Part shown: positions 1 through 64,000 of the stretch, one piece after another
How the letters are laid out: each line of letters begins with the position of its first letter
Position numbering within the stretch: the first letter of the stretch is position 1
Virus record (IMG/VR): IMGVR_UViG_3300021963_000036
Source of the DNA: a virus
Lineage: Duplodnaviria; Heunggongvirae; Uroviricota; Caudoviricetes
Reading direction: 5' to 3' (one strand)
Length of the DNA stretch: 64,000 nt
The notes under the pieces: generated by a model
What the model saw: the letters and a program-made list of their open reading frames with translations, nothing else
Told to the model about the DNA's origin: nothing
Database searches by the model: none
Position numbers and translations under genes: made by a program

Positions 1-176
1 GAGTCTTGCACAAAGTCGATACAAACATTCAGGCAGGTATGCGTACATTCGTTAAGATCAGCGTTTCAAAAGACGTGTATGCCTTGAAAGGTAACTCAAT
101 CAACCACGAATTGCCGATTGCTGAAGTATATCAAGAACGTGGTGTTGAAAGAAATTGCCCGACTGGTCGCAAATAA
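1..176 (+). CDS. 3' end of an upstream gene (partial, C-terminal ~58 codons), product unknown
   Basis: Open frame from the window edge to TAA at 174-176; no recognisable motif. Confidence 0.3.
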   Translation, partial: VLHKVDTNIQAGMRTFVKISVSKDVYALKGNSINHELPIAEVYQERGVERNCPTGRK

Positions 177-177
177 G

Positions 178-207
178 TTGACATTTCGTTAACTATGGTT
201 TATAAAT
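178..207 (+). promoter_or_regulatory. sigma70-type early promoter: TTGACA, 17-nt spacer, TATAAAT; its -10 overlaps a T4-late-like TATAAATA
   Basis: ttgaca at 178-183, 17-nt spacer, tataaat at 201-207; 45 nt upstream of the next ATG. Confidence 0.5.
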
Positions 208-257
208 AACATTGGAACCAGTGAGGTTCCATTACATAGCAAAAGGAGTTTTTGCAC

Positions 258-1304
258 ATGCGTGACGCATTAGTATTCATCGGTAGGTTCCAACCGTTTC
301 ACAATGGACACAAAGCAGTTATCGAAACTGCGCTCAAGCAAGCAAAAGAAGTTGTGGTCGTAGTCGGCTCATGCTTTGCAGCTCGAAACATTCGAAACCC
401 ATTTACATTTGAAGAACGCAAGGCTATGATTGAAGCCTGCTTTACTGAGCCGCAGCACTTTGCTTATGAAGGTGCTCAAGGCCGAGTAAAGATTCCTCGT
501 GTTAAGGTAGTTCCTGTTTCAGATTACCCATATGACGACAACAAATGGATGAATGCTATCCAGAACGTTGTCGATGAGACTGTTCCTCATGCACAAGATG
601 TTGGCCTAATCGGACACTCGAAAGACAGTACCTCGTACTACTTGGAAATCTTTCCTCGTTGGAAAAACCATGTCGAGGTTGAAGACGTCAGGGGCATCAA
701 CGCGACTGACATTCGGAAGGTATTCTTTGAAACCCCGAATACACCGTTTATGCCGGATATGATGCCTTCTGAGGTTGTTTCTATCCTTGGAGATATTCTT
801 ACAAATAAACCATTTTTTACGCTTCGTACGGAATATGAAATGGTTAAGAAGTACAAGGATGCTTGGAAGTCTGCTCCCTTCCCTCCGACCTTTATGACTG
901 TCGATGCTGTAGTGGTTCAATCTGGCCATCTGCTTCTCGTTAAACGTGGCGACATGCCGGGTAAAGGTCTTTGGGCACTTCCTGGTGGTTTCTTGAACCA
1001 GAACGAAACCATGCTTGACGGTGCAATCCGTGAACTGAAAGAGGAAACCAAGATTAAGGTTCCAGTTCCGGTTCTGAAAGGTTCAGTCAAAGAGTCCAAG
1101 ACGTTTGACGCTCCGAATCGTTCTTCTCGCGGTCGCACTATCACTCAAGCATTCTTCATTGACCTCGGTGTTGGTGAACTGCCGAAAGTGAAAGGCTCTG
1201 ACGACGCTGAAAAGGCGTTTTGGGTTCCCTTCAATAAAGTGAAACAGGAAAAGATGTTCGAAGATCACTTCTTCATCATCGACAACTTCCTTAACATTGG
1301 TTAA
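258..1304 (+). CDS. natV: Bifunctional nicotinamide-mononucleotide adenylyltransferase / Nudix ADP-ribose pyrophosphatase (NadM-Nudix, KVP40 NatV-like)
   Basis: N-terminal GRFQPFHNGH (HxGH nucleotidyltransferase motif); C-terminal Nudix box GGF..x..RELKEETKI; GGAG RBS 9 nt upstream of ATG 258 (the ORF track uses a TTG at 252). Confidence 0.85.
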   Translation: MRDALVFIGRFQPFHNGHKAVIETALKQAKEVVVVVGSCFAARNIRNPFTFEERKAMIEACFTEPQHFAYEGAQGRVKIPRVKVVPVSDYPYDDNKWMNAIQNVVDETVPHAQDVGLIGHSKDSTSYYLEIFPRWKNHVEVEDVRGINATDIRKVFFETPNTPFMPDMMPSEVVSILGDILTNKPFFTLRTEYEMVKKYKDAWKSAPFPPTFMTVDAVVVQSGHLLLVKRGDMPGKGLWALPGGFLNQNETMLDGAIRELKEETKIKVPVPVLKGSVKESKTFDAPNRSSRGRTITQAFFIDLGVGELPKVKGSDDAEKAFWVPFNKVKQEKMFEDHFFIIDNFLNIG

Positions 1305-1322
1305 GATAAAGTAGGATATATT

Positions 1323-1865
1323 ATGGCAAAAGAAGAAAATCTATTCAAAATCGGTGACAAAGTCGTTAAGAGTGCCGGCAAAAAGGTTATGACTGTTACT
1401 TGGGTGTCTGGTAATTACCTCACCGCACAGTACGATCATAGTGGGCAGCAGCACCGTGACTATGCCTCCAACTTTAAACTATATGAGGAGACTCAAACTA
1501 TGAGCAATTCAATTTACAAACTGAACCTCGACAACGACTTTAACCCAAAGCCCATCTTTGCCCACTATCGTGGCACCGACAGCACTGGTAACTGGTTGAT
1601 GGAACGCATCGGCGATGGCGGTGGTATCATGGTCGTCGCAAAAGAGAAGTGCGAAGAGGTTCTGCCCTACACATTCAGCGTTCGCATGAACGGCCGAGAG
1701 CAACACTTCCAAGGTGAATCCGGCAAAGTAAAGAAGGGTGACATCCTTCTGTACACCGCTGGTGGTGTCGATAACTTCGCCTTTGCTGTCGTCAAGAACG
1801 TCGATACAAAGAACAAAGGCGCTAAGGTTTGGGAAGGCGTTCGCGTCTTGACCGAAGCCATCTAA
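1323..1865 (+). CDS. hypothetical protein
   Basis: 180-aa ORF with RBS, lying between the two NAD-salvage genes. Confidence 0.45.
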   Translation: MAKEENLFKIGDKVVKSAGKKVMTVTWVSGNYLTAQYDHSGQQHRDYASNFKLYEETQTMSNSIYKLNLDNDFNPKPIFAHYRGTDSTGNWLMERIGDGGGIMVVAKEKCEEVLPYTFSVRMNGREQHFQGESGKVKKGDILLYTAGGVDNFAFAVVKNVDTKNKGAKVWEGVRVLTEAI

Positions 1866-1869
1866 GACA

Positions 1870-1898
1870 TTGACATTATCGCAGAGATGTGGTAATGT
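1870..1898 (+). promoter_or_regulatory. candidate sigma70-type promoter (TTGACA-17-TAATGT)
   Basis: ttgaca at 1870-1875, taatgt at 1893-1898, upstream of nadV. Confidence 0.4.
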
Positions 1899-1953
1899 CG
1901 ACCCAAGTCCATCCAGAGAGGATGGCATAACATAACGATAGAGGAGTTCTATT

Positions 1954-3405
1954 ATGAAAAACGTACTAAACTTAATGACTGCAATCATCCGTACGGATAG
2001 CTATAAGTTCTCGCAGTGGATGCAGTACCCCGCTGATACAGCATACATCAGTTCTTACATCGAATCGCGTGGTGGTGAACCTGAGTCGGTCTTCTTTGGC
2101 CTGCAAGCGTTCATCAAAGAATATATGATGACTCCGATTACGATGAAAGACGTCGATCGCGCTGAGAAGATCGTTCTTGCTCATGGTCTTCCCTTCAACC
2201 GTGAAGGTTGGGAAATCATTGTGAACGACTACAACGGGATGCTTCCTGTCGAGATCGAGGCTGTTCCTGAAGGCACCGTTATGCCTACGCACAACGTTCA
2301 GGTCCAAGTTGTAAACACCGATCCTCGACTGTTCTGGCTGACTTCATACCTTGAGACCGCAATGCTTCGTGGTATCTGGTACCCCTCGACCGTGGCTACC
2401 AAGTCACGTAAGATGAAGAAGATCATTGCGGCCGCTTTGAAGAAAACGTCTGACGTTCCCGTGAACGATCAAATCTTCTTCAAGCTTCACGACTTTGGTG
2501 CACGTGGTGCATCTTCGACCGAAACTGCTATCCTCGGTGGTATGGCTCACCTGATTAACTTCATGGGAACCGACACCTTCGAGGCGATCCCTGCAATCAT
2601 GGAACTTTACAACACCGACGAGGTTGTTGGCTTCTCGATTCCGGCTTCTGAACACTCGACCATCACTTCATGGGGTCGTGAAAACGAGGTCAAAGCTTTC
2701 GAGAACATGATCGACAAGTTTGCCGGTCCTGGTAAGTTGTATGCCTGCGTCTCTGATAGCTTCAACATCTACGAAGCTGCTGGTGACTTGTGGGGCACGA
2801 AGCTGAAGGATAAAATCATTGCGAAAGGCGGCACCTTGGTGGTACGTCCTGACTCTGGTGATCCCGAAACTGTTCCAGTTGAAATCATCGAAATCCTCAT
2901 GGATAAGTTCGGTTTCACTGTGAACTCGAAAGGTTTCAAAGTTCTTCCTCCTTACATTCGTTTGATCCAAGGTGATGGTATCAACGAGAACTCTCTGCCT
3001 AAGATCATCGACAACATGATTGCAAAGGGTTTCTCGATCGACAACATCGCTTTCGGCATGGGTGGTGGGCTTCTGCAAGCTTGGAACCGTGACACTCTCA
3101 AGTACGCAATGAAAGCTTCGGCTCGTTGCGATACGAATGGAGTCTGGCACGACGTGTTCAAAGACCCGATCAGCGATCATGGTAAAGTGTCGAAGAAGGG
3201 TCGTCTTGGCTTGGTTCTTGATGGCGGTATCGGATCGCTTACTCTGCAAACCTTGCCTAAGGATATTGCAGACAAGCGTGGTAACGTACTTCGTAAAGTG
3301 TACCGTAATGGTGAACTTCTGATTGAAGATACGTTTGAACAAATCCGTGAACGTGCAACTTTGAAGGAGAAAGAATATGTCTTCGAAATCGTCGACCGTT
3401 ACTGA
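1954..3405 (+). CDS. nadV: Nicotinamide phosphoribosyltransferase (NAMPT/NadV)
   Basis: 483 aa; N-terminal RTDSYKFSQW..YP motif and overall NAMPT-like length and composition; GAGGAG RBS. Confidence 0.85.
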   Translation: MKNVLNLMTAIIRTDSYKFSQWMQYPADTAYISSYIESRGGEPESVFFGLQAFIKEYMMTPITMKDVDRAEKIVLAHGLPFNREGWEIIVNDYNGMLPVEIEAVPEGTVMPTHNVQVQVVNTDPRLFWLTSYLETAMLRGIWYPSTVATKSRKMKKIIAAALKKTSDVPVNDQIFFKLHDFGARGASSTETAILGGMAHLINFMGTDTFEAIPAIMELYNTDEVVGFSIPASEHSTITSWGRENEVKAFENMIDKFAGPGKLYACVSDSFNIYEAAGDLWGTKLKDKIIAKGGTLVVRPDSGDPETVPVEIIEILMDKFGFTVNSKGFKVLPPYIRLIQGDGINENSLPKIIDNMIAKGFSIDNIAFGMGGGLLQAWNRDTLKYAMKASARCDTNGVWHDVFKDPISDHGKVSKKGRLGLVLDGGIGSLTLQTLPKDIADKRGNVLRKVYRNGELLIEDTFEQIRERATLKEKEYVFEIVDRY

Positions 3406-3518
3406 TACCAGCTCGAAAGAGTTTGTTGAATGGATGAGTGCAGTATGGAAGGCTAACGACCTTCGTAATCAGTTCCTCGAGCAACTTAAAGTTTGTGAGA
3501 GACTGAAACCAAATTGAG

Positions 3519-3548
3519 GAGTGGAGCTTCGGCTCCACTTCTTCTTTA
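3519..3548 (+). terminator. rho-independent terminator
   Basis: GTGGAGC-ttcg-GCTCCAC hairpin followed by a TTCTTCTTT run, directly after nadV. Confidence 0.6.
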
Positions 3549-3559
3549 GAGGATTTGAA

Positions 3560-4120
3560 ATGAGTGATATTTGGCTAATCTCTGATACCCACTTTGGGCA
3601 TGAGAATATTTTGAACTTCATCGACTCTCGTACGGGTCTGAAGGTTCGACCCAACTTTGCAAACGTCGATGAGATGGATGAATGCATGGTTGACAACTGG
3701 AACTCTGTCGTTAAGAAGGGCGATAAGGTCTGGCATCTTGGTGACGTCATGTTCGGCGATGCTAAGCGATTTGAAAAGCTATGGCCGAAGCTGAACGGTA
3801 GTAAACGACTGTGCGTAGGAAATCATGACGACATCAAATACTTAGCATCTGGTGGATTCTTCCAAAAAGTGCATCTCGAGCGGAAGTTCCGTGATGAAAA
3901 ACTACACTTCTCGCACATCCCACTACACCCCTCGCAACACGAGGTCGGTGCACCCGGCAGTAAGAACTTCTTCTGTAACATTCACGGTCATATCCACGGG
4001 AACCCGACTCCGGTTGGTCGCTACATCAACGTCTCTGTTGAAGTGATTAACTACACACCTGTTGCGTTTGAAGACATTCAGTTGCAAGCAAAAGTGCTTC
4101 TTGAAAAGTACCCTGACTAA
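3560..4120 (+). CDS. calcineurin-like metallophosphoesterase
   Basis: SDTHFGHEN, HLGDVMFGD, GNHDD and HGHIH motifs; ATG 3560 with AGAGGA RBS (the ORF-track N-terminal extension reads through the terminator hairpin). Confidence 0.7.
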   Translation: MSDIWLISDTHFGHENILNFIDSRTGLKVRPNFANVDEMDECMVDNWNSVVKKGDKVWHLGDVMFGDAKRFEKLWPKLNGSKRLCVGNHDDIKYLASGGFFQKVHLERKFRDEKLHFSHIPLHPSQHEVGAPGSKNFFCNIHGHIHGNPTPVGRYINVSVEVINYTPVAFEDIQLQAKVLLEKYPD

Positions 4121-4165
4121 AAACTTGTTGACACTTCTTCTAAAGTAGTATAGAACAATACTGTA

Positions 4166-4357
4166 GTGAAAGGAAGAGTAATGATTTACGTAGTGATGCG
4201 GTTTTATCGGCAGTCACAGTTTACCAATTCCGTAGCAGCATTTGACAGTCATGTCGATGCTTGTAAATATGCTGATCGACTGCGAGACACCGATCACGAC
4301 ACATACTCATATCGAGTTGATTCCGTTCATCTAAATCCGAAAGAACCAAATGCCTGA
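4166..4357 (+). CDS. hypothetical small protein
   Basis: 63-aa ORF with GGAAG RBS downstream of a TTGACA promoter at 4128. Confidence 0.35.
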   Translation: MKGRVMIYVVMRFYRQSQFTNSVAAFDSHVDACKYADRLRDTDHDTYSYRVDSVHLNPKEPNA

Positions 4358-4535
4358 AATTCAAGTGACTGATGTGATCGAGCATGAAGACGGTAGTTGC
4401 ACCATGTCCTTTGATATGGACTACGAAACTACTAAGAGCATGGCACAGATCGGACTTAGGTTCGTGTTGTGGTGTGCTGCTGCTCAAATGAGTACTGAAG
4501 AAGCACTCAAAATGATCATCGCTAAATCCGACTAA
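4350..4535 (+). CDS. hypothetical small acidic protein
   Basis: 61-aa ORF overlapping the previous stop (ATGA). Confidence 0.35.
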   Translation: MPEIQVTDVIEHEDGSCTMSFDMDYETTKSMAQIGLRFVLWCAAAQMSTEEALKMIIAKSD

Positions 4536-4559
4536 TCAACCAAACAAAAGGAGAAATGA

Positions 4560-5936
4560 ATGTTTGGTATTTTCTTTGCTATTATCTTTGTGATTGGTGC
4601 TATTATTGTTCGTGCGCTTCCCGTGCCAGAAGCCATGAAACGAGTACGAAATGTTGGTACGACTGTTGCTGGTGTCCTTGGTATCTTGATTGGCCTCAGC
4701 GGTGGCGTAAGCTATAACGATGCAGGCTATTGCCAACACATTCAGACGATCTTTGGTTCTGAAGGCGCAGAATGTGGAACTGGTTGGTATTTCAGCGGTT
4801 GGGGCAAAAGCACTGCGTGGCCCTACTACATTACTGTTGCTCACACGACCGACCCTGGCGCAGACGGTAGCAGCGTAAACGAACCCTACAACGTTCGAAT
4901 GAGCGATAACTGGACTGGTGACGTAACTGAAACGACTCGCTTTGGTATCCCTCAAGATCCTGAACAGTTCCTTAAAATGGCTCGCGACTTCCGGACTCCA
5001 GAACGTCTGATTAGCACCACACTGAAACCGAGTGTTACTACTGCGATCGATACCGTTGCTAACATGTTCACGATGGAACAATACTACAGCGGTCAAATGC
5101 GAGATCAATTTAAGACTGAATTCAAAGACACCCTGATCAAAGGTCAACCTAAAGTTCAGATGGTTCAGAAAGAAGTTACAAATCCTGATCCTGCCCAAGC
5201 TGCTGCAAGTGATTCCGCAAACGCTCAAGATACTTCAAGTGTTGGTGATACGACAATCATGATCAGCGTTGCCGAAAAGGTCCTTGACGAAAACGGCAAA
5301 GAAATCCGCACCATGCCTGAATATCTGCAATATGGTATCCAAGTATCCAGTGCGATTCTCGAAAAGATCGATGCCGACCCTGCCTTTGAAGAACAACAGA
5401 AAAAGCGTAAAGATGCCGTGAGTCGTCGTGTTATCGCTAAGGAACAACGACTGGAACAAGAAGAACAGCGTCTGTTGGAAATCGCAAACGGTGACACTGA
5501 GATCGCAAAGCGTCAAGCCGAAGCTAAGACTGAACAAATCCAGCTGACCACTGAAGCTGAAACTCAGAAGAAGCTGGCCGTCACTAAAGCTGAACAACAG
5601 CGTGAAGAAGCTCGAGTAGCAAAAGAAACTGCTCAGATCGATCTGGAACGTGCAAAGATTGACGCTCAAGCTGTAACTGTTGCTGCTGATGCTGAAGCCT
5701 ACGCTAAGAAAGCAATCCTTGAAGCTGACGGTGCTCTTGCCCAGAAGTTGAATGCTTGGATTGAAGCTCAAAAAGTATGGGCTACTGCGGCTGCACAGAT
5801 CAATGTTCCTTCTACTGTAATCGGTGGAAATGGCAACTCTGGTAGCGCTCTTGGTACGGTTGACAGCTTCATGTCGATGCTTATGGTTAAGACTGCAAAA
5901 GATCTGCAGGTTGACCCTACCATCGCCACTAAGTAA
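4560..5936 (+). CDS. membrane-anchored SPFH/band-7-like coiled-coil protein
   Basis: N-terminal TM helices, central globular region, long Ala/Glu/Gln/Lys coiled coil (EQRLEQEEQRLLEIANG...); AAGGAG RBS. Confidence 0.45.
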   Translation: MFGIFFAIIFVIGAIIVRALPVPEAMKRVRNVGTTVAGVLGILIGLSGGVSYNDAGYCQHIQTIFGSEGAECGTGWYFSGWGKSTAWPYYITVAHTTDPGADGSSVNEPYNVRMSDNWTGDVTETTRFGIPQDPEQFLKMARDFRTPERLISTTLKPSVTTAIDTVANMFTMEQYYSGQMRDQFKTEFKDTLIKGQPKVQMVQKEVTNPDPAQAAASDSANAQDTSSVGDTTIMISVAEKVLDENGKEIRTMPEYLQYGIQVSSAILEKIDADPAFEEQQKKRKDAVSRRVIAKEQRLEQEEQRLLEIANGDTEIAKRQAEAKTEQIQLTTEAETQKKLAVTKAEQQREEARVAKETAQIDLERAKIDAQAVTVAADAEAYAKKAILEADGALAQKLNAWIEAQKVWATAAAQINVPSTVIGGNGNSGSALGTVDSFMSMLMVKTAKDLQVDPTIATK

Positions 5937-5956
5937 GACCACCGAAAATAGTCTAG

Positions 5957-5986
5957 AAAAAGAGCGCTTCGGCGCTCTTTTTTGTT
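5957..5986 (+). terminator. rho-independent terminator
   Basis: AAAAGAGCGC-ttcg-GCGCTCTTTTTTG. Confidence 0.7.
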
Positions 5987-6036
5987 TACATTGCCGGATA
6001 CATGTGATAAGTATAACTTAAGAAAAGGAGATCAAC

Positions 6037-6264
6037 ATGTTTCTGACGAACATCGAATACGAATTTCTTCTCGCTGGTCGAGTTACTGCAGTCCAAGGTA
6101 ATCTTGCCAAACTGACGGTTTCCGGCAAAGATCAAGATGCTCGCTTTCTGATGGAAGGCCCTTCAGGTAAGCATAGCCTGCTCGTTGCAGCCACTGACCT
6201 CAATCGTCTGAATGCCCATTGGGTTCAGTTCGCAAATCACTCTCTGAATACCGTTCGCGCTTAA
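6037..6264 (+). CDS. hypothetical protein
   Basis: 75-aa ORF with AAGGAG RBS. Confidence 0.4.
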   Translation: MFLTNIEYEFLLAGRVTAVQGNLAKLTVSGKDQDARFLMEGPSGKHSLLVAATDLNRLNAHWVQFANHSLNTVRA

Positions 6265-6274
6265 GGAGATCGAC

Positions 6275-6523
6275 ATGAAAATCAGCGAAGTCTTCAAAGT
6301 AACTACCACTCGCCCGTTGAATGCACTTAACAGTGTAGGTATCGCAGAACTTGCTCAGTTCACACCGATTACCCTTCACTCGATGCCTTTCTCTGCCGCT
6401 TGGCAGACTCTGGTAAATGAATGGAAGTTCGAATACAACCCTCGCGATGATGAATACCAAACGATGAGCGGTTTGCAGATGTTCTTCAAAGACGGTTCGT
6501 CGATCACATTGAAACGGAAATAG
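6275..6523 (+). CDS. hypothetical protein
   Basis: 82-aa ORF with AAGGAG RBS. Confidence 0.4.
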   Translation: MKISEVFKVTTTRPLNALNSVGIAELAQFTPITLHSMPFSAAWQTLVNEWKFEYNPRDDEYQTMSGLQMFFKDGSSITLKRK

Positions 6524-6524
6524 T

Positions 6525-7049
6525 ATGACAGTCCTCGAAAATCTCAAGTCTAGGCACTTCGATATGAATGTGCATACCGTCTGGATTGACGAGGACGAAG
6601 GTGTTGCAACTTATCCTCTGTGGAACCTGACCGGTCAGATGGTTGGCTATCAGCAGTATCGTCCTGCAGCCAATAAGAAGAAAGACAACCATCCTCGCGA
6701 GTCTCGATACTTCTCATGGCGCAAAGACAAAGTCGTCGGCGTTTGGGGTCTCGAGTCTTGGAACTTCTCTAACACTTTGTTTGTAACTGAAGGAACGTTC
6801 GATGCTGCTCGTCTTACTGCTCGTGGTTATTCAGCTGTTGCTACTCTTAGTAATGACGTGGATCCACCTCTCGCGCGATGGCTTTGGACGGTACGACGAA
6901 GTCGCCATGTCGTTGCTGTTTGCGATAACGATAACGCTGGGCGTAAGCTTGCTAAGTGTGGTCATACCTCTCATGTGATGGAAGATGGTAAAGACATGGG
7001 CGAAGCCTCTGATGAATATGTCACTAACTTTTTGAAGGAATACAAATGA
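6525..7049 (+). CDS. stand-alone Toprim-domain protein (DnaG-primase-like catalytic core)
   Basis: LFVTEGTFDAARL ... VAVCDNDNAGRKLA resembles the Toprim E...DxD signature; no zinc-ribbon region. Confidence 0.5.
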   Translation: MTVLENLKSRHFDMNVHTVWIDEDEGVATYPLWNLTGQMVGYQQYRPAANKKKDNHPRESRYFSWRKDKVVGVWGLESWNFSNTLFVTEGTFDAARLTARGYSAVATLSNDVDPPLARWLWTVRRSRHVVAVCDNDNAGRKLAKCGHTSHVMEDGKDMGEASDEYVTNFLKEYK

Positions 7050-8170
7050 AAACTGTACTGACTAGCGAAACTCTCTACAAACTTGACTCGAAGAGTAAGA
7101 CTCGAGTCTGGCATTGTGAAACTGGAACTGATGGAACTCGTTGGGGTCTGCGATCGATTGCTGGCCTTGAAGATGGCAAGAAAGTAACTTCTGAATGGAC
7201 CTTTGTTGAACAGAAGAACATTGGTCGTTCAAACGAAACTTCTCTCGAAGAACAAGCAACGTCTGAGATGGCTTCTGAAGTCCAGAAGAAAAAAGACCGC
7301 GGTTACTTCGCTGACTTGAAGAACATCGACACTTTCGACAAGTTTAAGCCAATGTTGGCTGAAAAGTTTGAAGACGTCACTGTGAACTTCGCTGCGGGTA
7401 ATGTCTATAGCCAACCAAAGTTGGATGGTATTCGTTGTATTGCTCGTGCTGATGGTTTGTGGACTCGATCCGGTAAAGAAATCACTGCAGTGCCTCATAT
7501 TTGGGAAGCGATTCAACCATTCTTTGAAAAGCATCCGAACATGATCCTCGACGGTGAACTATATAACCACGAACTCAAGGACGACTTCAATACTATCACT
7601 TCGATGGTTCGCAAGACAAAGCCGAAGCCTGAAGACTTGGAGAAATCTAAAGAACTCGTGCAGTACCACGTATACGACGTGATCGTCACTGACGAACCTA
7701 ATCTTCTTTTCAGCAAGCGCGAATTGCTTCGCTATGAAGCCTCAGGGAATTACGTTCGAATGGTGCCGACTATGCACGTTCCCACCCGTGCAGGACTCGA
7801 TTCTTTGTATGAAGGTTACCTCGAGCATGGTTATGAAGGGCAAATGGTTCGTATTGACAAGCCATATGAGAACAAGCGTACGAAGAACTTGCTGAAGCGT
7901 AAAGAATTCTTGACTGAAGAATTCGAAGTGATCGAGATGCTCGAAGGTCAAGGTAACTGGCAAGGTTGTGTGAAGCACTTTATTCTTCCTTTGAACGCTG
8001 AGAAGAACTTCCAAGCAGGTGTTCGTGGCGATATGGATACTCTTCGTGAGTTGCTTAAGAACGGGAAAAAGCCTGATTGGGTTACTCTCCGCTACTTCAC
8101 TCCGACTCCTGATGGTGTCCCACGTTTCCCTGTTGTGATCGACTGGGGCTTTGGAAAGCGAGAGGACTGA
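7046..8170 (+). CDS. ATP-dependent DNA ligase
   Basis: Motif I KLDGIRC (KxDGxR) with downstream nucleotidyltransferase motifs; ~370 aa, typical phage ligase size. Confidence 0.85.
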   Translation: MKTVLTSETLYKLDSKSKTRVWHCETGTDGTRWGLRSIAGLEDGKKVTSEWTFVEQKNIGRSNETSLEEQATSEMASEVQKKKDRGYFADLKNIDTFDKFKPMLAEKFEDVTVNFAAGNVYSQPKLDGIRCIARADGLWTRSGKEITAVPHIWEAIQPFFEKHPNMILDGELYNHELKDDFNTITSMVRKTKPKPEDLEKSKELVQYHVYDVIVTDEPNLLFSKRELLRYEASGNYVRMVPTMHVPTRAGLDSLYEGYLEHGYEGQMVRIDKPYENKRTKNLLKRKEFLTEEFEVIEMLEGQGNWQGCVKHFILPLNAEKNFQAGVRGDMDTLRELLKNGKKPDWVTLRYFTPTPDGVPRFPVVIDWGFGKRED

Positions 8171-8237
8171 TCATGGATGGTTTCACACTCTTTTTGATTA
8201 TTTTAACGTTTGGCATCATTTATGTTGGTTTGAAGGG

Positions 8238-8266
8238 TTGACATTTGTGGTTGGATTGCTTATATT
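8238..8266 (+). promoter_or_regulatory. sigma70-type early promoter (TTGACA-17-TATATT) followed by AATAGTAAACA
   Basis: ttgaca at 8238-8243, tatatt at 8261-8266. Confidence 0.5.
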
Positions 8267-8293
8267 CGAATAGTAAACAAAAGGAATCCAACC

Positions 8294-8458
8294 ATGAACC
8301 TCGCTACTCGTAAAATTGCTGAAATGTTGAACATCGACTTGAAAATTGCTCTTGAAGTTCAACACGTTCTCGAGTGCGAATGGTTCGACTTCAGTGAGTG
8401 TTCCAACGCAAGCCTGAAGCGTAATGCAAAACGCGTCTTGAAAGAAATGACCGCGTGA
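8294..8458 (+). CDS. hypothetical small protein (first of three short translationally coupled ORFs, 8294-8736)
   Basis: 54 codons with AAGGAA RBS; next ORFs at 8482-8613 and 8610-8736 (the latter a hydrophobic peptide). Confidence 0.3.
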   Translation: MNLATRKIAEMLNIDLKIALEVQHVLECEWFDFSECSNASLKRNAKRVLKEMTA

Positions 8459-8835
8459 AGCTTTCAGAAGAAATCGCTAACATGACTGCTGTTATGGAAA
8501 CTGACAGCAGTCAACCAACACGACAAGAAGTGTACACGATCTTGCTTCGAGCATTCGTCGAACTTCGTATGTTAGAAAATCGTATCCGTTCCTTAGAAGG
8601 AAAACTCGAATGACTGAACTCATTTTGTATTATGTATTGCCGAATGTCGTGATGTTTGGTGGACTCTATCTTCTCGCAACAGGTATTGAAAACCTGACGT
8701 GGAAGTTCATTCTCTGGTATTGTGACAACTACTGAACTTTACCTGTTGACATCACTCTGCAACAATTACCGAAGTCAACAAGAATGAATTTCATGTTTCT
8801 GACTTCTCTCATCTTCGTAAAGTCTGAGGTATATC

Positions 8836-9960
8836 ATGCACTACAAGTTTCCTGAAATTCGCACGATCTATGATGTGTTGCTTGCGATCGAAGGTCGCCC
8901 AGAGTTCATCGTTGCCGAGCGCGACTTTGGCAAAGTGATCAACTACATGGTCTCGATGCCAGACACTTTCAAGATGGAAGGTCCTGACGACGTGATGGGT
9001 GCTATTCGTCGTGAGTGTCGAGGCTTGATCTTCGACGATGAAGGCAACATCATGTCTCGCCCGTATCACAAGTTCTTCAACGTGAACGAGAAAGAAGAGA
9101 CTCAGTCGCATCTTCTCGACTTGACTCGTGCTCACTCTGTGATGGATAAGTTGGATGGTTCTATGATCCGTCCGATCTGGATGCATGACACGGTTCGTCT
9201 TGCTACGAAGATGGGTGTGACTGACATTGCGATCGAAGCTGAGAAGCTGCTGGATTATGATCAGTGGACGTGGCTTGAAGATATGATGGTCGACAGTCTG
9301 ACTCCGATCTTCGAATACGTTGCTCCGACGAACAAGATCGTTGTTGAGTATGCTGAAGAAAAGCTAATCTTGACCGGTGTTCGCGAAAACGTTAGCGGTG
9401 AATATCGTAGCTTGCGCCAGTGGAATGCACCGTTTGAAATCGTTCGCACTGACTCGAATGTTCATGACTTCGATGCTTATCTTACTTTCAAGCGCGGTGA
9501 AACGAACCGTGAAGGTGACATCATCCGCTTTGCTGATGGACATATGATCAAGATCAAGAACGACTGGTACGTGCAAATCCACAAGACCAAGGACGTCGTT
9601 CGTGTTGATCGCAACATCGTTGAACTCGTACTAAACGAGACGATCGACGATACTCGCGCCGTACTTGATCCTTCGGACTTGGTTCGAGTCGATGAAGTCG
9701 AAGCTAACTTTTGGAAAGCTTTCGAGAATGTTGTTGGTCGATTGGAAGGGCTGGAACTCTTGGCTCGCACTATCTACGGTGCCGACAAGAAACGTATCGC
9801 TTTGGAAATGGCTCCGAACTTGATTAACAAACAGGATGCCGGTTTCATGTTCAAACTGATCGACGGTCATGACGTTCGTGAACTGTTGCTGACCCATTGT
9901 AAGAAGAACATCGGTTCGACTCCGAAGTATGATGAACTGATGGAATGGATGAAAGCATGA
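8836..9960 (+). CDS. rnlA: RNA ligase 1 (T4 Rnl1/gp63-like)
   Basis: HKFFNVNE (T4 Rnl1 has EKFFNLNE) and motif I MDKLDGSM; length matches T4 Rnl1. Confidence 0.8.
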   Translation: MHYKFPEIRTIYDVLLAIEGRPEFIVAERDFGKVINYMVSMPDTFKMEGPDDVMGAIRRECRGLIFDDEGNIMSRPYHKFFNVNEKEETQSHLLDLTRAHSVMDKLDGSMIRPIWMHDTVRLATKMGVTDIAIEAEKLLDYDQWTWLEDMMVDSLTPIFEYVAPTNKIVVEYAEEKLILTGVRENVSGEYRSLRQWNAPFEIVRTDSNVHDFDAYLTFKRGETNREGDIIRFADGHMIKIKNDWYVQIHKTKDVVRVDRNIVELVLNETIDDTRAVLDPSDLVRVDEVEANFWKAFENVVGRLEGLELLARTIYGADKKRIALEMAPNLINKQDAGFMFKLIDGHDVRELLLTHCKKNIGSTPKYDELMEWMKA

Positions 9961-10280
9961 CATCGGAAACTGAACTAAACTACTACGAAGAGCTTTGCAG
10001 ACTTAAGGTCCAATACAAAGCTCTTCGTGAAGAATACTTCTTGGTGTCAGCTTCTTCGCGCTTTCATGACATTGAAGAAGGAGACTTTTGTCCGGAGTGC
10101 AATGGTTCTGGCTACAAGTTGTATGGTTCTACCGCAACTTGGAGAGGTGGCATCGGCGGACAAGCTATGACTACTTCAGTATGTGATAAATGTTGGGGTT
10201 CTGGCTCTAAGTCGGCTCCTTGGCCATCATGGAGAGAATACGAAGCTCTAAAAGAAAGGTTGACAAATGACTCCGTTTAG
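9957..10280 (+). CDS. zinc-ribbon protein
   Basis: CPECNGSGYK ... CDKCWGSGSK paired CxxC motifs. Confidence 0.45.
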   Translation: MTSETELNYYEELCRLKVQYKALREEYFLVSASSRFHDIEEGDFCPECNGSGYKLYGSTATWRGGIGGQAMTTSVCDKCWGSGSKSAPWPSWREYEALKERLTNDSV

Positions 10281-10461
10281 AGTAGATTTTGATCAAGTAA
10301 ATTACATGAAATTTCGTCCAGGAACCAAACTTGTGCTTGGACCAGAAATTGCTATAGTGATGGCTTCGTGCAATAAAATTCCGCGCGTGTTCAAGCCTAT
10401 TGTTGATTTGTCAAAAATGATGCATCACCCTGAAGTCGAAGCACTTCTGTTTGGAGTATGA
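10267..10461 (+). CDS. hypothetical protein
   Basis: 64-aa ORF overlapping the upstream stop. Confidence 0.3.
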   Translation: MTPFRVDFDQVNYMKFRPGTKLVLGPEIAIVMASCNKIPRVFKPIVDLSKMMHHPEVEALLFGV

Positions 10462-10723
10462 CATGAAAGTACGTGAAGCGTTTCCCGGATTTACTACGCT
10501 GTTCAAGCACTGCCGTCCAGCCGCTGGTGATGCGGTTGTATATGAAGTCGATGCTGGAGCACCAGCCGATCCAAACCTTGTTATGAAAGCATCTTGCTTT
10601 GATGATGAGAAACCCGTTGGTGAAACGTTCGAGTTCATTATCTCTAAGGAATGGGTTCTTGAAAACATTGTAAGTATCCTAGCTGCGTACGAACCAGTTG
10701 ACAATGTAGCAAGTTCGGTATAA
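10451..10723 (+). CDS. hypothetical protein
   Basis: 90-aa ORF. Confidence 0.35.
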   Translation: MEYDMKVREAFPGFTTLFKHCRPAAGDAVVYEVDAGAPADPNLVMKASCFDDEKPVGETFEFIISKEWVLENIVSILAAYEPVDNVASSV

Positions 10724-10748
10724 TATCCGATTGAAATAGGAGATAAGA

Positions 10749-11870
10749 ATGTTCGAACGTAAACTAGCGTCTATTCGGCGCATCGCTGACATCCAACCGA
10801 TCGAAGGCGCTGATCAAATTGTAGTCGCCACCATCGATGGCTGGAAAGTTGTTGTTAAAAAAGATGAGTTTCGAGTTGGTGATCTTGCAGCATATCTTGA
10901 GATCGACTCGTGGGTTCCTCATGAACTCGCCCCATTCCTCTCGAAAGGTCAAGATCCTCGCGAATACAACGGTGTGAAAGGTGAACGCCTGCGCACTATC
11001 AAACTTCGCGGACAGGTTAGTCAAGGGCTGCTGCTTCCACTTCGGCCAGTGTTTGCAGAGTGGACTGATGAGAATTTTCAAAAGAATATTCTTGAAGATG
11101 AGGAACGTGTCGGCGACGATCTTACTGAAGCACTTGGCATCCAGAAATGGGAAGCTGTGCTGCCTGCACAACTTCAAGGTCAGGCCAAAGGCACGTTCCC
11201 AACGTCACTGATTCCAAAGACTGATCAAGAGCGTATTCAAAACTGCTTTGGTGAAATCCAAAAGCGGGCAAAGCGGTTCGCTACTGAGAAGGTCTGGAAT
11301 GCTGAGACTCAGACTCTGGAAGAGCATCCAGTTGTTGTTCCTACTGACTTCAAAGAACAGACCTACGAAGTCACCATGAAACTGGATGGTTCGAGTTGTA
11401 CTATCTTCCGCTGGGAAGACGAACTTCGTGTTTGCAGTCGGAACCTTGAGCTCAAGATCAACGATGAAAACAAAGACAACACCTTCGTTGCCATGGCTCT
11501 CAAGATCGGCGACCGTGTTCCTAATGGGTTTGCTTTTCAAGGTGAAGTGATGGGACCTGGCATTCAGGCCAACCGTGAAGGATTTATTGAACATAAGTTC
11601 TTCGTGTTTGATGTGTTCCTCATTAAAGAACATAAGTATGCCGGTCCAGCCTACCGGCGAGCGTTTTGCCAAGAATACGGATTCGAACACGTTCCAGTTC
11701 TTGAGCATAATCTCAAGGCACCCGTGAGCGTCGCAGAAGGTCTTGCTATGGCAGAAGGTCCGAGCATCAACCACAAGATCCGTGAAGGTCTTGTTTGGAA
11801 GTGCAACGAAGACCCGAGCTTCAGCTTCAAGACGATCAGCAATCAGTTCCTGCTGAAAGGTGGGGACTGA
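10749..11870 (+). CDS. second ATP-dependent RNA ligase, Rnl5/DraRnl-like, with an N-terminal OB/tRNA-binding-like domain
   Basis: Motif I MKLDGSSCTIF at residue ~211; the N-terminal 100 aa (IRRIADIQPIEGADQIVVATIDGWKVVVKKDEFRVGDLAAY) follows the Trbp111/CsaA OB-fold pattern. Confidence 0.55.
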   Translation: MFERKLASIRRIADIQPIEGADQIVVATIDGWKVVVKKDEFRVGDLAAYLEIDSWVPHELAPFLSKGQDPREYNGVKGERLRTIKLRGQVSQGLLLPLRPVFAEWTDENFQKNILEDEERVGDDLTEALGIQKWEAVLPAQLQGQAKGTFPTSLIPKTDQERIQNCFGEIQKRAKRFATEKVWNAETQTLEEHPVVVPTDFKEQTYEVTMKLDGSSCTIFRWEDELRVCSRNLELKINDENKDNTFVAMALKIGDRVPNGFAFQGEVMGPGIQANREGFIEHKFFVFDVFLIKEHKYAGPAYRRAFCQEYGFEHVPVLEHNLKAPVSVAEGLAMAEGPSINHKIREGLVWKCNEDPSFSFKTISNQFLLKGGD

Positions 11871-12175
11871 TGTGTAACTGCAAAGGATGGGACGTTGCGT
11901 TCTTCCAAGATGATGAGATCACGGTAGTACAGCACTTTTGTCGAGTGTATGGAGACTGTGGTCACGTCGATAACACCCTTGAAGAGGCTGCAGATCAAGT
12001 CGCCTCTGAATACGACAAGAACTATGATTGGTACTGTGATGCGAGAAATCGTGACATAGTAGAAGTCACAGACGAGAAACTCGATTGGTTGCTTGCTCAA
12101 GCGAAGTCTTGGAAAGATCGTACACATACGAGCTATTTGTACTACGCAATTGGCGAAAATATTGGCCTTTTGTGA
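11870..12175 (+). CDS. hypothetical Cys-rich protein
   Basis: ATG overlaps the upstream stop (TGATG); MCNCKGWD... frame. Confidence 0.35.
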   Translation: MCNCKGWDVAFFQDDEITVVQHFCRVYGDCGHVDNTLEEAADQVASEYDKNYDWYCDARNRDIVEVTDEKLDWLLAQAKSWKDRTHTSYLYYAIGENIGLL

Positions 12176-12237
12176 AAAAGGCTATTTACATCCTTTGTGA
12201 ATAGGGTTATACTATATTCATAGCCAAGGAGATAAAC

Positions 12238-12771
12238 ATGACTGTCAATGCTTCCGATCGTAACGGCCTCGAGCTTACCCCCGCTGCAGACACCTTGAAC
12301 GCCTACCGCTTGACTGCGGTAAACACCAAGACCAAGAAGTTCACAGCTTACGCAGCCGGTACTCGTAAATCGAACCAAGAGTTCAATATGTTCACGATCG
12401 GCTTATATGACGATCCTCGCGACGCTGCTTATGTTGCTCAAGAGTTCGAAAAGAAAGTCAGCAAATCTCAAGTTCGTGAGATGGTTACCGACAGTACTTT
12501 CGCTGAGTTTGCTAAAGACTTCCGGTCGAACATCGAAATCCCTGAGTGGGTCTACCCTGCTGAAGGTATGACGATCGACGAGATGCTGAACACCACCTAC
12601 AAACGCAACTATGTTCTCGATGCCCGTGAAGCTCTGGTTGAAGCGATCAACGTCTTCAAAAAGCCGGTTCCTTCTCTGAAAGATGCTGCAGCGATGATCA
12701 AGAAAGTTGAAGCTGCGGTGAAAGAAGGTATGACCCTCCGTGCAGCTGCGGCGAAAGTGATCGGCGCCTAA
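12238..12771 (+). CDS. hypothetical protein
   Basis: 177-aa ORF with AAGGAG RBS after a TTTACA-17-TATACT promoter (12185-12213). Confidence 0.45.
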   Translation: MTVNASDRNGLELTPAADTLNAYRLTAVNTKTKKFTAYAAGTRKSNQEFNMFTIGLYDDPRDAAYVAQEFEKKVSKSQVREMVTDSTFAEFAKDFRSNIEIPEWVYPAEGMTIDEMLNTTYKRNYVLDAREALVEAINVFKKPVPSLKDAAAMIKKVEAAVKEGMTLRAAAAKVIGA

Positions 12772-12808
12772 GCAAAACATAAATAGTAAGCAATATCATG
12801 GAGGAACC

Positions 12809-13567
12809 ATGCGCTTACTATTCATTCTTGCCCTCATCCCAACGTTTGCTTATGCAAATCCAATAGACGACAAATGCCCAGAGCACACCGCTCTGGGTGC
12901 TCCTATATCTAAGCTAGTTGAAGATACACAGTATGTATGTCATACCAACTATGCAATTCACTATCGCTTTGATACTAAGACTGCTGAATACGTAGTCGAG
13001 CATCTAGACGATGCTGACATCAATGGTCCAGCAAAGCGAAAAGACGACTTCAGACCAGACGATCAAATTCCAGCTGAGCATTCAGCAACGCTTGAAGATT
13101 ACTCTGGCGAACCATACGATCGTGGGCATCTAGTCCCAGGCGCAGACAATAAAGCAGATCAAGAGATCATGAGTGAAAGCTTCTTTCTTTCAAACATGGT
13201 TCCTCAAGTGCCAAACAACAACCGCGGTATCTGGAGAATGCTTGAGCTCAAAGTACGTAACTGGGCTCTTGAAAAGAGAGACCTCTATGTGGTCTCTGGT
13301 ACGATCTATGAAGAAGGATACAAGACCATCGGTGATGGTAAAGTTGGTGTCCCTACGTACCTCTGGAAGGTTGTGTATGATAAGACTACCAACACAACCG
13401 TGGCATACCTCATGCCGAACGCTGAGCTTCCAGTGAATGATCTACCAAAGTACGTAACCACAGTAGACCAAGTTGAAGAACTTACTGGTCTGAATATCTT
13501 CCCACAGCTTGAAGAATCTGCAGAAGGCGTTGCAAATCCTGAAGTATGGACCAACATTTCTGATTGA
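12809..13567 (+). CDS. secreted DNA/RNA non-specific endonuclease (Serratia NucA family)
   Basis: N-terminal signal peptide MRLLFILALIPTFAYA; active-site DRGHLVP and Mg-site FFLSNMVPQ motifs. Confidence 0.8.
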   Translation: MRLLFILALIPTFAYANPIDDKCPEHTALGAPISKLVEDTQYVCHTNYAIHYRFDTKTAEYVVEHLDDADINGPAKRKDDFRPDDQIPAEHSATLEDYSGEPYDRGHLVPGADNKADQEIMSESFFLSNMVPQVPNNNRGIWRMLELKVRNWALEKRDLYVVSGTIYEEGYKTIGDGKVGVPTYLWKVVYDKTTNTTVAYLMPNAELPVNDLPKYVTTVDQVEELTGLNIFPQLEESAEGVANPEVWTNISD

Positions 13568-13616
13568 CATTTTTCCTTCTGTGGTGTAGAGTTGAACCAT
13601 AGAAGGAGATTACACA

Positions 13617-14072
13617 ATGAAAAAAGGCGAACTCCTGAGCAAGATGCTCCATATCGCTACTAATGCCCACCACGGCCAGTTTGATCGTGGTGGCAATCCC
13701 TACATCCTGCATCCGATCAAAGTGATGCACTACATCAAATCCGAAGACGAAGAGCTGCAGTGTATCGCACTTGGCCATGACGTAATCGAAGATACAGATG
13801 TGACCTTCCTCGATCTTGTCGATGCTGGAATGACCACTCGAGTTATTGAGGGTATCCGAGCTCTGACAAAGATGCCGGGGCAAACCTACGATGAATACAA
13901 AGAAGGCGTCTTCAAGAATGTTGATGCCATGAAAGTCAAGTTGGCGGATCTTCGCCATAATACAGACGTGCGCCGGCTGAAAGGTGTCTCTGAAAAAGAC
14001 ATCGCCCGCATGGAAAAGTACCATCGTTTCTACCTTGAAATCAACTTCCGCTTGAAGGAACTCGAAAAATGA
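13617..14072 (+). CDS. HD-domain (p)ppGpp hydrolase (small alarmone hydrolase, Mesh1/SpoT-like)
   Basis: HGQFDRGGNPYILHP ... LGHDVIEDT motifs; 151 aa. Confidence 0.75.
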   Translation: MKKGELLSKMLHIATNAHHGQFDRGGNPYILHPIKVMHYIKSEDEELQCIALGHDVIEDTDVTFLDLVDAGMTTRVIEGIRALTKMPGQTYDEYKEGVFKNVDAMKVKLADLRHNTDVRRLKGVSEKDIARMEKYHRFYLEINFRLKELEK

Positions 14073-14485
14073 AACCGTTTAAGATCAACCGTAGCTCTTG
14101 GCACTACAAACTGAACCAGCACTTCTTTAACATGGAAGGAAGTAGCGAATATTGGATGCAACGGGACTGGGAACCGAAGCACAACACCTTCTGTTCATAT
14201 TGGCGCGCAACGATGTTTCGCTTCATTTTTGCGTCTGCACTCATGGCCTTTTTTGGTACGCTTTTCACTGCTCTTGGAGTAGCAACTTATCAAGACCCGT
14301 TTGCGGCACTCATCACGTTCCTTTCGATCGCCACTGTTTTTGGTTCGGTTATCGGTTCTTTCGCGATCTTTCAATACTTCAAAAATCGTAGCGAAAAGAA
14401 CAGCAATGAACCTAAGTCGCTGTTCGTTCAGAAATACCGTGCATACAAATCGAAAGTATGCCCAATGGTGGAATTCGAAAAATGA
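14069..14485 (+). CDS. membrane protein
   Basis: two or three predicted TM helices (FIFASALMAFFGTLFTALGV..., ALITFLSIATVFGSVIGSFAIF). Confidence 0.45.
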   Translation: MKPFKINRSSWHYKLNQHFFNMEGSSEYWMQRDWEPKHNTFCSYWRATMFRFIFASALMAFFGTLFTALGVATYQDPFAALITFLSIATVFGSVIGSFAIFQYFKNRSEKNSNEPKSLFVQKYRAYKSKVCPMVEFEK

Positions 14486-15126
14486 AAACTCGTCTGATCG
14501 GAGACATTCACGGTGAATGGGAACTCTATCATCAAACCGCAACTGATGCGATCAATTCCGGATGCGAACGCACGATCCAAGTTGGTGACTTCGGTGTTGG
14601 ATTCTCTGGTCCATATTGGCACGACCGCGCTGACGAATTTCACTGGGACCGAACGCATCGCTTCATCCGTGGCAATCATGATGATCCATCACGTTGCAAG
14701 AAAATGTCTGGCTGGATTCAAGATGGCCTTATCGAAAATGACGTGATGTTCATCGGTGGTGCATGGTCAATCGACCATATGCTACGCACTGAAGGAACTT
14801 CTTGGTGGGCTGATGAAGAACTATCGATGGAAGAACTCTATCGCATGATCGAGATCTATGAGCAGGTCAAGCCTCGAGTTATGATCACTCATGACTGTCC
14901 GCAAGAAGTAAGCACAGCGATGTTCATTCAAACCGGTCTTGCTTTGTTCAAAGGGAATGCTAAGACTATTCCTACTCGAACTGCAATGGCATTCAGCACG
15001 ATGCTTGATATTCACCAGCCCGATGAGTGGTATTTCGGACATTGGCATAACACAATGCAATACAAACATGGGCGTACGATGTTCCAGTGTCTTGGTATTC
15101 ATGATTATGTGGACGTAGAACTATGA
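14482..15126 (+). CDS. Ser/Thr-phosphatase-like metallophosphoesterase (lambda-PPase fold)
   Basis: GDIHGEW, VGDFG and RGNHDD motifs; start taken at MKTRLIGDIHG. Confidence 0.7.
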   Translation: MKTRLIGDIHGEWELYHQTATDAINSGCERTIQVGDFGVGFSGPYWHDRADEFHWDRTHRFIRGNHDDPSRCKKMSGWIQDGLIENDVMFIGGAWSIDHMLRTEGTSWWADEELSMEELYRMIEIYEQVKPRVMITHDCPQEVSTAMFIQTGLALFKGNAKTIPTRTAMAFSTMLDIHQPDEWYFGHWHNTMQYKHGRTMFQCLGIHDYVDVEL

Positions 15127-15332
15127 CCGAATATAATCCATTCACTGAGTGTGAAGCAATGAGTTCTGAACATGGTACCGGATGGTCGGTTGTTTCAAAA
15201 TATTGGAGCATCCCATGCGCAAATGAAGGTACAGCCAAACGTATTGCCGAGATTATTAAATTTGCTTATCACCGCGGTGTATCTGATAATCAAAACATGA
15301 TAAAAAAGGTAATGGGAATTCCGTATGAATGA
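15123..15332 (+). CDS. hypothetical protein
   Basis: 69-aa ORF coupled to its neighbours. Confidence 0.35.
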   Translation: MTEYNPFTECEAMSSEHGTGWSVVSKYWSIPCANEGTAKRIAEIIKFAYHRGVSDNQNMIKKVMGIPYE

Positions 15333-15651
15333 ATATAGACCAGATAATTGGGTAGTGATCAAAATCAAAGGCGATGACCCTCACTACAAAGTTCTTGCTG
15401 GCTGGTCTGGTGGATATACTACAGGTGATTCGTGGCGTATGAACAGCGGCATCACTATGGTTGACGAGATCGAGAATGCGTTTATGTTCAAGGGGTCTAC
15501 TGGTTCAGTGTACACATGTCGTAAGGAAAGTTATTGCTTGCGCATGAACAATGCACACGTCTGGGCTCGGCTTCAAGAGCTTCATGGTGACAAAGTCGAA
15601 CTCATGCCAGAAGATACCGACTGGATGAACATTGATTGGATCATTAAATGA
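15325..15651 (+). CDS. hypothetical protein
   Basis: 108-aa ORF. Confidence 0.4.
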   Translation: MNEYRPDNWVVIKIKGDDPHYKVLAGWSGGYTTGDSWRMNSGITMVDEIENAFMFKGSTGSVYTCRKESYCLRMNNAHVWARLQELHGDKVELMPEDTDWMNIDWIIK

Positions 15652-16121
15652 TTGACCTGTCCACTTTTGATAAAGGTGGCTTTGGAAAAGTCGACCACTC
15701 TCTTGTGAATAACTGGACTTGGGATTCACTTGGCGAGATGGTTAAACATATCGCACAAAACGATATCCGCCGATACTCCCCACTTGGAGACGGCGGATTC
15801 GCTTGTTGGGGTTGTGAACCTTGGTTCAAAGAGGTGTTGGACTTTCTTCAGCCTCTTAAGCCGGAGTACCAACCTCGTGCCGCAGCATATTGTAGCACAA
15901 GCGATACTTCTAAGTCCTTTGATCTTCATCGTGATCATGAGCAGTATATCTGGGTTTGGCAAATCATTGGGTCGACTCCTTGGCAGGTAGAGGATACTGA
16001 GTTTGTACTCGAAACAAATGAGTTGCTCTATGTTAGTCCTAACATGCTACACTGCGCCAAACCAAACTCACCGCGTGCAAGCATCACATTTTCTCTCGAA
16101 AAAGAGCATTTTTATGGTTGA
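15648..16121 (+). CDS. hypothetical protein (possible cupin-like fold)
   Basis: 157-aa ORF; His-rich LHRDHEQYIWVW segment. Confidence 0.35.
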   Translation: MIDLSTFDKGGFGKVDHSLVNNWTWDSLGEMVKHIAQNDIRRYSPLGDGGFACWGCEPWFKEVLDFLQPLKPEYQPRAAAYCSTSDTSKSFDLHRDHEQYIWVWQIIGSTPWQVEDTEFVLETNELLYVSPNMLHCAKPNSPRASITFSLEKEHFYG

Positions 16122-16146
16122 CATTACTTTCGTGATGTAATAGTAT
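16118..16146 (+). promoter_or_regulatory. sigma70-type promoter (TTGACA-17-TAGTAT)
   Basis: ttgaca at 16118-16123, tagtat at 16141-16146. Confidence 0.45.
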
Positions 16147-16189
16147 GTACACATAGGCAATAGGAATCATAACGGTCAAGGAGGACCAT

Positions 16190-16417
16190 ATGAATAATGT
16201 GCCGGTGAGCCAAGTTGAAAGTTGGCTCGGTAAACGCCGAATGGCTAAGGTCGGAAAGATCTGGTCTGAAGGCAATGGTGTCATGGTTATCCTGAAAGAA
16301 GGATTAACGAATGACAAATGGGATACCAACGGTATCTTCATATCACACGAGGAGACGATCTCCGACCAAAAGGCGGAACTCCTCCAGTTCTTCGAAGATA
16401 TTGTAGAGGATACATAA
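16190..16417 (+). CDS. hypothetical protein
   Basis: 75-aa ORF with AAGGAGG RBS. Confidence 0.35.
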   Translation: MNNVPVSQVESWLGKRRMAKVGKIWSEGNGVMVILKEGLTNDKWDTNGIFISHEETISDQKAELLQFFEDIVEDT

Positions 16418-16818
16418 TGACTCCAACTCTCTATTGCCTCATGCGTGAGGATCTACAAGACCTGAATCCAGGCAAAGGCATGGCTCAAGCCATGCATGCT
16501 CAAGCTGACTTCGATGAATGGGTCACGAAGAACAAAAACAGCGGACATATTCCATTCATCAAAGAATGGAAAGAAGATCGATCATTTGGTCGAACTCTTG
16601 TTCTTGAAGCTTCGTTTGATCAGATTAGCAATATCATAGCGATTGCGATGTGCACTGCAGAACCTGCAGATGTAACGGTCGACCCAACTTATCCTTGGCG
16701 AAACTATTACGGCAAGTTGTTTGTGACGTCAGAAGTCACCTGCGCATGGGTATTCGCCTGCGACATCACCCCGCAAAACGTTCTCGATGAACTACGTAAA
16801 CTCTCTCTTCATAAGTAA
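16418..16818 (+). CDS. putative peptidyl-tRNA hydrolase, PTH2-like
   Basis: NPGKGMAQAMHAQ resembles the PTH2 GKG..AQ..HA core; assignment is tentative. Confidence 0.35.
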
Positions 16819-16828
16819 GGAATATACA

Positions 16829-17137
16829 ATGAAAACTGTTCTACTTGGCACTGCAGCAATCGTCGGTCTCGGTCTATTGACTTGGGGCGGAATTTACGTG
16901 AATGGCTTCTTTGATGCAGCGCGTGAAGCACAGCGCACGAAAGTGTTTCAAGAATCGCAAGCGCATACCGATGGTATGAAACTGCAACTGAACAATCTCT
17001 ACATGGAATATCAGAAAGCAGACACCGCTGGTAAGATTGGCATTGCGAATGCTACTCGTGACATCTTCGCATCGGTTGACACCACTGATTACCCGAAGCA
17101 CCTTCAGAATTTTCTCATGGAAGTACAGGCTCGATAA
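16829..17137 (+). CDS. membrane-anchored protein
   Basis: N-terminal TM helix MKTVLLGTAAIVGLGLLTWGGIY; AAGGA RBS. Confidence 0.4.
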   Translation: MKTVLLGTAAIVGLGLLTWGGIYVNGFFDAAREAQRTKVFQESQAHTDGMKLQLNNLYMEYQKADTAGKIGIANATRDIFASVDTTDYPKHLQNFLMEVQAR

Positions 17138-17668
17138 ATGAAAAAGATCCTTCTCGCAACTACTCTTGCACTGATGACTGCAACCACTGCAAATGCTGGT
17201 TGGTTCGATGAACCGGCTCCGTCCAGTGATGAAGCTGTGTCCGATCAAATGGAAAAACTCCTGAAAGAAGGTGAGCGCCAAACTGGTCTGCCGGCTATCA
17301 CCAACTTCACTGAAAAGCGCATGGTCAAATGGTTGTACGAACTTCGTGATCAACCCAATTATCGTACTTACACTTACATCACCACCATGAACGGTGCGCT
17401 GGTCAAGATCTGTGATAGTGTTGGTTATGGTATCAGCGCTTCGATTCAGTACAGCAATCCTGATAAAGTCGTCGACTACGAAGATTACCTAGGCACTGGT
17501 TATGTTGACGCGAACCTTGGTACTCTGCCTCAAGCAGAACCGAATGGTCTGTTTATGCCTGAAGGTCTCGCGGCAACTTACGTGATGTGCGTGGTTCCTG
17601 GGAAAGACGAAGTTCAAGCAGTTTATATTGAACCTGAAATCATTGTTTCGCCATTTCCCTTGAATTAA
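17138..17668 (+). CDS. secreted protein
   Basis: Signal peptide MKKILLATTLALMTATTANA. Confidence 0.45.
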   Translation: MKKILLATTLALMTATTANAGWFDEPAPSSDEAVSDQMEKLLKEGERQTGLPAITNFTEKRMVKWLYELRDQPNYRTYTYITTMNGALVKICDSVGYGISASIQYSNPDKVVDYEDYLGTGYVDANLGTLPQAEPNGLFMPEGLAATYVMCVVPGKDEVQAVYIEPEIIVSPFPLN

Positions 17669-17672
17669 GTGG

Positions 17673-17701
17673 TTGACACTTAGAAAGAATGATGATATTC
17701 T
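17673..17701 (+). promoter_or_regulatory. sigma70-type promoter (TTGACA-17-TATTCT)
   Basis: ttgaca at 17673-17678. Confidence 0.4.
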
Positions 17702-17725
17702 ATTCATGTAAGCAAGGAGCTACTC

Positions 17726-17926
17726 ATGAAAAAGATCGTCATTCTCTCTGTTCTTCTTCTTTCTGCTTGTGCTAGTGCTGGCATTCCGATCGAACAAGAT
17801 CGTGAAATGCAGTTGCAGTACATGCAAGATGTTTCTGAGCGTAAAGTGTTTCGACCTGAAGTGTATGCTGAACCAGAGTTCGAAGCAGACTGTGAAGAAT
17901 ATCAAATGGAAGAATGCTTCAATTAA
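17726..17926 (+). CDS. small lipoprotein
   Basis: MKKIVILSVLLLSAC lipobox-type signal peptide. Confidence 0.45.
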   Translation: MKKIVILSVLLLSACASAGIPIEQDREMQLQYMQDVSERKVFRPEVYAEPEFEADCEEYQMEECFN

Positions 17927-17937
17927 GGAATAAAAAT

Positions 17938-19182
17938 ATGCGAATGTTTCTGGTCGGTGGCTTTGTCCGCGACCACCAAATGGGTATGATGCCACAAGAC
18001 CGCGACTATGTCGTTACTGGCACAACTGAAGAAGAATTCCTGAAAGCTTCACCCTTTGGGCATACGTTCTCAAAGGTTGGTGCAGCATTTCCAGTTTACA
18101 TCGATGATACCGGCAATGAGTGGGCTCTGGCTCGTCGCGAAAAGAAAGTCGGTAAAGGTTATCATGGCTTCGAATCAACCTCTGGTCCTGAAGTGACGAT
18201 CGAAGAAGATCTGTCTCGTCGTGATCTGACCGTGAATGCTATGGCTATCGAGATCTTCGAAGATATGAAGACTCGCATCGTCAACACCATCGATCCTTTC
18301 AACGGTCAAGAAGATCTGAAGAACAAAGTTCTGCGACACACCTCTGATGCTTTTGCTGAAGATCCTGTTCGTGTTCTGCGACTGGCTCGATTCCGTGCAC
18401 GCTTTGGCCCTGAATGGACAGTTGCTCCAGAGACTGTTGCTCTGGTTTCTTCGATGGCGAAGAAGGGTGTTCTGAATGAGCTGACGGCTGAACGTGTTTG
18501 GAAAGAACTGAGTCGAGCTCTGATGGAAGATCATGCACGGCTGTTCTTCGATACTCTGCTGGAATGTGATGCGCTGCATGTTCTGTTTCCAGAAGTCTAC
18601 AAACTGAAGACTGCTCTGGAAGCGCGGCGTTGGCACCCAGAAGGTGATGCTTACGAGCACACTATGCTGGTTCTGACTCAAGCTGTCGAGAGCAACTTCG
18701 ATCTGGAGACACGACTGGCTTGTCTGGTTCACGACTTCGGCAAGGGTCTGACTCCTCGTGATCAACTGCCCAAGCACTACGGGCACGAGGTTTCGGGTGT
18801 TAAGGTTGCTAAGGACTTCTGTGATCGTCTGACTGTTCCGTCGAAGATGCGGGATCGAGTGATGAAGACCACTCGTTTCCATATGCATATGCATAAGCTG
18901 GATACCCTGAACCCAAAGACTTGGGTAAAGATGTTCATGGAAATGGATGCGTTTCGTGATCCGGAAGTCGTCCTGCTGCTGTGGGCTGTTGGTGTCTGCG
19001 ATGAAAACGGTCGACTGGGTTCTGAGGACTCCGATACTTCTCACCTGATGAAGGTTCGACAAGTCTTCGATCGTGTTCGTATGGTAAAGTTTGCCGATGT
19101 CTTTCCGAATGGTGAAAAGAACCCTATGAAGATCAAGGACGGTATCTTCAAAGCGCGTGTTCAGGCGGTTAAGTCTGCCTGA
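17938..19182 (+). CDS. cca: tRNA nucleotidyltransferase (CCA-adding enzyme) with C-terminal HD domain
   Basis: GGFVRD and RRDLTVNAMA polymerase-beta-type head motifs; VHDFGKG HD motif; start at MRMFLVGG with AAGGAA RBS. Confidence 0.8.
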   Translation: MRMFLVGGFVRDHQMGMMPQDRDYVVTGTTEEEFLKASPFGHTFSKVGAAFPVYIDDTGNEWALARREKKVGKGYHGFESTSGPEVTIEEDLSRRDLTVNAMAIEIFEDMKTRIVNTIDPFNGQEDLKNKVLRHTSDAFAEDPVRVLRLARFRARFGPEWTVAPETVALVSSMAKKGVLNELTAERVWKELSRALMEDHARLFFDTLLECDALHVLFPEVYKLKTALEARRWHPEGDAYEHTMLVLTQAVESNFDLETRLACLVHDFGKGLTPRDQLPKHYGHEVSGVKVAKDFCDRLTVPSKMRDRVMKTTRFHMHMHKLDTLNPKTWVKMFMEMDAFRDPEVVLLLWAVGVCDENGRLGSEDSDTSHLMKVRQVFDRVRMVKFADVFPNGEKNPMKIKDGIFKARVQAVKSA

Positions 19183-19203
19183 ACTTTAATAAGGAAATGG
19201 ATA

Positions 19204-19641
19204 ATGTCTGTAATTGAAAAACTGAAAGCTGAATCGCTTGCTCTTCGCAAGACGAAAAATCCTGTTGCTGCTTCGATCGTATTTGCTTTGAGCGAAATCG
19301 AGAAGTTTGGTAAGAACAATGGCAACCGTGCTACAACTGAAGACGAAGCCATCAAGGTTATCCAAAAGCTGATTGCAACAATCGACGAAAACTTGAAGGT
19401 TACCACCGATGATGGTCGTAAGGTTGCTTTCAACTTCGAGAAGAATATTCTAATGGGTGTTCTGCCCCAGATGGCATCTGACGATGAAATCTTGGATTTA
19501 ATTAATTCTATCATGGCAGGTAAAACTGCTGAAAACATGCCAAAGAAAAGTGAATTCATGCAAGCTGCGCGGTTTACCTTTGGTGCAAAGGTTGACATGA
19601 AACGTGTTAGCCAAATCCTTCTTGACACGTACGGAGTATGA
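19204..19641 (+). CDS. GatB/YqeY-domain protein
   Basis: 145 aa; YqeY-like helical pattern (…DEILDLINSIMAGK…MKRVSQIL). Confidence 0.5.
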   Translation: MSVIEKLKAESLALRKTKNPVAASIVFALSEIEKFGKNNGNRATTEDEAIKVIQKLIATIDENLKVTTDDGRKVAFNFEKNILMGVLPQMASDDEILDLINSIMAGKTAENMPKKSEFMQAARFTFGAKVDMKRVSQILLDTYGV

Positions 19642-19644
19642 TAT

Positions 19645-20128
19645 GACAAAAGTAGTTAAAGCGCCTGAGAAGTACGAAGAAACGAACGCCATTCGAATCT
19701 TCCTTGGTGGTTCAATTGATATGGGTGCTGCAGAAAACTGGCAGGATCGTTTAGTAAAAGATCTTGCTGACTATGCTGATGAAGATGTGATTCTGCTTAA
19801 TCCTCGCCGTGATGATTGGGATTCGTCATGGATTCAAGACCCTACTCCTGGGACTCAGTTTTATGAGCAGGTTGCATGGGAACTTGAAGAGCAGGAGAAC
19901 GCTGAGGGTATCGTTTATTACTTTGCTGCAGATTCGAAAGCACCGATCACTCTGCTCGAACTCGGACTGTTTGGTCAAGGTAATGCTATCGTGTGTTGCC
20001 CGAAAGAGTTCTATCGGTATGGCAACGTGAAGATGGTGTGCGATCGATACAATATCACAATGGTTGAAACTTATGATGAACTCGTGGAGTTTCTCAAAGA
20101 AGCGATCGACGACGAACTTAACGGTTGA
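19645..20128 (+). CDS. nucleoside 2-deoxyribosyltransferase-like protein
   Basis: IFLGGSIDMG ... ITLLELGLFGQGNAIV flavodoxin-like Rcl/NDT pattern. Confidence 0.5.
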
Positions 20129-20192
20129 CATTTTTTCAACTTATGATAGACTGAATAAATATGGTCGCATGACCTAACATAGGAGAACTAAA

Positions 20193-20477
20193 ATGGCTAA
20201 AAAGGGTGGTAAAAGCAAAGGCTTCATCTCGAAGGGCATTCACAGCAATGTGAGCCGTAAGATCACGAATGCTATGCGTTCCGAGTATCTGCAATCGGGT
20301 GAACGCGTCCTGAACCAAATGGCAGCTTTGCGTAAAGGTAAGGATGTAGTTATGACCATTGCGAATCCGAATAAAGAACAGACGAACAAGAAGTTCATCA
20401 AAGTTCGCATCTCGGGCAAAGAGTTTGTTCAACGTCTGAAGGATAACTCGCGTGTCCAGAAGACTGTCGAGGCGTAA
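20193..20477 (+). CDS. basic small protein (possible nucleic-acid binding)
   Basis: 94 aa, Lys/Arg-rich; preceded by a TTGACA element at 20125. Confidence 0.4.
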   Translation: MAKKGGKSKGFISKGIHSNVSRKITNAMRSEYLQSGERVLNQMAALRKGKDVVMTIANPNKEQTNKKFIKVRISGKEFVQRLKDNSRVQKTVEA

Positions 20478-20731
20478 TGATTACGATCTACGGCGCAGAA
20501 TGGTGCGCATGGTGCAAGAAAGCTAAAGAGCTTGCCGAAGATCAACAACTGAAATATGAATGGAAGGACGTCGAAGATCTTTCCATTTATGACGAGATGA
20601 AGTCACGTATCCCTGCAGGAAAAACAACCATTCCTCAGATATTCTGGGATAAACGGCACATCGGTGGATACACTGACTTTGCGATGGAAATAGAAAATAC
20701 ATCTGGAGGATACGGTGATGGAAAATTCTAA
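20477..20731 (+). CDS. nrdC: glutaredoxin/thioredoxin (NrdC-like)
   Basis: MITIYGAEWCAWCKKAKEL CxxC active site; 84 aa. Confidence 0.7.
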   Translation: MITIYGAEWCAWCKKAKELAEDQQLKYEWKDVEDLSIYDEMKSRIPAGKTTIPQIFWDKRHIGGYTDFAMEIENTSGGYGDGKF

Positions 20732-20963
20732 AGTTATCGAACTATTAAAAGAAGAAGTTGTAGATATCGAATTTACAAAGAAAGACGGCACACGTCGTAT
20801 TATGACGTGTACTCTTATGCCTGAAAAGCTTCCTAAACAAATTGATGTTGAAGAAGTTGCTCTCAATACAGAGTCGCTTGCCGTCTTTGATCTTATTAAT
20901 CAAGGCTGGCGCTCTTTCCGTTGGGATAGCCTTGAAAAGGTTAATGGAGAATCTTTTGTCTAA
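20715..20963 (+). CDS. hypothetical protein
   Basis: 82-aa ORF overlapping both neighbours. Confidence 0.3.
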   Translation: MMENSKVIELLKEEVVDIEFTKKDGTRRIMTCTLMPEKLPKQIDVEEVALNTESLAVFDLINQGWRSFRWDSLEKVNGESFV

Positions 20964-21855
20964 TAACCCTGCACGGGGTGGAACAGAACTCATGGCGGAT
21001 CGGATTAACTCCCTTCCGCCTGAGTTGCTTTCTCACTTCCAAATTATTCATTCACGAGTGCGTGAACTTGATTCTACTAAGAAGAAGATTCTAGTTCTAC
21101 ATGATCTAGCCGGCGATCCTGAAGTCCAGCATCTCAGAAACGATGGCTGGAAGAAATTTGATAAGCTTGTATTTGTTAGCCATTGGCAACAACAGATGTA
21201 CAACGCATACCTTGGTGTTCCGTTTGACGCTGGGGTTGTTCTACAAAACGCAATTGAACCTATTGGCATCCATCTGAAAAAGGCTGATAAGGTTCGTCTG
21301 ATGTACTTCTCGACTCCTCATCGTGGTCTTGAGTTGTTATACCCATCATTCAATCATTTGTACAAGAAGTACGGTGACAAGATCGAACTGAATGTGTTCT
21401 CTTCTTTCAACCTCTATGGTTGGGAAGAACGTGATAAGCAATATGAGTCAGTATTCAAGTTGTTGAAAGCACATCCTGGAATCAACTACTCGAAAGCGGT
21501 GTCTAACGAAACAATTCGTGAAGAACTGAAGCGTTCGCATATTCTAGCTTATCCATCTATCTGGCAAGAGACTTCGTGTTTAGTCTTGATCGAAGCGATG
21601 TGTGCTGGACTCACGTGTGTTCATTCATCACTCGCAGCACTTCCTGAGACAGCTTTGGGTTGTACATACATGTATGATTATACTGAGAACCAGATCACAC
21701 ATATGCAGAGGTTCACTCAGACTCTTGACGAAGCTATTCAGGATGTTGCCGATGATATGTCAATGTCAGAAGATCGTATTGAATTCGTCAACGAGACATA
21801 CTCGTGGCACAACAGAAAACTGCAATGGGAAAACCTGTTGACATCTCTCCTGTGA
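20944..21855 (+). CDS. glycosyltransferase (GT-B / GT1-like)
   Basis: C-terminal ...ILAYPSIWQETSCLVLIEAMCAGLTCV resembles the GT1 E-x7-E region; alternative start at ATG 20992. Confidence 0.45.
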   Translation: MENLLSNNPARGGTELMADRINSLPPELLSHFQIIHSRVRELDSTKKKILVLHDLAGDPEVQHLRNDGWKKFDKLVFVSHWQQQMYNAYLGVPFDAGVVLQNAIEPIGIHLKKADKVRLMYFSTPHRGLELLYPSFNHLYKKYGDKIELNVFSSFNLYGWEERDKQYESVFKLLKAHPGINYSKAVSNETIREELKRSHILAYPSIWQETSCLVLIEAMCAGLTCVHSSLAALPETALGCTYMYDYTENQITHMQRFTQTLDEAIQDVADDMSMSEDRIEFVNETYSWHNRKLQWENLLTSLL

Positions 21856-21885
21856 TGGAGTATAGTTTGACTGAAGGAGTAAACT

Positions 21886-23094
21886 ATGGCAAAAGCATCA
21901 CTTAAGACTATTACGGCTAAGAAGAAGAAACCGGATCTTAAACCGGTTCCTCAACGCAAGTCAAGCGCAGCCAAGATCCTTGAAGAACGGCATATCGGTG
22001 CAGAGATCACCGATTGGTCGACTGTTAAAAACATGGATCACGCGATCTATCAGAACCTTCGTAACTATGGTTACTTCTATGATCATAAAGAAGCTTTTGG
22101 TTGGGCTACCACTTGGGTAAAGAAACACCGTACAGCTTCAGAACTTGCTGACTTCAAAGAGTCTGAAGATTGGCGCGTGAATACTACACTTGGTGGGCTC
22201 GCAAAAATGCATATGGCTGGTGCACCTCTCGAAGAGAAGTATATGAAGCGTTTGAATGATGGTATCAACGCTGCTATCAAAGCCGGTGCAGCAAATCGTG
22301 CTGTAACAGAAGCAGCTTTAAAAACTATGCCGGTGAAAACCGCTGCAGACGTTTTGAATAGTCGTATCAGTGACTTTATTGCTGAAGTCGAGTATGTGAT
22401 TGATCTTTATCATGATCCGAAGACGTGGGTTGATGGTGAGAACTATTCGGTGTTTAATGAACTCAAAAAGATCGCTGCGCCAAAGCCTTTGGCACAAAGT
22501 GTGTACGACTATTACAAACCGCTGTATGATGAGATTGATGAACTCATCACAAACAAGACGCCAGATCTTGTTGAAGGCTATGGACATCTGAAGACTGCTA
22601 AAGAAAAGAAAGACTATTGGTCCTTCATCAAGAATATCATCGATGATTGCCAAAAGTATCAGAACGCTCAAGCCGCAACTAAAGTCCGTGCTGTTCGTCA
22701 GCCACGCGCTAAGAAGAAAATTCCTGTTGAAAAACTTGTTGCTAAGGTTCAATATCAAAAAGAAAGTGCTGAATACAAACTCACTTCAGTCGACCCTGCA
22801 AATGTGATTGGCGCAACTGATGTATATCTATTCAACACGAAGAGTCGACAGCTCATCCAACTGGTTGCAGCTTCAGTCGATGGGTTTAGTATCCGTGGTA
22901 CAACTATCACAAACTTCTCAGAGACATCATCTTGGCGAAAGACTTTGCGTAAGCCTGAAGAAGTTCTTACAAGTATCGGTAAAACGACCAAAGCACGAGT
23001 TGCAAAGGTATTCATTGATATTACGACAAAGGCTGCTCCGGCAAACGGTCGACTCAATGAAGATACAATCATCCTGAAAGTGTTTAAGGGTTGA
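21886..23094 (+). CDS. hypothetical protein
   Basis: 402-aa ORF with strong GAAGGAG RBS. Confidence 0.5.
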   Translation: MAKASLKTITAKKKKPDLKPVPQRKSSAAKILEERHIGAEITDWSTVKNMDHAIYQNLRNYGYFYDHKEAFGWATTWVKKHRTASELADFKESEDWRVNTTLGGLAKMHMAGAPLEEKYMKRLNDGINAAIKAGAANRAVTEAALKTMPVKTAADVLNSRISDFIAEVEYVIDLYHDPKTWVDGENYSVFNELKKIAAPKPLAQSVYDYYKPLYDEIDELITNKTPDLVEGYGHLKTAKEKKDYWSFIKNIIDDCQKYQNAQAATKVRAVRQPRAKKKIPVEKLVAKVQYQKESAEYKLTSVDPANVIGATDVYLFNTKSRQLIQLVAASVDGFSIRGTTITNFSETSSWRKTLRKPEEVLTSIGKTTKARVAKVFIDITTKAAPANGRLNEDTIILKVFKG

Positions 23095-23119
23095 CATTTG
23101 AAAAAAAGTGATATATACT
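23091..23119 (+). promoter_or_regulatory. sigma70-type promoter (TTGACA-17-TATACT)
   Basis: ttgaca at 23091-23096, tatact at 23114-23119. Confidence 0.5.
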
Positions 23120-23150
23120 TATCTAGTTATAAATTCTCAGGAGCTCTAAC

Positions 23151-24005
23151 ATGGCCATTCTGGTCGATCTAAATCAAGTAATGATTGCTAACCTTATGGT
23201 TCAAATTGGCAATCATCATAACGCCGAAGTTGACGAGAACATGATTCGTCACATGGTACTTAACTCTATCCGGTATAATCGGGTAAAGTTTAAAGATGAG
23301 TTTGGTGAACTCATCATCTGCGCTGATGATAAGAATTATTGGCGTCGAGCGCAATTTCCCTACTACAAAGCAGCCCGTCGCAAGAATCGTGAAGAGTCAG
23401 AACTCGATTGGTCTTCGATCTTTGCAGCACTGAATAAAGTTCGTCAAGAACTGAAAGACGTGTTTCCGTACAAAGTCATTCAAATCGACGGCGCTGAAGC
23501 TGATGACATCATTGGTACGATTATCCACAAAGAAGGTAAGCTTCTGAATGCTGGTGAAAAGTTCCTTATTCTATCAGGTGATAAGGACTACATCCAACTT
23601 CATAAGTATGCAAACGTAAAGCAATACAATCCGGTGATGAAGAAATTCGTGGTTCATTCGAATCCTGAAGAGTATCTATTTGAGCACATCGTTAAAGGCG
23701 ATGCTGGAGATGGTGTGCCTAACATCCTTTCTCCGGATAACTCCTTTGTTCTTGGTATCCGTCAGAAGCCGGTTACTAAGAAGAGATTGGAAGAGTGGCT
23801 TGATATAAATAAGATGAGTTCAGAAGTTAAGCGCAACTATTTGCGTAACAAAGCACTCATCGATCTATCAGAGATTCCCTCGCATATCCAAGAAAAAATC
23901 ATCGAAGAATATGAACGTGAAAACACGAAAGATCGGTCGCAACTTCTCAACTTTTTTATCCAAAACAGATTGAAACTGCTCACTGAAAATCTCGGTGAGT
24001 TTTGA
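23151..24005 (+). CDS. rnh: RNase H / 5'-3' flap exonuclease (T4 rnh-like)
   Basis: IRHMVLNSIRYN (T4: VRHLILNSIKFN) and LHKYANVKQYNPVMKKF (T4: LHKYPNVKQWSPMHKKW); acidic metal-site residues conserved. Confidence 0.85.
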   Translation: MAILVDLNQVMIANLMVQIGNHHNAEVDENMIRHMVLNSIRYNRVKFKDEFGELIICADDKNYWRRAQFPYYKAARRKNREESELDWSSIFAALNKVRQELKDVFPYKVIQIDGAEADDIIGTIIHKEGKLLNAGEKFLILSGDKDYIQLHKYANVKQYNPVMKKFVVHSNPEEYLFEHIVKGDAGDGVPNILSPDNSFVLGIRQKPVTKKRLEEWLDINKMSSEVKRNYLRNKALIDLSEIPSHIQEKIIEEYERENTKDRSQLLNFFIQNRLKLLTENLGEF

Positions 24006-24017
24006 CCGGAGAACCAA

Positions 24018-24497
24018 TTGAGTAATACACGTTCATTATCAGAAATCGTGACTAAAGCATGCGAAATGAAAACCCAAGAAGAAAAGGTATCTTGGCTTAA
24101 AGAAAACAATAGCGAAGCATTACGCACGATTCTAACTGTCATGTTTGACAAAGCAAACTTTGTGTGGAATATCCCGAGTGATTCGATTCCACCCTATAAA
24201 CCATCACCGCATGTAGAGTCTCATGGTATGTTGTATCGTCAGACCCGTAAACTTCGATACTTTATCAAAGGGTACGACGGTGAAAATCTAAGTCAATATC
24301 GTAGAGAGTTCTTGTTTATTGAGATGCTCGAAAGCATTGATCAAGAAGACGCTAAGCTTATGGAAAAAGTCCTTCTACAGACACCACCTGATGGACTCAC
24401 ATTAAACGCAGTAAATGAGGCACTTGGCCTTACTATTGCTACTACAGACGAAAAACCTGAACCGAAGAAAAGAGGCAGAAAACCTAAAAATGTCTAA
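24018..24497 (+). CDS. hypothetical protein
   Basis: 159-aa ORF. Confidence 0.45.
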   Translation: MSNTRSLSEIVTKACEMKTQEEKVSWLKENNSEALRTILTVMFDKANFVWNIPSDSIPPYKPSPHVESHGMLYRQTRKLRYFIKGYDGENLSQYRREFLFIEMLESIDQEDAKLMEKVLLQTPPDGLTLNAVNEALGLTIATTDEKPEPKKRGRKPKNV

Positions 24498-24663
24498 GAA
24501 GCAGAAGAATTTTAAAGAATGGCATGATGACGAGTGGGGTACATCTGACGATGTTAAGCGAGATGGAAAGCGCTACAACGCAAAGAAAGAGTTCGTAAAA
24601 CAAGAAAGAGATCGTAAGTCTCGTCAGAAAAATAGCTTCTTTGAGATTGATAAGAGCAATTGA
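24494..24663 (+). CDS. hypothetical basic small protein
   Basis: 57 codons, Lys/Arg-rich, overlapping the upstream stop (ATGTCTAAG). Confidence 0.3.
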
Positions 24664-24688
24664 CATTTCTTCGGGAATGACTTAATAT
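24660..24688 (+). promoter_or_regulatory. sigma70-type promoter (TTGACA-17-TAATAT)
   Basis: ttgaca at 24660-24665, taatat at 24683-24688. Confidence 0.5.
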
Positions 24689-24714
24689 ACAATGTAACTG
24701 AGTGAAAGATAGAT

Positions 24715-25296
24715 ATGAATCTCGCGAAAAAAGTAATTCTAGTCGACGCAGACGGTGTTCTGCTTGACTGGTTCCATAGTTTTGCACAATGGATGAACTT
24801 CCATGGATACCCCATCGTTGTAAATGATGAGTATCAAATTGAAAAGACTTTTGATATTCCTAAGGAACAAGCAAAAGCTCTTGCTCGGCACTTTAATGAA
24901 AGTGCACGAATCGAACACCTTCCGCCCTTTCGTGATGCTATCAAATATGTCCGTAAGCTTCACGAAGAACACGGTTATGTATTCCACTGTATCACATCGT
25001 TGAGTTCTGATCCTTTTGCTGGACACCTGAGGCAGAAGAACTTAAAAGCGCTGTTTGGTGAAACTGTGTTCGAAAAAATCATGTGTCTCGATACTGGTGC
25101 TGATAAAGATGAAGCTTTGGCACCATACAAAGACACTGGCTGTATCTGGGTAGAAGACAAGTTTGAAAATGCTATGGCTGGCCTGAATGCGGGATTGACT
25201 CCATTCTTGCTAGATCATGGGCACAACAAAAATCAGCATCATCCTGACATCCAACGTGTAAATAACTGGCGCCACATTTATGAGTTGATTGTCTAA
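24715..25296 (+). CDS. HAD-superfamily 5'(3')-deoxyribonucleotidase-like hydrolase
   Basis: ILVDADGVLLDW is the HAD motif I (DxDG). Confidence 0.6.
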   Translation: MNLAKKVILVDADGVLLDWFHSFAQWMNFHGYPIVVNDEYQIEKTFDIPKEQAKALARHFNESARIEHLPPFRDAIKYVRKLHEEHGYVFHCITSLSSDPFAGHLRQKNLKALFGETVFEKIMCLDTGADKDEALAPYKDTGCIWVEDKFENAMAGLNAGLTPFLLDHGHNKNQHHPDIQRVNNWRHIYELIV

Positions 25297-25300
25297 TAGA

Positions 25301-25308
25301 TATAAATA
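25301..25308 (+). promoter_or_regulatory. candidate T4-late-type promoter TATAAATA
   Basis: tataaata inside the near-palindrome AGATATAAATATCT, 58 nt upstream of ATG 25366. Confidence 0.3.
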
Positions 25309-25325
25309 TCTTTGTGGTAGTGAAC

Positions 25326-25353
25326 AAAGGGATCCTACGGGGTCCCTTTTTTA
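25326..25353 (+). terminator. rho-independent terminator
   Basis: AAGGGATCC-tacg-GGGTCCCTTTTTT. Confidence 0.7.
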
Positions 25354-25365
25354 TTGGAGACAAAT

Positions 25366-25600
25366 GATGCCAACTTATACATTCAGAAACGAATCAACCG
25401 AAGAGGAAGTAACGCACTTCATGACTTGGGCTGAACGTGAAGAATTTGTTAAACAAAACCCCGACTTCAAACAGATTCTCACTGCACCAGCTATTGCTGA
25501 TTCAGTGCGTCTAGGTGTGCGAAAAATTGATAGAGGCTTTAACGACGTCCTTCAGAAAGCCAAAAGCGCGCATCTACATTCAACTATCGAGACACTCTAA
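25366..25600 (+). CDS. hypothetical protein
   Basis: 78-aa ORF beginning MMPTYTFRNE. Confidence 0.4.
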
Positions 25601-25614
25601 CACAAGGACCAATA

Positions 25615-26367
25615 ATGCCTCTGCAACAACAAGCAAGAATAACTAAGCGGCAGAAACGAATTAGTAAGCAACAAGGGATGCACGACGAGACTAGAGAACC
25701 AAAAGCGTTCTTAATGAAAGATGATATTAGTCCCATGACAGACAACCAGCGTGTTGCATTTGACCAGTGGGATGATGGATATAACCTAATGCTGCATGGC
25801 ATCGCGGGAACAGGTAAAACTTTCATCGGTATGTATTTAGCACTCAGCGAAGTACTCAAAACAAGTTCACCATATAGAAAAGTCTATATTGTTCGTTCTA
25901 CAGTGTCGACTCGCGATCAAGGGTTTCTTCCAGGATCGCTTAAAGATAAAGCCAAAGTCTTTGAAGCTCCATATGTTCCAATTGCAACCAAACTATTTGG
26001 TCGCGGTGATGCGTATGAAGTCTTGAAAGGAAAGGGCATAATCGAGTTCATCACTACGTCTTATCTTCGTGGCGAAACATTTGATAACTGCATTTTGCTT
26101 GTTGACGAAGTTCAAAATATGGGTGACGGAGAACTTCACACGGTTATGACTCGCGTTGGAGAAAATTGCCGGATCTTGTTCTGTGGAGACGTTAAGCAGG
26201 ATGATCTTACATCTGAACGTAAGAAAGAATTGTCTGGTCTACGAGACTTCATGAGAATCATCCAGCATATGCGTGAATTTGAGTTTGTTAATTTTGAGAT
26301 TGAAGATATTGTTCGTTCGAAGCTCGTTAAGTCCTACATCATAGAAAGAGATAGACTAGGACTATGA
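25615..26367 (+). CDS. phoH: PhoH-family ATPase
   Basis: Walker A GIAGTGKT, Walker B ILLVDEVQN, and PhoH-like C-terminal region. Confidence 0.85.
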   Translation: MPLQQQARITKRQKRISKQQGMHDETREPKAFLMKDDISPMTDNQRVAFDQWDDGYNLMLHGIAGTGKTFIGMYLALSEVLKTSSPYRKVYIVRSTVSTRDQGFLPGSLKDKAKVFEAPYVPIATKLFGRGDAYEVLKGKGIIEFITTSYLRGETFDNCILLVDEVQNMGDGELHTVMTRVGENCRILFCGDVKQDDLTSERKKELSGLRDFMRIIQHMREFEFVNFEIEDIVRSKLVKSYIIERDRLGL

Positions 26368-26552
26368 GCGCAAAAATTACAGGTATATCACGAGTAAAAA
26401 CCGATGTTGACGGTGAACCATATATAGAATTCAATCCTCGTCTCCTAGCCCAAGTGGGCTGGGATGACAGGACTCTTCTCGAATGGGAAGTGATGGGCAA
26501 CATGGCTGTCATAAGGAAGAAAGAAGATGGCGGGAATAGCACGACAAGGTGA
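26364..26552 (+). CDS. small protein with AbrB/MazE-like swapped-hairpin pattern
   Basis: KITGISRVKTDVDGEPYIEFNPRLLAQVGW resembles SpoVT/AbrB/MazE N-terminus; weak. Confidence 0.3.
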   Translation: MSAKITGISRVKTDVDGEPYIEFNPRLLAQVGWDDRTLLEWEVMGNMAVIRKKEDGGNSTTR

Positions 26553-26826
26553 TTCAGTAGCAACTGGACATTTATGTGATACTACAACTACTTTAGACAC
26601 ACCTGGACAGTCGACTGTTTTTGTCGACGGTATCCTTGTTGCATGTCAAGGTGATTTAACAGTAACTCACGACTATAAGGTCGGTGATGCATGTGTACCC
26701 CATGTTGCATCAATTTCTGGTGCGACTTCAACTGTAAAGATCGGTGGTATATCCATCGCAAAATTAGGCGATGCTTGTGATGCAGGATCTATCACTAGTG
26801 CGTCATCAACTGTATTCATAGGATAA
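26527..26826 (+). CDS. PAAR-repeat spike-tip protein (T4 gp5.4-like)
   Basis: Three PAAR-like repeats: ARQGDSVATGHLC, VFVDGILVACQGD, VKIGGISIAKLGDAC; 99 aa. Confidence 0.6.
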   Translation: MAGIARQGDSVATGHLCDTTTTLDTPGQSTVFVDGILVACQGDLTVTHDYKVGDACVPHVASISGATSTVKIGGISIAKLGDACDAGSITSASSTVFIG

Positions 26827-26828
26827 TC

Positions 26829-27323
26829 ATGATAGGATTCAGGCAGTTTATGGAAAGAGCACCAACAAAGAAGTACGTAGCCGTACAGTATGATGCCGCC
26901 ACTCAGAAGAAGCTTCGTAAATGGGCTGAAGACAATGGTTTTGACTTGTCAACAAAGTACGACGGAACCAAACAGGATCCAGAAGACTTCGACTTTCATA
27001 CGACGATCTTCTTCACGTCTTCAGAGCACGATATTCCAAACTATATCAAGACAATTGCCCCGTCTGGAAGCGCAAAAGTAGTTGACATTATGATGCTTGG
27101 GGTTAATAATGACATACCTGTTCTGAAGATAGAATCACCTATGGTGTTACGTCTGCGTAAGCACTATGAGGATGCTTTCGATATGAAAGACGAGTGGCCT
27201 GAGTACAAGCCACATGTTTCCATATCGTACTCGAAAGATCTGCCTGACATGAACAAAGTGAAACTACCAACGTTTGAACTAACGTTTAACCAAGTGAAAG
27301 TTGATGATGGAGCAAGTTCGTAA
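26829..27323 (+). CDS. 2H phosphoesterase (LigT / 2',3'-cyclic phosphodiesterase-like)
   Basis: Two H-x-T/S-x motifs: FHTTIFF and PHVSISY, ~90 aa apart. Confidence 0.5.
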   Translation: MIGFRQFMERAPTKKYVAVQYDAATQKKLRKWAEDNGFDLSTKYDGTKQDPEDFDFHTTIFFTSSEHDIPNYIKTIAPSGSAKVVDIMMLGVNNDIPVLKIESPMVLRLRKHYEDAFDMKDEWPEYKPHVSISYSKDLPDMNKVKLPTFELTFNQVKVDDGASS

Positions 27324-28002
27324 GTATGAAATGATACGCGATGCTGATGTGCGCGTAGGAGAAAAGACAGTTTGTTTTATTCGTGCACTAGTCGACTTTG
27401 GTGACGTGAAAGCTGGCGATATCGGTGGGGCTATCGAGAGAGAAGATAATCTATCTCATGATGGTGATTGTTGGGTCTATCACTCAGCAAAAGTATATGG
27501 CTTCGGCAAAGTTATGGGAAATGCAAAGATCAAAGATAACGCCGAAATATTTGACTTTGCCACAGTCGCGGATGATGCGATAGTGGCTGGTAATTCTAAA
27601 GTATTCCAACAAGCAACCGTGTATGGAAAAGCTGTAATCGATGGACATGCTTCAGTATACGGTGCAGCGCAGGTTTTTGGTAATTCTCGAGTGATTGGAT
27701 TCTCAAGAGTACATGACGATGCATGGATCTATGGTGATCTGCTTGTAGATGGATACTCAAATATCACGCGCAAAACAACTATGCAACCTATTACGCTGTT
27801 AGGTCTAGAATACAATGTAACCATCATGGACGATGATATAAGTATTGATTGTCAGACCAAGTCGTTCGATGAATGGCGAAAGGTTACTCGAGAAGAAGCG
27901 TTTGCATTGAATGGCAAAGCAAGTCTGAAGTTCTTCAACGAGTCTTATGACACCTTCGAGTTCCTTGTACAAAAATATAGAAAGAAGAAGTCAAATGTTT
28001 AA
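27301..28002 (+). CDS. beta-helix repeat protein
   Basis: Tandem pseudo-repeats AxVxGxxKV (NAKIKDNAEIFDFATVADDAIVAGNSKVFQQATVYGKAVIDGHASVYGAAQVFGNSRVIG). Confidence 0.4.
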   Translation: MMMEQVRKYEMIRDADVRVGEKTVCFIRALVDFGDVKAGDIGGAIEREDNLSHDGDCWVYHSAKVYGFGKVMGNAKIKDNAEIFDFATVADDAIVAGNSKVFQQATVYGKAVIDGHASVYGAAQVFGNSRVIGFSRVHDDAWIYGDLLVDGYSNITRKTTMQPITLLGLEYNVTIMDDDISIDCQTKSFDEWRKVTREEAFALNGKASLKFFNESYDTFEFLVQKYRKKKSNV

Positions 28003-28663
28003 CCATGTACAGCATGGAATAGAACTAGAGCAGCTCGGTTGTGATACTACTCCAACCGGGCGTTTCTATTTTCCACCATCGGGTGAAAAGTATCCTTCAG
28101 TCACAACAGTATTGAGTGTTCAAGATAAGTCTGGTCTCGACGCGTGGAAAGCTCGAGTTGGTGAAGAAGAAGCAAAACGAATCAGTATCCAAGCAGCGAA
28201 TCGTGGATCAGACGTTCACCTGATCGCTGAGAACTATTTGAACAATCTTCCAGACTACAAGAAAAAGTGTATGCCGATCAATCTCATGACGTTCAACACA
28301 TTGAAGCCAGTCATTGATGAGAGAGTGAACAATATCTATTTCCAGGAAGCACCACTATACAGCCACAGAATTAAGACTGCTGGACGAGTCGACTTGATCG
28401 CAGAGTTTGATGGTCAGTTATCAATCATCGACTTCAAGACATCACGTAAGCCAAAGAAGGCAGAGTGGATTGAAGGATACTTTATGCAGGAATCATTCTA
28501 TGCTGCAGCGTTCTATGAACGTACAGGTCTGGCTATCAAGCAGCTTGTGACTCTTGTTATGGTAGATGATGATAAGCCTCAAGTGTTCATTGAACAACCT
28601 ATGAAATGGCTACCGAAGTTCCTTGAACTAAGGAATAAGTATAAATCCGTTCATGGTATCTAA
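27995..28663 (+). CDS. PD-(D/E)XK nuclease (Cas4/RecB-like exonuclease fold)
   Basis: GRVDLIAEFDG ... SIIDFKTSRK matches the D-x(n)-(D/E)xK core. Confidence 0.5.
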   Translation: MFNHVQHGIELEQLGCDTTPTGRFYFPPSGEKYPSVTTVLSVQDKSGLDAWKARVGEEEAKRISIQAANRGSDVHLIAENYLNNLPDYKKKCMPINLMTFNTLKPVIDERVNNIYFQEAPLYSHRIKTAGRVDLIAEFDGQLSIIDFKTSRKPKKAEWIEGYFMQESFYAAAFYERTGLAIKQLVTLVMVDDDKPQVFIEQPMKWLPKFLELRNKYKSVHGI

Positions 28664-28804
28664 CAGAATTATTTGAAGACCATAAGGTATTATACACATA
28701 GTACGAAAGTTGTCAACCAAAAAATAAATCAAAAAGGTTGAAATAGCCTATGTACATTCCCGTTGAGAAGTACTATATCTGAATAGTAAGCAACGGAGAA
28801 GAAA

Positions 28805-28960
28805 ATGTCTGACATCGTAACGATCTTGACCGACCTTCTGATCAAAGCTCAAGAAGAGCTTGCCTCGGCTGTAACTGTGACTTCCATCGACGTCGCAAAG
28901 ACGAAAGTCAAACAGCTCGAGATGAAACTCGATCGTATCATGACTCTTGCAGATCTCTGA
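28805..28960 (+). CDS. hypothetical small protein
   Basis: 51 codons with GGAGAAG RBS. Confidence 0.3.
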   Translation: MSDIVTILTDLLIKAQEELASAVTVTSIDVAKTKVKQLEMKLDRIMTLADL

Positions 28961-28970
28961 GGTATTCAAT

Positions 28971-29378
28971 ATGACCTACACCTACGACTCCAAACTCGTT
29001 TCCGATCTTCATAAAGACACTTACGGGTTTCGCCCGTCGGTTCACTACATGGTCGAGTGGGACAAAGCAAGTCCTTCCGGCAAACAGGCAATCTGGGATG
29101 GATTGCTGGTCGACCTCGATCGTGAGATTGATCGTGAAAAGCAGGAGACTGCTCGTAGTGTAGAAATCTTCGAGTCGATGATCACCAACTCGATCAAGCT
29201 CGGAGCTGCAGATCGTGATACTGCTATCCGGTGGCTGACTCAAGCTGAAGAGTTCGAACATTCTCAGGATGTTGAGCAGTTCGTTTGGAGTCACGGTATC
29301 CTCTTCACTGACCTTGGCCGCGAGATCGTAAAGAAAGTTTGCGACGAACGTGGCATCTATTTGTTTCAACCAGAATGA
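28971..29378 (+). CDS. hypothetical protein
   Basis: ORF starting MTYTYDSKLV with GAGG RBS. Confidence 0.4.
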   Translation: MTYTYDSKLVSDLHKDTYGFRPSVHYMVEWDKASPSGKQAIWDGLLVDLDREIDREKQETARSVEIFESMITNSIKLGAADRDTAIRWLTQAEEFEHSQDVEQFVWSHGILFTDLGREIVKKVCDERGIYLFQPE

Positions 29379-29387
29379 AAGCACAAA

Positions 29388-29588
29388 ATGAAATTCGCTA
29401 ATCAAGTTGCAGCTCTGTCTCACGGATTGTCAGAGATGGCTAAGACCCATCCAAACGACATGATCTCGAATGCTATGGCTGCACTCGCAGATAAGCTCAA
29501 CACAAAAGGTGATACTCTCACCACAAAGATGTTGACAAGGTCTGAGAAGATGCTTATTGCTTACTATCATGCAAACAAGGTGAAATGA
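29388..29588 (+). CDS. hypothetical protein
   Basis: 66-aa ORF. Confidence 0.3.
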   Translation: MKFANQVAALSHGLSEMAKTHPNDMISNAMAALADKLNTKGDTLTTKMLTRSEKMLIAYYHANKVK

Positions 29589-29750
29589 AATGATCGGTCT
29601 TTCTATTCTAATCGGCGCGTACTGGATTGCTGACGCAATCATGTTCGTGCATGGTTACAAAAGTTTCTGGTTCTGTGCTAAAACAGATCAAGAAAAAGCT
29701 GTACGCAAAGCGTTCTTCGAAACCAAAAGCATTGAGTGGGACGGTAAGCA

Positions 29751-30305
29751 ATGAACCTCTTCATCCTCGATAAAGACCCCGTAAAAGCAGCTCAACTGCA
29801 GTGCGACAAGCACGTCGTCAAGATGATCGTCGAGTCTGCTCAAATGCTCTCAACGGCTCATCGTATGCTTGACGGTGTCTTGAAGCGTGCGCCTTCGAAG
29901 TCTGGCAAGACGATGTCGAAGCACTGGACTTTGCCTGACGATCGTGAAAGTGTTTTGTACAAAGCAGTTCATATGGCACATCCCTGCACTGTCTGGACTA
30001 CACTGTCAAACAACAACTACACGTGGCACTGGGTTCACTTCGCTGCTCTCTGCGACGAGTACAAGCATCGCTACGGCAAAACTCATGCGACTGATACGCT
30101 ACTTCGTGAAAAGCTGAAAGCCCTTCCTCGTAACATTCCAGTTGCACCTCTCACTCAACAGCCTCTTGCAATGAAAGCAAATCCTGAGTGTATACATCCC
30201 AATGATCCGGTTCGTTCGTACCGTGAATTCTACCAGACGAAGCAAGGCAGGTTCAAGATGGTCTGGACAAATCGTGAGGTGCCGGAATGGTTTACAGTGA
30301 AGTGA
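29751..30305 (+). CDS. hypothetical protein
   Basis: 184-aa ORF, His/Trp/Cys-rich. Confidence 0.45.
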   Translation: MNLFILDKDPVKAAQLQCDKHVVKMIVESAQMLSTAHRMLDGVLKRAPSKSGKTMSKHWTLPDDRESVLYKAVHMAHPCTVWTTLSNNNYTWHWVHFAALCDEYKHRYGKTHATDTLLREKLKALPRNIPVAPLTQQPLAMKANPECIHPNDPVRSYREFYQTKQGRFKMVWTNREVPEWFTVK

Positions 30306-30499
30306 AGAATGAGTATGGCTTCAGCGCTGAAGATGTTCGCACTTATCGCGAGTTGACTGGCACTGGCATGATGGAAGCGAAGAAGCACTTCATAGACATC
30401 TACCATCAAAAGCAGAAAGCCGAGATGGTGAAGCTTATAGAGTCTGGCACACTCGAAGATATTCAAAAAATTGTGAAAATTTTGATCGAGAGGTATTGA
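30287..30499 (+). CDS. hypothetical protein
   Basis: 70-aa ORF overlapping the upstream stop. Confidence 0.3.
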   Translation: MVYSEVKNEYGFSAEDVRTYRELTGTGMMEAKKHFIDIYHQKQKAEMVKLIESGTLEDIQKIVKILIERY

Positions 30500-30524
30500 C
30501 ACTTCTGCACCAATTGCTTATATT
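30496..30524 (+). promoter_or_regulatory. sigma70-type promoter (TTGACA-17-TATATT) followed by AATAGTAAGCA
   Basis: ttgaca at 30496-30501, tatatt at 30519-30524. Confidence 0.5.
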
Positions 30525-30554
30525 CTAATAGTAAGCAGCGGCTAGGAGGCCACT

Positions 30555-30872
30555 ATGATCACCATCTATCAAATCCCTCTCAACGGCGCCTTTTCTGATC
30601 CCAAACTTCTTTCTGCAAAGTCTGACTTGATGCTCGGCTTCAATCGTTGGAAAGACGATTATTCGAAGATGTACGTTCGCACTTACGAAGTCGACACTGA
30701 CGATCTTGAACAAGCTTTCGAGTCGACCAACCTCTGGGAGGACAACAAAGTTGTTCGTCACCGTAACGGTTCTTCTACCTCTGTCGGTGATATCGCGGTG
30801 AAAGACGGTAATTGCTACTTCTGCGACAACTACGGTTGGGTTGCACTCGGCAAATATGAAGGGATGAACTAA
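30555..30872 (+). CDS. hypothetical protein
   Basis: 105-aa ORF with AGGAGG RBS. Confidence 0.4.
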   Translation: MITIYQIPLNGAFSDPKLLSAKSDLMLGFNRWKDDYSKMYVRTYEVDTDDLEQAFESTNLWEDNKVVRHRNGSSTSVGDIAVKDGNCYFCDNYGWVALGKYEGMN

Positions 30873-30873
30873 C

Positions 30874-31227
30874 ATGGCTTACATCAGTGTTGAAGAAGTC
30901 AAGAATGTCCGTGAGAAACTCAAAGCAGAGTTTCCGAAGTTCAAGTTCTCTGTAAGCGGAGGTAGTAGCCTCGAACTGAAAGTCTCGATCATGAAAGGTC
31001 CTGAAGACTTCAGCGAACTGACGAAAGACTGGTCGAACCCGTCGATCAACGAGTTTCACTTGTATCAGTACGGTAAGTTCGAAAAGCTCTTCGAAAAGAT
31101 CCTGAGCGTCATGAAGAGCCAAGACTGGTTCGATCATTCAGACTCTTCAGTTGATTACTTCCACATCGCTTACTACGTCAACCTCTCGATCGGTAAGTGG
31201 AACAAAAAGTACGAACAAGTAAAATAG
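30874..31227 (+). CDS. hypothetical protein
   Basis: 117-aa ORF. Confidence 0.4.
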   Translation: MAYISVEEVKNVREKLKAEFPKFKFSVSGGSSLELKVSIMKGPEDFSELTKDWSNPSINEFHLYQYGKFEKLFEKILSVMKSQDWFDHSDSSVDYFHIAYYVNLSIGKWNKKYEQVK

Positions 31228-31280
31228 CTGTGTACATCATGTGTTGGATGGTATAGTCTGGTATCAGAAAGGAACTCATC

Positions 31281-33407
31281 ATGTCTCTTCTCACTAAAAA
31301 GTCTATCCTCGCCCGTCTGCTCGCGAATGAAAATGTCGCTGTTGAGCAGACGAACCATCACACAGCTTTCTTCGATGTCACCAACCGCGTGCTCGGTCTT
31401 CCGTTCTGGAAGGACATCGACAAAGATCTATACGATCTTCTAGTCGGCCACGAAATCGGCCACGCTCTCTTCACTCCGGCTGACGGCTGGCATTCCTGCA
31501 CTACCGATATTCCCGGTTGCCCTCGTGACTACGTGAACGTCGTTGAAGACATCCGCATCGAAAAGAAAGTCCTGAGCAAGTATCCAGGGCTGCTCGCTTC
31601 GTTCATGCGCGGCTACCAAGATCTTCTCAATCGCGACTTCTTCGGTCTTTCCAAGAAAGAGATCAACAAACGTTCCTTCATGGATCGCTTGAACGTCTTC
31701 TCTAAGTCTCGCGGCTTGGTGAAAGTCCACTTCAATGAAAAAGAACAACCCTACGTTGATATGGCCATGGCCGTAGAAACTTGGGAAGATGTTATCGAAG
31801 CTTGCCGCAAAATCTACGAATTCGTCAAGGGCGAAATTCAAAACGAACAAAATGCTGATCCTGACGAACAAGCATCTGGTATGCCTTCGAAGGTGATCAT
31901 CAAAGCCGGTAAGCCAAATGAAAAAGGTGAAGAGCTTTCGAAAGAAGAGATGGAAGCCATCGTGAATGGCGACATCGAAGTTGAGATCGACACCGAGTCC
32001 TTCGAGGCAGCAGCTGGTGAAGAAGGTGAAGATGGCGACGAAGGTCAAGACGGTCAAGGTTCTTCTTCGAATGAAGAAGGTGATGAGGAAGCTGAAGCTG
32101 CTCCTAGTGTTTCCACTGGTGCTGGTTCGGCTGCTGATCAAGTCGACACTGACAAAGAGTTCCGGAACAACTTCATGAAGAAGCTGGTCGACTCAGTCAA
32201 TACCGGCGGAAAGACTCTCTATGCAAAAGGTCCTACCGTTCAACAAGCAATGGCGACCATCAGCAGCTACGAAGATGTGCACGACTCTCGCTTCAGCAAA
32301 CTTCGTGCTGAAGACGAAAAGTACAAGAAAGCTCTTGCTGAAACGAAGCAGACCGTGATGCTTATGGTCAAAGAATTCGAAATGCGTAAAGCAGCTTATC
32401 GCTCTGCTCGAGCTCGAGTGTCGACCAAAGGTAGCCTCGACGTTAATCAACTCCACAAGTACAAGTACGACGACCAGCTCTTCAAGCAAGTCACCTACTT
32501 GGCAGACTCTCAATCTCACGGCATGATGATGCTGGTGGATTACTCCGGATCGATGTCGAATACCATCAAAAGTGTTCTCAAGCAGATCGTAGTGATGGTT
32601 GCCTTCTGCAAGCGAGTGAACATTCCCTTCGAAGTTTACGGCTTCACATCTATGGTAGCCGGTCCAAGGTTCGAAGCGAAACGCTTGATGGTTGAACGTA
32701 CCGCTTCGAAGTTGACGAGCGTCAGCATGGTGGGTTCTCATATTTTCAAGTTGATCGCCTCTGATATGTCGAAGCCAGTCTACGAAGAAGCATATCGTTC
32801 ACTGTGGGCTCAAAGCTACTATGGCGCAAGCTACCGTGGCAACCTCGAGCAAATGAATGGTACTCCACTCAACACTTGCCTGTTGACTATGATGCAAGTA
32901 ATCCAAACTTTCAAAGCTAAGCACAAAGTCCAGAAGATGAACTTCATCACTCTGACTGACGGTGAAAGCGAAAACATGGGTGTTCAGTACGGTATCGACA
33001 CTCAGAACCGCGGGCAGAAGTGTATCGTTAACCACATGGGCTTCAACATCGAGCAAATGTTTGGTTATGGACATGCAGCTCTGAACACGAAGAACATCTT
33101 GGAATGCTTCACCAAGATGGGTGTTCGCACTATGAACTACTACGTCAACCCTGATCGCTACCAGCTCAGCCAAAAAGCTGTAAAAGAGTTGAGCAAAGAA
33201 GGTCTGTCAGTGGTCGACAATGATGGTGGCTATGATCGCCGGTTCTACCTCCGCAATAACTCTGAGCAACTGACTGGTGTTGTGGCTGACATGGACTTTG
33301 ATGATACGGCCACTTCGTCGAAGATCGCTCGCGAATTCTCCAAGCATGCCACTTCCAAGCAAAACGCTCGGACCTTGGCTTCGAAATTCGCCGAAGTTAT
33401 TTCGTAA
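31281..33407 (+). CDS. cobT: CobT-like protein with C-terminal von Willebrand A domain (partner of the MoxR ATPase)
   Basis: 708 aa; central acidic low-complexity linker; C-terminal MIDAS-type LVDYSGSMSN; N-terminal HEIGH motif. Confidence 0.6.
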   Translation: MSLLTKKSILARLLANENVAVEQTNHHTAFFDVTNRVLGLPFWKDIDKDLYDLLVGHEIGHALFTPADGWHSCTTDIPGCPRDYVNVVEDIRIEKKVLSKYPGLLASFMRGYQDLLNRDFFGLSKKEINKRSFMDRLNVFSKSRGLVKVHFNEKEQPYVDMAMAVETWEDVIEACRKIYEFVKGEIQNEQNADPDEQASGMPSKVIIKAGKPNEKGEELSKEEMEAIVNGDIEVEIDTESFEAAAGEEGEDGDEGQDGQGSSSNEEGDEEAEAAPSVSTGAGSAADQVDTDKEFRNNFMKKLVDSVNTGGKTLYAKGPTVQQAMATISSYEDVHDSRFSKLRAEDEKYKKALAETKQTVMLMVKEFEMRKAAYRSARARVSTKGSLDVNQLHKYKYDDQLFKQVTYLADSQSHGMMMLVDYSGSMSNTIKSVLKQIVVMVAFCKRVNIPFEVYGFTSMVAGPRFEAKRLMVERTASKLTSVSMVGSHIFKLIASDMSKPVYEEAYRSLWAQSYYGASYRGNLEQMNGTPLNTCLLTMMQVIQTFKAKHKVQKMNFITLTDGESENMGVQYGIDTQNRGQKCIVNHMGFNIEQMFGYGHAALNTKNILECFTKMGVRTMNYYVNPDRYQLSQKAVKELSKEGLSVVDNDGGYDRRFYLRNNSEQLTGVVADMDFDDTATSSKIAREFSKHATSKQNARTLASKFAEVIS

Positions 33408-33423
33408 AGCTACACTTAGGGGG

Positions 33424-33452
33424 TTGACACTTCTCCCTAAGTGACTTATATA
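33424..33452 (+). promoter_or_regulatory. sigma70-type promoter (TTGACA-17-TATATA) whose -35 lies in the loop of a 7-bp hairpin
   Basis: ttgaca at 33424-33429; CTTAGGG (33415-21) pairs with CCCTAAG (33435-41). Confidence 0.5.
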
Positions 33453-33487
33453 GAATAAGTAAGCTAATCAAAACTCAGGAGACTTAA

Positions 33488-34624
33488 ATGTCCGACATCC
33501 AGTTCTTCATCGATGCTATCCGCAGTGCCAACAACGGTTCTTCTACCTTCACTCGTAAGCAGATGTTTGACTTCGCGAAAACCGCCGGTGTTAAGCAGAA
33601 AATCGTTTGGGAGACGATCAAATCTCGCCCGTCTCAGACTCGCGGCATCGTTGATCTTTCCGCTACAGTTACTCAATTGCATCCCATCCAAGATGCTCCT
33701 GCTCCAGCCGTAAAAGCCAAAGTTCAGTCGACTTCCAACGAAGACTGCTATGTTCCTTCGAAGTTGAAGACCTACGTCAAGTGGGGCCACGCAAAAGACA
33801 TCACCCAGATAATCGCTTCTCGTATGTTCTATCCTGTCTATGTCACCGGCCTCTCGGGCAATGGTAAGACCATCATGATCGAACAAGCTTGTGCTGACCT
33901 CAACCGCGAATACATCCGAGTTCAAATCACTCCTGAGACTGATGAAGACGATCTGATCGGCGGCTTCCGTCTTGTGAATGGTGAAACGGTCTTTGCCAAG
34001 GGTCCGGTTATCAAAGCGATGGAAGCCGGTGCGATCCTGCTTGTCGACGAGATCGACCGCGGTTCGAACAAGTTGATGGCTCTTCAAGGTGTCCTTGAAG
34101 GTAAGCCGGTCATGATCAAAAAGACTGGTGAGGTTATCATCCCTGCTAATGGCTTCAACATCATTGCCACGGCAAACACCAAGGGCAAAGGTTCTGAGGA
34201 TGGCAAGTTCATCGCAGCGACCATCATCGACGAAGCTTTCCTTGAACGGTTCACCATCACGATGGAACAACCTTACCCCAACCAGTCGGTTGAAAAGAAA
34301 ATCGTGATGAAGCACATGGAACTCTTCGGCGAAGTTTCTGACGAGTTTGCAGAGCTTCTGACCAAGTGGTCTCAGGCTATCCGCAAAACTTATGAAGACG
34401 GTGGTGTGGACGAACTCATCTCCACTCGTCGACTGTGCCACATCGTTCAAACTTTCTCGATCTTCAAGAACCGGAAGAAAGCAGTTGAACTCTGTGTGTC
34501 TCGCTTCGATGATGATACCCGCACGGCCTTTGTTGATCTTTACACGAAGATCGATGCTACTGCTCCGACGGTTACTCCGGTTGCTGCAGATGAAGAAGAC
34601 TACCGCAATGACTCTCCCTTCTAA
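33488..34624 (+). CDS. cobS: CobS-like MoxR-family AAA+ ATPase
   Basis: Walker A GLSGNGKT, Walker B ILLVDEIDR, sensor region ...IIATANT. Confidence 0.8.
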   Translation: MSDIQFFIDAIRSANNGSSTFTRKQMFDFAKTAGVKQKIVWETIKSRPSQTRGIVDLSATVTQLHPIQDAPAPAVKAKVQSTSNEDCYVPSKLKTYVKWGHAKDITQIIASRMFYPVYVTGLSGNGKTIMIEQACADLNREYIRVQITPETDEDDLIGGFRLVNGETVFAKGPVIKAMEAGAILLVDEIDRGSNKLMALQGVLEGKPVMIKKTGEVIIPANGFNIIATANTKGKGSEDGKFIAATIIDEAFLERFTITMEQPYPNQSVEKKIVMKHMELFGEVSDEFAELLTKWSQAIRKTYEDGGVDELISTRRLCHIVQTFSIFKNRKKAVELCVSRFDDDTRTAFVDLYTKIDATAPTVTPVAADEEDYRNDSPF

Positions 34625-34633
34625 GGAAATACA

Positions 34634-34984
34634 ATGCTAATTTCAGGAATCTGTCTTGTGGCTATCTTGGCCACAAGTTTCAATATCCAAGGTGGCCAAG
34701 AAGTCTTGGCTCTTGTCGTTTCTGGCGTAGCTGCTATGTTCTATGGCCTTATGTGTCGACTCATGGTTGGTCTATCACAGGCTGAATTGAATCATGATGC
34801 TGACATCCATAAGATGCTTATGTCATACTCCATTCAAGTAACTTCAGTAGCTATCGTGTTCATGGGACCATATTATCAAATCGCTTTGGTTGCTATGCCA
34901 TGGATCGCTATTGCAACCTTTAGCAACACTCTCTCAGTGTTAGCCAAATTTGGTTATTTGGAGATCCACGATCGTGACAAATAG
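34634..34984 (+). CDS. multi-pass membrane protein; candidate holin
   Basis: 116 aa with 3-4 predicted TM helices, directly upstream of the SAR-endolysin candidate. Confidence 0.35.
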   Translation: MLISGICLVAILATSFNIQGGQEVLALVVSGVAAMFYGLMCRLMVGLSQAELNHDADIHKMLMSYSIQVTSVAIVFMGPYYQIALVAMPWIAIATFSNTLSVLAKFGYLEIHDRDK

Positions 34985-35050
34985 GGTTGACAGCATCAAC
35001 CTTATGTGATAAGTATTGGTTACCGAAGTAAACAAACAGAGGTACTTACT

Positions 35051-35677
35051 ATGAAACTTTCAACATACATCGGACTAGGATTGTCCACGGCTACGGTTAT
35101 CGCAATGTCAGCTATTACTGTTAATGCATATGGTGACAATAATATTCCGATGAATCCTATTCAAACTGAAGTTTTTGATCCAACATTCGGATCCTCTTTA
35201 CTAAATATTCCAACGTATGATCCAGTTGTAATCACTAACGTGATTGTGGAAGTTATAGAATATCAAAAAGAACGCGACTGTCTAGCTCAAAACATTTACC
35301 ACGAAGCAATGGGTGAGTCAGAGCTTGGCCAACGAGCTGTTGCTTATGCTACCATTAATCGTACGAAAGATAACAGGTATTCTACCAGCATCTGTGAAGT
35401 GGTACATCAGGCAGTACTTGACGACAACGGCCAACCAATTCGTAACAAGTGCCAATATTCGTGGTACTGTGATGGTAAGTCTGACAAGATCAAAGACGAA
35501 GAAGCATATGAAGAAGCAATAAGGGTTGCTACCATTGTTATAAATACGTATGGTAATTCATTCGACCCTACGATGGGTGCGACCATGTACCATACTGACG
35601 ATGTTAAGCCAGAATGGCGCACTTCGTTCAACAAAACTACTGAGATCGAAAATCACATCTTCTATAGTAAGGAGTAA
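35051..35677 (+). CDS. SleB-type cell-wall hydrolase; candidate signal-anchor-release endolysin
   Basis: Hydrolase_2/SleB motifs NIYHEAMGE...GQRAVAYATINR; weakly hydrophobic Gly/Ala/Ser/Thr-rich N-terminal segment YIGLGLSTATVIAMSAITVNA. Confidence 0.55.
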   Translation: MKLSTYIGLGLSTATVIAMSAITVNAYGDNNIPMNPIQTEVFDPTFGSSLLNIPTYDPVVITNVIVEVIEYQKERDCLAQNIYHEAMGESELGQRAVAYATINRTKDNRYSTSICEVVHQAVLDDNGQPIRNKCQYSWYCDGKSDKIKDEEAYEEAIRVATIVINTYGNSFDPTMGATMYHTDDVKPEWRTSFNKTTEIENHIFYSKE

Positions 35678-35679
35678 CC

Positions 35680-35946
35680 ATGACTCGAGTTGTTCAACGT
35701 GTTCAGATGACTAGCGATACCGTTACCATCCGAACTTCCATCGGCGCTTTTAAAGTTCTTACTGTTCATGAACGAGAAGGCGTTCCAACCGTTTGGTACG
35801 AAACACTTGAGAAGGCGGTTGTTCCCGTCGAAGTAACATTCACTATTGTACCAACTGGCGGTGCGGTTCCTGATCACTCGATATATGTCGGTACTGCATT
35901 TGTGGACAACAGAGCCTCACACATCTATCAACATCCAGACGTGTGA
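35680..35946 (+). CDS. hypothetical protein
   Basis: 88-aa ORF coupled to the upstream stop. Confidence 0.35.
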   Translation: MTRVVQRVQMTSDTVTIRTSIGAFKVLTVHEREGVPTVWYETLEKAVVPVEVTFTIVPTGGAVPDHSIYVGTAFVDNRASHIYQHPDV

Positions 35947-36111
35947 GTAGAACATGAGTGAAGTCAAAACAGAAGAAGAAAAAGACGAGGGCTACACTCA
36001 GCGTGAATGGGATCGTACCGTAGGTATCGGAAAGGTTCCAGAAGAATATGCTAAACGCATCAAAACATATGAAGAAAAACAACGTAGGTATGATCGAGGC
36101 TAAACTTTTTG

Positions 36112-36141
36112 TTGACATTAACGAGTAAGTAGTGTATAAAT
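36112..36141 (+). promoter_or_regulatory. sigma70-type promoter (TTGACA-17-TATAAAT, also matching T4-late TATAAATA) driving the ORF-free ssrA-like region
   Basis: ttgaca at 36112-36117, tataaat at 36135-36141. Confidence 0.5.
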
Positions 36142-36159
36142 AGACTTGTAGTGATGATA

Positions 36160-36485
36160 TTCACTGAACACGTTCTGGACTCGGGGGCGGTACCCGAATC
36201 GTCCACCACAGATACCGGTCAGTTTATGGAACCCTTGGATGTATGAAGTATTGCTATCATATGGCGAGATAAGTTTATGTAAACAAGAAGATCGGTATCT
36301 TTGCTGGGCGATAAATAGGATCGACAGGCGAACTAGGCAGGATGGAGCTATCGGGATCTAAGCACCGTTATCGCGAAGAAACTTACAAATGCAAATGAAA
36401 ATTCTGCACCTGTAGCTTACGCTCTCGCAGCCTAATCTACATGGGTATGGGTTCCACCTCGAAACAGAACGGGCCCGCTTACACA
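36160..36485 (+). ncRNA. ssrA: circularly permuted (two-piece) tmRNA, ssrA-like: acceptor piece ~36160-36208, intervening hairpin 36210-36300, coding piece ~36306-36485
   Basis: No ORF longer than 30 codons across ~400 nt. GGAC-TCGGG-GGCGGTA-CCCGA-ATCGTCC-A-CCA at 36177-36208 reads as T-arm, 3' acceptor strand, discriminator and CCA. GGGCGAT at 36306-36312 pairs with ATCGTCC to give a G3:U70 wobble, and is followed by AAATA-GGATCGACAGG (E. coli tmRNA 5' end is GGGGCUG-AUUCU-GGAUUCGACGGG). Tag ORF at 36391-36435. CGTTCTG at 36171-77 pairs with CAGAACG at 36465-71. Confidence 0.65.
36391..36435 (+). other. tmRNA tag reading frame: GCA resume codon ... TAA, encoding ANENSAPVAYALAA*
   Basis: GCA AAT GAA AAT TCT GCA CCT GTA GCT TAC GCT CTC GCA GCC TAA; A-rich stretch before the resume codon as in E. 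coli; ends in the ClpXP/SspB-type YALAA. Confidence 0.6.
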
Positions 36486-36513
36486 ACACACATTTACACA
36501 TGAGGCATATAAC

Positions 36514-37377
36514 ATGGCAAATTCACGTCGCATTACTGCACAAGCTGCAGTTATCCCAACTTACATCGGTGGATACGTTCAACCCGCTACTTCTGCAATT
36601 CCTACAGGCAATCTTAGCACTTTGACAATCCCTTCACCAATTACCGCACCGGCAAATCTAGTCGACGCTTTCAAACCGAAGCGTGCAGGTAAGAACCCTA
36701 AGCTTTCTCATATCGTATTCGTTCTGGATGAATCGTCTTCGATGTCGTCCTGCTGGGATCAAACTGTTTCTGGCTATAACGAATACCTGAAAGCTCAAAA
36801 GGAAGATGCTGAGAAGACCGGCATTGAGACTTTGGTATCTCTTTACAAATTCAATGGTTATGATGTCAAAGCTATCTTTGATCGTCAGAACGTTCAAGAA
36901 GTTCAGCCACTTGATAAGAATAGCTATCGCCCAAGTGGTGGTACTAACCTTCATGATGCTATGGGTGGCGTCATGATGAAGATCAACTTGCTTCTTTCAG
37001 AAAAGAAGAAAGCTGATCGCGAATCGGTTATCATCACTGTTCTAACCGATGGTGAAGAAAATCAATCCCGCACTTTCCGCTCGACCGACGTTAAAGGTAT
37101 GGTCGAAAAAGCTGAAGGCAAGAACTGGGGCTTCATGTTTCTTGGTGCTAACATCGATGCGTTCCATGCTGGCTCTGCTCTTGGTTTCAATGTGAATAAC
37201 ACCATGCAGTTCGCAACTGCTAATGCCGCTGAGACTATGCGTGGTGCTTCTGCTATGACTTCTCGTATGAAAGGTGCATATGCTTCTGGTATGGACACCG
37301 GTTCTACTTATGCAGCTACAGCATTCTTTGACAGCGAACGTTCTGCTGCTGTAGGTGACAAAGATGCAGGGAAATAA
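36514..37377 (+). CDS. von Willebrand factor A (VWA) domain protein
   Basis: MIDAS motif FVLDESSSMSS, downstream TDGEEN, GANIDAF. Confidence 0.65.
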   Translation: MANSRRITAQAAVIPTYIGGYVQPATSAIPTGNLSTLTIPSPITAPANLVDAFKPKRAGKNPKLSHIVFVLDESSSMSSCWDQTVSGYNEYLKAQKEDAEKTGIETLVSLYKFNGYDVKAIFDRQNVQEVQPLDKNSYRPSGGTNLHDAMGGVMMKINLLLSEKKKADRESVIITVLTDGEENQSRTFRSTDVKGMVEKAEGKNWGFMFLGANIDAFHAGSALGFNVNNTMQFATANAAETMRGASAMTSRMKGAYASGMDTGSTYAATAFFDSERSAAVGDKDAGK

Positions 37378-37624
37378 GAACCCATACGAAGTTCGACTCG
37401 ACATTCTCAAGATGGCACAAGAGATGCTCAACAATGAGAAGCGAATTGAAGAGAACACTTTCTTTGCGAAGCTTGATGCGTATCGGGCTTCCAATAAATC
37501 CGTTGATGAGATAAACACTTTCATCGACCAAAACAAACCGAAAGCGTATGATTCGGGCGAAGTGGTGGCTCGCTCAAATGCACTCTATGCCTTCGTTAAC
37601 AACTCCACCACAAATAAATCCTAA
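37364..37624 (+). CDS. hypothetical protein
   Basis: ORF overlapping the VWA gene end; start uncertain. Confidence 0.3.
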   Translation: MQGNKNPYEVRLDILKMAQEMLNNEKRIEENTFFAKLDAYRASNKSVDEINTFIDQNKPKAYDSGEVVARSNALYAFVNNSTTNKS

Positions 37625-37631
37625 GGAGAAT

Positions 37632-38000
37632 ATGAATATGATGAAAACTATTTTGATGGCTACCGCTGCTGTTGTTACTATGACTGGTGCAGCTTCAGCA
37701 CTTGACTTTGGTTCTACTAATCTTCAGTTGAACTCGACGATCGTTGCAGAATACGATACCAATGTTGAAGTGTATACCACTACTTACACCCCAGAACTGC
37801 GTTACACACCTGTTGAAGGTTTGTCGGTATATGCAGAGACTGACTTCGATCTTCAAGACATCGATTTTGTTGGGGCAACGGTTGGTGCTGAGTACTACCC
37901 AGGTGTAGCTAACGTCGATCTAGTGGCTTACATCAAGTCGACTTCTGATGCTGACTTCAACTTTGATGGCGCGATCATCGGGGCTGAACTGAACTTCTAA
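37632..38000 (+). CDS. small outer-membrane beta-barrel protein (OmpX/OmpW-like)
   Basis: Signal peptide MMKTILMATAAVVTMTGAASA; alternating amphipathic beta-strands; C-terminal ...AELNF ending in Phe; start may be ATG 37638. Confidence 0.5.
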   Translation: MNMMKTILMATAAVVTMTGAASALDFGSTNLQLNSTIVAEYDTNVEVYTTTYTPELRYTPVEGLSVYAETDFDLQDIDFVGATVGAEYYPGVANVDLVAYIKSTSDADFNFDGAIIGAELNF

Positions 38001-38032
38001 TTCGGCATGGGGTGGTTACCTAATAAACCCGC

Positions 38033-38065
38033 GGGGAGCCACGGTTAGCTCCCCACTTTTATTTC
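38033..38065 (+). terminator. rho-independent terminator
   Basis: GGGGAGC-cacggtta-GCTCCCC followed by ACTTTTATTTC. Confidence 0.7.
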
Positions 38066-38137
38066 AGTTGTAATACTCTTGTTACAATAATGTGATACAA
38101 TTATCCTGAGCAATACTGCTCTTTTGAAAGGATACTC

Positions 38138-39118
38138 ATGAAATTTCTATCAATCTCTCTTTTAGCACTTACTGCAGCATTCCCAGCGTTTGCTCGTGAT
38201 AACGTTCACGTCGTCGGATCTTCAACAGTTCTTCCATTCGCTGTAATCGCTGCAGAGTCGTTTGGCGAGAACTTTGAGTTTGTAACTCCAGTCGTTGAAG
38301 GTGGTGGCACCGGTGCTGGCATCAAAAAGTTCTGTGAAAGCGCTGATGAAGAATCTGTTGACATTGTGAACGCAAGTCGTGCAATGAAAGACGAAGAAAA
38401 AGCTGATTGTGCTGCTGCTGGTGTTACTGACATCACTGAAGTAAAAATCGGTTATGATGGTATCGTCTTTGCTTCTGACATCAATGGCCAACCTTTTGCA
38501 CTAACACCAGCTATGGTATATCTTGCAATCAACAAAGACTCAGTGATTCCTTCATGGGATGTCGTTGATGCGTCATTGCCAGCTCAGAAAATCTCGATGC
38601 TAATTCCAGGAACTAAGCACGGTACTCGTGAAGTGTTCGACATCAAGGTTCTTATCCAAGGTTGTAAAGACACTGGAATGTACGAAGAGATCCTTGCAAA
38701 AGTTAGTGATGCTAAGGAAGCTGAAAAAGAGTGTGCATCTGTACGTACAGATGGTGCTGTAGTCGAGATCGATGGCGACTACACTGAAACTCTGAGCCGT
38801 ATGAAGACTGAACCTTCTTCAGTTGGTGTGTTCGGTCTTTCGTTCTATGAGAACAACTCAGACGTTCTTCATGTCGCAACGATCAATGGTGTTGAGCCTA
38901 GCGTACAAACTATCAGCGATGGTAGCTATCCAGTCAGTCGTCCTCTGTTCTTCTACGTGAAGAACGCGCACCTTACTTCAATTCCAGGTCTGCCTGACTT
39001 TGTGAAGTACTTTGTAAGCGACGAAGTTGCAGGTCCTGGTGGTATGCTTGAAGAGTATGGTCTAGTTCCAGATCCTGAACTGAGCGCAACTCAAGAGGCA
39101 GTCTCAGCTATTAAATAA
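38138..39118 (+). CDS. pstS: periplasmic phosphate-binding protein PstS
   Basis: Signal peptide; VVGSSTVLP ... GGGTGAGI motifs typical of PstS. Confidence 0.85.
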   Translation: MKFLSISLLALTAAFPAFARDNVHVVGSSTVLPFAVIAAESFGENFEFVTPVVEGGGTGAGIKKFCESADEESVDIVNASRAMKDEEKADCAAAGVTDITEVKIGYDGIVFASDINGQPFALTPAMVYLAINKDSVIPSWDVVDASLPAQKISMLIPGTKHGTREVFDIKVLIQGCKDTGMYEEILAKVSDAKEAEKECASVRTDGAVVEIDGDYTETLSRMKTEPSSVGVFGLSFYENNSDVLHVATINGVEPSVQTISDGSYPVSRPLFFYVKNAHLTSIPGLPDFVKYFVSDEVAGPGGMLEEYGLVPDPELSATQEAVSAIK

Positions 39119-39146
39119 ATATCTGAAATATCTCTTGGAGAAATCA

Positions 39147-39788
39147 ATGGAAGACTTTCAGGTTTGGCAATCGTTTCCCTATGTGAGGCAGTGGTTTAAT
39201 AAAATGCACCTCGCTGAACTTATGGGTTACTATTGCGGACCTGGAGGTGTTCCACCAAGTAAGTCTGGTTACTATTGTGTAAGACCTATCTATAATCTCG
39301 ATGGCATGTCTGTAGGTGCTAGAAGACAATGGATCGAAGCTGAAGACCGAACCGGGGTAGAACCCGGTTATTTTTGGTGTGAATGGTTTGATGGTGATCA
39401 ATATTCGGTTACGTATGAAGCTGAATTAGATGTTTTATGCGGATACACTCAAAAGTCTTGTTTCAAAGCTGAACGTGATATCGATAAGCTATTTAGATTC
39501 AAAAAGTGGACTCGTTCAGAAGAGAAAATCTCTATGCCTTTTCGTATTGAAGACGAGTTGATGTTTTCTGGCATCAACTATATCAACATCGAGATGATAG
39601 GCGACAAAGTAATAGAGATCCATTTTCGCGATACGCCCGATCCAGACTATGACGAGTTGATACCCGTTTGGAGTGATGATCAACAAGTAGTTGACATTTA
39701 TACCAAAATGGGTTATATTTTTATAGAAGCCCCTGACAATTCAAACGGATACCTCGAAACCTATCGTCTAGGCTTCATGGTCAAATAG
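39147..39788 (+). CDS. hypothetical protein (possible ATP-grasp-like fold)
   Basis: 214-aa ORF; GGAG RBS 5 nt upstream of ATG 39147 (the ORF track uses a TTG start). Confidence 0.35.
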   Translation: MEDFQVWQSFPYVRQWFNKMHLAELMGYYCGPGGVPPSKSGYYCVRPIYNLDGMSVGARRQWIEAEDRTGVEPGYFWCEWFDGDQYSVTYEAELDVLCGYTQKSCFKAERDIDKLFRFKKWTRSEEKISMPFRIEDELMFSGINYINIEMIGDKVIEIHFRDTPDPDYDELIPVWSDDQQVVDIYTKMGYIFIEAPDNSNGYLETYRLGFMVK

Positions 39789-39796
39789 GAGTATGA

Positions 39797-40003
39797 ATGC
39801 TTATAACAACTTATTTTAAAGAAAATGCGAATTCTGCTAGAGCAGAAGTCATGCGTAACGAAGCTGGTGAATACTACTACATCGATTATTACGATGCTGG
39901 TGGTAACAAATTTCACACCGAAACGTTCCCTGGAAAGGCCCAAGTCTATGTCGAAAACGCGGCAGAAAACTGGACCCTTGGCATTAAGGTATTACACGGA
40001 TAA
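39797..40003 (+). CDS. hypothetical protein
   Basis: 68-aa ORF. Confidence 0.3.
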   Translation: MLITTYFKENANSARAEVMRNEAGEYYYIDYYDAGGNKFHTETFPGKAQVYVENAAENWTLGIKVLHG

Positions 40004-40227
40004 TGCAAGTAGAACTGACGGCGGAAAGTATTCTTCGTGAAGTCAGTAAGTATGTGAATGAAGAAGTGTCATACATTGATGCCCTTGTACACTATGCTGA
40101 CATTCACGGGATTGAAGTAGAAGTAATTGGCGACATTGTTCGTCGCAGCCAAATCATGAAAGCAAAAGTTCATGAAGACGCTGAGAAACTCAATTTAGTA
40201 GCAAAAACTCAGAGGTTACCAATCTAA
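40003..40227 (+). CDS. hypothetical protein (sits where T4 has gp33/dsbA)
   Basis: 74-aa ORF immediately upstream of the gp59 gene. Confidence 0.3.
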   Translation: MQVELTAESILREVSKYVNEEVSYIDALVHYADIHGIEVEVIGDIVRRSQIMKAKVHEDAEKLNLVAKTQRLPI

Positions 40228-40832
40228 TGTCTATCTATTCAACGCAAGATGCATTTGGAATATACATCTACTATCTTGCGTTGAAAAGACACTTTACCAC
40301 AGATTACGACTTCTTTAAGTATAACGGCAAAGTGAAATCTTCTCAGCAAGCTTTCGAAAACCGTAGAGACAAGTTCTTTTTCTACAAACTCTCTAAGCGT
40401 AAAGATGCTAAGGAATTCATCCTTGCTAACATGATTGCCGAACCTACATTGTGGGTAGGTGATATGCTCGACAATGATCGAGCAGAACAGATCTTTCAGG
40501 AATGGGAAAAGCGTCAGCAGTCTTTATCTCACGTATTCCAGAATGATCTATCGGAGTTGAAAGAAGACTTCAATTCCAACTTACTTGTGAAAGATGGACA
40601 ACATCCGTATCTGCTGAAACTCTATAATATGAGACGAGTCAATATCGAGACTCTTGTGATCATCGACGACCTCGTAGGAAATTTTTCTTACTGGGAGAAG
40701 AAAATTGCGGACCCAATCATCTTTCCGAGTATAAATAGATTTGTTGGCAAGGTTAGACCATTCATCAAGTACGAACGTCCTAAGATGAAGTCTATCTTAA
40801 TCAACAAATTTCAATCGCAACAAGCCGCATAA
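40227..40832 (+). CDS. 59: gp59-like helicase loader
   Basis: RRDKFFFYKLSKRKDAKEFILANMIAEPTLWVGDM (T4 gp59: RRDKYFFQKLSEKYKLKELALIFISNLVANQDAWIGDI); adjacent to gene 32 as in T4. Confidence 0.75.
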   Translation: MSIYSTQDAFGIYIYYLALKRHFTTDYDFFKYNGKVKSSQQAFENRRDKFFFYKLSKRKDAKEFILANMIAEPTLWVGDMLDNDRAEQIFQEWEKRQQSLSHVFQNDLSELKEDFNSNLLVKDGQHPYLLKLYNMRRVNIETLVIIDDLVGNFSYWEKKIADPIIFPSINRFVGKVRPFIKYERPKMKSILINKFQSQQAA

Positions 40833-40859
40833 AATCGCAAAAATCGTAAAGGAACTACT

Positions 40860-41810
40860 ATGTCGTATCTCGATAAACTCAAATCCAATCGTTCGTCTTC
40901 TTTTGACAAGCTTAACTCACAGCTACAGAAGACCATTGGTGGCCAATCCAAAAATAGTGATGACAAATACTGGAAACCCGATGTCGATAAGGCAGGTAAC
41001 GGGTATGCAGTTTTGCGTTTTCTACCAGCACCTGAAGGTGAAGATTATCCGTTCGTTAAGATGATCGACCACGGTTTCCAAGGTCCTGGTGGTTGGTATA
41101 TCGAAAACTCACTGGCTACTATCGGCCAAGAAGATCCTGTTTCTGAATTCAACTCTAAGCTCTGGAATGCAAGTTCCGATGACGAGTCGAATGAACGTAA
41201 ACAAGCTCGTAAGCAGAAGCGTCGTACTAACTTCACGTCTAACGTGTACGTTGTAAAAGACTCTGCTAATCCTGCCAACGAAGGTAAAGTATTCCTTTAC
41301 AAGTACGGCAAGATGATCATGGAGAAGCTTCAAGAAGTCATGAACCCGCAGTATGAAGGTGACGAAAAGGTCAATCCTTTTGATCTGTGGGAGGGTGCTG
41401 ACTTCAAATTGAAGATCCGCAATAAGGACGGCTATCGTAACTACGATCGTTCGGAATTCAGCGAACCTGCTCCTATTACTAATCCAAACGGAAAAGAGCT
41501 CAGCGATGAAGAACTTGACTCAGTCATTGGTTCGATGCATTCGTTGAAAGAAATCGTCGATCCTAAAAACTTCAAGAGCTACGATGAACTGAAGGCTAAA
41601 CTCCATAAGGTTCTCGGTCTTGATGGCGGGGCACACGCACCCATGAAATCCACCGCCGAGGATGACGACAAGGAGATGGACTTCACTCCGAAGTTCAAGG
41701 AGCGCCCTGCACCTAAACTAGAGGAAGCTCCATCTCCTGCCTTTAATCCAAGCATGGATGACGACGAGGATACTCTCGACTTCTTCAAGAGCCTCGCTGC
41801 TGAAGAATAA
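40860..41810 (+). CDS. 32: gp32 single-stranded DNA-binding protein
   Basis: DKAGNGYAVLRFLPAP...FVKMIDHGFQGPGGWYIE (T4: DNAGNGQAVIRFLPSK...FAILVNHGFKKNGKWYIE); acidic C-terminal tail. Confidence 0.9.
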   Translation: MSYLDKLKSNRSSSFDKLNSQLQKTIGGQSKNSDDKYWKPDVDKAGNGYAVLRFLPAPEGEDYPFVKMIDHGFQGPGGWYIENSLATIGQEDPVSEFNSKLWNASSDDESNERKQARKQKRRTNFTSNVYVVKDSANPANEGKVFLYKYGKMIMEKLQEVMNPQYEGDEKVNPFDLWEGADFKLKIRNKDGYRNYDRSEFSEPAPITNPNGKELSDEELDSVIGSMHSLKEIVDPKNFKSYDELKAKLHKVLGLDGGAHAPMKSTAEDDDKEMDFTPKFKERPAPKLEEAPSPAFNPSMDDDEDTLDFFKSLAAEE

Positions 41811-41840
41811 GTCAACTAAAAGAAAGGGCCCCTCGTGGGC

Positions 41841-41866
41841 CCTTTTTCTTATTTAGAGGATAGAGT
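41841..41866 (+). terminator. rho-independent terminator
   Basis: AAAGGGCCCC-tcgt-GGGCCCTTTTTC. Confidence 0.7.
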
Positions 41867-41872
41867 AGAGAT

Positions 41873-42277
41873 ATGGCAACGAAGAGAACAACCCGAACAA
41901 TAGGGAATCGTCGATACACTACGACTATAACAAGCAGTGGCAAGACGACAAGATCCGAAAGCTCGGCTGGTAAGACTAAACCCGGTCAAACACGAATCAC
42001 TACAACCACGACGAACGGTAAAACAAACACTACTAGAACTACTAATATGGGTGGCGGTTGGTATGAGAGAAAAAGTACACACAGTGATGATGCTGCACGC
42101 CGTCGCTCAGAAAAAGCTAATCGTGAAATGTGGAAAAAGCTTTCAAAGGGTGTTTCAAATATGCTTAACAGTGCACAGATCGAACCACCAAAGAAAAAAG
42201 AACACGAAGAAGGTGGACTTCTCGGTGTTCTTTTTCTGTTTTTGATAGTAGGTTTTGTGATGTGGTTGTTCAGTTAG
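41873..42277 (+). CDS. Thr/Arg-rich low-complexity protein with C-terminal TM anchor
   Basis: TTRTIGNRRYTTTITSSGKTTRS...TTTTTNGKTNTTRTTN then LLGVLFLFLIVGFVMWLFS at the C-terminus. Confidence 0.4.
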   Translation: MATKRTTRTIGNRRYTTTITSSGKTTRSESSAGKTKPGQTRITTTTTNGKTNTTRTTNMGGGWYERKSTHSDDAARRRSEKANREMWKKLSKGVSNMLNSAQIEPPKKKEHEEGGLLGVLFLFLIVGFVMWLFS

Positions 42278-43953
42278 AACGGTAAGTATGCGCCATCCAG
42301 AGCTGTGCCTTGATTAGCATAGTAGTTTGTGACTTGAGTAGCCGTAGTGTTCGTACTGTTGTTGTTACCACCACTATGTGAAACAACAGTCGGTGCTGTA
42401 GCTGCTGTTCCGCTCTTAGCTGCTTGTTCTTCAGCATGACGGCGAACTCTTTCTTGCAGCATAGCTCTTTTTTCTGCTTCAGTGTTAGCCATAATCTGCT
42501 TCTGTACCGCTTCAGCGCCAGCCTGATTTGTAGCTACGTCTGCTCTTGCTCCAGCGACCATTTCTTCGTCTACAAGGTATCCACCAACTGTAGTGCCTGC
42601 CAAATATTCGAGTACGCTGAGATAAATGCGATCACCTAGACCGCCAACCCAATATGCAAACGCCGCCATTCCTGAAAGCAGCTTGCCTTTCGTTTCGATC
42701 CACATGTCTTCGAAGTACTCTACTAATTTAGTAGGAATTGCGCTGATCCAATCGACTACAGCAGTAAACATCTCACTGAAACTAAAACTATCAAGCCATG
42801 CTGAGGCATTCTCAAATCCGAATAGACTTGCAGCCCAAGATACGAGATCCTTAAGAAGATCAAGTGGCTTCATCACCATCAATTGGAAGTACTCGGTGAG
42901 TAGAGTACCCATACCAGACATTATGTCACCAGTTTTAAACGCTTCTAGAATCGTATAGAATGATTCGGTGATTGCGCCAAACATATCACCAACAAGACCG
43001 AATACACCACTGACTAATTGTGAGAACAGATCTGAGAAGCTAAAACTATCAAGTGTTTCAGCAGCGTTGCTAAAACCAAGTTTACCAAGAACCCAAGACG
43101 TCATATCTTTGAGTAGGTCTAATGGACCAAAGATAAGTGAGTTGAAGAATCCTGTTACTGCACCCTCAAGTGCTCCAAGTATTCCACCTTCAGCATATCC
43201 AGCAATAGCTGCTTGGATCGTATCAAATAGAGTCATGATGACAGTCAGTGGTAGGAATAGTTTACCTACAACACCACTCACGTTTTTAACAATCTTCAAT
43301 AATCCACCGAAGTAACTAGCGATACCAGAAACCGTATCACCAAATCCTAGAACATTTTTTACGATGCTGAATATCGTTTTGCCAGCTTCCACGAAAGGTT
43401 TAACGATGTACATAACACCGTTTTTAATCTTCAACAGCGGGCCATCGAGTCCAAGAACTGCTTGCTTTACGCTGTTTATAACGTTTCTACCTGTAGTCCC
43501 AAAGTCTCTAATCACCTTCATAATAGATGATCCGACACCTTCAATAGCATCGAGGATCTTCTTCGGTGTGAAGAATTTGATAGCGTTGATCCAACCCTTG
43601 AACATACCAATCAAGCCACCAATAGCTCCTGCTCCAAGTGTTGCAAGCAATCCAATATTTGGTGGTTCACCTGCTTCAGCATTTGGTCCTGCTCCTGGAG
43701 GATTAGGGCCGCCTGGAGGTGGCGCTCCTCCGCCTTGATTGCCCAAAGCAGCTAATGCTGCAAGTCTATCTGCATCATTGATAAAGTCCTGAAGAACCGT
43801 AGCCTGACCTGTGATTGCAGCCAACGTTTGTACCGCAGTATCTCGAATATCGAGAAGCAGCATATTTGTGACTTTAATAGAGTTAGTGCCGGTGTTTCGG
43901 GTCAGTTGACCTTCGGCTTTAATTCTATTGATGAGATCTGCAATATCAGCCAT
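42274..43953 (-). CDS. gp29-like baseplate hub / tail-length determinant candidate
   Basis: 559 aa; Gly/Pro-rich linker; internal duplication ...LDSFSFSDLF... / ...LDSFSFSEMF...; size and position (with the tube-family paralogue) resemble T4 gp29. Confidence 0.35.
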   Translation of the reverse strand: MADIADLINRIKAEGQLTRNTGTNSIKVTNMLLLDIRDTAVQTLAAITGQATVLQDFINDADRLAALAALGNQGGGAPPPGGPNPPGAGPNAEAGEPPNIGLLATLGAGAIGGLIGMFKGWINAIKFFTPKKILDAIEGVGSSIMKVIRDFGTTGRNVINSVKQAVLGLDGPLLKIKNGVMYIVKPFVEAGKTIFSIVKNVLGFGDTVSGIASYFGGLLKIVKNVSGVVGKLFLPLTVIMTLFDTIQAAIAGYAEGGILGALEGAVTGFFNSLIFGPLDLLKDMTSWVLGKLGFSNAAETLDSFSFSDLFSQLVSGVFGLVGDMFGAITESFYTILEAFKTGDIMSGMGTLLTEYFQLMVMKPLDLLKDLVSWAASLFGFENASAWLDSFSFSEMFTAVVDWISAIPTKLVEYFEDMWIETKGKLLSGMAAFAYWVGGLGDRIYLSVLEYLAGTTVGGYLVDEEMVAGARADVATNQAGAEAVQKQIMANTEAEKRAMLQERVRRHAEEQAAKSGTAATAPTVVSHSGGNNNSTNTTATQVTNYYANQGTALDGAYLPF

Positions 43954-44116
43954 TACTTGTTTTCCTTCTGAGACTCGATAAAGTCTATTAGCATTGCATA
44001 ATAAATATCTCGTTCAAATGGAATAAGATTCTCAATCTCGCTTATTTGGTATTTATGGTGTTGAGCCAAACCGAATACAATCTTATAATACAATTGCAGG
44101 GTGATGTGACTCAACG

Positions 44117-44830
44117 TTAGGTAAAAAAAGTTTCCATACCTTGAGCGACAAACGTCTTTTCTTTTCCAGTCTTATCTCTGTACTTCTTCTCATAACGCAT
44201 TACCGGAATCGTATCAAAGAACTTCTTGATCTTCATAACAATATCTGAGCTTAGCGATTCAATGAAGTCGTTTACTTCCTTTTCAGTAAAGTCTTCAAAC
44301 TTAAATACTTGATCACCTTGTGCAATTACACCAATGCATTCTTTCATGACTGCCATAATTGAGTCTGAGTTGTTTTCTTCTTCACCTTCTGCACTCACCT
44401 TTAATGTTTCAAGGTAAGAGATTGATGGGTACTTCATTTGAAATACAATGTCGTCTGAAACTTGAATAACCTTGTTATGTCCTTCGAATCTCTTAATCTC
44501 AACTTCATTAATGTTGATTGTGAGTTCAACTTTCTCTTCAGTGTCTGGATCTTTTACACTAAATGTAATCTCGTCATTTACCGACTTGGCACGAATATTA
44601 AGTAGGACATACTCAAGGTCAAACGTAGCGAGTGTTTCAACATTAATGTCTTGTAAACAGTTACCAAGAATTTGCTTGATCGCTAAAAGAATTTGCTTCA
44701 CATCTTTTGATTCTTGAGCGATGAGAAGGATCTTTTCTTCTTTCACAGTGAATGGGCGATACTTGACTTTCTTACCAGTTGATGGCAGTACGAGTTCAAA
44801 TAACGGTAGATCAATTTTAGGTAGTGCCAT
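44117..44830 (-). CDS. virion structural protein candidate
   Basis: 237-aa ORF inside the late minus-strand module; GGAG RBS. Confidence 0.35.
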   Translation of the reverse strand: MALPKIDLPLFELVLPSTGKKVKYRPFTVKEEKILLIAQESKDVKQILLAIKQILGNCLQDINVETLATFDLEYVLLNIRAKSVNDEITFSVKDPDTEEKVELTININEVEIKRFEGHNKVIQVSDDIVFQMKYPSISYLETLKVSAEGEEENNSDSIMAVMKECIGVIAQGDQVFKFEDFTEKEVNDFIESLSSDIVMKIKKFFDTIPVMRYEKKYRDKTGKEKTFVAQGMETFFT

Positions 44831-44841
44831 TTATGACTCCA

Positions 44842-45594
44842 TTATAATGCATTGAATATGGTATTCACATTCGTTAATTGGTTAATAGTATCTTGTATGT
44901 TAGTTGGTCTTTTGATTTGATTAATCGCTTGACCGAATCCGTTAATAGCAGAAAGATATGACATAAAACCATTGCTGCCATTTGTTGTTGCTCTTACTTG
45001 GCCGAGTTCGAGTGATTGTACTTTGAACTTATCATATTCGAAACTTACTGGTAGAGTCATGATATCCGAATCATTACCCCAGTCGATGTCTACTGTTCCG
45101 AGCACAGTAGGAAATACGTTACCAAATGTGTAATAGTATACTTTACTTGCGTCGTTGCCAGAGTAGACTAGAATCTCTACAGTTGCTGCGTAGTCTTCCT
45201 TATAGGCGAACTCATAAGGTAACTTACCTTGTGGATCTTCTTGATCATGACCGTCATAAGTGTTGTAGTTCATTATGCCTTGCATCCAACGCTGAAAGAA
45301 CTTCATCGTACCAAAGTCGCTATCCATCATAAAGATACAATTGAGAGGTGCATGCGCAAAATCACCAGGACGGTGTTCCATCTTACCAAATCCGTAAGGA
45401 CGAATTTCTTGCGTAGTGAATGATAACTCTGGAAGACTCATCGTCTTGCATAAGAAAGTCAGCTCTCGAGTACTAATGTTTTGCTCAAGAAACTTCATGG
45501 TAGACGGCAGAGTAATTTGCGCCATCGCGAGATTGTTTTTAGCTAACCCGCGACTTGCTATTTGTGCTTTAAATTCGCTTAGATTGAATGCCAT
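44842..45594 (-). CDS. tail-tube family protein (gp19/gp48/gp54 paralogue)
   Basis: C-terminal YYYTFGNVFPTVLGTVDIDWGNDSDIMTLPVSFEYDKF parallels T4 gp19 IEIKGLWPTNVGELQLDWDSNNEIQTFEVTLALDYWE. Confidence 0.5.
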   Translation of the reverse strand: MAFNLSEFKAQIASRGLAKNNLAMAQITLPSTMKFLEQNISTRELTFLCKTMSLPELSFTTQEIRPYGFGKMEHRPGDFAHAPLNCIFMMDSDFGTMKFFQRWMQGIMNYNTYDGHDQEDPQGKLPYEFAYKEDYAATVEILVYSGNDASKVYYYTFGNVFPTVLGTVDIDWGNDSDIMTLPVSFEYDKFKVQSLELGQVRATTNGSNGFMSYLSAINGFGQAINQIKRPTNIQDTINQLTNVNTIFNAL

Positions 45595-45603
45595 TTCTTG
45601 ACC

Positions 45604-46194
45604 TTATTTGATGAGCTTCTTGGAATCCGCCCAGACCTTCTGTTTGGTTGCGCCTTGGAATCTTTCGAGAGGCAGGAATAGTGCGATGTCCCATTCAGAA
45701 GGATACACATATAGGAATCTACTTCTAACTTGAGATGTAAGGTATCGTTTGACACATGGTGCAAAGTATTTGAACTTTGATGCGCCATCGAGGAGGCTGT
45801 AATTCATCTTCAACTTTGTAGTCTCATCATAGTTCTTGTTATTCGTTACATCGTATAGAGCATCCATCAACTTTGCTCTAAAGTTCAAAGGTAGATAGTG
45901 CATGTTCAGACCCATAAATCCGTCAGGTGTTTTCTTGTACGGAAATACAAGAGGAAATCTATCGAAATATGGAAGAGTATCTTTATGCTTAGCATCATAG
46001 TAATACATATACATCGAACCGACTCTAGGGCGAGCCGTAAGTCTTTCAACATCACTCTTCATGAGTGACGTCTCATTGATCTTCTTGTACTCTTGAGCAG
46101 TATTACGATACCACATGCGCGCTTGTTCGGTGCGAGCCGGAATCTCTCCCGCTCTCACGCCTTTAGTTAGCACTGTATCAAATATGGTTGCCAT
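45604..46194 (-). CDS. virion protein candidate
   Basis: 196-aa ORF with Tyr/Phe-rich core (MYMYYYDAKHKDTLPYFDRFPLV). Confidence 0.35.
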   Translation of the reverse strand: MATIFDTVLTKGVRAGEIPARTEQARMWYRNTAQEYKKINETSLMKSDVERLTARPRVGSMYMYYYDAKHKDTLPYFDRFPLVFPYKKTPDGFMGLNMHYLPLNFRAKLMDALYDVTNNKNYDETTKLKMNYSLLDGASKFKYFAPCVKRYLTSQVRSRFLYVYPSEWDIALFLPLERFQGATKQKVWADSKKLIK

Positions 46195-46195
46195 G

Positions 46196-46708
46196 TTACT
46201 TTCCGAATAACTGTTTTTCTGTCATAATCTGGAATGTCCATCCGCGGTCTAAGCAATACTCTTGTGCTGCCTTCCACTTCGCTTCATTAGTTCCCCAAGT
46301 CTTTACTTCATTCAGGTATCTTCTGCTGAGGTTACCTTTTGCCGTAAGTTTATTACCTGGGTTCGGCGGGCGAGTTTGTGCGTCTGGTTTAATTTCAATC
46401 AGAATCTTTTGTTTCTTACCATCTATATTTATCTGTTCTACATAGACGTCCGGGTAGTAACGATGCCATCTGCCATCAATTGGGCTCTTATACGGAATGA
46501 TTGTTTCTTCACTTGCCCACTTCAATACATTTGGATGCGCATCAAGATAACTGAACAGTCTTAATTCCCAACTTGAACGATATACAATTCCAGTCGGATC
46601 ACCCATGTATTTGGCAGGGTTCTTTGGCTTGAAGTAGCCTTGATGATATGTGGCCATGGACTTCCCATATAAATATTGATAGCACGGCTTATTTATAGGG
46701 ATAATCAT
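46196..46708 (-). CDS. 4: gp4-like head completion protein
   Basis: HRYYPDVYVE...ILIEIKPD and C-terminal EYCLDRGWTF parallel T4 gp4 YTPDFLLP...IFVETKG ... KHGIKFADK. Confidence 0.55.
   Translation of the reverse strand: MIIPINKPCYQYLYGKSMATYHQGYFKPKNPAKYMGDPTGIVYRSSWELRLFSYLDAHPNVLKWASEETIIPYKSPIDGRWHRYYPDVYVEQINIDGKKQKILIEIKPDAQTRPPNPGNKLTAKGNLSRRYLNEVKTWGTNEAKWKAAQEYCLDRGWTFQIMTEKQLFGK
46668..46675 (+). promoter_or_regulatory. candidate T4-late-type promoter TATAAATA for the plus-strand baseplate operon, embedded in the gp4 coding sequence
   Basis: tataaata 32 nt upstream of ATG 46707. Confidence 0.35.
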
Positions 46709-47648
46709 GGCAAACGGTTTCTATGATTTAATTAAACCAGTTGACTCAATTATGAGCAACAATAGAAGAAACAACACTGAAGTTGCATCGCTTAGATTCC
46801 CACAGGATCTAGGTGCGCATGCTATGATCTTCAACTTTAAAGACTACAAATACGGCGGTGGAACTGTTCAAAACGCAGTTACAACTGGATCGATTGCTCT
46901 ACCGTTGCCAAAGGTTTTACAAGATACCTATTCGCCAAACATTCGAGATCAAGAACTTGGCATCATTGGCGGCGCTACAGCAGATGCAGTGAGTGCAATA
47001 GTAAATGGGCCGAATGCTGGAAGAGTCAATATAAACGACATCATGCAGAACAAAGACTTTGGTGCTCTAGCATCTGATGCAGCATCAGCAATGAGATATT
47101 TTACAAGAGCAGGTTTAGGTAGTATTAGCCCAGAAATTGGACAAGGTATCGACGCTGCGGTTGGCACGGCAGTAAACCCTCAGCAGACTATTGTGTTCGA
47201 CGGTGTTGCATTAAAGAGTTTCACCTTTGACTGGTCTTTCTCTCCAAAGAGTGCAAGTGAAAGTGAAACTCTACGTAAGATCATTAATACTATTCGAGCT
47301 GCATCTCTTCCTGCATATGCAAGTCCATTTGGCGCAGCACCAAATACTGGTACATCATTAAGCCGAGGTCTTCTTAAGTTTCCAAAGATGGTTGACATTA
47401 TGCTAGTTGGTGTTGATTCATCGTATTTCATTCAATACAAAACAAGTATGATTACTCAATTCACAGTTGATTATACTCCAAACGGAAGTGTAGCGCTATA
47501 CAGAGGCGAAACTGGTGCAAGACCGTCGTTTGTCAACATGACGATCGCGGTCAAAGAAGCAGCAATTCACACTCGAGACGATTATACTGGAGCTGAAGAT
47601 AGTAATATCATTTCTACTGCTACCGGTGGTCGTACGAACGGATTTTAA
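46707..47648 (+). CDS. virion structural protein candidate
   Basis: 313-aa ORF; start codon overlaps the divergent gp4 start (CATG at 46706-46709). Confidence 0.4.
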   Translation: MANGFYDLIKPVDSIMSNNRRNNTEVASLRFPQDLGAHAMIFNFKDYKYGGGTVQNAVTTGSIALPLPKVLQDTYSPNIRDQELGIIGGATADAVSAIVNGPNAGRVNINDIMQNKDFGALASDAASAMRYFTRAGLGSISPEIGQGIDAAVGTAVNPQQTIVFDGVALKSFTFDWSFSPKSASESETLRKIINTIRAASLPAYASPFGAAPNTGTSLSRGLLKFPKMVDIMLVGVDSSYFIQYKTSMITQFTVDYTPNGSVALYRGETGARPSFVNMTIAVKEAAIHTRDDYTGAEDSNIISTATGGRTNGF

Positions 47649-47662
47649 CTTAGGATTAACAA

Positions 47663-48229
47663 ATGTCAAAATATTTTGAGTACTTTCCAAAAGTTACATA
47701 TAGAGATACGTCTGTTACTGATATTACTCGCAGAGTAAAGATCAAAGACTCTTTACTTGCAGATCCATACGCATTCCTTCCGTACACTATAAAAGATGGT
47801 GAGAGAGCTGAAGACATTTCATACTATTATTATGGTGATCAAGGTAAAGTGTGGTTAGTATATCTAGCGAATAATATAATCGACCCATATACACAATGGC
47901 CGATGTCAAATGAAAATGTTGCAAAGACGATTGCTAAAAAGTATAAAGTGCAATCAGGTCAATCTACAGATGAAGCAGTTATTTTTTGGTCAATGTCAAC
48001 AGGTACAAGCAACAATATAGTGCATTACGTGAACAATGACGACCCAACAGTATTTGTAAGTAAAGATACGTATTCGTATAATCCTTCATTCATAAGTTCA
48101 GAATGGACAGCTGTACGAGTCTATGATTACGAAATGCAACTGAATGAAGATCGCCGTAACATCTATTTAGTCAACGTGGCATATGCAGATCAAGTTGAAA
48201 GAGATTTAGAGACGGTACTCAATGTCTGA
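47663..48229 (+). CDS. 53: gp53-like baseplate wedge protein
   Basis: YYYYGDQGKVWLVYLANNIIDPYTQWP (T4 gp53: NAIYGNPQLYWVLLMCNDNYDPYYGWI) and IVHYVNNDD (T4: IVYHVNENG). Confidence 0.65.
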   Translation: MSKYFEYFPKVTYRDTSVTDITRRVKIKDSLLADPYAFLPYTIKDGERAEDISYYYYGDQGKVWLVYLANNIIDPYTQWPMSNENVAKTIAKKYKVQSGQSTDEAVIFWSMSTGTSNNIVHYVNNDDPTVFVSKDTYSYNPSFISSEWTAVRVYDYEMQLNEDRRNIYLVNVAYADQVERDLETVLNV

Positions 48230-49583
48230 TACAAACGGAATTAAACAGGCCGGATCATATACACTTGAGTCGTTCAAAATATCAAAGTTGGACGGATCGA
48301 AGAGTAGTGATATCAGACTTATCATACATTCATTTAATATAGTTGAATCAATGTCAACTGGTTCCATACGCGGAACTGCAATGGTATACGATTCGAGTGA
48401 TCTTATAACCACCTTTCCTTTAATAGGAGAAGAGTTGATCGAGATCACTTATACTGATTATTACGGCACTAAGCGAACTGATACGATGTTTCTATATGGC
48501 GTGACTGATGTCGGTTATGCTGCAGAGAGTAGCGGCAGCATGACTAAATATACACTCAGCTTTGCATCTCTTCCAAAAGTGCTTTCAGAAAATGTACGAG
48601 TACAGAAGACGTATAAACCGAATACTGTTGACAACTTTTCAAAGATTAGTGAATACGTTAAGTCTGTATACGACGAATATTATAAGAAACCAGTTGAAGA
48701 ATTAAATAAGACGCCTAAGAACATTGTAATTGAATCGACAGACGGCGCACAGGGATATGTTATTCCGCGTCTCACACCAGAACAGACAATGCACTTCTTT
48801 GCTCGAAAGGCTTATTCTGCAGCAAGCGACACTCAATCATTTAGATTCTTTGAAAGTCGCGAGATGTTCTTTTTTACTACAAATGAGTATATGATAGAAC
48901 GATTGAATCCAAATGCCGGTCGTCCAACAGATGGTCCAGGCGGTGGAGTTCAAATGTCAACTGATCAAGTTGTTGTTCCGATATTCACACGTAACTATAT
49001 GCCAGACCGTAGCGCTGATCGCCAATTAAGTGCGATGAGTGAACTATTAGCAATTGACTTCGGTGCGAAAGTAAACACCGTAGAAGATATTAATAAGGGT
49101 GCATACAAGAAAGCTACTTATGAAATCGACGTGATGCATGGCACAATCACTAAAACTGCATATGATCATACACAAACATTTAAAGAAGAAAAACAAAAAC
49201 TTGTTCATGACGTGTCATTTATAGACGAAAAAATCTCAAAGGAAAAAGAGAGATTTGTTGTAAAGGATTATGCTTCAATCGGTGCGACTCAGGGAACTGA
49301 TATACGCCCAGAGATGTATTATAGCAGCGTCTATAATGTTAAGCCAACAACGTTTTATCATTATGAACGTAATAAGATTACTGCTACAATATACGGTAGA
49401 AACAAGATTTTTGCTGGTAGTGTAATTGAAATCAAACTTGCAGAAGCAACTTCTCAAACTGATTCTGTTAAGATCGATAACGAGAGAAGTGGTAAATATA
49501 TTGTAGAGTCAGTTGAAAATAACTTTAATGAAAACATCTACACACAGAAATTGATTTTATCAAGAGGCGGTATCGGCGCATGA
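48222..49583 (+). CDS. baseplate hub protein candidate (possible gp27 counterpart)
   Basis: 453-aa ORF immediately upstream of the gp5 spike gene, translationally coupled. Confidence 0.3.
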   Translation: MSDTNGIKQAGSYTLESFKISKLDGSKSSDIRLIIHSFNIVESMSTGSIRGTAMVYDSSDLITTFPLIGEELIEITYTDYYGTKRTDTMFLYGVTDVGYAAESSGSMTKYTLSFASLPKVLSENVRVQKTYKPNTVDNFSKISEYVKSVYDEYYKKPVEELNKTPKNIVIESTDGAQGYVIPRLTPEQTMHFFARKAYSAASDTQSFRFFESREMFFFTTNEYMIERLNPNAGRPTDGPGGGVQMSTDQVVVPIFTRNYMPDRSADRQLSAMSELLAIDFGAKVNTVEDINKGAYKKATYEIDVMHGTITKTAYDHTQTFKEEKQKLVHDVSFIDEKISKEKERFVVKDYASIGATQGTDIRPEMYYSSVYNVKPTTFYHYERNKITATIYGRNKIFAGSVIEIKLAEATSQTDSVKIDNERSGKYIVESVENNFNENIYTQKLILSRGGIGA

Positions 49584-51439
49584 TAGGCGAAAATGGCTTT
49601 GACAATTTAGTATGGTTCATGGGTCTTGTTGAAGACAACAACGACCCGCTGAGCGGACGTGTGCGTGTGAGAGCATTTGGTTTTCATCCTCCCTACTCAG
49701 ACGGTTTAGTTGCGACTGATGATCTTCCTTGGGCACATGTTGTTCGTGATAGTAAGTTTGCTTCTGTTCCAGACAATGGAGATTTAGTCGTTGGCTTCTT
49801 TATGGATGGACGCGATGCACAACATCCTATCGTAATCGGCGTCTTGAACAGTGCTAAGTTCTCTCTACCAACAACTTCGAATCCATATTCTTCGCCAGGA
49901 AATACCGGTCGCACTCCACCTACTGGTCAAGGTAAACCTGTTCCAGTCGGACAATCTGCAAACAAAACACTAGAGCCATATCAACGTGCTTTTCTTGATG
50001 CGACTGCTTCAAAGGAATCTGGTGGTGCTTATAACATTCGATACGATGGAAAAGCTGGATCTACATTTGACTTATCTACTGGACAACATCCAAATGTAAG
50101 AGTTCCTCTTGGTAATGGTCAGTATTCAACAGCTGCTGGTCGTTATCAATTCACATATAGTACATGGCAAGAAATTTCTGGAGGTGCGCCATTCACACCA
50201 GAAAACCAAGACTACTACGCATATCAACTCGCAAAGCAGCGCTATCCGGGAGATCTCGATGCTGAGCTACAGTCAGGTGGGCTTAACTCAAACATCCTGA
50301 CTGCATTGACTCCAACTTGGGCGTCATTTGAATCTGGAAATCAGGCATCAATCATCGCCACTTATAATCAAAGTATGGCAGGCCAAGGTGTATCAACTCC
50401 TACAGCAAATACCGCGAATCCAGTAGCTGCTTACGAGAATCCTTATGTCGCTCCTTCTCAAGATGCGATTGACAACTTCGGCAACGGTGCTATGCCACCA
50501 CAGATCTCTGGCGAAAATCTACAGTACACTCCTGCAGTGATCCAAGCCACGGCTAGAAAAGATGTTGCATTCTCTGGTACTGGAGCTTATACAGCAAGCG
50601 AACCAGGTGTCCCAGTGTCAGGTTCAATCAAAAGTTCTGTATGGAGCACTCGTCATGGAGGTTCTCATATTGAGCTATCCGGTAAAACCTCAGATGAAGA
50701 ATATATAAGCATCACCCATGCAAGCGGCTCACGTGTTACTCTTGACTCTCACGGTAACGTTACCGTTAAAGCGTTTGGTAAGCTTCATCTTTCATCTGAA
50801 GGTGTGAGTGAAGACATCTCTGATGGCACAAAGATTAGTAATCACAAAGGTGGTTATATGCTTGAAGTTTCAGGAGGTAACATGGATGTTACCGTAATGG
50901 GCGATTTAAACTTCACTGCATCAGGTGACATTAAACTGAATGCTGGTAGAAAAATATCGATGTCTGCAGGTGATGCTATCGATGCAGCAGGATCTAAGAT
51001 CGCTCTTACTGCAAAGGTAGATGCAATTGATATTGTTGCTGCGCAGAAACTCGCGCTCTATTCTGGTGGAACTGGATTAAGTATTCAGAGTGTCGAAGAC
51101 ATGTTTGTGCAAGCGAAGAACCTTAATTTGAAAGGCGACACAAATGCTGCGCTTCAAGCAAAAGGCGGTATGCTTAGCTTACAAAGTAAAGGATCACTTG
51201 CTCTTGCTGCTGAAGGTAATATTGGAATCGGCGCAGACGGCAATGTTGTTGCAAAGGGTGCTCAAATCCATCTGAATGATGGTGCTCCAGCTGCTCCAGC
51301 ATCAGCCGGAGATGCTTTGGCCGCTGTTGCAGCAAATGTACCAGATCCAGTTGGTGCTGGTATCTCAACTCCTACAAAACCACTTCCAACTCCTGGTCAT
51401 ATCTCACCTGAAATGTTAGACGAAAGCGGACCACAATGA
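49580..51439 (+). CDS. 5: gp5-like baseplate central spike with lysozyme-like domain and C-terminal beta-helix
   Basis: N-terminal OB-like region (RVRVRAFGFHPP..DLVVGFFMDGRDAQHPIVIGVL); central SGGAYNIRYDG...AAGRYQFTYSTWQ hydrolase-like region; C-terminal ~250 aa of Gly/Ser/Ala-rich beta-helical repeats. Confidence 0.7.
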   Translation: MIGENGFDNLVWFMGLVEDNNDPLSGRVRVRAFGFHPPYSDGLVATDDLPWAHVVRDSKFASVPDNGDLVVGFFMDGRDAQHPIVIGVLNSAKFSLPTTSNPYSSPGNTGRTPPTGQGKPVPVGQSANKTLEPYQRAFLDATASKESGGAYNIRYDGKAGSTFDLSTGQHPNVRVPLGNGQYSTAAGRYQFTYSTWQEISGGAPFTPENQDYYAYQLAKQRYPGDLDAELQSGGLNSNILTALTPTWASFESGNQASIIATYNQSMAGQGVSTPTANTANPVAAYENPYVAPSQDAIDNFGNGAMPPQISGENLQYTPAVIQATARKDVAFSGTGAYTASEPGVPVSGSIKSSVWSTRHGGSHIELSGKTSDEEYISITHASGSRVTLDSHGNVTVKAFGKLHLSSEGVSEDISDGTKISNHKGGYMLEVSGGNMDVTVMGDLNFTASGDIKLNAGRKISMSAGDAIDAAGSKIALTAKVDAIDIVAAQKLALYSGGTGLSIQSVEDMFVQAKNLNLKGDTNAALQAKGGMLSLQSKGSLALAAEGNIGIGADGNVVAKGAQIHLNDGAPAAPASAGDALAAVAANVPDPVGAGISTPTKPLPTPGHISPEMLDESGPQ

Positions 51440-53040
51440 GCTGTAACACATTCAATTCTCCTACATCAAAATTCTCTGAAGCAGCTTTAACGACTGATCA
51501 GTTGAGAGCAAATCTGTATAGTTTCAATAGTCTTATAGATGTTCAAAACGACCCAGTAAAACGCTACGACGTTGTAAGTGTATCACTTGCAATAAGCGGT
51601 ACTTATACACTGTTTAATAATCTTACAAATAAAGATGAATATGAATACCTACACGATAGAATTAATCGTGGTATTATTCCTTCTTCTGAATATGCTGACT
51701 TCCTAGATAAAAGCAAAATAAGTTTAGATGCAATTACTGCTATGATGAATGGATTACTTATTGGTCTACAACCATCAGATTATCTATCACAATTAGATCA
51801 ATACTATAATAAGAATTTTGCGAATAGTCAAACAGGTGGTTTCTGTTCACTATTTAACGGCGCAGTAATGCAGTTACTCGGATTAGTTTCATCTGCAGCA
51901 AATATGATTAATCAATTGAAAAATGGTCTTGCTTCTATTATTGCCCAATTGATGTCTTTTAAAGATTTGTTACATAATCTAGTTGATAAGTTAAAAGATA
52001 TGATGCTTAAGCAGATTCAGAATATTGTAAATCAAGCTATGGGTGCAGTATCAAAAGTAATTGGCGCAGCAACTTTCTTTATGAACAAAGCAAAACAAGT
52101 TCAAGCTTTCTTTAGTGATGCTAATATCGCGAGCCTAAAAGCAAAGATCGAAGAGATAATGTCTCAAATGGCCGGCGGATATGAAAAACTTACACCAGAA
52201 GTGATAGCATATCTTCTATTTAGATTGTGTCAATTAAGTGAAGTAATAACTAATTTTATGAAGTCTCCAGTCGATGGTCTTAATGCTTTAATTAGTAACT
52301 ACGCAATGCAAGAAATGGTATTGACAAACTTCTCGAATGAAGCATCAATGAGAGCTGTACAAGCCGGTGGGTATCGCATGGATCCATTCGAAGTAGCTCG
52401 ACTTAGATCTGAAGCTGCTTCTAAAATCAATTCTGATTATTCTGGAGAAGGTTCTGTTGATCCTTCAAGTTATATCACAATGGGATTCACACAAGAAGAA
52501 ATCGAGATGGCGATGAATATTACTGACGCTGGTAATAAGTATCTAAAATTTCAACCTCAAGTTCTAAGTCAAAATGACCCCGTCGAAGGGGCTGGTTATA
52601 AGTATGTAAAACATGAAGTATGGATGAGAATATTTAGAATATCAAGAAGACTTGGTATCCAACTATATTGCAATAGCGGATATCGTAGTCCTACATATAA
52701 CGCTAAGCAGCCAGGTTCTGCAAAGAGCAGTCTTCATATGTCGGGGATGGCTTGTGATATTAGCATGGATAACGTGCCGAAATCTAGAATTCCGGAATAT
52801 ATCAAATACGCAAGTCAAGAGGGATTCCAAGGTATGGAATACTACGCTTCTGGTAACTTCGTACACACTGACATTGGTAATAGACGTAGATGGTATCCTG
52901 GCAATGGTGCTACACCAAATGCTATTGAAGATGCTATACAAATTCATATGAAAGACGGATTTAGAAGAGGCAGACCTGCTGATCCAATTCAACCAGCAGC
53001 TCCATCTACTCCAGCAACACCACGCTTTGGACTTCAATAA
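51436..53040 (+). CDS. baseplate/tail protein with C-terminal peptidase M15 (VanY-like peptidoglycan peptidase) domain
   Basis: C-terminal SGYRSPTYN ... SSLHMSGMACD ... FVHTD (zinc-site H-x6-D ... H pattern). Confidence 0.55.
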   Translation: MSCNTFNSPTSKFSEAALTTDQLRANLYSFNSLIDVQNDPVKRYDVVSVSLAISGTYTLFNNLTNKDEYEYLHDRINRGIIPSSEYADFLDKSKISLDAITAMMNGLLIGLQPSDYLSQLDQYYNKNFANSQTGGFCSLFNGAVMQLLGLVSSAANMINQLKNGLASIIAQLMSFKDLLHNLVDKLKDMMLKQIQNIVNQAMGAVSKVIGAATFFMNKAKQVQAFFSDANIASLKAKIEEIMSQMAGGYEKLTPEVIAYLLFRLCQLSEVITNFMKSPVDGLNALISNYAMQEMVLTNFSNEASMRAVQAGGYRMDPFEVARLRSEAASKINSDYSGEGSVDPSSYITMGFTQEEIEMAMNITDAGNKYLKFQPQVLSQNDPVEGAGYKYVKHEVWMRIFRISRRLGIQLYCNSGYRSPTYNAKQPGSAKSSLHMSGMACDISMDNVPKSRIPEYIKYASQEGFQGMEYYASGNFVHTDIGNRRRWYPGNGATPNAIEDAIQIHMKDGFRRGRPADPIQPAAPSTPATPRFGLQ

Positions 53041-53051
53041 AGGAATACGTC

Positions 53052-53459
53052 ATGGCTATCACACCATTAACGCGTAGAAAAGAAACATATTCAGACTTTT
53101 ATAAAGATCTGACTCTTAGTCCAATCAATGCTGACTTAGCAAGAAAGACTGATGAGGAATCGATCAAAGAGGCAATTCGTAATATCGTATTGACTGATCG
53201 TGGAGAAAGGTTATTTCAACCAGAACTCGGTTGCGATATTCGAAAGATCCTGTTTGAAAACATCGGACCTGAAACTATTGTTACTGCACGCGAAATGATT
53301 AAGTCGGCAATCAGCGCGTATGAACCGAGATGTGCTCTTCTCGGTGTTGACGTGTACGGCGCAAAAGATGACAATGTAATCAATATCACCATTACGTTCC
53401 ACATTATAAATAAACAAGAGCCAATTACACTCAATCTAACAGTTGACAGGGTACGATAA
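53052..53459 (+). CDS. 25: gp25-like baseplate wedge protein (GPW/gp25 family)
   Basis: 135 aa; RNIVLTDRGERLFQPELGCDIRKILFEN matches the gp25/GPW core. Confidence 0.65.
   Translation: MAITPLTRRKETYSDFYKDLTLSPINADLARKTDEESIKEAIRNIVLTDRGERLFQPELGCDIRKILFENIGPETIVTAREMIKSAISAYEPRCALLGVDVYGAKDDNVINITITFHIINKQEPITLNLTVDRVR
53404..53411 (+). promoter_or_regulatory. candidate T4-late-type promoter TATAAATA inside the end of gene 25, upstream of gene 6
   Basis: tataaata 48 nt upstream of ATG 53459. Confidence 0.3.
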
Positions 53460-55237
53460 TGACGTCAAATGCACCAATAACAGAATTAGACTTTAATCAG
53501 ATTAAGACTAATCTGAAGACGTACATGAAGGGCCAAGCTCAGTTTGCTGACTACAACTTCGAAGGATCGAACATGAATGTTCTCCTCGATGTTCTATCAT
53601 ATAACACTTTTCAAAATGGATTCTTCACTAACATGGCAATGAACGAGATGTTTCTCGATTCAGCTCAATTGCCAGCTTCTGTTGTATCACATGCAAAAGC
53701 TCTAAACTACGTCCCTCGTTCGCGTACGTCAGCTAGAGCTAAAATCAACGTGACTCTCGCTTGTAACGATACTCCAACGTTCGTGGTAATTCCAGAGAAA
53801 ACAAAGTTTGTTGCTAAGTGCGGCACAAAGACCTTTAACTTCTACAATGATACAGCTGTTACGATCTATCCGGTTAATGGTGTCTATACCTATTATGGTC
53901 TTGAAGTCTACGAAGGTCGTTATGTTAGTGAATCATATTTAGTAAACGGAACGTCTCAAAAGTATATTCTATCAAATTCAGATATTGATACATCAAGCAT
54001 CCGTGTTTACGTAAAAGAATCGTCAAGCGCCACAGTAGAAACTGAATACTCACGTCAGACTTCACTCTTTGGTTCAGCTAATGACTCAACTGTCTTTTAT
54101 ATACAAGCACAAAACGATACACAATATGAATTGATCTTTGGAGAAAATATATTCGGCATTCAGCCATCAAACGGTAACGTAGTAAGAGCTGAATATCGTA
54201 TCACGGCAGGCGAAGAAGCAAACGATATCATTAGCTTCGTCCCAAGTGGAAATATCCAAGGCTATCCAGCGACGACTGTTTTGAGCCAGAAATCAACAGA
54301 TGGCTCAGAAAAAGAGGGTATTGAATCAATTCGATACTTCGCGCCACGAGCTTTACAAGTACAAGATCGTGCAGTTACCGAGCATGACTATGAGATCCTT
54401 CTTAAGAACCACTTTCCAGAGATTCAAGCTGTTTCAGTTTATGGTGGAGAAGAATTGAATCCTCCACGTTACGGTAAAGTTATTGTCGCGGTAGATGTTC
54501 AAAACGCATATGGTGTTTCTGAAAATAACAAAGTAAAGTATACAACGTATTTGCGTGATAGAACACCCATTGGTATTCAGCCTGTTGTGATCTCGCCTGA
54601 ATTTATGTATCTTGCGGTAAATACAAACGTTTCTTATAACACAAAGAAAACTGCAAGCTCAGAAGCTACAATTCGTCAATCAGTACTCGATTCTATTCTT
54701 GCTTATAATACCGCAAACCTGTCTAACTTTAAAACAGTGTTTAGAGCTTCACGCCTTTCAGCAGCAATTGACGACGCAGATATAAATGTTCTATCTAATG
54801 ATTTAGATGTTCTTGCGATTATTCCTTTGAATCCTAATCTAAATGTTACAAACAATTTTGATATTACTTTCAATAACGCTCTTAATATTGACCATAGCCT
54901 ATCGTCAAATGAAGTTCTATCTGAACATTTACCAGCTGTAAAGTCTTCAACTTTCACATATGGTGGTTCAATTGGCTTTATTCAAGACAATGGTAATGGT
55001 GTGCTACAGATTATTAAAGCATCTGGTGCCTCATTCGTTTATCTAAACGCAAATATTGGTTCAGTAAATTATGAAACTGGTAGAGTAATTATCAAGAAGT
55101 TTAATATCTCTTCATACGACGGAACAGAAGTTAAACTTTACGGTAGAACAAGAACATCTACTATTGAACCGCCAAAGAACAGAATATTGACTATTCGCCA
55201 AGAAGATATTACTATCAATGTCGCCGGAGTTAACTAA
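53459..55237 (+). CDS. 6: gp6-like baseplate wedge protein (Baseplate_J family)
   Basis: 592 aa directly after gp25, as in most T4-like phages. Confidence 0.55.
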   Translation: MTSNAPITELDFNQIKTNLKTYMKGQAQFADYNFEGSNMNVLLDVLSYNTFQNGFFTNMAMNEMFLDSAQLPASVVSHAKALNYVPRSRTSARAKINVTLACNDTPTFVVIPEKTKFVAKCGTKTFNFYNDTAVTIYPVNGVYTYYGLEVYEGRYVSESYLVNGTSQKYILSNSDIDTSSIRVYVKESSSATVETEYSRQTSLFGSANDSTVFYIQAQNDTQYELIFGENIFGIQPSNGNVVRAEYRITAGEEANDIISFVPSGNIQGYPATTVLSQKSTDGSEKEGIESIRYFAPRALQVQDRAVTEHDYEILLKNHFPEIQAVSVYGGEELNPPRYGKVIVAVDVQNAYGVSENNKVKYTTYLRDRTPIGIQPVVISPEFMYLAVNTNVSYNTKKTASSEATIRQSVLDSILAYNTANLSNFKTVFRASRLSAAIDDADINVLSNDLDVLAIIPLNPNLNVTNNFDITFNNALNIDHSLSSNEVLSEHLPAVKSSTFTYGGSIGFIQDNGNGVLQIIKASGASFVYLNANIGSVNYETGRVIIKKFNISSYDGTEVKLYGRTRTSTIEPPKNRILTIRQEDITINVAGVN

Positions 55238-58200
55238 TGTCACTAGAAAATTTCACCAAAGAAATTTCTCAACTTATTGAGTCGCAATTTCCTGCGGTTT
55301 ACCGTGAAGATGGTGAAACATTAGTTGCGTTCATTCAAGCGTATTATGAATTTCTAGAAAGTAGTAATAAGTACACTTATAATGTTGGTCGTCAAATGTT
55401 TGATATTGACGACATTGACACTACTCTTGATGAGTTTATATCTCATTTTAAAGAGATGTATCTAGCTGATTTTCCTTATGTATTAAAAACAGATAAACGT
55501 TTTGCAATTAAGCACATTGGTGATTTTTACAAAGCAAAAGGTTCCGAAAGATCTTTAAAGCTCTTGATGAAACTTATCTTTGATCAAGAAGTTACTATTT
55601 ACAATCCAAGTTATGATGTGCTGAGAGCATCAGACTCTCAGTGGGTTAAACCGAAGTATATTGAAGTTACAAAGACTGATCGTAACAAAACATTCCTCAA
55701 CAAGCAAATCACCGGTGTGAAATCTGGCGCGAAAGCTTTTGTTGAGAGTGTTGTTAGAAAACGCGTCAAAGGTAAAGTTTTTGACGTCTTATATCTCAGT
55801 TCATTACAGGGTGACTTTGAAACTAACGAGAATGTAACTGATGATGGAATAATTGAGGGTTCTCCAAAGATTGTTGGATCTCTTTCAGAAATTGTTATTG
55901 ACCTTGGTGGCAGAGAAAATGCCATCGGTGACGTTTTTAGTGTTATCACATCAGAAGGTTTACAAGGCAGAGCAAAAGTTGCAAGTGTTAGAGCTGCGAC
56001 CGGCCGCGTTGACTTTTCAATAGCTAACTCCGGCTGGGGTTATACTACAGACGCTAACACTGATGTCTATATATCAAAAGCATTGTTATTTGTTAACAAC
56101 TCGGTGAATGATAGTTCAACTGCAAATACACTATACTATACTTACGAAACAGTATATCAGCCAGTAGAAGTAGTTAAAGTAATTTCTGGTGCTACTGTGC
56201 TTTCAGCCAGTCTTGGAAGTTACCTACTTGGGATGGCAAACACTACATCACAAGTCGCGAATGGCACTATTGTAGCTATTGCAAACACTGATTCTAATGG
56301 CGCAATCACTACTGCTGCGACGTCAAATGGTATTATCACTGTGATAACAACCTCTGGTACTTTTGCAGATCAGCGTGTTCTAACCATGAACACTACTCCG
56401 AATTTTTCGACTGGAGAGATTTTAAGCGAACAGAATCAATACGAACTTGGATACACAAATCTCGTTGGTAGCGGATTCCAAGTTGGAGAGATCGTAGAAC
56501 AGTACACTCGTGAATCCGTCTCAAATACTACTACTAACTATGCATTTGGTACAGTGTCAGTCTCCGGTTCTGGTACTATGACTCTTGAGCCAGCTTGGGG
56601 CACGTTTGATACTTCTGCATCAGCAGCTCTTGTTGTCGGTAAGACGTCTGCAACATCAGCTCTACCTACTTCGTTTGTTATTACGACTGCTGGTGCAAAA
56701 GGCACAATCACAAATATCACTGGCAACGATGTCACAGTTACCACACAATACGGTACCTGGGATATTAGTAATAAAGTACGTAGTGATAAGACACGAGTTA
56801 TTCGAACGGTAACTAACAGTGTAGTCGGAGGAGCAGCGATTGTCTATCTAAATGGAGTGTCAACATCTAATGCTGTACTTACATCGGCTAATGCTACACC
56901 GGTTTCAGGTATTGTTGTAGGGCAAAACACTACAGCAATCGGACTGTACGGAAACACATCACCGTTCTACTTTTCAAATGCTTATCCTACGTATGTATCT
57001 ACTAAGAGATCAGAATTAATATCACCTCCACGGTATGCAAATAATGATATTATTGAAATCAATAAACAAGTTTTACGTATTGCTGGTGGTATTGGCGCTA
57101 ATTTTGAAATTGGAACTATAGAAGATATTGAATCTAACGTCACTCTTTACACTGATATTATTGGCGCAAATAACGTGAGTGGATCAAGATTCGTCGATAT
57201 GAAAATCGATGGTAGAGGTTCTGGTTTTGGATATGTTACAAGTATGACTATCAATAGTGGTGGAACCGGTTACGCCAACCTACAAACAGTTTCATTCTCA
57301 GGTGGTGGTTATGCTGCCGGTGATCCACTTATATCGGCTTCTGGTACAATTACGACGAACGCTTCTGGTGTAATCACTCTTATCACGATAGATACTAATG
57401 GTGAAGGTTATTATGATTATCCTACAGTAGTTCTACCATCTAATGGTGGTGGCACAGTCGCGAATGTTACACCGAATATGACGTTCGGTTTTGGATTCCC
57501 AAAAAACCCAACTGCAAGTGTTTCAAACTTAATCGGTGATGCGCTTAACACAAGTATAGCGAATCTTGGTTCTATTTCAATCTTGAGTAAAATCAACCCG
57601 GGAACTGCATACACAGCAGATCCTTTTGTGTCTGTTCGCAATAAGTTTGTTGCGTCCTACCAGAGAAGGGATTTTATTCTAAACGTAACAAATATAGTTG
57701 GCTCGTTCTCAGTTGGTGAAGATATTGTTCAAGTAATAGGTGGAACAACTACGTTCAAAGGAACAATAAAAGCTTTAAGCATTTCTGGAGGAGCAGGCGC
57801 AATCTATGTTTCGCGTAAACTACTTGGAACTAGCTTTAACTTAGCATTCCCTATTAGAGGTTCATTGACCTCAGCTCAAGCAACTATTTCAAGTGTAGTT
57901 GACGACAACGATTCTAGATACATTGGCGATAATGCGAATGTAAGTGCTATAGCAATTTCTGCGAATGGCATTGCAACGTCTCTTGAAATTGTCTCGTCTG
58001 GATTCGGTTATATAAACGACGGTCCAGTTGTTCTAGAATACATTCCTACAGTAAATAAACCTGCAAATCCTTATATCATTACTGGCATTTCGCAGACACG
58101 TAAGCAAGGTCAAGGTCTTGGATACTGGAAGACTACTACTTCTCACTTAAATTCAGAGAAGAAAATCCATGACAATAAATACTATCAAGAATACTCTTAT

Positions 58201-58446
58201 GATATACAATCTGGCATCTCACTTGATAAGTATGAGAAGGTCTTAAAGAAAGCTTTCCACGTTGCCGGCACAAGAATGTTTGGTAGTGTAGTTAAGACGT
58301 CTATGATCGATTCTCAGGCTTGGATGGCTGCAAGTAGTATTACTAAGAATCAAATTGCAAATACTTATCTGGTTACAGAAAGCGGTAGCAACCTAATAAC
58401 AAAATCCGGATCCTATCTAGTGATTCGTAAGGAGACTCAAGTATAA
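55237..58446 (+). CDS. 7: gp7-like large baseplate wedge protein
   Basis: 1069 aa (T4 gp7 is 1032 aa) following gp6; Thr/Ser/Gly-rich repetitive C-terminal half. Confidence 0.45.
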   Translation: MSLENFTKEISQLIESQFPAVYREDGETLVAFIQAYYEFLESSNKYTYNVGRQMFDIDDIDTTLDEFISHFKEMYLADFPYVLKTDKRFAIKHIGDFYKAKGSERSLKLLMKLIFDQEVTIYNPSYDVLRASDSQWVKPKYIEVTKTDRNKTFLNKQITGVKSGAKAFVESVVRKRVKGKVFDVLYLSSLQGDFETNENVTDDGIIEGSPKIVGSLSEIVIDLGGRENAIGDVFSVITSEGLQGRAKVASVRAATGRVDFSIANSGWGYTTDANTDVYISKALLFVNNSVNDSSTANTLYYTYETVYQPVEVVKVISGATVLSASLGSYLLGMANTTSQVANGTIVAIANTDSNGAITTAATSNGIITVITTSGTFADQRVLTMNTTPNFSTGEILSEQNQYELGYTNLVGSGFQVGEIVEQYTRESVSNTTTNYAFGTVSVSGSGTMTLEPAWGTFDTSASAALVVGKTSATSALPTSFVITTAGAKGTITNITGNDVTVTTQYGTWDISNKVRSDKTRVIRTVTNSVVGGAAIVYLNGVSTSNAVLTSANATPVSGIVVGQNTTAIGLYGNTSPFYFSNAYPTYVSTKRSELISPPRYANNDIIEINKQVLRIAGGIGANFEIGTIEDIESNVTLYTDIIGANNVSGSRFVDMKIDGRGSGFGYVTSMTINSGGTGYANLQTVSFSGGGYAAGDPLISASGTITTNASGVITLITIDTNGEGYYDYPTVVLPSNGGGTVANVTPNMTFGFGFPKNPTASVSNLIGDALNTSIANLGSISILSKINPGTAYTADPFVSVRNKFVASYQRRDFILNVTNIVGSFSVGEDIVQVIGGTTTFKGTIKALSISGGAGAIYVSRKLLGTSFNLAFPIRGSLTSAQATISSVVDDNDSRYIGDNANVSAIAISANGIATSLEIVSSGFGYINDGPVVLEYIPTVNKPANPYIITGISQTRKQGQGLGYWKTTTSHLNSEKKIHDNKYYQEYSYDIQSGISLDKYEKVLKKAFHVAGTRMFGSVVKTSMIDSQAWMAASSITKNQIANTYLVTESGSNLITKSGSYLVIRKETQV

Positions 58447-59762
58447 TGGCAAATACAACGATTGATCAGCTAACGTCACTTACAGGAACAGATGTTGCTA
58501 CTAACGATTTGTTCTTGGTGTATGATGCGAGTGCTAATATCGAGAAGAGCATCTCTTCTGCCGAAATGAAGAACATGATCGGTAACGGTTCATTCACCTT
58601 TACAACATCTGGCGTTAGTGATGCGTTAGTTGTTACAAGCACTGATGCCTTAGCAACCGCCGCACCAGATATTGTCTTCTATCGAAATAGTGCATCTCCT
58701 GCAGTGAATGATCTTCTAGGTAATATCATATTTAGAGGTAAAAACTCTGCAGCAGTAAATAAAGATTATGCTGGTATTTACACTGGAATCGCTAGTCCAA
58801 CGAGTTCTTCTGAATCTGCTTTCATGACATTAAACACAATGAGTGCCGGTACTTTAACTGAACGTGTAAGAATTCGTGAAGATGGCGGTGTTGGAATCGG
58901 TTATATCGGTGCGAATAATATCAGTCTTAGCGTAGCAAAAAATAGCACAGGACAAACTACATCATACGGTATTGCATCTGTAGGAACTGTTCAGAGCGAT
59001 GTTACGGTCGGCACCAGTTATTTTGTAACAACTGCAGGTACTGCGGCTACATCATTCACGTTGCCTGTTTTAAGACATTACCAAGCTGCCCAAGGAATAT
59101 TCGGTGCTGGATCTACTGTAACGAACCAATACGGATTTGTATCTGAATCCACTTTAGTAGGTGCTACAAATAACTATGGATTTTATGCTGCTGCCGTTCC
59201 TGCAGCAAACGTAACAACTGGTAAACTTGTAATAGGTGCTAGATCAGAACATCCTATTGCAACTGGAGGTGGTACTTCTTATAACTTCTATGCCGGCGGA
59301 ACTGCACCAAACTACTTCCTAGGTAACACTGGTATCGGTGGTGCATCAAACGGTTCTAAACTACACGTCACAGGTAACACCTACATTTCAACAACTCTAT
59401 CAGTTGGCACTAGCATTCTTTCGAATGGTGCAGGTGGTGTTGGTTACTCAACCGGTGCTGGTGGAGCAGTAACTCAGATAACATCGAGAACGACTGGCGT
59501 AACTCTCAACAAAACTTCCGGCGCTATCACAATGTTTACCGCTGCCGGTTCAACCACTGCAGCAACGTTTACTGTCACAAACTCGACAGTTGCCGCAACT
59601 GATACTATTGTTCTTAATCAGAAGTCTGGGACAAACCTATACATACTGTTAGTAACTGCTGTAGCAGCAGGTAGTTTTAACGTAACGTTCTACACAACAG
59701 GTGGTACTGCGTCAGATGCACCTGTTATTAACTACGCGGTAATCAAAGCTGTTGCAGCCTAA
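58446..59762 (+). CDS. fibre/spike-like baseplate protein
   Basis: 438 aa, Gly/Ala/Thr/Ser-rich beta-rich repeats. Confidence 0.4.
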   Translation: MANTTIDQLTSLTGTDVATNDLFLVYDASANIEKSISSAEMKNMIGNGSFTFTTSGVSDALVVTSTDALATAAPDIVFYRNSASPAVNDLLGNIIFRGKNSAAVNKDYAGIYTGIASPTSSSESAFMTLNTMSAGTLTERVRIREDGGVGIGYIGANNISLSVAKNSTGQTTSYGIASVGTVQSDVTVGTSYFVTTAGTAATSFTLPVLRHYQAAQGIFGAGSTVTNQYGFVSESTLVGATNNYGFYAAAVPAANVTTGKLVIGARSEHPIATGGGTSYNFYAGGTAPNYFLGNTGIGGASNGSKLHVTGNTYISTTLSVGTSILSNGAGGVGYSTGAGGAVTQITSRTTGVTLNKTSGAITMFTAAGSTTAATFTVTNSTVAATDTIVLNQKSGTNLYILLVTAVAAGSFNVTFYTTGGTASDAPVINYAVIKAVAA

Positions 59763-59772
59763 GGAATAACTA

Positions 59773-61818
59773 ATGTCACTAAAAATCATTACTCCAAACT
59801 TTAAAACTCACTCCGCAGCACAGTTCTTAGAATCATTTAGTGAACCACAGAATACTGTGTATTTCGTGGGTGCACATAGAAGTCAACCATTTCCAAGTGA
59901 TGCAACACCACCAGACGCTTTGACTGATGTATATTCTACACATTATAATCTTTATGATGAACTTGTTTTTGGTAAACATGTGACTCCGTCCGATGTGGTC
60001 CATATGATTCGAAATGTACAGTGGATATCTGGTACTGTGTACGATATGTACGACGACAAAAGTTCTAACTTATATTTGAAAAACTTTTTCGTAGTCTCGC
60101 AAGAAGCCGGTAATTATCACATATTTAAATGCTTGAACAATAACGGTGGCATTGCATCGACGAGTCAACCATTATTTTCTGAAACATCACCGGAAGATGA
60201 GTTCTATAAAAAAGATGACGGTTACGAATGGAAGTATATGTATTCGGTGACCCCATCTCAATATATAAAATTTGCAACGACGGAATATATACCAATATTT
60301 GTTAATCAGGATGTTACTGCTAACGCAATATCGGGTTCTATTGATACGGTAATTATTTCAAATGCTGGTGCGCAGTATAAAAGTTATGCGATAGGTACTA
60401 TTAAGGAATCAGCAGTAGGAGGTAACAACCTTATATTTGCACTTGAGAGTTCTTCAATGACGTTGTCGAGCAATTCAAGTTTCTATAATAATTGTTCTAT
60501 CTATATAGATGAAGGTGCGGGTAACGGAGAAATTAGAACCATTCTTGACTATTACACGTCTGGTGGAGAAAGACGTATTCTTGTTGATAGGGCTTTTGAT
60601 ACTCTACCAGCTCGTAACAGCGTATTTAAAATTGCCCCGCGTGTTATTATTTCGGGAGATGGGCAAAATGCTTTAGCTAGAGCTGAAGTCGCAAATGGGT
60701 CTATTTCTGAAGTAGTCATTATTTCTCGTGGCTCTGGATATACATTTGCAGATATAGTAGTAGTCGGAAACACTGGTATTGTAAGCGCAAGCACAACAAC
60801 ATCAGCGATTGTAAGACCTATTATCTCTCCGCCAGGTGGACATGGATCAGACATTATCAATGAACTATACGGATACAGAGTAGGTATTTCTGTTGACTTC
60901 GCTGGGTCTGAAAGTTCAACAATTCCTACAGCAAATGACTTTAGAAAAATTACTCTTCTTAAAGATCCTCTGTTTGAAAGAGGTACACTGACGCTCAATA
61001 CTGGATCAGAAACATTCACTGCTGGTGAAAAAGTGATTCAAATTTCAACAGGTGCTTCTGGTACAGTGTATGATCGTTCGTCTAACAATATCACGTTGAC
61101 AAACATCTCAGGCGTTTTTGCTACGTCAGATATTTTAGTTGCTAATACAGCACTTACGGGTATTACTTCATCACAGTCTGCATATATTAACTCTATTGAT
61201 CGTACTTTTGAAACTTTTGATCAAAGAAAACTATACACTGTAAGTGTTCTTGACGGAACGTTTGTACAAGATGAGCAAGTTGTTCAGGCTGGTCTAAATA
61301 CTGTTCAGACAGAAATTGTAAAACTATCTCTTGCAGGATCAGCTTATACATTCGTGGACGGTGAAATTGTTACACAAGATACGACTGGGGCGACTGGTAA
61401 GGTTATCGCTAGATTTATAGATATTCTAACTCTTACAAACACAACTGGTAATTTTGCAGTCGGCTATACTATCACCGGTGATAGTTCAGTAACACCAGTA
61501 AATGTTACAAAGTTTGATGCCACTTTTGATGCTACTGCAGTCGGTAATGTACATCAAATTACTCCTGTGAGTGGTTCAACAAAAATTATAGCTCTAACAG
61601 ACGTAGTCGGTAGCTTCTTGCTCTCTGACATATTAACAAACACTATAAATACTTTCAGTGGTCAAACATCTCACGCGATTGCAAGTTTAACTGGTCTTGA
61701 TATTTCTAAAAACAGATTAGTAGATGGCAGTGCTGAAATTATGTATGTGGAAAATATGGTTCCTATTGCGAGAAATGCAGACCAAACAGAACGCGTCAAG
61801 CTAATTATTGAATTCTAA
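59773..61818 (+). CDS. baseplate/tail-fibre structural protein
   Basis: 681-aa ORF with GGAATAA RBS context, in the late operon. Confidence 0.4.
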   Translation: MSLKIITPNFKTHSAAQFLESFSEPQNTVYFVGAHRSQPFPSDATPPDALTDVYSTHYNLYDELVFGKHVTPSDVVHMIRNVQWISGTVYDMYDDKSSNLYLKNFFVVSQEAGNYHIFKCLNNNGGIASTSQPLFSETSPEDEFYKKDDGYEWKYMYSVTPSQYIKFATTEYIPIFVNQDVTANAISGSIDTVIISNAGAQYKSYAIGTIKESAVGGNNLIFALESSSMTLSSNSSFYNNCSIYIDEGAGNGEIRTILDYYTSGGERRILVDRAFDTLPARNSVFKIAPRVIISGDGQNALARAEVANGSISEVVIISRGSGYTFADIVVVGNTGIVSASTTTSAIVRPIISPPGGHGSDIINELYGYRVGISVDFAGSESSTIPTANDFRKITLLKDPLFERGTLTLNTGSETFTAGEKVIQISTGASGTVYDRSSNNITLTNISGVFATSDILVANTALTGITSSQSAYINSIDRTFETFDQRKLYTVSVLDGTFVQDEQVVQAGLNTVQTEIVKLSLAGSAYTFVDGEIVTQDTTGATGKVIARFIDILTLTNTTGNFAVGYTITGDSSVTPVNVTKFDATFDATAVGNVHQITPVSGSTKIIALTDVVGSFLLSDILTNTINTFSGQTSHAIASLTGLDISKNRLVDGSAEIMYVENMVPIARNADQTERVKLIIEF

Positions 61819-61831
61819 GAGGAAGTAACAA

Positions 61832-64000
61832 ATGGGTCTTAATACCGACTTCAACCAATCGCCGTACTTCGACGATTTTGATGAAACGAATAATTATCAT
61901 CGTGTTTTGTTCAAGCCTGCTGTTGCTGTACAAGCAAGAGAACTTACGCAACTTCAAACAATTCTTCAAAATCAAATCGAACGCTTTGGTAACAATATTC
62001 TTACCGAAGGCACAATCGTTCAAGGTGGTAACTTTGTTGAAGAACGTAATCTTGCGTATGTTAAAGTACGAGACATTGCTATTACTAGTGCCGGTACAGA
62101 AACTCCCACTGACGTAAATCTTTATGTTGGCATGAAAGCTGTTGGTCAAACTACTGGACTTGAAGCAATTGTTATTGCTACAGAGTATGGTCTTGAAACA
62201 CAGACTCCAAACCTAAATACACTCTTTGTTAAATACACGAAGGGCGCGCTCAGTGCCAACACCAACATCAGTAAGTTTTCTGCAACTGAAGAAATTAGTC
62301 TATATCCACAAAATGAAGTGACTGGTGAATACAGCTCAACTCTATTCCATAAACTTACCGCGGCTGGTGGTGTATCAGGCGAAACATCTACCACGGCTGT
62401 TAACAATGGTTACGGTGTTAGATGCGGCGAAGGTATCATCTATCAAAAAGGGCATTTCATTCGCTTTACAAATGCTTTAACAATCGTTTCTAAATACAGT
62501 AACGCCCCAGATGGAGTTGTTGTTGGTTTTAAGACCGTTGAGCAACTAGTAGATTATAACACTGATTCGTCTCTTCTTGATAACGCAAATGGTTTCAGCA
62601 ATGAAAATGCGCCAGGTGCAGATAGACTGCAGTTAATTCCATCATTAGCGGTATTGACAACGGAACAAGCTGCGCTCGACGAAACATTCTTTGCTATACA
62701 AGAATATGTTGCTGGCCGCGTTGTTCGTAGAAAAACTACGACTCAGTATAACCAAATCGCTAAAACAATGGAACAGCGTACGTCTGAAGAGTCTGGCAAC
62801 TATGTTGTTAACAGATTCCCAGTACGTGTAGGCGAATCTCTTACTGATGCCAACAACATTTCTGTGTACATTGGAAAAGGTCTTGGCTATGTAGATGGAC
62901 GACGTGTAGAATTACTAAACGAAATTTCGATCGATATTCCAGAAGCAAACACTACATCGACCATTACTAATCAAAACATAAATGCTAACTATGGACAGTA
63001 TGTAATCGTAAATGGTTACACTGGCAAGTTTGACTTTACGACGTTTGAACTTGTAAATCTTAAAAACAGCGGCGGTACAACGATTGGTACAGCTAGAATA
63101 AGATCTGTTACACGTGACTCAACTGGTGTATATAGACTATACCTTTTCGCTATTAAGATGAATAGTGGATATACGTTTAAGAATACACGTACAGTTGCAG
63201 CATCAGTCTCAACTGGCTCAGCGAACACGGTATTGGTTTCAAACAACAGTGTACTTGTTGACTCATCATTCTCAAGAATGTTCTTTGAAACAGGTAAGTC
63301 TGCTGTTAGCACAATTACGTCTTCTAACTATACATACAGAACATCTGCTACTCAAACTGTTGGCTTATCTACTAATACCTTTACATTAACTCCTGCTGAC
63401 TCCGATACCTTTCCATACACTGGATCTCTAACATCTGATCAGATTAAAGAGATTATGGTTGTCTCCGACTCATCTGCAACAGCTTCCCCAAGTAATATTA
63501 GTATTGGAGAAGTTCTTGAGATTACGAGTGCAAGTGTAGCAGGATCCGTACTTACGGTAGTGTTGGTTAAAACTCCCGCATCTAATATCAACGTCACTGC
63601 GTATTTTAATGCTAAAAGAGCTGGTGCTATTAACAGTATCAGAAACGCTAAAACTCTTGAGACCACTTACGTCAAGTTTAGTGCTAACAGTTTAAACGCT
63701 GGAACTACTACTGGTAGTTACATTCTAGGCTTGCCTGATGTGTACTCTATTGAAGGCGTTTGGAAAGTTGGGAGTGCTGTATCTGATGCTACTCTAGAAG
63801 GTTATGCTACGTCAAATAGCTCAACTTCAAACTATACTTCTTATTTCAGATTGGAAAATAGACAGTACGACGACTACTACGGTTTGTCTCGTATTACTCT
63901 TAAGACTCCTCTGACCATTAGTACAAACGATAAAATTATTGCAAAAGTTCGTACATTCAAAAAAGATAGCAATCCTGGTCATTTCTTCGTTGTAAATAGT
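61832..64000 (+). CDS. large structural (fibre-like) protein, 5' partial; continues past the window end
   Basis: ATG 61832 with GAGGAAG RBS; frame open for more than 720 codons to 64000. Confidence 0.5.
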   Translation, partial: MGLNTDFNQSPYFDDFDETNNYHRVLFKPAVAVQARELTQLQTILQNQIERFGNNILTEGTIVQGGNFVEERNLAYVKVRDIAITSAGTETPTDVNLYVGMKAVGQTTGLEAIVIATEYGLETQTPNLNTLFVKYTKGALSANTNISKFSATEEISLYPQNEVTGEYSSTLFHKLTAAGGVSGETSTTAVNNGYGVRCGEGIIYQKGHFIRFTNALTIVSKYSNAPDGVVVGFKTVEQLVDYNTDSSLLDNANGFSNENAPGADRLQLIPSLAVLTTEQAALDETFFAIQEYVAGRVVRRKTTTQYNQIAKTMEQRTSEESGNYVVNRFPVRVGESLTDANNISVYIGKGLGYVDGRRVELLNEISIDIPEANTTSTITNQNINANYGQYVIVNGYTGKFDFTTFELVNLKNSGGTTIGTARIRSVTRDSTGVYRLYLFAIKMNSGYTFKNTRTVAASVSTGSANTVLVSNNSVLVDSSFSRMFFETGKSAVSTITSSNYTYRTSATQTVGLSTNTFTLTPADSDTFPYTGSLTSDQIKEIMVVSDSSATASPSNISIGEVLEITSASVAGSVLTVVLVKTPASNINVTAYFNAKRAGAINSIRNAKTLETTYVKFSANSLNAGTTTGSYILGLPDVYSIEGVWKVGSAVSDATLEGYATSNSSTSNYTSYFRLENRQYDDYYGLSRITLKTPLTISTNDKIIAKVRTFKKDSNPGHFFVVNS

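Follow-up and report, generated by a model that had tools for sequence, protein, structure and literature searches.

Serratia marcescens nuclease (PDB 1g8t/1smn) and Anabaena NucA (1zm8/2o3b) are exported, disulfide-containing enzymes that carry an N-terminal Sec signal, and the activity of the Serratia enzyme depends on its disulfides (Ball et al. 1992, as cited in PMC5714182). Exported beta-beta-alpha-metal nucleases are also borne by phages, among them Streptococcus pyogenes Spd1/Sda1 and Campylobacter CJIE nucA/dns (PMC3258162). These prophage DNases serve the bacterium through lysogenic conversion (immune evasion, transformation block). A literature search for characterized exported nucleases of lytic phages returned only prophage DNases and general reviews.

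A second set of described systems concerns the timing of expression. In T4, the genes e (lysozyme), soc, 49, and I-TevI have their Shine-Dalgarno (SD) sequence and AUG sequestered in long early transcripts, and the DNA for the 5′ strand of the hairpin contains a TATAAATA-type late promoter, such that late mRNAs lack that strand (PMC3014915). The T4 late motif occupies positions −13 to −6 (PMC1524935); conservation at −13 is poor among T4-like phages (PMC1524935, PMC2984593).

Here, we describe a predicted exported nuclease gene in a 64,000-nucleotide stretch of viral DNA (IMG/VR record IMGVR_UViG_3300021963_000036; hereafter, the window). The source is an uncultured, T4-like, virulent-type phage. 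A preliminary description of the locus had placed the feature at 12768 to 13567 and given its product 252 amino acids (aa). The length and the end stand as given, but position 12768 belongs to the end of the preceding gene, and the open reading frame (ORF) begins 41 nt further on (Table 1).

Table 1. Coordinates of the nuclease gene, its leader, and the flanking features in the window
Feature	Position	Strand	Remarks
Sigma70-like promoter, TTTACA-17-TATACT	12185..12213	+	Consensus scan, 10/12 matches; precedes the upstream ORF
Upstream codirectional ORF, 177 aa	12238..12771	+	No Pfam, PHROG, NCBIfam, or PADLOC match
T4-type late-promoter-like motif, CATAAATA (NATAAATA form)	12778..12785	+	ATAAATA invariant among relatives
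Outer stem, 5′ arm, GUAAGC	12786..12791	+	RNA fold; positions −5 to +1 of the predicted late promoter
Inner hairpin, CAUGG-AGGAA-CCAUG	12797..12811	+	Encloses SD GGAGG (12800-12804) and AUG (12809-12811)
Outer stem, 3′ arm, GCUUAC	12813..12818	+	Within codons 2-4
Nuclease ORF	12809..13567	+	ATG start, preceded by the SD GGAGG; 252 aa
Sec-type signal peptide, residues 1-16 (MRLLFILALIPTFAYA)	12809..12856	+	Predicted signal-peptidase-I cut after A-Y-A
Mature nuclease, residues 17-252 plus stop	12857..13567	+	Predicted beta-beta-alpha-metal (His-Me finger) DNA/RNA non-specific endonuclease fold
Cys23 (12875-77) and Cys44 (12938-40)	12875..12940	+	Probable disulfide pair
DRGH (D104 R105 G106 H107)	13118..13129	+	176/176 homologues
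SNMVPQ (128-133; 13190-13207), predicted Mg-ligand Asn138 (13220-22), Glu146 (13244-46)	13190..13246	+	
Sigma70-like promoter, TTGACA-17-TAGAGT	13564..13592	+	Overlaps the nuclease stop codon

Enzyme family and export signal

The ORF product matched the Pfam family PF01223 (Endonuclease_NS), the profile proposed as a check in the preliminary description, with a score of 171.2 bits (cut-off, 23; E = 3.4e-50), residues 38 to 235 covering profile positions 14 to 221 of 223. It also matched PHROG 14168 (“nuclease”; E = 5e-56), and PDB sequence matches to EXOG, NucA, EndoG, and Serratia nuclease ranged from E = 5e-32 to 2e-12. Profile and PDB matches of this strength indicate that the family assignment is not due to chance. 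The AF2 model of the nuclease (pLDDT 90.3) was matched by Foldseek with probability 1.00 and TM of 0.75 to 0.78 to 5t3v, 1zm8, and 1qae (EXOG, NucA, and Serratia nuclease), and it also superposed on EndoG. In the model, a beta-beta-alpha-metal finger is predicted to be set in a central beta-sheet. EXOG and EndoG gave the best matches in both sequence and structure (E = 5e-32, TM 0.75 to 0.77, ~31% identity); they differ, however, in being eukaryotic organellar enzymes with a mitochondrial rather than a Sec presequence, and the C-terminal wing domain of EXOG is missing from the phage nuclease. Identity to Serratia nuclease and NucA is ~24 to 32% in structure-based alignments, with the Pfam family, the fold, the DRGH histidine, the Mg-ligand Asn, and the Glu in common.

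Both active-site motifs named in the preliminary description, DRGH and SNMVPQ, were located in the protein (Table 1). DRGH aligns to Serratia D86-H89, and H107 aligns to EXOG H140, the residue replaced by Ala in inactive-mutant PDB chains; H107 is the predicted general base. By hhalign against the verified 1g8t sequence, R105, H107, N138, and E146 correspond to Serratia R87, H89, N119, and E127, respectively. In the Serratia enzyme, N119 is the Mg2+ ligand and E127 is the glutamate of the magnesium-water cluster; their counterparts N138 and E146 are invariant in 65 sequences. The counterpart of Serratia R57 is ambiguous, with the invariant R77 lying two columns away. Purifying selection on the nuclease is strong (dN/dS = 0.04 to 0.08, with synonymous sites near saturation). 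Profile, PDB sequence matches, structure, and intact active-site residues agree on the Serratia/NucA/EndoG family to which the gene had first been assigned, and its product is predicted to be a Mg2+-dependent, sugar-non-specific DNA/RNA endonuclease of this beta-beta-alpha-metal family.

To judge the N terminus, we used heuristic criteria for Sec export and signal peptidase I cleavage: a positive n-region, a hydrophobic h-region of 7 to 15 residues, a small residue at each of −3 and −1, and neither a lipobox Cys nor a twin-Arg. The sequence MRLLFILALIPTFAYA, followed by NPIDD, has a positive n-region (M-R), a putative h-region LLFILALIPTF, and Ala at −3 and −1, and neither a lipobox nor a twin-arginine motif was found in the 252-aa protein. 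A presequence of 16 to 30 aa with a net positive N terminus and a hydrophobic core (median 9-aa Kyte-Doolittle score, 2.8) was present in 172 of 176 homologues; the −1 position is Ala in 168 of these 172 presequences, and the −3 position is Ala or Val in 157. The presequences drift in sequence, while their design and the junction of A-x-A with NPIDD persist. In the nuclease model the signal-peptide segment has low pLDDT (55 to 67). Neither Cys23 nor Cys44 varies in alignments A1 and A2; of the 173 mature sequences, 168 contain two cysteines and no more, 5 contain zero, and none contains one. Because the two cysteines are kept or lost together, we counted the pair in favor of export. Their placement differs from that in the Serratia enzyme (C9-C13 and C201-C243; 1g8t sequence and literature). 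From these sequence features, the nuclease is predicted to start as a Sec precursor whose 16-residue signal is cut off upon export; Serratia nuclease and NucA are likewise exported enzymes with an N-terminal Sec signal. The cleavable signal peptide had been proposed in the preliminary description, as had an exported enzyme in contrast to cytoplasmic ones such as T4 EndoII/IV; given the conserved presequence design and the covarying Cys pair, export appears to be the better fit.

We clustered all ORFs within 4 kb of the nuclease gene in 59 dereplicated loci and detected no conserved linked inhibitor or immunity gene. The commonest neighbor family occurred in at most 11 of the 59 loci, and no NucA-NuiA-type pairing was seen among these neighbors. 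The absence of a linked inhibitor is as expected if compartmentation is the safeguard. The phage nuclease differs from NucA in having no linked NuiA-type inhibitor and in being carried by a lytic T4-like phage. The 177-aa upstream ORF was considered as a conserved partner and rejected, as unrelated genes occupy that position in relatives such as L004. A role as a known defense or antidefense component was likewise rejected, with NCBIfam and PADLOC searches empty for the nuclease and its neighbors.

Late-promoter-like motif and leader hairpin

Upstream of the nuclease gene, CATAAATAGTAAGCA (12778-12792) includes the late-promoter-like motif CATAAATA, with 23 nt separating the end of its ATAAATA core from the ATG. 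NATAAATA followed by GTARGC is invariant in 16 distinct relatives (79 to 100% amino acid identity), even where the upstream gene is a different one; in these relatives, the base preceding ATAAATA and all sequence further upstream vary. Across the clade, [A/C/T]TAAATA was present within 60 nt upstream in 20/39 independent nuclease upstream types versus 44/370 other ORFs (p = 3e-8). In the window, TATAAATA occurs 10 times versus 2.0 expected and precedes baseplate genes, at 46707 and 53459. The preliminary description had noted a missing TTGACA box and a resemblance to a late-type ATAAATA. Indeed, neither TTGACA nor TTGACA-17-TAnnnT was found within 120 nt upstream of the nuclease, unlike many neighboring genes, which have a TTGACA-type promoter ~50 to 68 nt upstream, and the late-type assignment gains from the invariance and clade-wide enrichment of the motif. 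Some nuclease homologues carry sigma70-like promoters instead. No gp55 was seen within the window; for a gp33-like ORF (25364-25600), cultured-phage annotations gave only “hypothetical” or “transcriptional regulator.”

No terminator-like site was found on the plus strand between the sigma70-like promoter at 12185 and position 12809, and this promoter is the presumed source of early transcripts reading into the nuclease gene. The sigma70-like promoter at the nuclease stop codon opens the next, early-type unit, with a SpoT-like HD hydrolase gene at 13617.

RNA folding of the leader gave an outer stem surrounding an inner hairpin (Table 1). Across 12 sequences the outer stem is 100% paired, and 95% of cells are paired in the inner hairpin, where relatives retain an SD-occluding stem in shifted registers; for the whole structure, 97.7% of cells are paired, and sliding the partners lowers this to 23 to 39%. 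At 12789/12815, eight sequences have A-U and four, from at least two separate lineages, have G-C, a compensatory change. This is the only pair with a double change, one further leader pair going from G-C to G-U. Codon 3 (Leu) is UUA or CUA, matching the 5′ arm every time. The leader's free energy falls from −4.5 kcal/mol without the 5′ arm to −10.7 kcal/mol when the arm is included (ddG ~ −6), and only 1% of random hexamers performed as well. Fold z-scores range from −2.3 to −3.2, and the spacing from motif to 5′ arm is always 0 nt among relatives; support for the helix is shallow, coming from one sub-clade of closely related sequences. In more distant nuclease clades with (A/C)TAAATA motifs, no comparable outer stem was detected (ddG ~0). 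Since the stem is missing in distant homologues and some homologues have sigma70-like promoters, late gating would be a feature of the sub-clade and not of the family. A search for this gate at the window's remaining late-motif genes turned up a single, weaker analogue, at orf39147.

Applying the T4 spacing rule puts the expected start of a late transcript at ~12791, on the final base of the 5′ arm. Early read-through transcripts would then include the 5′ arm, whereas late transcripts would not. The leader hairpin, which the preliminary description does not mention, seems built to deal with read-through from upstream, and the nuclease is apparently translated only late, via a promoter-in-hairpin switch in the style of T4 lysozyme. 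As read from the sequence, the leader layout is of the T4 gene e type and differs from it in the gene, in the sequence, and in the location of the 3′ arm inside codons 2 to 4. With the single pair 12789/12815, the leader offers a small, mutable system in which to test translational gating beyond the T-even phages.

Proposed role and competing readings

We consider it moderately probable that the nuclease is translated late via the hairpin gate, stored in the periplasm, and released at lysis to digest unprotected nucleic acid. Early in infection, read-through transcripts from upstream sigma70-type promoters would bear the full leader, in which GUAAGC would pair with codons 2 to 4 and the inner stem would shut the SD and AUG, resulting in poor translation. 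Late in infection, T4-type transcription would begin ~6 nt past CATAAATA, yielding mRNA without the 5′ arm and with an open ribosome-binding site. Sec would export the precursor, which would be cut after A-Y-A and fold in the periplasm with a C23-C44 disulfide, away from replicating phage DNA. Lysis would free the nuclease together with the virions, where it may digest host and unpackaged phage nucleic acid and the extracellular DNA around the burst. This post-lysis role, suggested only by the logic of timing and compartment, is the most conjectural step. Taken singly, the enzyme family, export by a signal peptide, and the promoter-in-hairpin of T4 are all textbook, and the enzyme type is ordinary; what is new is their combination in a virulent-type phage. 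If the nuclease is indeed late, periplasm stored, and lysis released, this would explain how a non-specific nuclease is safely carried without an inhibitor; the enzyme would then be a candidate for an accessory role in lysis or dispersal, and viruses would be a source of extracellular nuclease activity.

Two alternatives accept export but assign the enzyme a different task. A periplasmic nuclease could destroy the DNA of a secondary phage or other foreign DNA in the periplasm of the infected cell, standing in for the host endonuclease I of T4 superinfection breakdown. Such exclusion would suit the predicted location and the presence of Campylobacter prophage nucleases among the homologues (weakly related, at 26% identity), and periplasmic nucleases degrade incoming DNA and reduce transformation (PMC5714182). 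However, superinfection functions are usually early, whereas the promoter here is late-type and the leader seems to block early translation; no conserved Imm- or Sp-like membrane-protein partner was found either, and we regard this role as unlikely. Even less probable, in our view, is an auxiliary metabolic gene whose exported product digests extracellular nucleic acid to feed phage DNA synthesis via PstS and host transporters. The preliminary description had pointed to a phosphate theme, and the window does contain a pstS-like gene (38138-39118), whose product also has a signal peptide, and phoH (25615-26367). The link of this theme to the nuclease is nevertheless weak: pstS lies 25 kb away and has a terminator and three 11-bp-spaced TGTnAnA Pho-box-like repeats (38068-38100), whereas the nuclease has the late-type motif instead, and inspection of its upstream region (12772-12808) found no such repeats. 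Moreover, there is no exported phosphatase or 5′-nucleotidase nearby, the Metallophos protein at 14458 lacks a signal peptide, and until lysis, an enzyme confined to a Gram-negative periplasm would seldom meet polymeric DNA from outside the cell.

The leader and the N terminus can also be read differently. Instead of a temporal gate, the hairpin may be a translational-coupling device opened by ribosomes from the upstream ORF, a 5′ stabilizer, or an RNase-processing element. In L004 and L086, the stop codon of the upstream gene overlaps the motif and leaves only 3 nt to the 5′ arm, so that a terminating ribosome could melt the arm; in the window, however, 14 nt separate the two, and upstream genes vary among relatives. 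The constant 0-nt spacing from motif to arm, set against this variable upstream stop and gene content, argues that the relation of promoter to arm is the selected feature, and we judge these nontemporal roles improbable. It is highly improbable that the N terminus remains uncleaved, with the nuclease either cytoplasmic (degrading host DNA like T4 EndoII/IV) or membrane anchored. The conserved A-x-A (−1 Ala in 168/172) followed by invariant NPIDD, the short and variable presequence, the covarying Cys pair, and the low model confidence of the segment all weigh against it, and a cytoplasmic non-specific enzyme lacking a linked inhibitor gene would also cut phage DNA.

A phage clade of exported nucleases

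A megablast search of positions 12000 to 14500 against 50,697 GenBank phages returned no cultured-phage match, indicating that the window is without a close cultured relative. All relatives with at least 55% identity to the nuclease are on viral or metagenome contigs. The best cellular homologue (60% identity) lies on a single 20-kb MAG contig that is probably viral, and the remainder, at 45% identity or less, are from Luteolibacter, Geobacter/Geomonas, and Bacteroidota; no gene donor or host is indicated by the cellular homologues. The exported phage nuclease clade is widespread: it takes in over 1,500 protein clusters and is represented on at least 331 IMG/VR contigs, and none of its cultured members exceeds 40% identity. 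A clade of this size, apparently uncharacterized and without a close cultured representative, is also new. We tentatively suggest, as a possibility that is still doubtful, that uncultured T4-like phages regularly deploy this phage-specific clade of Sec-exported, NucA-like nucleases as a late function: the enzyme would stay in the periplasm until lysis sets it free and, in the present sub-clade, would be held back by a gene e-type gate. If so, these enzymes would form a lysis-associated class beside endolysin, holin, and spanin, and through them viruses would contribute directly to the turnover of DNA and RNA dissolved in natural waters.

Searches of the literature found no published function for the nucleases of Ralstonia phage RP13, Klebsiella phages RaK2/K64-1, or Yersinia phages YerA41/GN1, all of them annotated relatives from large cultured phages at 40% identity or less. 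RP13 provides the best cultured-phage match (40% identity), and its ORF241 shares the layout of the present protein, including the signal peptide, an Ala followed by NPIDDSCP, the Cys pair, and DRGH. The K64-1 gene is annotated as a “periplasmic DNA/RNA non-specific endonuclease.”

Family, fold, and predicted export signal of the nuclease

The region holds a single clear gene, at 12809..13567 (+), with an ATG start and a GGAGG Shine-Dalgarno (SD) sequence five bases 5′ of it, encoding the 252-aa nuclease. Opposite-strand ORFs at the locus were rejected as shadows of its frame. The preliminary description had named a Serratia-type endonuclease, with a profile search as its check; the protein matched Pfam Endonuclease_NS (PF01223) at E = 3.4e-50 over nearly the full profile (171 bits; cut-off, 23), PHROG 14168 "nuclease" at E = 5e-56, and, by sequence, the solved structures EXOG, Anabaena NucA, EndoG, and Serratia nuclease (E = 5e-32 to 2e-12). 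An AlphaFold model with 65 homologues as input had a mean pLDDT of 90.3 and superposed on EXOG, EndoG, NucA, and Serratia nuclease with TM values of 0.75 to 0.78.

A Serratia nuclease reference sequence, identical to PDB 1g8t, was aligned against a profile of the phage nuclease clade. Residues D104-R105-G106-H107 corresponded to Serratia D86-R87-G88-H89, N138 to the Mg ligand N119, and E146 to E127, and all were invariant among 65 aligned homologues. H107 also aligned with EXOG H140, the residue mutated to Ala in inactive-mutant crystal chains. DRGH, one of the two motifs originally put forward, was present in 176/176 homologues; the other, SNMVPQ (128-133), is genuine as the conserved family SN..PQ block but is not itself the metal ligand. 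The dN/dS of the gene was 0.04 to 0.08 against relatives with synonymous sites near saturation (pS ~0.7), which indicates strong purifying selection. By every sequence and structure criterion the protein is a member of the Serratia/NucA/EndoG group and is predicted to be enzymatically active; the original observation and its core interpretation were correct, a solid if unsurprising result.

Residues 1-16 (MRLLFILALIPTFAYA) are laid out like a Sec signal peptide (n, h, and c regions): positions −3 and −1 are both Ala, and neither a lipobox Cys nor a twin-arginine motif is present. We surveyed 176 distinct homologues, pooled from the protein search and from loci in viral, genomic, and metagenomic sequence. 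A presequence of 16 to 30 residues, ending just before a near-invariant NPI(D/N)D, was found in 172 of them, the other 4 being motif variants or truncated gene calls. Position −1 was Ala in 168 homologues, position −3 was Ala or Val in 157, and 167 had a net positive charge over the first eight residues; a hydrophobic core was always kept, its sequence free to drift. In 168 sequences the mature protein had exactly two cysteines (C23 and C44); 5 sequences lacked cysteine altogether and no sequence had just one, as would be expected for the disulfide pair of an exported protein. In the AlphaFold model, the presequence was the sole low-confidence segment. These features agree with the cleavable signal peptide proposed earlier, predict cleavage at 16/17, and suggest that the nuclease is exported, cleaved, and disulfide bonded.

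Source phage, relatives, and gene neighborhood

The source of the window is a T4-like myovirus that lacks close relatives in culture. Megablast of 12000-14500 against 50,697 phage records returned no match, and the baseplate wedge protein of the phage shares 42% identity with counterparts in Sinorhizobium phages phiM12 and phiN3. Other genes in the window encode gp32, a helicase loader, RNase H, two RNA ligases, one DNA ligase, a CCA-adding enzyme, NAD-salvage enzymes, PhoH, and a PstS-like protein. The alphaproteobacterial type of the two-piece tmRNA (tag peptide by ARAGORN, ANENSAPVAYALAA) suggests a Gram-negative alphaproteobacterial host; a TATAAATA motif lies within this tmRNA, at 36135-42. 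GC content is 45 to 48% in the early/metabolic half (1-34000) versus 37 to 41% in the baseplate/structural half (44000-64000).

The protein search recovered 1,515 nuclease homologues at E ≤ 1e-10. Relatives of ≥55% identity were viral or metagenomic, with 331 stretches confirmed in IMG/VR, and contigs bearing 82%-identical copies reached 195-271 kb and were syntenic with the window. A search of 185,579 species-representative genomes gave a top match of 60%, on a lone 20-kb MAG contig, with the others ≤45%. The closest cultured-phage homologue, ORF241 of Ralstonia phage RP13 (40%), shares the signal peptide, NPIDDSCP, and the Cys-pair layout. Exported prophage nucleases of the same superfamily include S. 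pyogenes Spd1/Sda1 (PMC3258162). Others are carried by Campylobacter CJIE elements, and Klebsiella phages K64-1 and RaK2 have genes annotated "periplasmic DNA/RNA non-specific endonuclease." We found no functional study in the literature of such an exported nuclease in a lytic phage.

Of 59 dereplicated loci, at most 11 shared any one gene family within 4 kb of the nuclease, which argues against a linked inhibitor. The gene directly 3′ (13617-14072, +), which has a separate promoter (TTGACA-17-TAGAGT), may specify a (p)ppGpp hydrolase: its 151-aa product consists of an HD domain alone, of the SpoT/RelA hydrolase type (phrog_990; TIGR00691 at E = 5e-14, below cut-off). Nucleic-acid end-repair enzymes cluster around the nuclease (7046-19182, +) in an order kept on a 271-kb relative contig, and a NAD-salvage pair occupies 252-3405 (+).

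Coordinates of promoters and of neighboring genes in the window
Feature	Position	Strand	Remark
NMN adenylyltransferase-NUDIX fusion	252-1304	+	TATAAATA 56 nt upstream
Nicotinamide phosphoribosyltransferase	1954-3405	+	
ATP-dependent DNA ligase	7046-8170	+	
Rnl1-type RNA ligase	8836-9960	+	
PHA02142/Rnl-type ligase	10749-11870	+	
Sigma70-like promoter	12185	+	upstream of nuclease
TTGACA-17 promoter of gene after nuclease	13564-13592	+	overlaps nuclease stop codon
CCA-adding enzyme with HD domain	17914-19182	+	
Permuted two-piece tmRNA, alphaproteobacterial type	36108-36479	+	Rfam alpha_tmRNA 102.7 bits, tmRNA_permuted 94 bits

Late motif and leader hairpin

In the first 35 kb, TTGACA-17-TAnnnT promoters lie ~50 to 68 nt upstream of many genes, the one following the nuclease among them, and none was found within 120 nt upstream of the nuclease, which bears out a contrast drawn in the preliminary description. 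The window contains 10 copies of TATAAATA (2.0 expected), including sites 38 to 62 nt ahead of baseplate genes at 46707 and 53459 and a divergent pair at 46668/46690; given this excess and siting, T4-type late promoters are plausibly in use. Because the first T of the late motif is poorly conserved in T4-like phages (NATAAATA) and the Aeh1 motif is CTAAATA (PMC1524935, PMC2984593), CATAAATA at 12778-85 qualifies as a late motif. In the sub-clade of close relatives (79 to 100% amino acid identity), all 16 distinct upstream sequences had ATAAATA at one fixed position. They varied in the preceding base and in all sequence farther 5′, and in some the upstream gene itself was swapped. When the phage clade was taken as a whole, 20 of 39 independent types of upstream region had [A/C/T]TAAATA ≤60 nt ahead of the nuclease, compared with 44 of 370 other ORFs at these loci (Fisher p = 3e-8). 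Comparison across relatives thus supports the late-type ATAAATA noted at the outset as a real element. Distant nuclease loci (L145, L148, L155, and L149-L156) have clear sigma70-like promoters (TTGACAAA...TATATT) and no late-type motif; expression timing is therefore probably not uniform across the family and would differ among phage lineages.

The invariant sub-clade block runs on beyond the motif as GTARGC, part of a leader hairpin absent from the preliminary description. In RNA folding, GUAAGC (12786-91) paired with GCUUAC (12813-18, codons 2-4) outside an inner stem, CAUGG/CCAUG (12797-801/12807-11), with the SD placed in the loop and flank of that stem and its 3′ strand containing the AUG (−10.7 kcal/mol, z = −2.9). 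Among 12 distinct sequences, 97.7% of leader cells were paired, versus 23 to 39% with the 3′ partners slid, and the outer stem was 100% paired. Eight sequences had A-U at pair 12789/12815 and the other four had G-C, through a synonymous UUA-to-CUA change in the coding arm. In a neighbor-joining tree of coding sequences, the G-C variants fell into at least two distinct lineages; compensatory support thus comes from one pair in one sub-clade. One further stem change, G-C to G-U, occurred in one sequence. More distant nuclease clades did not share the outer stem.

The T4 late motif spans −13 to −6 (PMC1524935), and by this rule late nuclease transcripts would start at ~12791, without the 5′ arm. 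Predicted stability without the arm was −4.5 versus −10.7 kcal/mol with it; in relatives the arm contributed −5 to −8.6 kcal/mol in most and −1.9 to −4.1 in two, and only 1% of random hexamers equaled its effect. Transcripts from the 12185 promoter would keep the arm, since no terminator-like site was seen between it and the nuclease. The same arrangement is documented for T4 genes e (lysozyme), soc, 49, and I-TevI (PMC3014915). With its predicted transcript start, the nuclease layout would be a new instance of this classical T4 device, and the leader would probably repress early translation. The hairpin could instead be a translational-coupling or stability element; against this, the motif-to-arm spacing alone is invariant, with the upstream stop codon lying at varying distances.

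A weaker analogue of the leader, at 39114-39175 (+), belongs to the ORF at 39147-39788, after pstS (phrog_3577, function unknown). There, AATAAATA is directly followed by UCUGAAA, which pairs with codons 4-6 and encloses the ribosome-binding site, with a ddG of −2.7 kcal/mol, no better than random arms.

Proposed role of the nuclease

Family, fold, catalytic residues, presequence design, and motif and stem conservation are established here by computation, and the most economical reading combines late translation with periplasmic storage. A non-specific nuclease would endanger the phage's own DNA and could be made safe in two ways: its translation would be put off until the late period, and the protein would be sent to the periplasm and held there until lysis frees it with the progeny. 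It would then digest unprotected nucleic acid near the burst, whether host, phage, or extracellular; we favor this post-lysis function because of the timing and compartment. Breakdown of superinfecting DNA in the periplasm is less likely, since a late gate fits it poorly. Phosphate or nucleotide scavenging is also a less likely role: the link to the pstS and phoH phosphate theme suggested earlier is weak, as pstS lies 25 kb away, its Pho-box-like repeats are missing at the nuclease, and no exported phosphatase is nearby. The main added value lies in the size of the exported phage nuclease clade and in a testable late-translation gate.

The pstS-like gene (38138-39118, +; PBP_like_2, E = 2.5e-47) has a signal peptide of its own (MKFLSISLLALTAAFPAFA/RD). 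Upstream of it (38032-38137) are a terminator-like hairpin and three TGTnAnA direct repeats at 11-bp spacing (38068-38100) that resemble a Pho box, and the gene is possibly under host PhoB control.

Follow-up and report, generated by a model that had tools for sequence, protein, structure and literature searches.

We propose that a SleB/CwlJ-type hydrolase, predicted to be exported via Sec, and a four-helix inner-membrane protein encoded directly upstream of it form the lysis module of some of the uncultured myoviruses that are T4-like (Kyanoviridae-like), a reading to which we assign a probability of roughly 0.55. The gene pair lies in IMG/VR record IMGVR_UViG_3300021963_000036, from an uncultured T4-like phage; the stretch analysed, hereafter the window, is 64 kb of a genome of approximately 130-140 kb. 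As the initial annotation had supposed, the backbone is T4-like: core replication, late-transcription and baseplate genes (gp32, gp59, the gp33 coactivator, RNase H, T4_baseplate, gp53, gp25, gp6 and gp8) are present in T4-like order. Comparison of positions 33400-36600 with cultured phages by DNA similarity returned a sole match, a 62-nt tmRNA stretch of Sinorhizobium phage Phosso, and no close cultured relative. The features of the locus are as follows; L-numbers denote related loci.

33488..34624, plus strand: CobS-like AAA+ ATPase gene, 378 aa (Pfam AAA_5, E=4.7e-19; CbbQ_C).
34634..34984, plus strand: orf116, a 116-aa four-helix membrane protein and candidate holin-like partner (open reading frame, hydropathy, homologs).
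34985..35001, plus strand: inverted repeat GGTTGA-CAGCA-TCAACC, found by a minus-strand terminator-like scan; it directly follows the orf116 stop, overlaps the -35 box and has no T-run.
34987..35015, plus strand: sigma-70-type (early-class) promoter, TTGACA (34987-34992), 17 nt, TAAGTA, read from the sequence.
35020..35045, plus strand: conserved 5' leader, the 14-mer TTACCGAAGTAAAC and then AAACAGAGGT (Shine-Dalgarno GAGG), conserved in L004, L007, L009, L018 and L019.
35051-35677, plus strand: hydrolase gene, 208 aa (open reading frame; probable start ATG 35051, with GAGG 7 nt upstream).
35051..35128, plus strand: putative Sec-targeting hydrophobic segment MKLSTYIGLGLSTATVIAMSAITVNA, residues 1-26 (hydropathy and alignment), either a cleavable signal peptide (VNA/Y) or SAR-like.
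35129..35266, plus strand: variable linker, residues 27-72 (alignment, AF2 confidence and secondary structure).
35267..35677, plus strand: SleB/CwlJ-type (Hydrolase_2) catalytic domain, residues 73-208 plus stop (Pfam, 4F55 match, Foldseek), with the Glu85 codon at 35303-35305.
35680..35946, plus strand: DUF7352 protein, 88 aa, soluble (Pfam DUF7352, E=2.3e-11).
35954..36103, plus strand: highly charged 49-aa open reading frame (translation; gene calls in related contigs include it).

Both of the reading frames first described exist, one at 34634-34984 (plus strand, 116 aa) and one ending at 35677. The most probable start codon of the hydrolase is ATG 35051 rather than GTG 35006, since its homologs all begin MK.../MT... 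at the former position and the -10 box of the promoter falls downstream of the GTG. Its catalytic region was recognised by Pfam as Hydrolase_2 (PF07486, SleB/CwlJ) at 73.6 bits (gathering cutoff 27; E=2.1e-20) over the whole profile, positions 1-100 of 100, and by PHROG 938, 'endolysin' (E=3e-23). The best Foldseek matches of the predicted fold were the SleB catalytic domains 4F55 and 4FET (TM 0.70-0.77, probability 1.00). The glutamate of the NIYHEA motif, E85, aligns with the YGE of SleB in the 4F55 sequence match and is kept in 202/202 distinct homologs, so that the original assignment to the SleB/Hydrolase_2 domain is borne out. Cysteines 77, 115, 134 and 140 are all kept in 200 of these 202 homologs; DLP_6 lacks C134 and C140 together. 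The Bacillus SleB/CwlJ spore-cortex enzymes represented by 4F55 and 4FET share the catalytic fold and the Glu motif at an identity of only ~23%. Pfam finds Hydrolase_2 alone in the window protein, which, unlike SleB proper, is without an N-terminal peptidoglycan-binding domain (PG_binding_1); it differs further in its four conserved cysteines and in a long insertion, Q120-K143, common to the phage and proteobacterial branch, and its substrate cannot be the muramic-lactam cortex.

The family had been regarded as one used by few phages. A tblastn search instead found homologs of the hydrolase in 1070 of 50,697 phage records, T4-like pf16 included, where a Hydrolase_2 protein has already been proposed as the putative endolysin (PMC5587285); SleB-type lysins are thus not rare in phages, which corrects the earlier idea. 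RefSeq labels the PAK_P1-like homologs 'endolysin', and the window protein is ~29-36% identical to the PAK_P1-like and Xanthomonas phage hydrolases. Phage Melnitz encodes both a GH108 and a Hydrolase_2 protein.

The N-terminal segment of the hydrolase is weakly hydrophobic and rich in Gly, Ala, Ser and Thr, in keeping with its first description: its best 19-residue Kyte-Doolittle mean is 1.63, and these four residues account for ~55% of a 22-residue uncharged stretch (read from alignment row P0007, 99% identical). Its insertion energy was estimated at ~+2.1 kcal/mol, less favourable than in the canonical SAR domains of P1 Lyz (+0.5) and R21 (+0.8), all three values being approximate. Hydrophobicity this weak is insufficient for stable anchoring. 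A hydrophobic N-terminal segment is present in 118 of the best 120 homologs, the layout of the segment is n-h-c, and the four near-invariant cysteines suggest oxidative folding in the periplasm; from these three observations together we infer that the hydrolase is exported via Sec.

Two routes to a soluble periplasmic enzyme were weighed, and signal-peptide cleavage at VNA/Y is slightly favoured over a SAR-like release. The sequence V24-N25-A26/Y27 fits the -3/-1 rule in an alignment of 14 homologs, with Ala at -1 in 14/14 and Val at -3 in 13/14 (Thr once), and signal-peptidase-like sites recur in distant partner-carrying relatives as ANA/E, ASA/E and AVA/S. Behind the site lies a linker of ~45 residues in the window protein and of 0-50 across relatives, absent or short in the 175-aa homologs. 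AF2 gave a pLDDT below 50 at residues 23-36 and an average of 45-53 over residues 21-50, and modelled residues 58-72 as the start of a long helix. Pairwise identity is 67% in the segment, 28% in the linker and 83% in the catalytic part; a linker so variable argues against coupling of the segment to the catalytic domain.

The main competing view of the enzyme is that it is a true SAR endolysin paired with a pinholin, in which the uncleaved N-terminal helix keeps the enzyme inactive in the membrane until depolarisation by orf116 frees it. We regard this as possible, though somewhat less likely than cleavage. The composition and insertion energy of the segment are those expected on this view, and its 67% identity is above expectation for a disposable signal peptide. 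T5, G8, T15 and A26 are invariant in the 14 homologs and share one helix face with S12 (13/14), while Y27, past the putative cleavage site, is likewise invariant. Some relatives have segments without any -3/-1 site (one reading ...ILTVEELK, and the strongly hydrophobic P0087 type), and a Cys lies within the segment in 14 of 120 relatives, recalling P1 Lyz. The segment of the window protein, however, contains no Cys, and its 26 residues follow the n-h-c order typical of signal peptides; small residues occupy -3 and -1 in all five diverged partner-carrying lineages (VNA, ANA, ASA, TCA, AVA). Moreover, with a variable, low-confidence linker of 15-50 residues, tethering alone would not hold the enzyme off the wall. 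In P1 Lyz and R21, the SAR helix forms part of a regulated catalytic domain. Thus, of the original description as SAR-type, the weak hydrophobicity and the Gly/Ala/Ser/Thr richness stand; the n-h-c layout, the conserved VNA/Y site and the ~45-residue variable linker are unlike known SAR enzymes. No literature joining SleB with signal-arrest-release or a SAR endolysin was found.

The upstream protein, orf116, is multi-pass as first described, with four hydrophobic blocks of which two are clearly transmembrane and two marginal. An AF2 model likewise contains four helices, at low confidence (pLDDT 59), and the topology is predicted to be N-in/C-in. Homologs comprise six close and 59 representative sequences of 113-125 aa. 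Between orf116 and its L009 counterpart there are 49 synonymous and 30 non-synonymous codon changes; by this measure, orf116 is a real, conserved gene under purifying selection. In its small size, possession of at least one membrane helix, charged hydrophilic C-terminus and conserved adjacency to a putative endolysin gene it resembles a holin. Its tail reads GYLEIHDRDK, and the tails of the family are charged and acidic, with 4.5 D/E against 1.9 K/R per sequence. No dual-start motif was found in orf116. The protein matches no Pfam or PHROG family, and hence no described holin profile; no Pfam family recurs among 23 members even at E values up to 10, and tblastn searches of 50,697 phage genomes with orf116 and its distant family members P0131 and P0141 gave no match in cultured phages. 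Identity with the cobalt-transporter subunit CbtB was rejected as composition noise, as the weak matches of three members reach just 14.5 bits (E=0.039; cutoff 27) and coincide with a hydrophobic stretch.

The link between the two genes was assessed in related loci gathered from both the hydrolase side and the CobS side. An orf116-family gene stands directly upstream of an exported hydrolase in 10/10 lineages found, a count that shared ancestry inflates because the co-occurrence is restricted to one phage lineage. Members only 22-28% identical to orf116 retain the order CobT-like, CobS-like, membrane protein, Hydrolase_2. In one of the ten lineages, L016, a CHAP-domain protein with a lipoprotein-type signal takes the place of Hydrolase_2. 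From the CobS side, 80 IMG/VR loci were fetched, of which ~70 had enough downstream sequence to judge; the pair of membrane protein and hydrolase occurred in two, the only two with the membrane protein. One further CobS locus carries Hydrolase_2 followed by a different, single-pass membrane protein of 59 aa, and the remaining loci have neither. Conserved linkage of this kind is the evidence usually accepted for a holin-endolysin pair, and its persistence across deep divergence, together with the CHAP swap, supports a holin-like partner role for the orf116 family. The initial proposal of a lysis cassette candidate therefore holds as regards an exported SleB-type enzyme with a linked upstream membrane protein; the genes do not form one transcription unit, and orf116 is without a holin-family match. 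A similar arrangement has already been annotated in other large phages; new here is the orf116 family, which has no Pfam or PHROG match and no cultured-phage member and which, in the loci collected, always lies just upstream of an exported hydrolase.

The separation of the genes invites a different account, in which their adjacency is simply inherited gene order: orf116 would serve the CobT-like/CobS-like (AAA+/vWA) operon, and the hydrolase would be an independent endolysin with its holin elsewhere or with none. The CobS-like protein is 51% identical to a cyanophage (Synechococcus phage) CobS, and its gene has an early promoter of its own at 33424-33452 (TTGACA-N17-TATATA). orf116 begins 9 nt after this gene, has no promoter of its own and on this evidence closes the CobT/CobS-like operon; as the hydrolase has its own promoter and both a hairpin and that promoter lie between the genes, orf116 and the hydrolase gene are read as two transcription units. 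CobT-like and CobS-like genes lie upstream at every orf116-family locus found, most phage Hydrolase_2 genes have no such membrane neighbour, and the three CbtB matches, although far under threshold and on a hydrophobic stretch, would point the same way. Yet in the ~65 CobS loci that lack the membrane protein the hydrolase is missing too; the membrane protein therefore tracks the hydrolase and not CobS. It is also retained where CHAP replaces Hydrolase_2. We consider inherited order an unlikely explanation of the pair.

The two genes downstream were discounted as parts of the module. The DUF7352 gene follows the hydrolase in L004-L010, L018 and L019 and is absent from L011-L015; it is probably not core, as it trails the hydrolase only in the sub-lineage of the window. 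The 49-aa open reading frame has no membrane segment and no PHROG match. Both were ruled out as spanins, neither having a membrane segment or a lipobox.

The promoter between the two genes had been called strong. It has a perfect TTGACA and a 17-nt spacer, and it belongs to a class (TTGACA-N17-TANNNW) that is enriched in the window, where 1.9 sites would be expected and 16 occur, every one of them on the plus strand. A -35 box with a -10-like box occurs at the same place in 8 related loci, that of L011 being a perfect TTGACA-17-TATAAT. Enrichment and conservation show the class to be real at the level of sequence, and from it we infer the activity and timing of the promoter. The word 'strong', however, is unjustified from sequence alone, as the -10 box, TAAGTA, agrees with TATAAT at 2/6 positions and a strict consensus scan did not call the promoter. 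The inverted repeat at 34985..35001 may act as a transcript-end or attenuation hairpin; at the same intergenic place, different hairpins are found in L009, L018 and L019 and full terminators in L011 and L016. A second copy of the leader 14-mer TTACCGAAGTAAAC, with 1 mismatch, occurs at 8766. An RBS-masking hairpin of the kind known from T4 e was considered and rejected: positions 35018-35080 fold no better than shuffled sequences (z = 0.52), and the leader alignment yields only an invariant 5-bp TTACC/GGTAA pairing, with no covariation and no evidence of translational control.

No T4-type late promoter TATAAATA lies upstream of orf116 or of the hydrolase in the window, the nearest being inside the hydrolase gene at 35539. 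In L016, the CHAP gene is preceded by a terminator and by a late promoter of T4 type, TATAAATA, and the -10 box of L009, L018 and L019, ATAAATA, resembles a late promoter, which makes expression late in infection plausible. At the -10 position of the window, GATAAGTA is one base off this ATAAATA and was not counted as a late promoter. Having an early promoter in front of its lysin gene does not set this phage apart from T4-like phages, for the same has been described for T4 e and for Melnitz gp67.

The early-class promoter raises the possibility that the hydrolase is an early-acting periplasmic wall-remodelling enzyme, which would loosen or reshape the host sacculus soon after infection and be modulated or localised by the four-helix protein, and that final lysis is carried out by genes outside the window. 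Such remodelling might serve cell enlargement, insertion of phage envelope machinery, peptidoglycan recycling or a change of the wall against superinfecting phages. The early-class sigma-70-type promoter is conserved across lineages and is situated among replication and metabolism genes; the Vequintavirinae and Melnitz have a second, separate lysin besides the Hydrolase_2 protein; the authors of the Melnitz study discuss an autolysin-like role for gp67, the other lysin of that phage; and an enzyme still tethered could, through its long flexible linker, touch the wall without release. These points are offset by the late promoter in front of the CHAP gene of L016 and the late-like boxes of L009, L018 and L019, by the position of T4 e, which likewise sits behind early promoters, and by the toxicity or lytic effect of homologs on expression. 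Furthermore, an exported hydrolase beside a small membrane protein, with swapping of the hydrolase type, is the classical signature of a lysis cassette. A role confined to remodelling thus seems doubtful.

Under the lysis-module reading, host RNA polymerase would transcribe the hydrolase from its own TTGACA-N17 promoter, and the N-terminal segment would carry the product over the inner membrane via Sec. The enzyme would end up periplasmic and soluble, either by VNA/Y cleavage (slightly favoured) or by SAR-like release, because the segment appears too weakly hydrophobic to hold it in the membrane. The catalytic domain would cut glycan strands using Glu85, as its SleB lytic-transglycosylase fold and invariant Glu suggest. 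The four-helix protein would accumulate in the membrane and collapse the membrane potential, ending a restraint on the hydrolase; pinholins and holins that work with SAR or secreted endolysins act in this manner. What suggests this step is the strict gene linkage and the exchange of CHAP for Hydrolase_2 at the same position. Against the module as a whole, an active muralytic enzyme that is exported and driven by an early-type promoter ought to be hazardous, and the search for an RBS-masking structure gave none; in addition, the orf116 tail is acidic and not basic, there is no dual-start motif, and the gene closes an early CobT/CobS-like operon and does not belong to a late unit. Within the window, no homolog of T4 e or t was detected, and among the open reading frames scanned at positions 1-46,000 no lysin domain other than Hydrolase_2 was found. 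As 64 kb of ~130-140 kb were seen, a further endolysin, holin or spanin may lie elsewhere in the genome.

The closest described arrangement is that of the Vequintavirinae (Pectobacterium phage CB7 gp83/gp82, Cronobacter phage CR3_087, rV5, PVP-SE1 and BME3), where the genes likewise lie in the replication/regulatory region of a large myovirus and a small membrane neighbour has been proposed as the holin (PMC7344957, PMC12210895). Their SleB-like proteins bear a signal peptide, show toxicity in E. coli and adjoin a holin candidate, and one of them, CR3_087, has been linked to lysis (PMC7344957). The partner in the window differs: it has 116 aa and four helices, comes from an unrelated family and is encoded upstream in a separate transcription unit.

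Phage 21 (R21/S21-68) and P1 Lyz offer a second parallel, with an exported muralytic enzyme, a weakly hydrophobic Gly/Ala/Ser/Thr-rich segment and an adjoining small membrane protein; control by depolarisation would be shared. Their catalytic domains are T4-lysozyme-like, whereas that of the window is SleB-type and follows a long variable linker, which a conserved site of signal-peptidase type precedes, and orf116 has four helices where the S21-68 pinholin has two, without a holin-family match. Lys44 of Oenococcus phage fOg44 is exported by Sec and has its signal peptide cleaved off; it stays beyond the membrane and turns lytic once the holin dissipates the potential. This mechanism is the one slightly favoured for the window hydrolase, although fOg44 has a Gram-positive host and its enzyme another catalytic domain. 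We know of no established case of a secreted endolysin with a cleavable signal in a T4-like phage of a Gram-negative host. With T4 itself the phage shares the backbone and a lysin gene placed behind early-type promoters among early genes; the e product, in contrast, stays in the cytoplasm and depends on the T hole for access to the wall, while the window hydrolase bears its own putative export signal. The holin-like proteins CidA and LrgA, of ~120-150 aa, have four membrane helices and a charged tail and are genetically tied to murein hydrolase activity, and orf116 resembles them in size, helices, tail and hydrolase link; LrgA is, however, absent even from the weak Pfam matches of the 23 family members.

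More speculatively, and with low confidence, the orf116 family may represent a new class of four-helix regulator, a holin or gatekeeper, for Sec-exported hydrolases in T4-like phages of marine and aquatic bacteria. With early-type promoters for both genes, the module could therefore act well before lysis. If so, this would mean either wall remodelling during infection or a timing of lysis by membrane potential unlike both T4 t/e and the classical SAR/pinholin systems.

Uncultured T4-like phages are abundant in marine and fresh waters; little is known of their lysis genes, and homology almost never reveals their holins. The locus provides a concrete, testable gene pair, an apparently exported SleB-type hydrolase and a conserved four-helix partner seen only beside exported wall hydrolases. 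The relatives of the enzyme further indicate that members of a single lysin family differ in where the line separating signal peptide, anchor and SAR segment falls. Should the partner prove to be a holin or pinholin, it would constitute a new holin family and would offer an explanation of lysis timing in these phages.

The window covers the early/middle portion of a T4-like myovirus genome, together with the first part of its baseplate module. A T4-like backbone, as proposed in the initial annotation, was confirmed by the presence of RNase H, the gp33 coactivator, gp59, gp32, a T4 baseplate protein, gp53, gp25, gp6 and gp8. A DNA search with 33400-36600 against cultured phages revealed no close relative, the sole match being 62 nt of the window's tmRNA gene in Sinorhizobium phage Phosso. 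This match and the type of the window tmRNA (tag peptide ANENSAPVAYALAA) hint at an alphaproteobacterial host. The tmRNA gene possesses its own promoter, TTGACA-N17-TATAAA(TA) at 36112; Methylophage Melnitz likewise carries a tmRNA gene a few kb 3' of its Hydrolase_2 gene. The features discussed are as follows.

252-1304, +, fusion of a NadR-like nucleotidyltransferase and a NUDIX domain, one half of an NAD salvage pair
1954-3405, +, nicotinamide phosphoribosyltransferase, the other half of the pair
8836-11870 and 17914-19182, +, RNA repair set: two RNA ligases (one T4 Rnl1-like, one Rnl2-like carrying an OB-fold domain) plus an HD-domain enzyme of the CCA-adding/poly(A) polymerase family
26527-27323, +, small PAAR-motif protein, then a member of the Acb1 (anti-CBASS phosphodiesterase) family; each is known from precomputed Pfam hits for identical contig genes, and the PAAR hit is weak
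31281-33407, +, CobT-like protein of 708 aa (PHROG 459, labelled 'peptidase'), upstream flank of the module, forming an AAA+/vWA set with the CobS-like and vWA proteins
33488-34624, +, CobS-like AAA+ ATPase (51% identity to CobS of Synechococcus phages), upstream flank of the module
34634-34984, +, orf116, membrane protein of 116 aa, starting 9 nt 3' of the CobS-like gene
35051-35677, +, the hydrolase (Hydrolase_2)
36108-36526, +, permuted (two-piece) tmRNA of alphaproteobacterial type (Rfam alpha_tmRNA, 102.7 bits), alternatively delimited as 36108-36479
36514-37377, +, separate vWA protein of 287 aa, downstream flank of the module
51436-53037, +, 534-aa protein with a C-terminal Peptidase_M15 domain, encoded among the baseplate genes, with the gp5-like spike (DUF2345) on one side and gp25 on the other

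Both open reading frames of the proposed lysis cassette are present. For the hydrolase, ATG 35051 is the most probable start codon; it is preceded by GAGG and shared by all homologs, giving 208 aa. Its assignment to the SleB/Hydrolase_2 family held: Pfam Hydrolase_2 was matched well over threshold together with PHROG 938 ('endolysin'), and an alignment with the catalytic domain of Bacillus cereus SleB spans the catalytic Glu motif. A structure search with the AlphaFold model (pLDDT 81; >90 across most of residues 61-208) returned SleB structures only, at target-normalised TM-scores of 0.70-0.77. The hydrolase lacks the peptidoglycan-binding domain of SleB and is not a SleB ortholog. Glu85 is invariant in 202/202 distinct homologs, while cysteines 77, 115, 134 and 140 are kept in 200 of the 202. 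The joint absence of C134 and C140 from the homolog of Stenotrophomonas phage DLP_6 fits a presumed pairing of the cysteines as disulfides and folding in the periplasm.

The preceding protein, orf116, was correctly described as multi-spanning, with four hydrophobic blocks and four helices predicted by AlphaFold at low confidence. Codon comparison with the related locus L009 (49 synonymous and 30 non-synonymous changes) indicates a real gene. Lys and Arg are restricted to loop 2 and the tail, which implies that the topology is N-in/C-in and that the periplasmic loops are very short. The protein matched neither a Pfam nor a PHROG family; profile searching across 1.84 billion representatives yielded 59 full-length relatives of 113-125 aa, and no member was found among 50,697 cultured phage genomes. 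Conserved positions include G46, Y37, Y80 and P89-W90, followed by an acidic tail of the phi-E-I-x-D-x-D-E type.

Gene order in close homologs is CobT-like, CobS-like, orf116, Hydrolase_2 and DUF7352, and the first four positions are kept where the membrane proteins share only 22-28% identity. At one related locus, L016 (5132-5608 and 5691-6260), the membrane protein gene is directly followed not by Hydrolase_2 but by a CHAP-domain protein (E=1.8e-4, under the gathering score) with a lipoprotein-type signal, LLLLPSC; the hydrolase type at this position can be swapped. The next gene there encodes a secreted protein anchored in the membrane at its C-terminus. Among 80 IMG/VR CobS loci, the genes after CobS encode a soluble DUF protein and gp45 in approximately 65, with neither module gene present, and two contain both, which argues that the membrane protein tracks exported wall hydrolases and not CobS. 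One further locus (L150, 1124-1877) encodes a 177-aa Hydrolase_2 protein with a hydrophobic N-terminus in the absence of an orf116-family gene; a different holin-like partner follows, a membrane protein of 59 aa that spans the bilayer once and ends in a strongly basic tail. By comparative criteria, conserved linkage combined with hydrolase exchange is the usual signature of a holin-endolysin module. The linked loci belong to one phage lineage, so they are not independent observations, and most phage Hydrolase_2 genes have no orf116-type partner.

Export appears to be a trait of the whole family, since an N-terminal hydrophobic segment is present in 118 of the 120 best metagenomic homologs. The segment had been described as a weakly hydrophobic signal-anchor-release (SAR) helix. 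Weak hydrophobicity was verified (best 19-residue Kyte-Doolittle mean 1.63), whereas SAR status was not established. On an approximate scale its insertion energy is +2.1 kcal/mol, compared with P1 Lyz at +0.5 and R21 at +0.8, making a stable membrane anchor unlikely. Cleavage as a signal peptide is placed slightly ahead: the 26 residues follow an n (MK), h, c (SAITVNA) layout, position -1 is Ala in 14/14 homologs, Val occupies -3 in 13 and Thr in the remaining one, and all diverged lineages with a membrane partner keep a small-x-small end (ANA↓E, ASA↓E, TCA↓E, AVA↓S). Additionally, the linker to the catalytic domain is variable (0-50 residues, 28% identity, low model confidence). Only slightly behind is a SAR-like or retained segment, which is far better conserved than the linker (67% versus 28%); T5, G8, T15 and A26 never vary, S12 occurs in 13/14 homologs, and all five lie on one helix face; Y27, directly after the putative site, is also invariant. 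Furthermore, distant relatives again show the motif G-x-L-S, and some relatives lack a cleavage-type site or possess a truly hydrophobic anchor. Whether cleaved or SAR, the enzyme is predicted to reach the periplasm and, given the linker, tethering alone would leave it within reach of the wall. Approximately 14/120 relatives, mostly in a sub-group ending AYA↓E, contain Cys within the segment (including P0059, P0067, P0070, P0081, P0086, P0099, P0104, P0115 and P0124; also L013 and L015), recalling the activating Cys of the P1 Lyz SAR domain; the window protein has no such Cys.

The promoter reported between the two genes at 34987 does contain TTGACA and a 17-nt spacer, but its -10 box (TAAGTA) is poor and the site was absent from a strict scan. 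Its function as a promoter is nevertheless supported by enrichment and conservation. TTGACA-N17-TANNNW occurs 16 times in the window (1.9 expected), between 178 and 39719 and always on the + strand, often with GG in front and directly 5' of genes. At eight related loci the hydrolase gene is preceded by the same element; among them, L011 has a perfect TTGACA-17-TATAAT after a terminator, and the TAAATA boxes of L009, L018 and L019 double as the T4-type late motif ATAAATA. The L016 CHAP gene is preceded by a terminator and the T4-type late promoter TATAAATA. A promoter in this position would place the hydrolase under its own control, with orf116 closing the upstream operon; the two are neighbours, not one transcript. 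An early promoter ahead of a lysin gene is no departure from T4, such promoters having been reported for both T4 e and Melnitz gp67. Folding and alignment folding revealed no RBS-masking structure at the hydrolase start. The leader 14-mer TTACCGAAGTAAAC (35020-35033, +) is conserved in leaders of related loci and recurs with one mismatch at 8766-8779 (+), right after another TTGACA box 5' of an RNA ligase gene; no stable structure was found in this leader region. Where the structural gene blocks diverge, T4-type TATAAATA motifs also stand back-to-back, one at 46668 (+) and one at 46697 (-).

The family is not confined to few phages, as had been supposed: tblastn identified homologs in 1070 phage records, including Salmonella, Escherichia, Pseudomonas, Klebsiella and Vibrio phages, and Hydrolase_2 is among the domains dominating lysins in phages of Gram-negative hosts (PMC8223927). 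T4-like relatives with Hydrolase_2 include Melnitz, DLP_6 and pf16, in which it is the proposed endolysin (PMC5587285). The Vequintavirinae SleB-like protein has a signal peptide and is toxic in E. coli, its gene lies in the replication module beside that of a proposed holin, a small membrane protein, and the homolog in CR3 is implicated in lysis (PMC7344957; PMC12210895). Given these precedents, the general design of an exported SleB-like lysin with a membrane neighbour is already known, so far at the annotation level.

No further lysin domain was found among ORFs scanned at 1-46,000 of the window, the genome extending roughly 70 kb beyond it. The Peptidase_M15 protein is probably a virion-associated peptidoglycan hydrolase for entry, in place of the T4 gp5 lysozyme domain. 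The initial observation is largely real. Three of its claims to unusualness (family rarity, SAR status and an early promoter unlike T4) are not upheld. A lysis-module reading of orf116 and the hydrolase is reasonable and is strengthened by the new linkage evidence. The remaining interest lies in an uncharacterised four-helix family strictly associated with exported hydrolases.

Follow-up and report, generated by a model that had tools for sequence, protein, structure and literature searches.

Two-piece, alpha-type ssrA genes have been described upstream of gp59-gp32 in Melnitz and in pelagimyophages (Buchholz et al., 2022, PMC9004378). In bacteria, the two-piece tmRNA of Caulobacter crescentus goes back to Keiler, Shapiro & Williams (2000), as cited in PMC9004378. 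Mycobacteriophages such as DS6A encode one-piece or CDS-less tmRNAs; that of DS6A has no tag frame and is reported to inhibit the host tmRNA (PMC11915505). Here we analyse a 64,000-nucleotide stretch of DNA from IMG/VR record IMGVR_UViG_3300021963_000036 (hereafter the window, meaning this whole stretch; G+C about 44%). Judged from its sequence, the window very probably holds, at positions 36148-36477, a functional ssrA that is circularly permuted and alphaproteobacterial in type; the phage is an uncultured T4-like myophage. Genes of this kind were described in 2022 at the corresponding place in the genomes of marine T4-like phages, and the present gene is a further member. A preceding sequence-only reading of this DNA had implied novelty, which is unjustified because ssrA genes of T4-like phages were already published (PMC9004378).

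ARAGORN called a permuted tmRNA at 36115-36526 with the tag ANENSAPVAYALAA. Two Rfam covariance models were matched over their full length, RF01849 (alpha_tmRNA) with 102.7 bits (E 6e-27) and RF04321 (tmRNA_permuted) with 94 bits (E 7e-17). Both scores are about twice the respective gathering thresholds of 50 and 47 bits, and the resemblance to tmRNA is far beyond chance at these E-values. The RF01849 alignment spans 36108-36479, whereas the RF04321 match begins at 36148. The order is permuted, with the tRNA-like 3' half (36177-36208) followed by a spacer (36209-36305) and the 5' half from 36306. The sequence-only reading had claimed a permuted two-piece architecture, and each tmRNA element it named could be read directly at its position; both checks it proposed, ARAGORN and the permuted-tmRNA covariance models, were positive, the former with exactly the predicted tag. 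The identity of the gene, its helices, the selection on its tag frame and its conservation within a phage clade are established in the present analysis. The features are as follows.

36112-36142, + strand: putative promoter, TTGACA (36112-36117), 17-nt spacer and TATAAATA (36135-42), read directly
36148-36208, + strand: acceptor piece, about 61 nt, starting where the RF04321 match starts; the 5' end is the presumed transcription start
36150-54 with 36161-65, + strand: 5' hairpin of the acceptor piece, AGUGA with UCACU
36171-77, + strand: 3' strand of helix P2a, within the acceptor piece
36177-80, + strand: GGAC element of the tRNA-like 3' half, read directly
36181-97, + strand: T arm, stem TCGGG (36181-85) with CCCGA (36193-97), loop GGCGGTA (36186-92)
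36198-204, + strand: acceptor 3' strand ATCGTCC, pairing with GGGCGAT at 36306-12
36205 and 36206-08, + strand: discriminator A, then encoded CCA
36209-36305, + strand: spacer, 97 nt, predicted to be excised, with closing hairpin AGAUACCG (36210-17) and CGGUAUCU (36293-300), read directly in the DNA as AGATACCG and CGGTATCT
36306-36477, + strand: coding piece, from the RF01849 alignment; the 3' end is presumed to be that of pseudoknot PK2
36306-12, + strand: acceptor 5' strand GGGCGAU, then AAATAGGATCGAC
Within the coding piece, 3' of the acceptor 5' strand, + strand: D-loop analogue AAAUAGGAUCGAC
36325-30, + strand: 5' strand of P2a, CAGGCG, partner of 36171-77
Near 36350-65, + strand: putative PK1 region, seen as an Rfam hairpin in which Rfam marks one non-standard pair
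36391-36435, + strand: tag frame called by ARAGORN, 14 codons from the GCA resume codon (36391-93) to GCC (36430-32), then TAA (36433-35)
36443-36477, + strand: pseudoknot PK2, two stems and an invariant loop
36443-46 with 36456-59, + strand: PK2 stem 1, GGGU with ACCU, 94% paired with 2 compensatory pairs in 25 viral relatives
36448-54 with 36471-77, + strand: PK2 stem 2, UGGGUUC with GGGCCCG, found in each of 37 distinct viral tmRNAs
36462-69, + strand: PK2 loop AAACAGAA, invariant

The sequence-only reading had assigned the window to a T4-like phage, and this holds: it belongs to a T4-like myophage, encoding gp32, gp59 and the baseplate hub and wedge proteins gp5-gp8. Among cultured phages, it is closest to T4-superfamily phages infecting Sinorhizobium and Caulobacter, to the OM43 phage Melnitz and to pelagiphage HTVC008M. 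Two genes define the shared neighbourhood:

40227-40832, downstream of the tmRNA gene: gp59, 38% identical to the Melnitz protein
40860-41810, downstream of the tmRNA gene: gp32, 49% identical to the Melnitz protein

The Melnitz ssrA (MZ577097, 45984-46436) is likewise an alpha-type permuted gene in a T4-like myophage and scores 106.7 bits with RF01849, against 102.7 bits here. It lies upstream of gp33 (late-transcription coactivator), gp59 and gp32, and the gene in the window also lies upstream of gp59-gp32; both have the TTGACA-17-TATAAATA promoter design directly upstream. Their 14-residue tags, ANDNYVPVDYALAA in Melnitz and ANENSAPVAYALAA in the window, are identical at 9 positions. The two loci differ in other respects. 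The synteny downstream of the window's gene runs tmRNA - VWA - pstS - ... - gp59 - gp32, so that VWA, pstS and other genes separate the tmRNA from gp59, unlike in Melnitz. In Melnitz a glutamine riboswitch aptamer (RF01739, 52.8 bits) directly follows the tmRNA, whereas RF01739 gave no match in the window at either the gathering threshold or E<=1. The acceptor stem reads GGGCGAU rather than the GGGGGCG of Melnitz, the T loops differ by one base, the baseplate gp6 is only 36% identical, and the window's G+C of about 44% also sets it apart.

The bacterial counterpart, RF01849 as in C. crescentus, has the same gene order of acceptor piece, spacer and coding piece. It also shares with the window the T loop GGCGGUA, the D-loop analogue AAAUAGGAUCGAC, the G3:U70 pair, an AN(D/E)N...ALAA tag and AACAGAA near the 3' end. 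The window's gene differs from it in being borne by a lytic phage and in its shorter acceptor piece. Alpha-type tRNA-like domains also occur in the large Rhodobacterales siphophages DSS3_MAL1 (where ssrA is annotated), DSS3P8, vB_RpoS-V10 and RcXuper, and in the Sinorhizobium jumbo phage Phosso. These domains are 81-91% identical to the window's 3' half, although the lineages and genomic contexts are unrelated and most of the tmRNA genes are unannotated in the records. The Phosso gene, which scores 108 bits with RF01849 and has a much longer spacer than the window's, was missed by ARAGORN. The tmRNAs of mycobacteriophages are also phage-encoded but have the standard, non-permuted order, and the tag of the window's gene is intact, unlike that of DS6A.

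The secondary structure was assessed by covariation in 25 distinct viral relatives, covering the acceptor stem, T arm, P2a, spacer hairpin and 3' pseudoknot, with 500 shuffles for comparison. Over all helices, 91.7% of cells were paired, compared with 71.4% in the shuffles, and 26 of the 36 pairs showed compensatory changes; none of the 500 shuffles reached the observed level of covariation. Sliding the partners by 1-3 columns reduced pairing to 35-46%. The 7-bp acceptor stem and the T stem (5 bp, with a 7-nt loop) were paired in every relative, with four and two covarying pairs, respectively. G3:U70 was invariant (25/25), as were G1-C72 and G2-C71. The spacer itself is unalignable among relatives, ranging from 8 to 126 nt, and the stem that closes it was 96.5% paired with compensatory changes in all eight pairs. 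Covariation thereby bears out the acceptor stem with its G3:U70 pair, the T arm and the spacer hairpin of the sequence-only reading. That reading had mistaken the T loop GGCGGUA for non-canonical; it is the RF01849 consensus.

The acceptor and coding pieces are joined by P2a, which was 90% paired with compensatory changes in five of six pairs. Of the three inter-piece helices in the RF01849 model, only P2a aligns convincingly in the present gene; the outer P2 helices carry non-standard-pair marks, and the local 5' hairpin occupies that sequence. A local 5' hairpin of different sequence, judged by eye, is also found in two relatives (L007 and L001). The loop lengths of this hairpin vary among relatives and shift the alignment register. 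In the 3' pseudoknot, the sequences of PK2 stem 2 differ widely across the 37 viral tmRNAs (mean length 6.5 bp), and AACAGAA is invariant within the alignment of viral relatives.

A further pairing, between CGTTCTG (36171-77) and CAGAACG (36465-71), had been suggested. The two segments are complementary, but the comparison of relatives does not support the helix: it was 66% paired, against 67% in the shuffles, and was rejected as 422 of 500 shuffles paired equally well. CGTTCTG instead forms P2a with CAGGCG, and CAGAACG is made up of the end of the invariant AACAGAA loop and the first base of PK2 stem 2. A single-sequence cofold did form 36171-77/36465-71, yet at the cost of the invariant T arm, which was not recovered.

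The tag frame had been predicted at 36391-36435, and ARAGORN reports the identical peptide, with an alanine resume codon and an ALAA-type hydrophobic end. In relatives the frame is open, of the same length and of the pattern AN(E/D/T)N...ALAA. With seven synonymous and two non-synonymous codon differences from the closest relative (L022), it is intact and under purifying selection.

The predicted promoter, a TTGACA-17-TATAAAT motif, is present at 36112-36141 and is near-identical in L022. It is sigma-70-like in sequence, and its -10 element also fits the T4 late-promoter consensus. A consensus promoter scan did not list 36112-36142 although the motif is present, because the rule requires T at position 6 of the -10 hexamer (here TATAAA). 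The + strand of the window has about eight TTGACA-N17-TATAxx sites; TATAAATA occurs nine times on this strand, against about three expected. No intrinsic terminator was found 3' of the tmRNA gene; the 3' end must therefore arise by processing or read-through. The next gene begins about 35 nt after the tmRNA.

This type of tmRNA is present in more than 120 IMG/VR contigs. The 32-nt tRNA-like 3' half is identical in 14 IMG/VR contigs even though the proteins flanking it share only 45-64% identity with those of the window, and we count this as selection. The conserved position near gp59-gp32 in many such phages likewise argues that the gene has been selected for a role in infection and was not captured by accident. 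A megablast/blastn search of the locus against 50,697 phage records returned only a gp32 match (71%) and a 62-nt match to Phosso.

We propose that transcription would start about 6 nt past the TTGACA-17-TATAAATA promoter and yield a single precursor. In this precursor, GGGCGAU (36306-12) would pair with AUCGUCC (36198-204), placing the 97-nt spacer hairpin atop the acceptor stem. Cleavage by RNase P 5' of G36306 and 3' trimming to the encoded CCA at 36208 would then remove the spacer. The conserved hairpin that closes the spacer speaks for such processing. The predicted products, one of about 61 nt (acceptor piece) and one of about 170 nt (coding piece), would stay joined through the acceptor stem and P2a. 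The host alanyl-tRNA synthetase would charge the RNA via G3:U70, and host SmpB would bring it to ribosomes halted by a broken or nonstop mRNA. An smpB search of the 64-kb window gave no match with its sole probe, an E. coli sequence, which makes it a weak test; on this result the RNA must rely on host SmpB, and we assume compatibility with an alpha-type host system. Translation would resume at GCA 36391 and append ANENSAPVAYALAA, whose ALAA end may target the product to host proteases. The most likely benefit to the phage would be ribosome rescue sustained while host transcription and RNA are shut down and mRNA fragments build up.

Recent capture from a host was rejected: the exact 32-mer of the tRNA-like 3' half had no match in 185,579 species genomes, and a relaxed pattern of this half had one, in Stutzerimonas, which is not a tmRNA. 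Acceptor pairs 4-7 (C-G, G-C, A-U, U-A) combined with the window's T loop were found in none of 185,579 species-representative genomes, whereas this acceptor stem does occur in the phages with 45-64% identical proteins. Tentatively, and with the odds clearly against it, the phage tmRNA may be a long-term resident that evolves within phages, not a recent host copy, and does so by cassette exchange. The permuted order makes the acceptor strands and the spacer one contiguous block, so that a single recombination can swap the acceptor stem with its pairing intact. Consistent with such exchange, the near-identical strain L138 differs in its acceptor-plus-spacer block and in PK2, and a homing endonuclease is inserted directly after its gene.

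We consider it improbable that the RNA is a modified or antagonistic tmRNA, which would compete for SmpB and AlaRS and either re-target tagging or blunt host trans-translation. Tag residues 5-10 do vary freely among phage relatives (SAPVAY, FAPKAF, VATYEM, IAPTGF, APIEVI), the acceptor stem matches no bacterial species representative, inhibition of host tmRNA is reported for the CDS-less DS6A RNA (PMC11915505), and selective tagging of host proteins was raised as a possibility by Buchholz et al. (PMC9004378). However, all close relatives keep the AN(D/E)N start and the ALAA protease-recognition end, as in the alpha-type tags of bacteria; the tag frame is undamaged and under purifying selection, the identity elements of the tRNA-like domain are all canonical, and the RNA shows no sign of defectiveness.

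Still less probable is a non-functional relic, such as a decaying copy or fragment of a host ssrA left by imprecise excision or recombination, even though integration is common at tmRNA genes and prophages can contain ssrA fragments (PMC9004378; PMC4383910). The gene is complete, has a conserved promoter of its own and preserves all helices via compensatory change; lytic T4-like phages of a diverged clade have it in the same place, and its tRNA-like 3' half is found in no bacterial species representative.

The sequence-only reading stated that no ORF in the gap exceeds 30 codons, which is not strictly correct: the gap is overlapped by mechanical ORFs of 31 and 40 codons (+ strand) and of 33-49 codons (- strand). 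They are not conserved, because among relatives the spacer cannot be aligned and is rich in indels. It is hardly credible that the gap codes for a small protein, or several, and resembles a tmRNA only incidentally, since these 31-49-codon ORFs fall within the hypervariable spacer or on the other strand, the 188-aa gene that one metagenome pipeline called at the corresponding place in L138 is a distinct homing-endonuclease insertion missing from the window, and the covariance-model E-values range from 1e-17 to 1e-27.

The reading of this locus as a functional two-piece tmRNA adds a structurally validated phage example from an uncultured T4-like lineage in metagenome assemblies. It raises no new question, the purpose of tmRNA in lytic phages being an existing, published one. 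Its practical value is for annotation: copies lie unannotated in several deposited phage genomes, and the corresponding gap was given a protein gene by at least one gene caller. If cassette exchange does occur, and if acceptor or tag variants are selected because they evade a discriminating host factor or alter the fate of tagged proteins, these genes would represent a phage-specific branch of trans-translation.

The gap at 36104–36513 holds a complete permuted ssrA gene with its own conserved promoter, and its tRNA-like and mRNA-like parts are all under selection. Direct inspection of bases 35900–36700 located every element named in the sequence-only reading:

36112–36117 and 36135–36141 (+), promoter: TTGACA, 17-nt spacer, TATAAAT
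36177–36208, tRNA-like 3′ half: GGAC-TCGGG-GGCGGTA-CCCGA-ATCGTCC-A-CCA
36210–36217 and 36293–36300, spacer hairpin: AGATACCG / CGGTATCT
from 36306, tRNA-like 5′ half: GGGCGAT-AAATAGGATCGAC
GCA 36391 to TAA 36433–36435, tag frame: product ANENSAPVAYALAA

ARAGORN called a permuted tmRNA at 36115–36526 with an identical tag, its single gene call across the 64-kb window. Two Rfam models for permuted tmRNAs scored above their gathering cut-offs at the locus: RF01849 (alpha_tmRNA) with 102.7 bits (E 6e-27; cut-off 50) over 36108–36479, and RF04321 (tmRNA_permuted) with 94 bits (cut-off 47) over 36148–36435. A whole-window Rfam search at gathering thresholds gave two matches, both at this locus. The claim that the gap lacks ORFs of more than 30 codons was slightly wrong, because mechanical ORFs of 31–49 codons occur, but none of them is conserved. 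This is one of three corrections, the others concerning an extra helix and the T loop; otherwise, the original observation is confirmed and its interpretation supported.

The gene lies among the following phage genes:

1954–3405, nicotinamide phosphoribosyltransferase
31281–34624, cobT-like/cobS-like pair
36514–37377, VWA protein
38138–39118, PstS-like phosphate-binding protein
40227–40832, gp59 helicase loader
40860–41810, gp32 single-strand DNA-binding protein
49580–61818, baseplate hub and wedge proteins

The first four entries are auxiliary genes of a kind that T4-like phages from aquatic habitats typically carry. In amino-acid identity of baseplate gp6, the nearest relatives in culture are the Sinorhizobium phages phiM7, phiM12 and phiN3 (42%), followed by Caulobacter phage Cr30 (36%), Melnitz, which infects OM43 (36%), and pelagiphage HTVC008M (34%). 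A DNA-level search of deposited phages found no close relative. The window is therefore an uncultured T4-like myophage; the earlier phage assignment is upheld by gp32, gp59, the baseplate genes and the T4-like nearest cultured phages. G+C content is ~44% over the first 44 kb, tmRNA locus included, and ~39% further on. An identical VWA protein occurs in contigs from several metagenome assemblies, one of them 129.5 kb long; the one such contig compared base for base (L139) is identical to the window.

The 32-nt tRNA-like 3′ half is unchanged in 14 IMG/VR contigs, in which the downstream genes are syntenic with the window at only 45–64% protein identity. Contigs sharing this half encode permuted tmRNAs with the tags ANENFAPKAFALAA, ANDNVATYEMALAA, ANENIAPTGFALAA, ANTNAPIEVIALAA and ANTNAAPKAYALAA. 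A relaxed pattern (alpha-type T loop plus CCACCA) occurred in more than 120 IMG/VR contigs among the matches listed, which is a lower bound, and a gp32 or gp59 homologue adjoins the tmRNA in ~30 fetched viral loci. A search of 185,579 species representatives of bacteria and archaea did not find the window's acceptor stem together with this T loop. The closest relative, locus L022, is fully syntenic (protein identity 40–83%, for most genes 70–83%) and has the promoter, the 5′ part of the acceptor piece and P2 in common with the window. Its T stem reads CUGGG/CCCAG, compared with UCGGG/CCCGA in the window, and its acceptor stem GGGCUCG/CGGGUCC, compared with GGGCGAU/AUCGUCC; all these changes are compensated. 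The two spacers are not alignable. The L022 tag, ANENFAPKAYALAA, differs by seven synonymous and two non-synonymous codons, as expected of a tag that is translated and kept by purifying selection.

We scored the window-derived structure on an alignment (A1) of 25 distinct viral sequences, in which only the ends of the spacer were kept. Overall, 91.7% of cells were paired, compared with 71.4% in shuffles, and two-sided changes occurred at 26 of 36 pairs; no shuffle out of 500 attained any measure. Shifting the partner strands by 1–3 columns left only 35–46% pairing. The T arm and the acceptor stem were each 100% paired, with acceptor pairs 1–3 invariant and pairs 4–7 all covarying. The proposed G3:U70 wobble was borne out by U:G at acceptor pair 3 in 25/25 sequences, as was the spacer hairpin, whose closing stem was 96.5% paired with 8/8 pairs covarying. 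The inter-piece helix P2a (36171–36177 with 36325–36330) was 90% paired (5/6 pairs covarying), and stem 1 of PK2, the pseudoknot 3′ of the tag, 94%. PK2 stem 2, blurred by indels in the column-wise count, was searched sequence by sequence and was present in all 37 distinct sequences, with strands as diverse as GCCGGA/UCCGGC, GGAGAGA/UCUCUCC and GCAACUU/AAGUUGC (window UGGGUUC/GGGCCCG). The T loop GGCGGUA, feared to be non-canonical, is the RF01849 consensus.

A further helix had been proposed between CGTTCTG (36171–36177) and CAGAACG (36465–36471). It was 66.3% paired (shuffles, 67.1%), a level that 422 of the 500 shuffled alignments matched or bettered, and we reject it. Its 3′ strand extends into AACAGAA, the PK2 loop that never varies; where the 5′ strand is altered (e.g. 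CGAUCAG in viral locus L005), the P2a strand co-changes (CUGGCG) but AACAGAA does not. A minimum-free-energy cofold computed from the window's two pieces alone (36148–36480) does form this helix, but in it the T arm is paired with bases of the PK2 region, which contradicts the comparative structure and abolishes the invariant T arm. We treat this cofold as a thermodynamic artefact, and the conflict as a caution against relying on folding alone for this locus.

The tmRNA promoter belongs to a sigma-70-like TTGACA-N17-TATAxx class (~8 such sites on the plus strand of the window), and its −10 element matches the consensus of T4 late promoters, TATAAATA, exactly. Because it combines both features, early plus late expression of the gene is possible. 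In a motif scan, TATAAATA occurred nine times on the plus strand and once on the minus strand (~3 expected per strand); further copies lie at 201, 46668 and 53405, and also at 23804, 25301, 35539, 40730 and 61644. Three copies are 39–54 nt upstream of ORF starts, baseplate genes among them. No terminator was found 3′ of the tmRNA gene.

The mechanism we envisage follows the established scheme for two-piece tmRNAs (Keiler, Shapiro & Williams 2000; Sharkady & Williams 2004; both as cited in PMC9004378). One precursor RNA would be transcribed; RNase P would cut 5′ of G36306, 3′ trimming would end at CCA 36208, and the 97-nt spacer (36209–36305) would be lost. The acceptor piece (~61 nt) and coding piece (~170 nt) would be held together by the acceptor stem and P2a. 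AlaRS would charge the molecule via G3:U70 and host SmpB would deliver it to the ribosome, where translation would restart at GCA 36391; the tag, with its ALAA end, would direct proteolysis. A weak smpB probe gave no match within the 64-kb window.

An alpha-type two-piece ssrA has been described in Melnitz, a T4-like phage, and in pelagimyophage-like contigs (Buchholz et al., 2022; PMC9004378). That study counted 53 two-piece tmRNAs, 50 of them aquatic, in a set of 18,146 phage genomes, and the tmRNA database holds 79 unique bacteriophage tmRNA sequences (PMC11915505). Melnitz ssrA precedes the genes for the late-transcription coactivator, gp59 and gp32, a neighbourhood matching that in the window, and it too has a TTGACA-17-TATAAATA promoter; it scores 106.7 bits with RF01849, compared with 102.7, and its tag, ANDNYVPVDYALAA, is identical to ours at 9/14 positions. 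Unlike the window, Melnitz has a glutamine riboswitch aptamer (RF01739) after ssrA; the window gave no RF01739 match even at E ≤ 1. The window gene is further marked by VWA, pstS and other genes between it and gp59, by a shortened acceptor piece and by the acceptor stem that the search of species representatives did not find. Since the kind of gene, host phage type, genomic position and promoter design are all published, novelty is modest.

Alpha-type tRNA-like domains also occur in the cultured Rhodobacterales phages DSS3_MAL1 (ssrA annotated), DSS3P8, V10 and RcXuper. In the last three, matches 89% identical to the tRNA-like 3′ half carry no annotated feature and are probably unannotated tmRNA genes: Roseobacter phage DSS3P8 (KT870145, 9121–9156), Ruegeria phage vB_RpoS-V10 (MH015255, 9231–9266) and Rhodobacter phage RcXuper (OP186293, 3287–3322). 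The 469-kb Sinorhizobium jumbo phage Phosso has an unannotated alpha-type permuted tmRNA with a long spacer (L145 554–1243, minus strand; about 349553–350242 of PV764938.1), which scores 108 bits with RF01849 and 113 bits with RF04321 and was missed by ARAGORN. The related phage contig L002 has, ~10 kb upstream of its tmRNA, an array of eight tRNAs including one with a CTA anticodon (3042–3117; labelled Pyl by ARAGORN), which reads the amber codon. At 3125–3431 (minus strand) of L071, another viral contig with a tmRNA, a tRNA and a manA RNA motif (RF01745, 65 bits) directly adjoin the tmRNA.

In the near-identical strain L138 (ENA ERZ27249287 k119_219165), the counterpart of 36104–36513, at 1053–2000, is mosaic. 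It has a different version (CGGGUCC...GGGCUCG) of the unbroken block that runs from the acceptor 3′ strand through the spacer to the acceptor 5′ strand, and a different PK2. An inserted gene for a homing endonuclease of 188 aa (phrog_655, E 1.4e-11), on the minus strand, separates the tmRNA from the VWA gene. The permuted order places the acceptor strands next to each other, so a single recombination can swap a whole, already complementary stem. Where close strains differ by 'compensatory' changes, some of these may accordingly reflect block exchange and not stepwise mutation. The structural inference is no weaker for this, because pairing is kept in all lineages. The L138 mosaic suggests that the tmRNA locus evolves in a cassette-like manner, with homing endonucleases possibly driving the exchange, or homing-associated co-conversion acting at the L138 locus.
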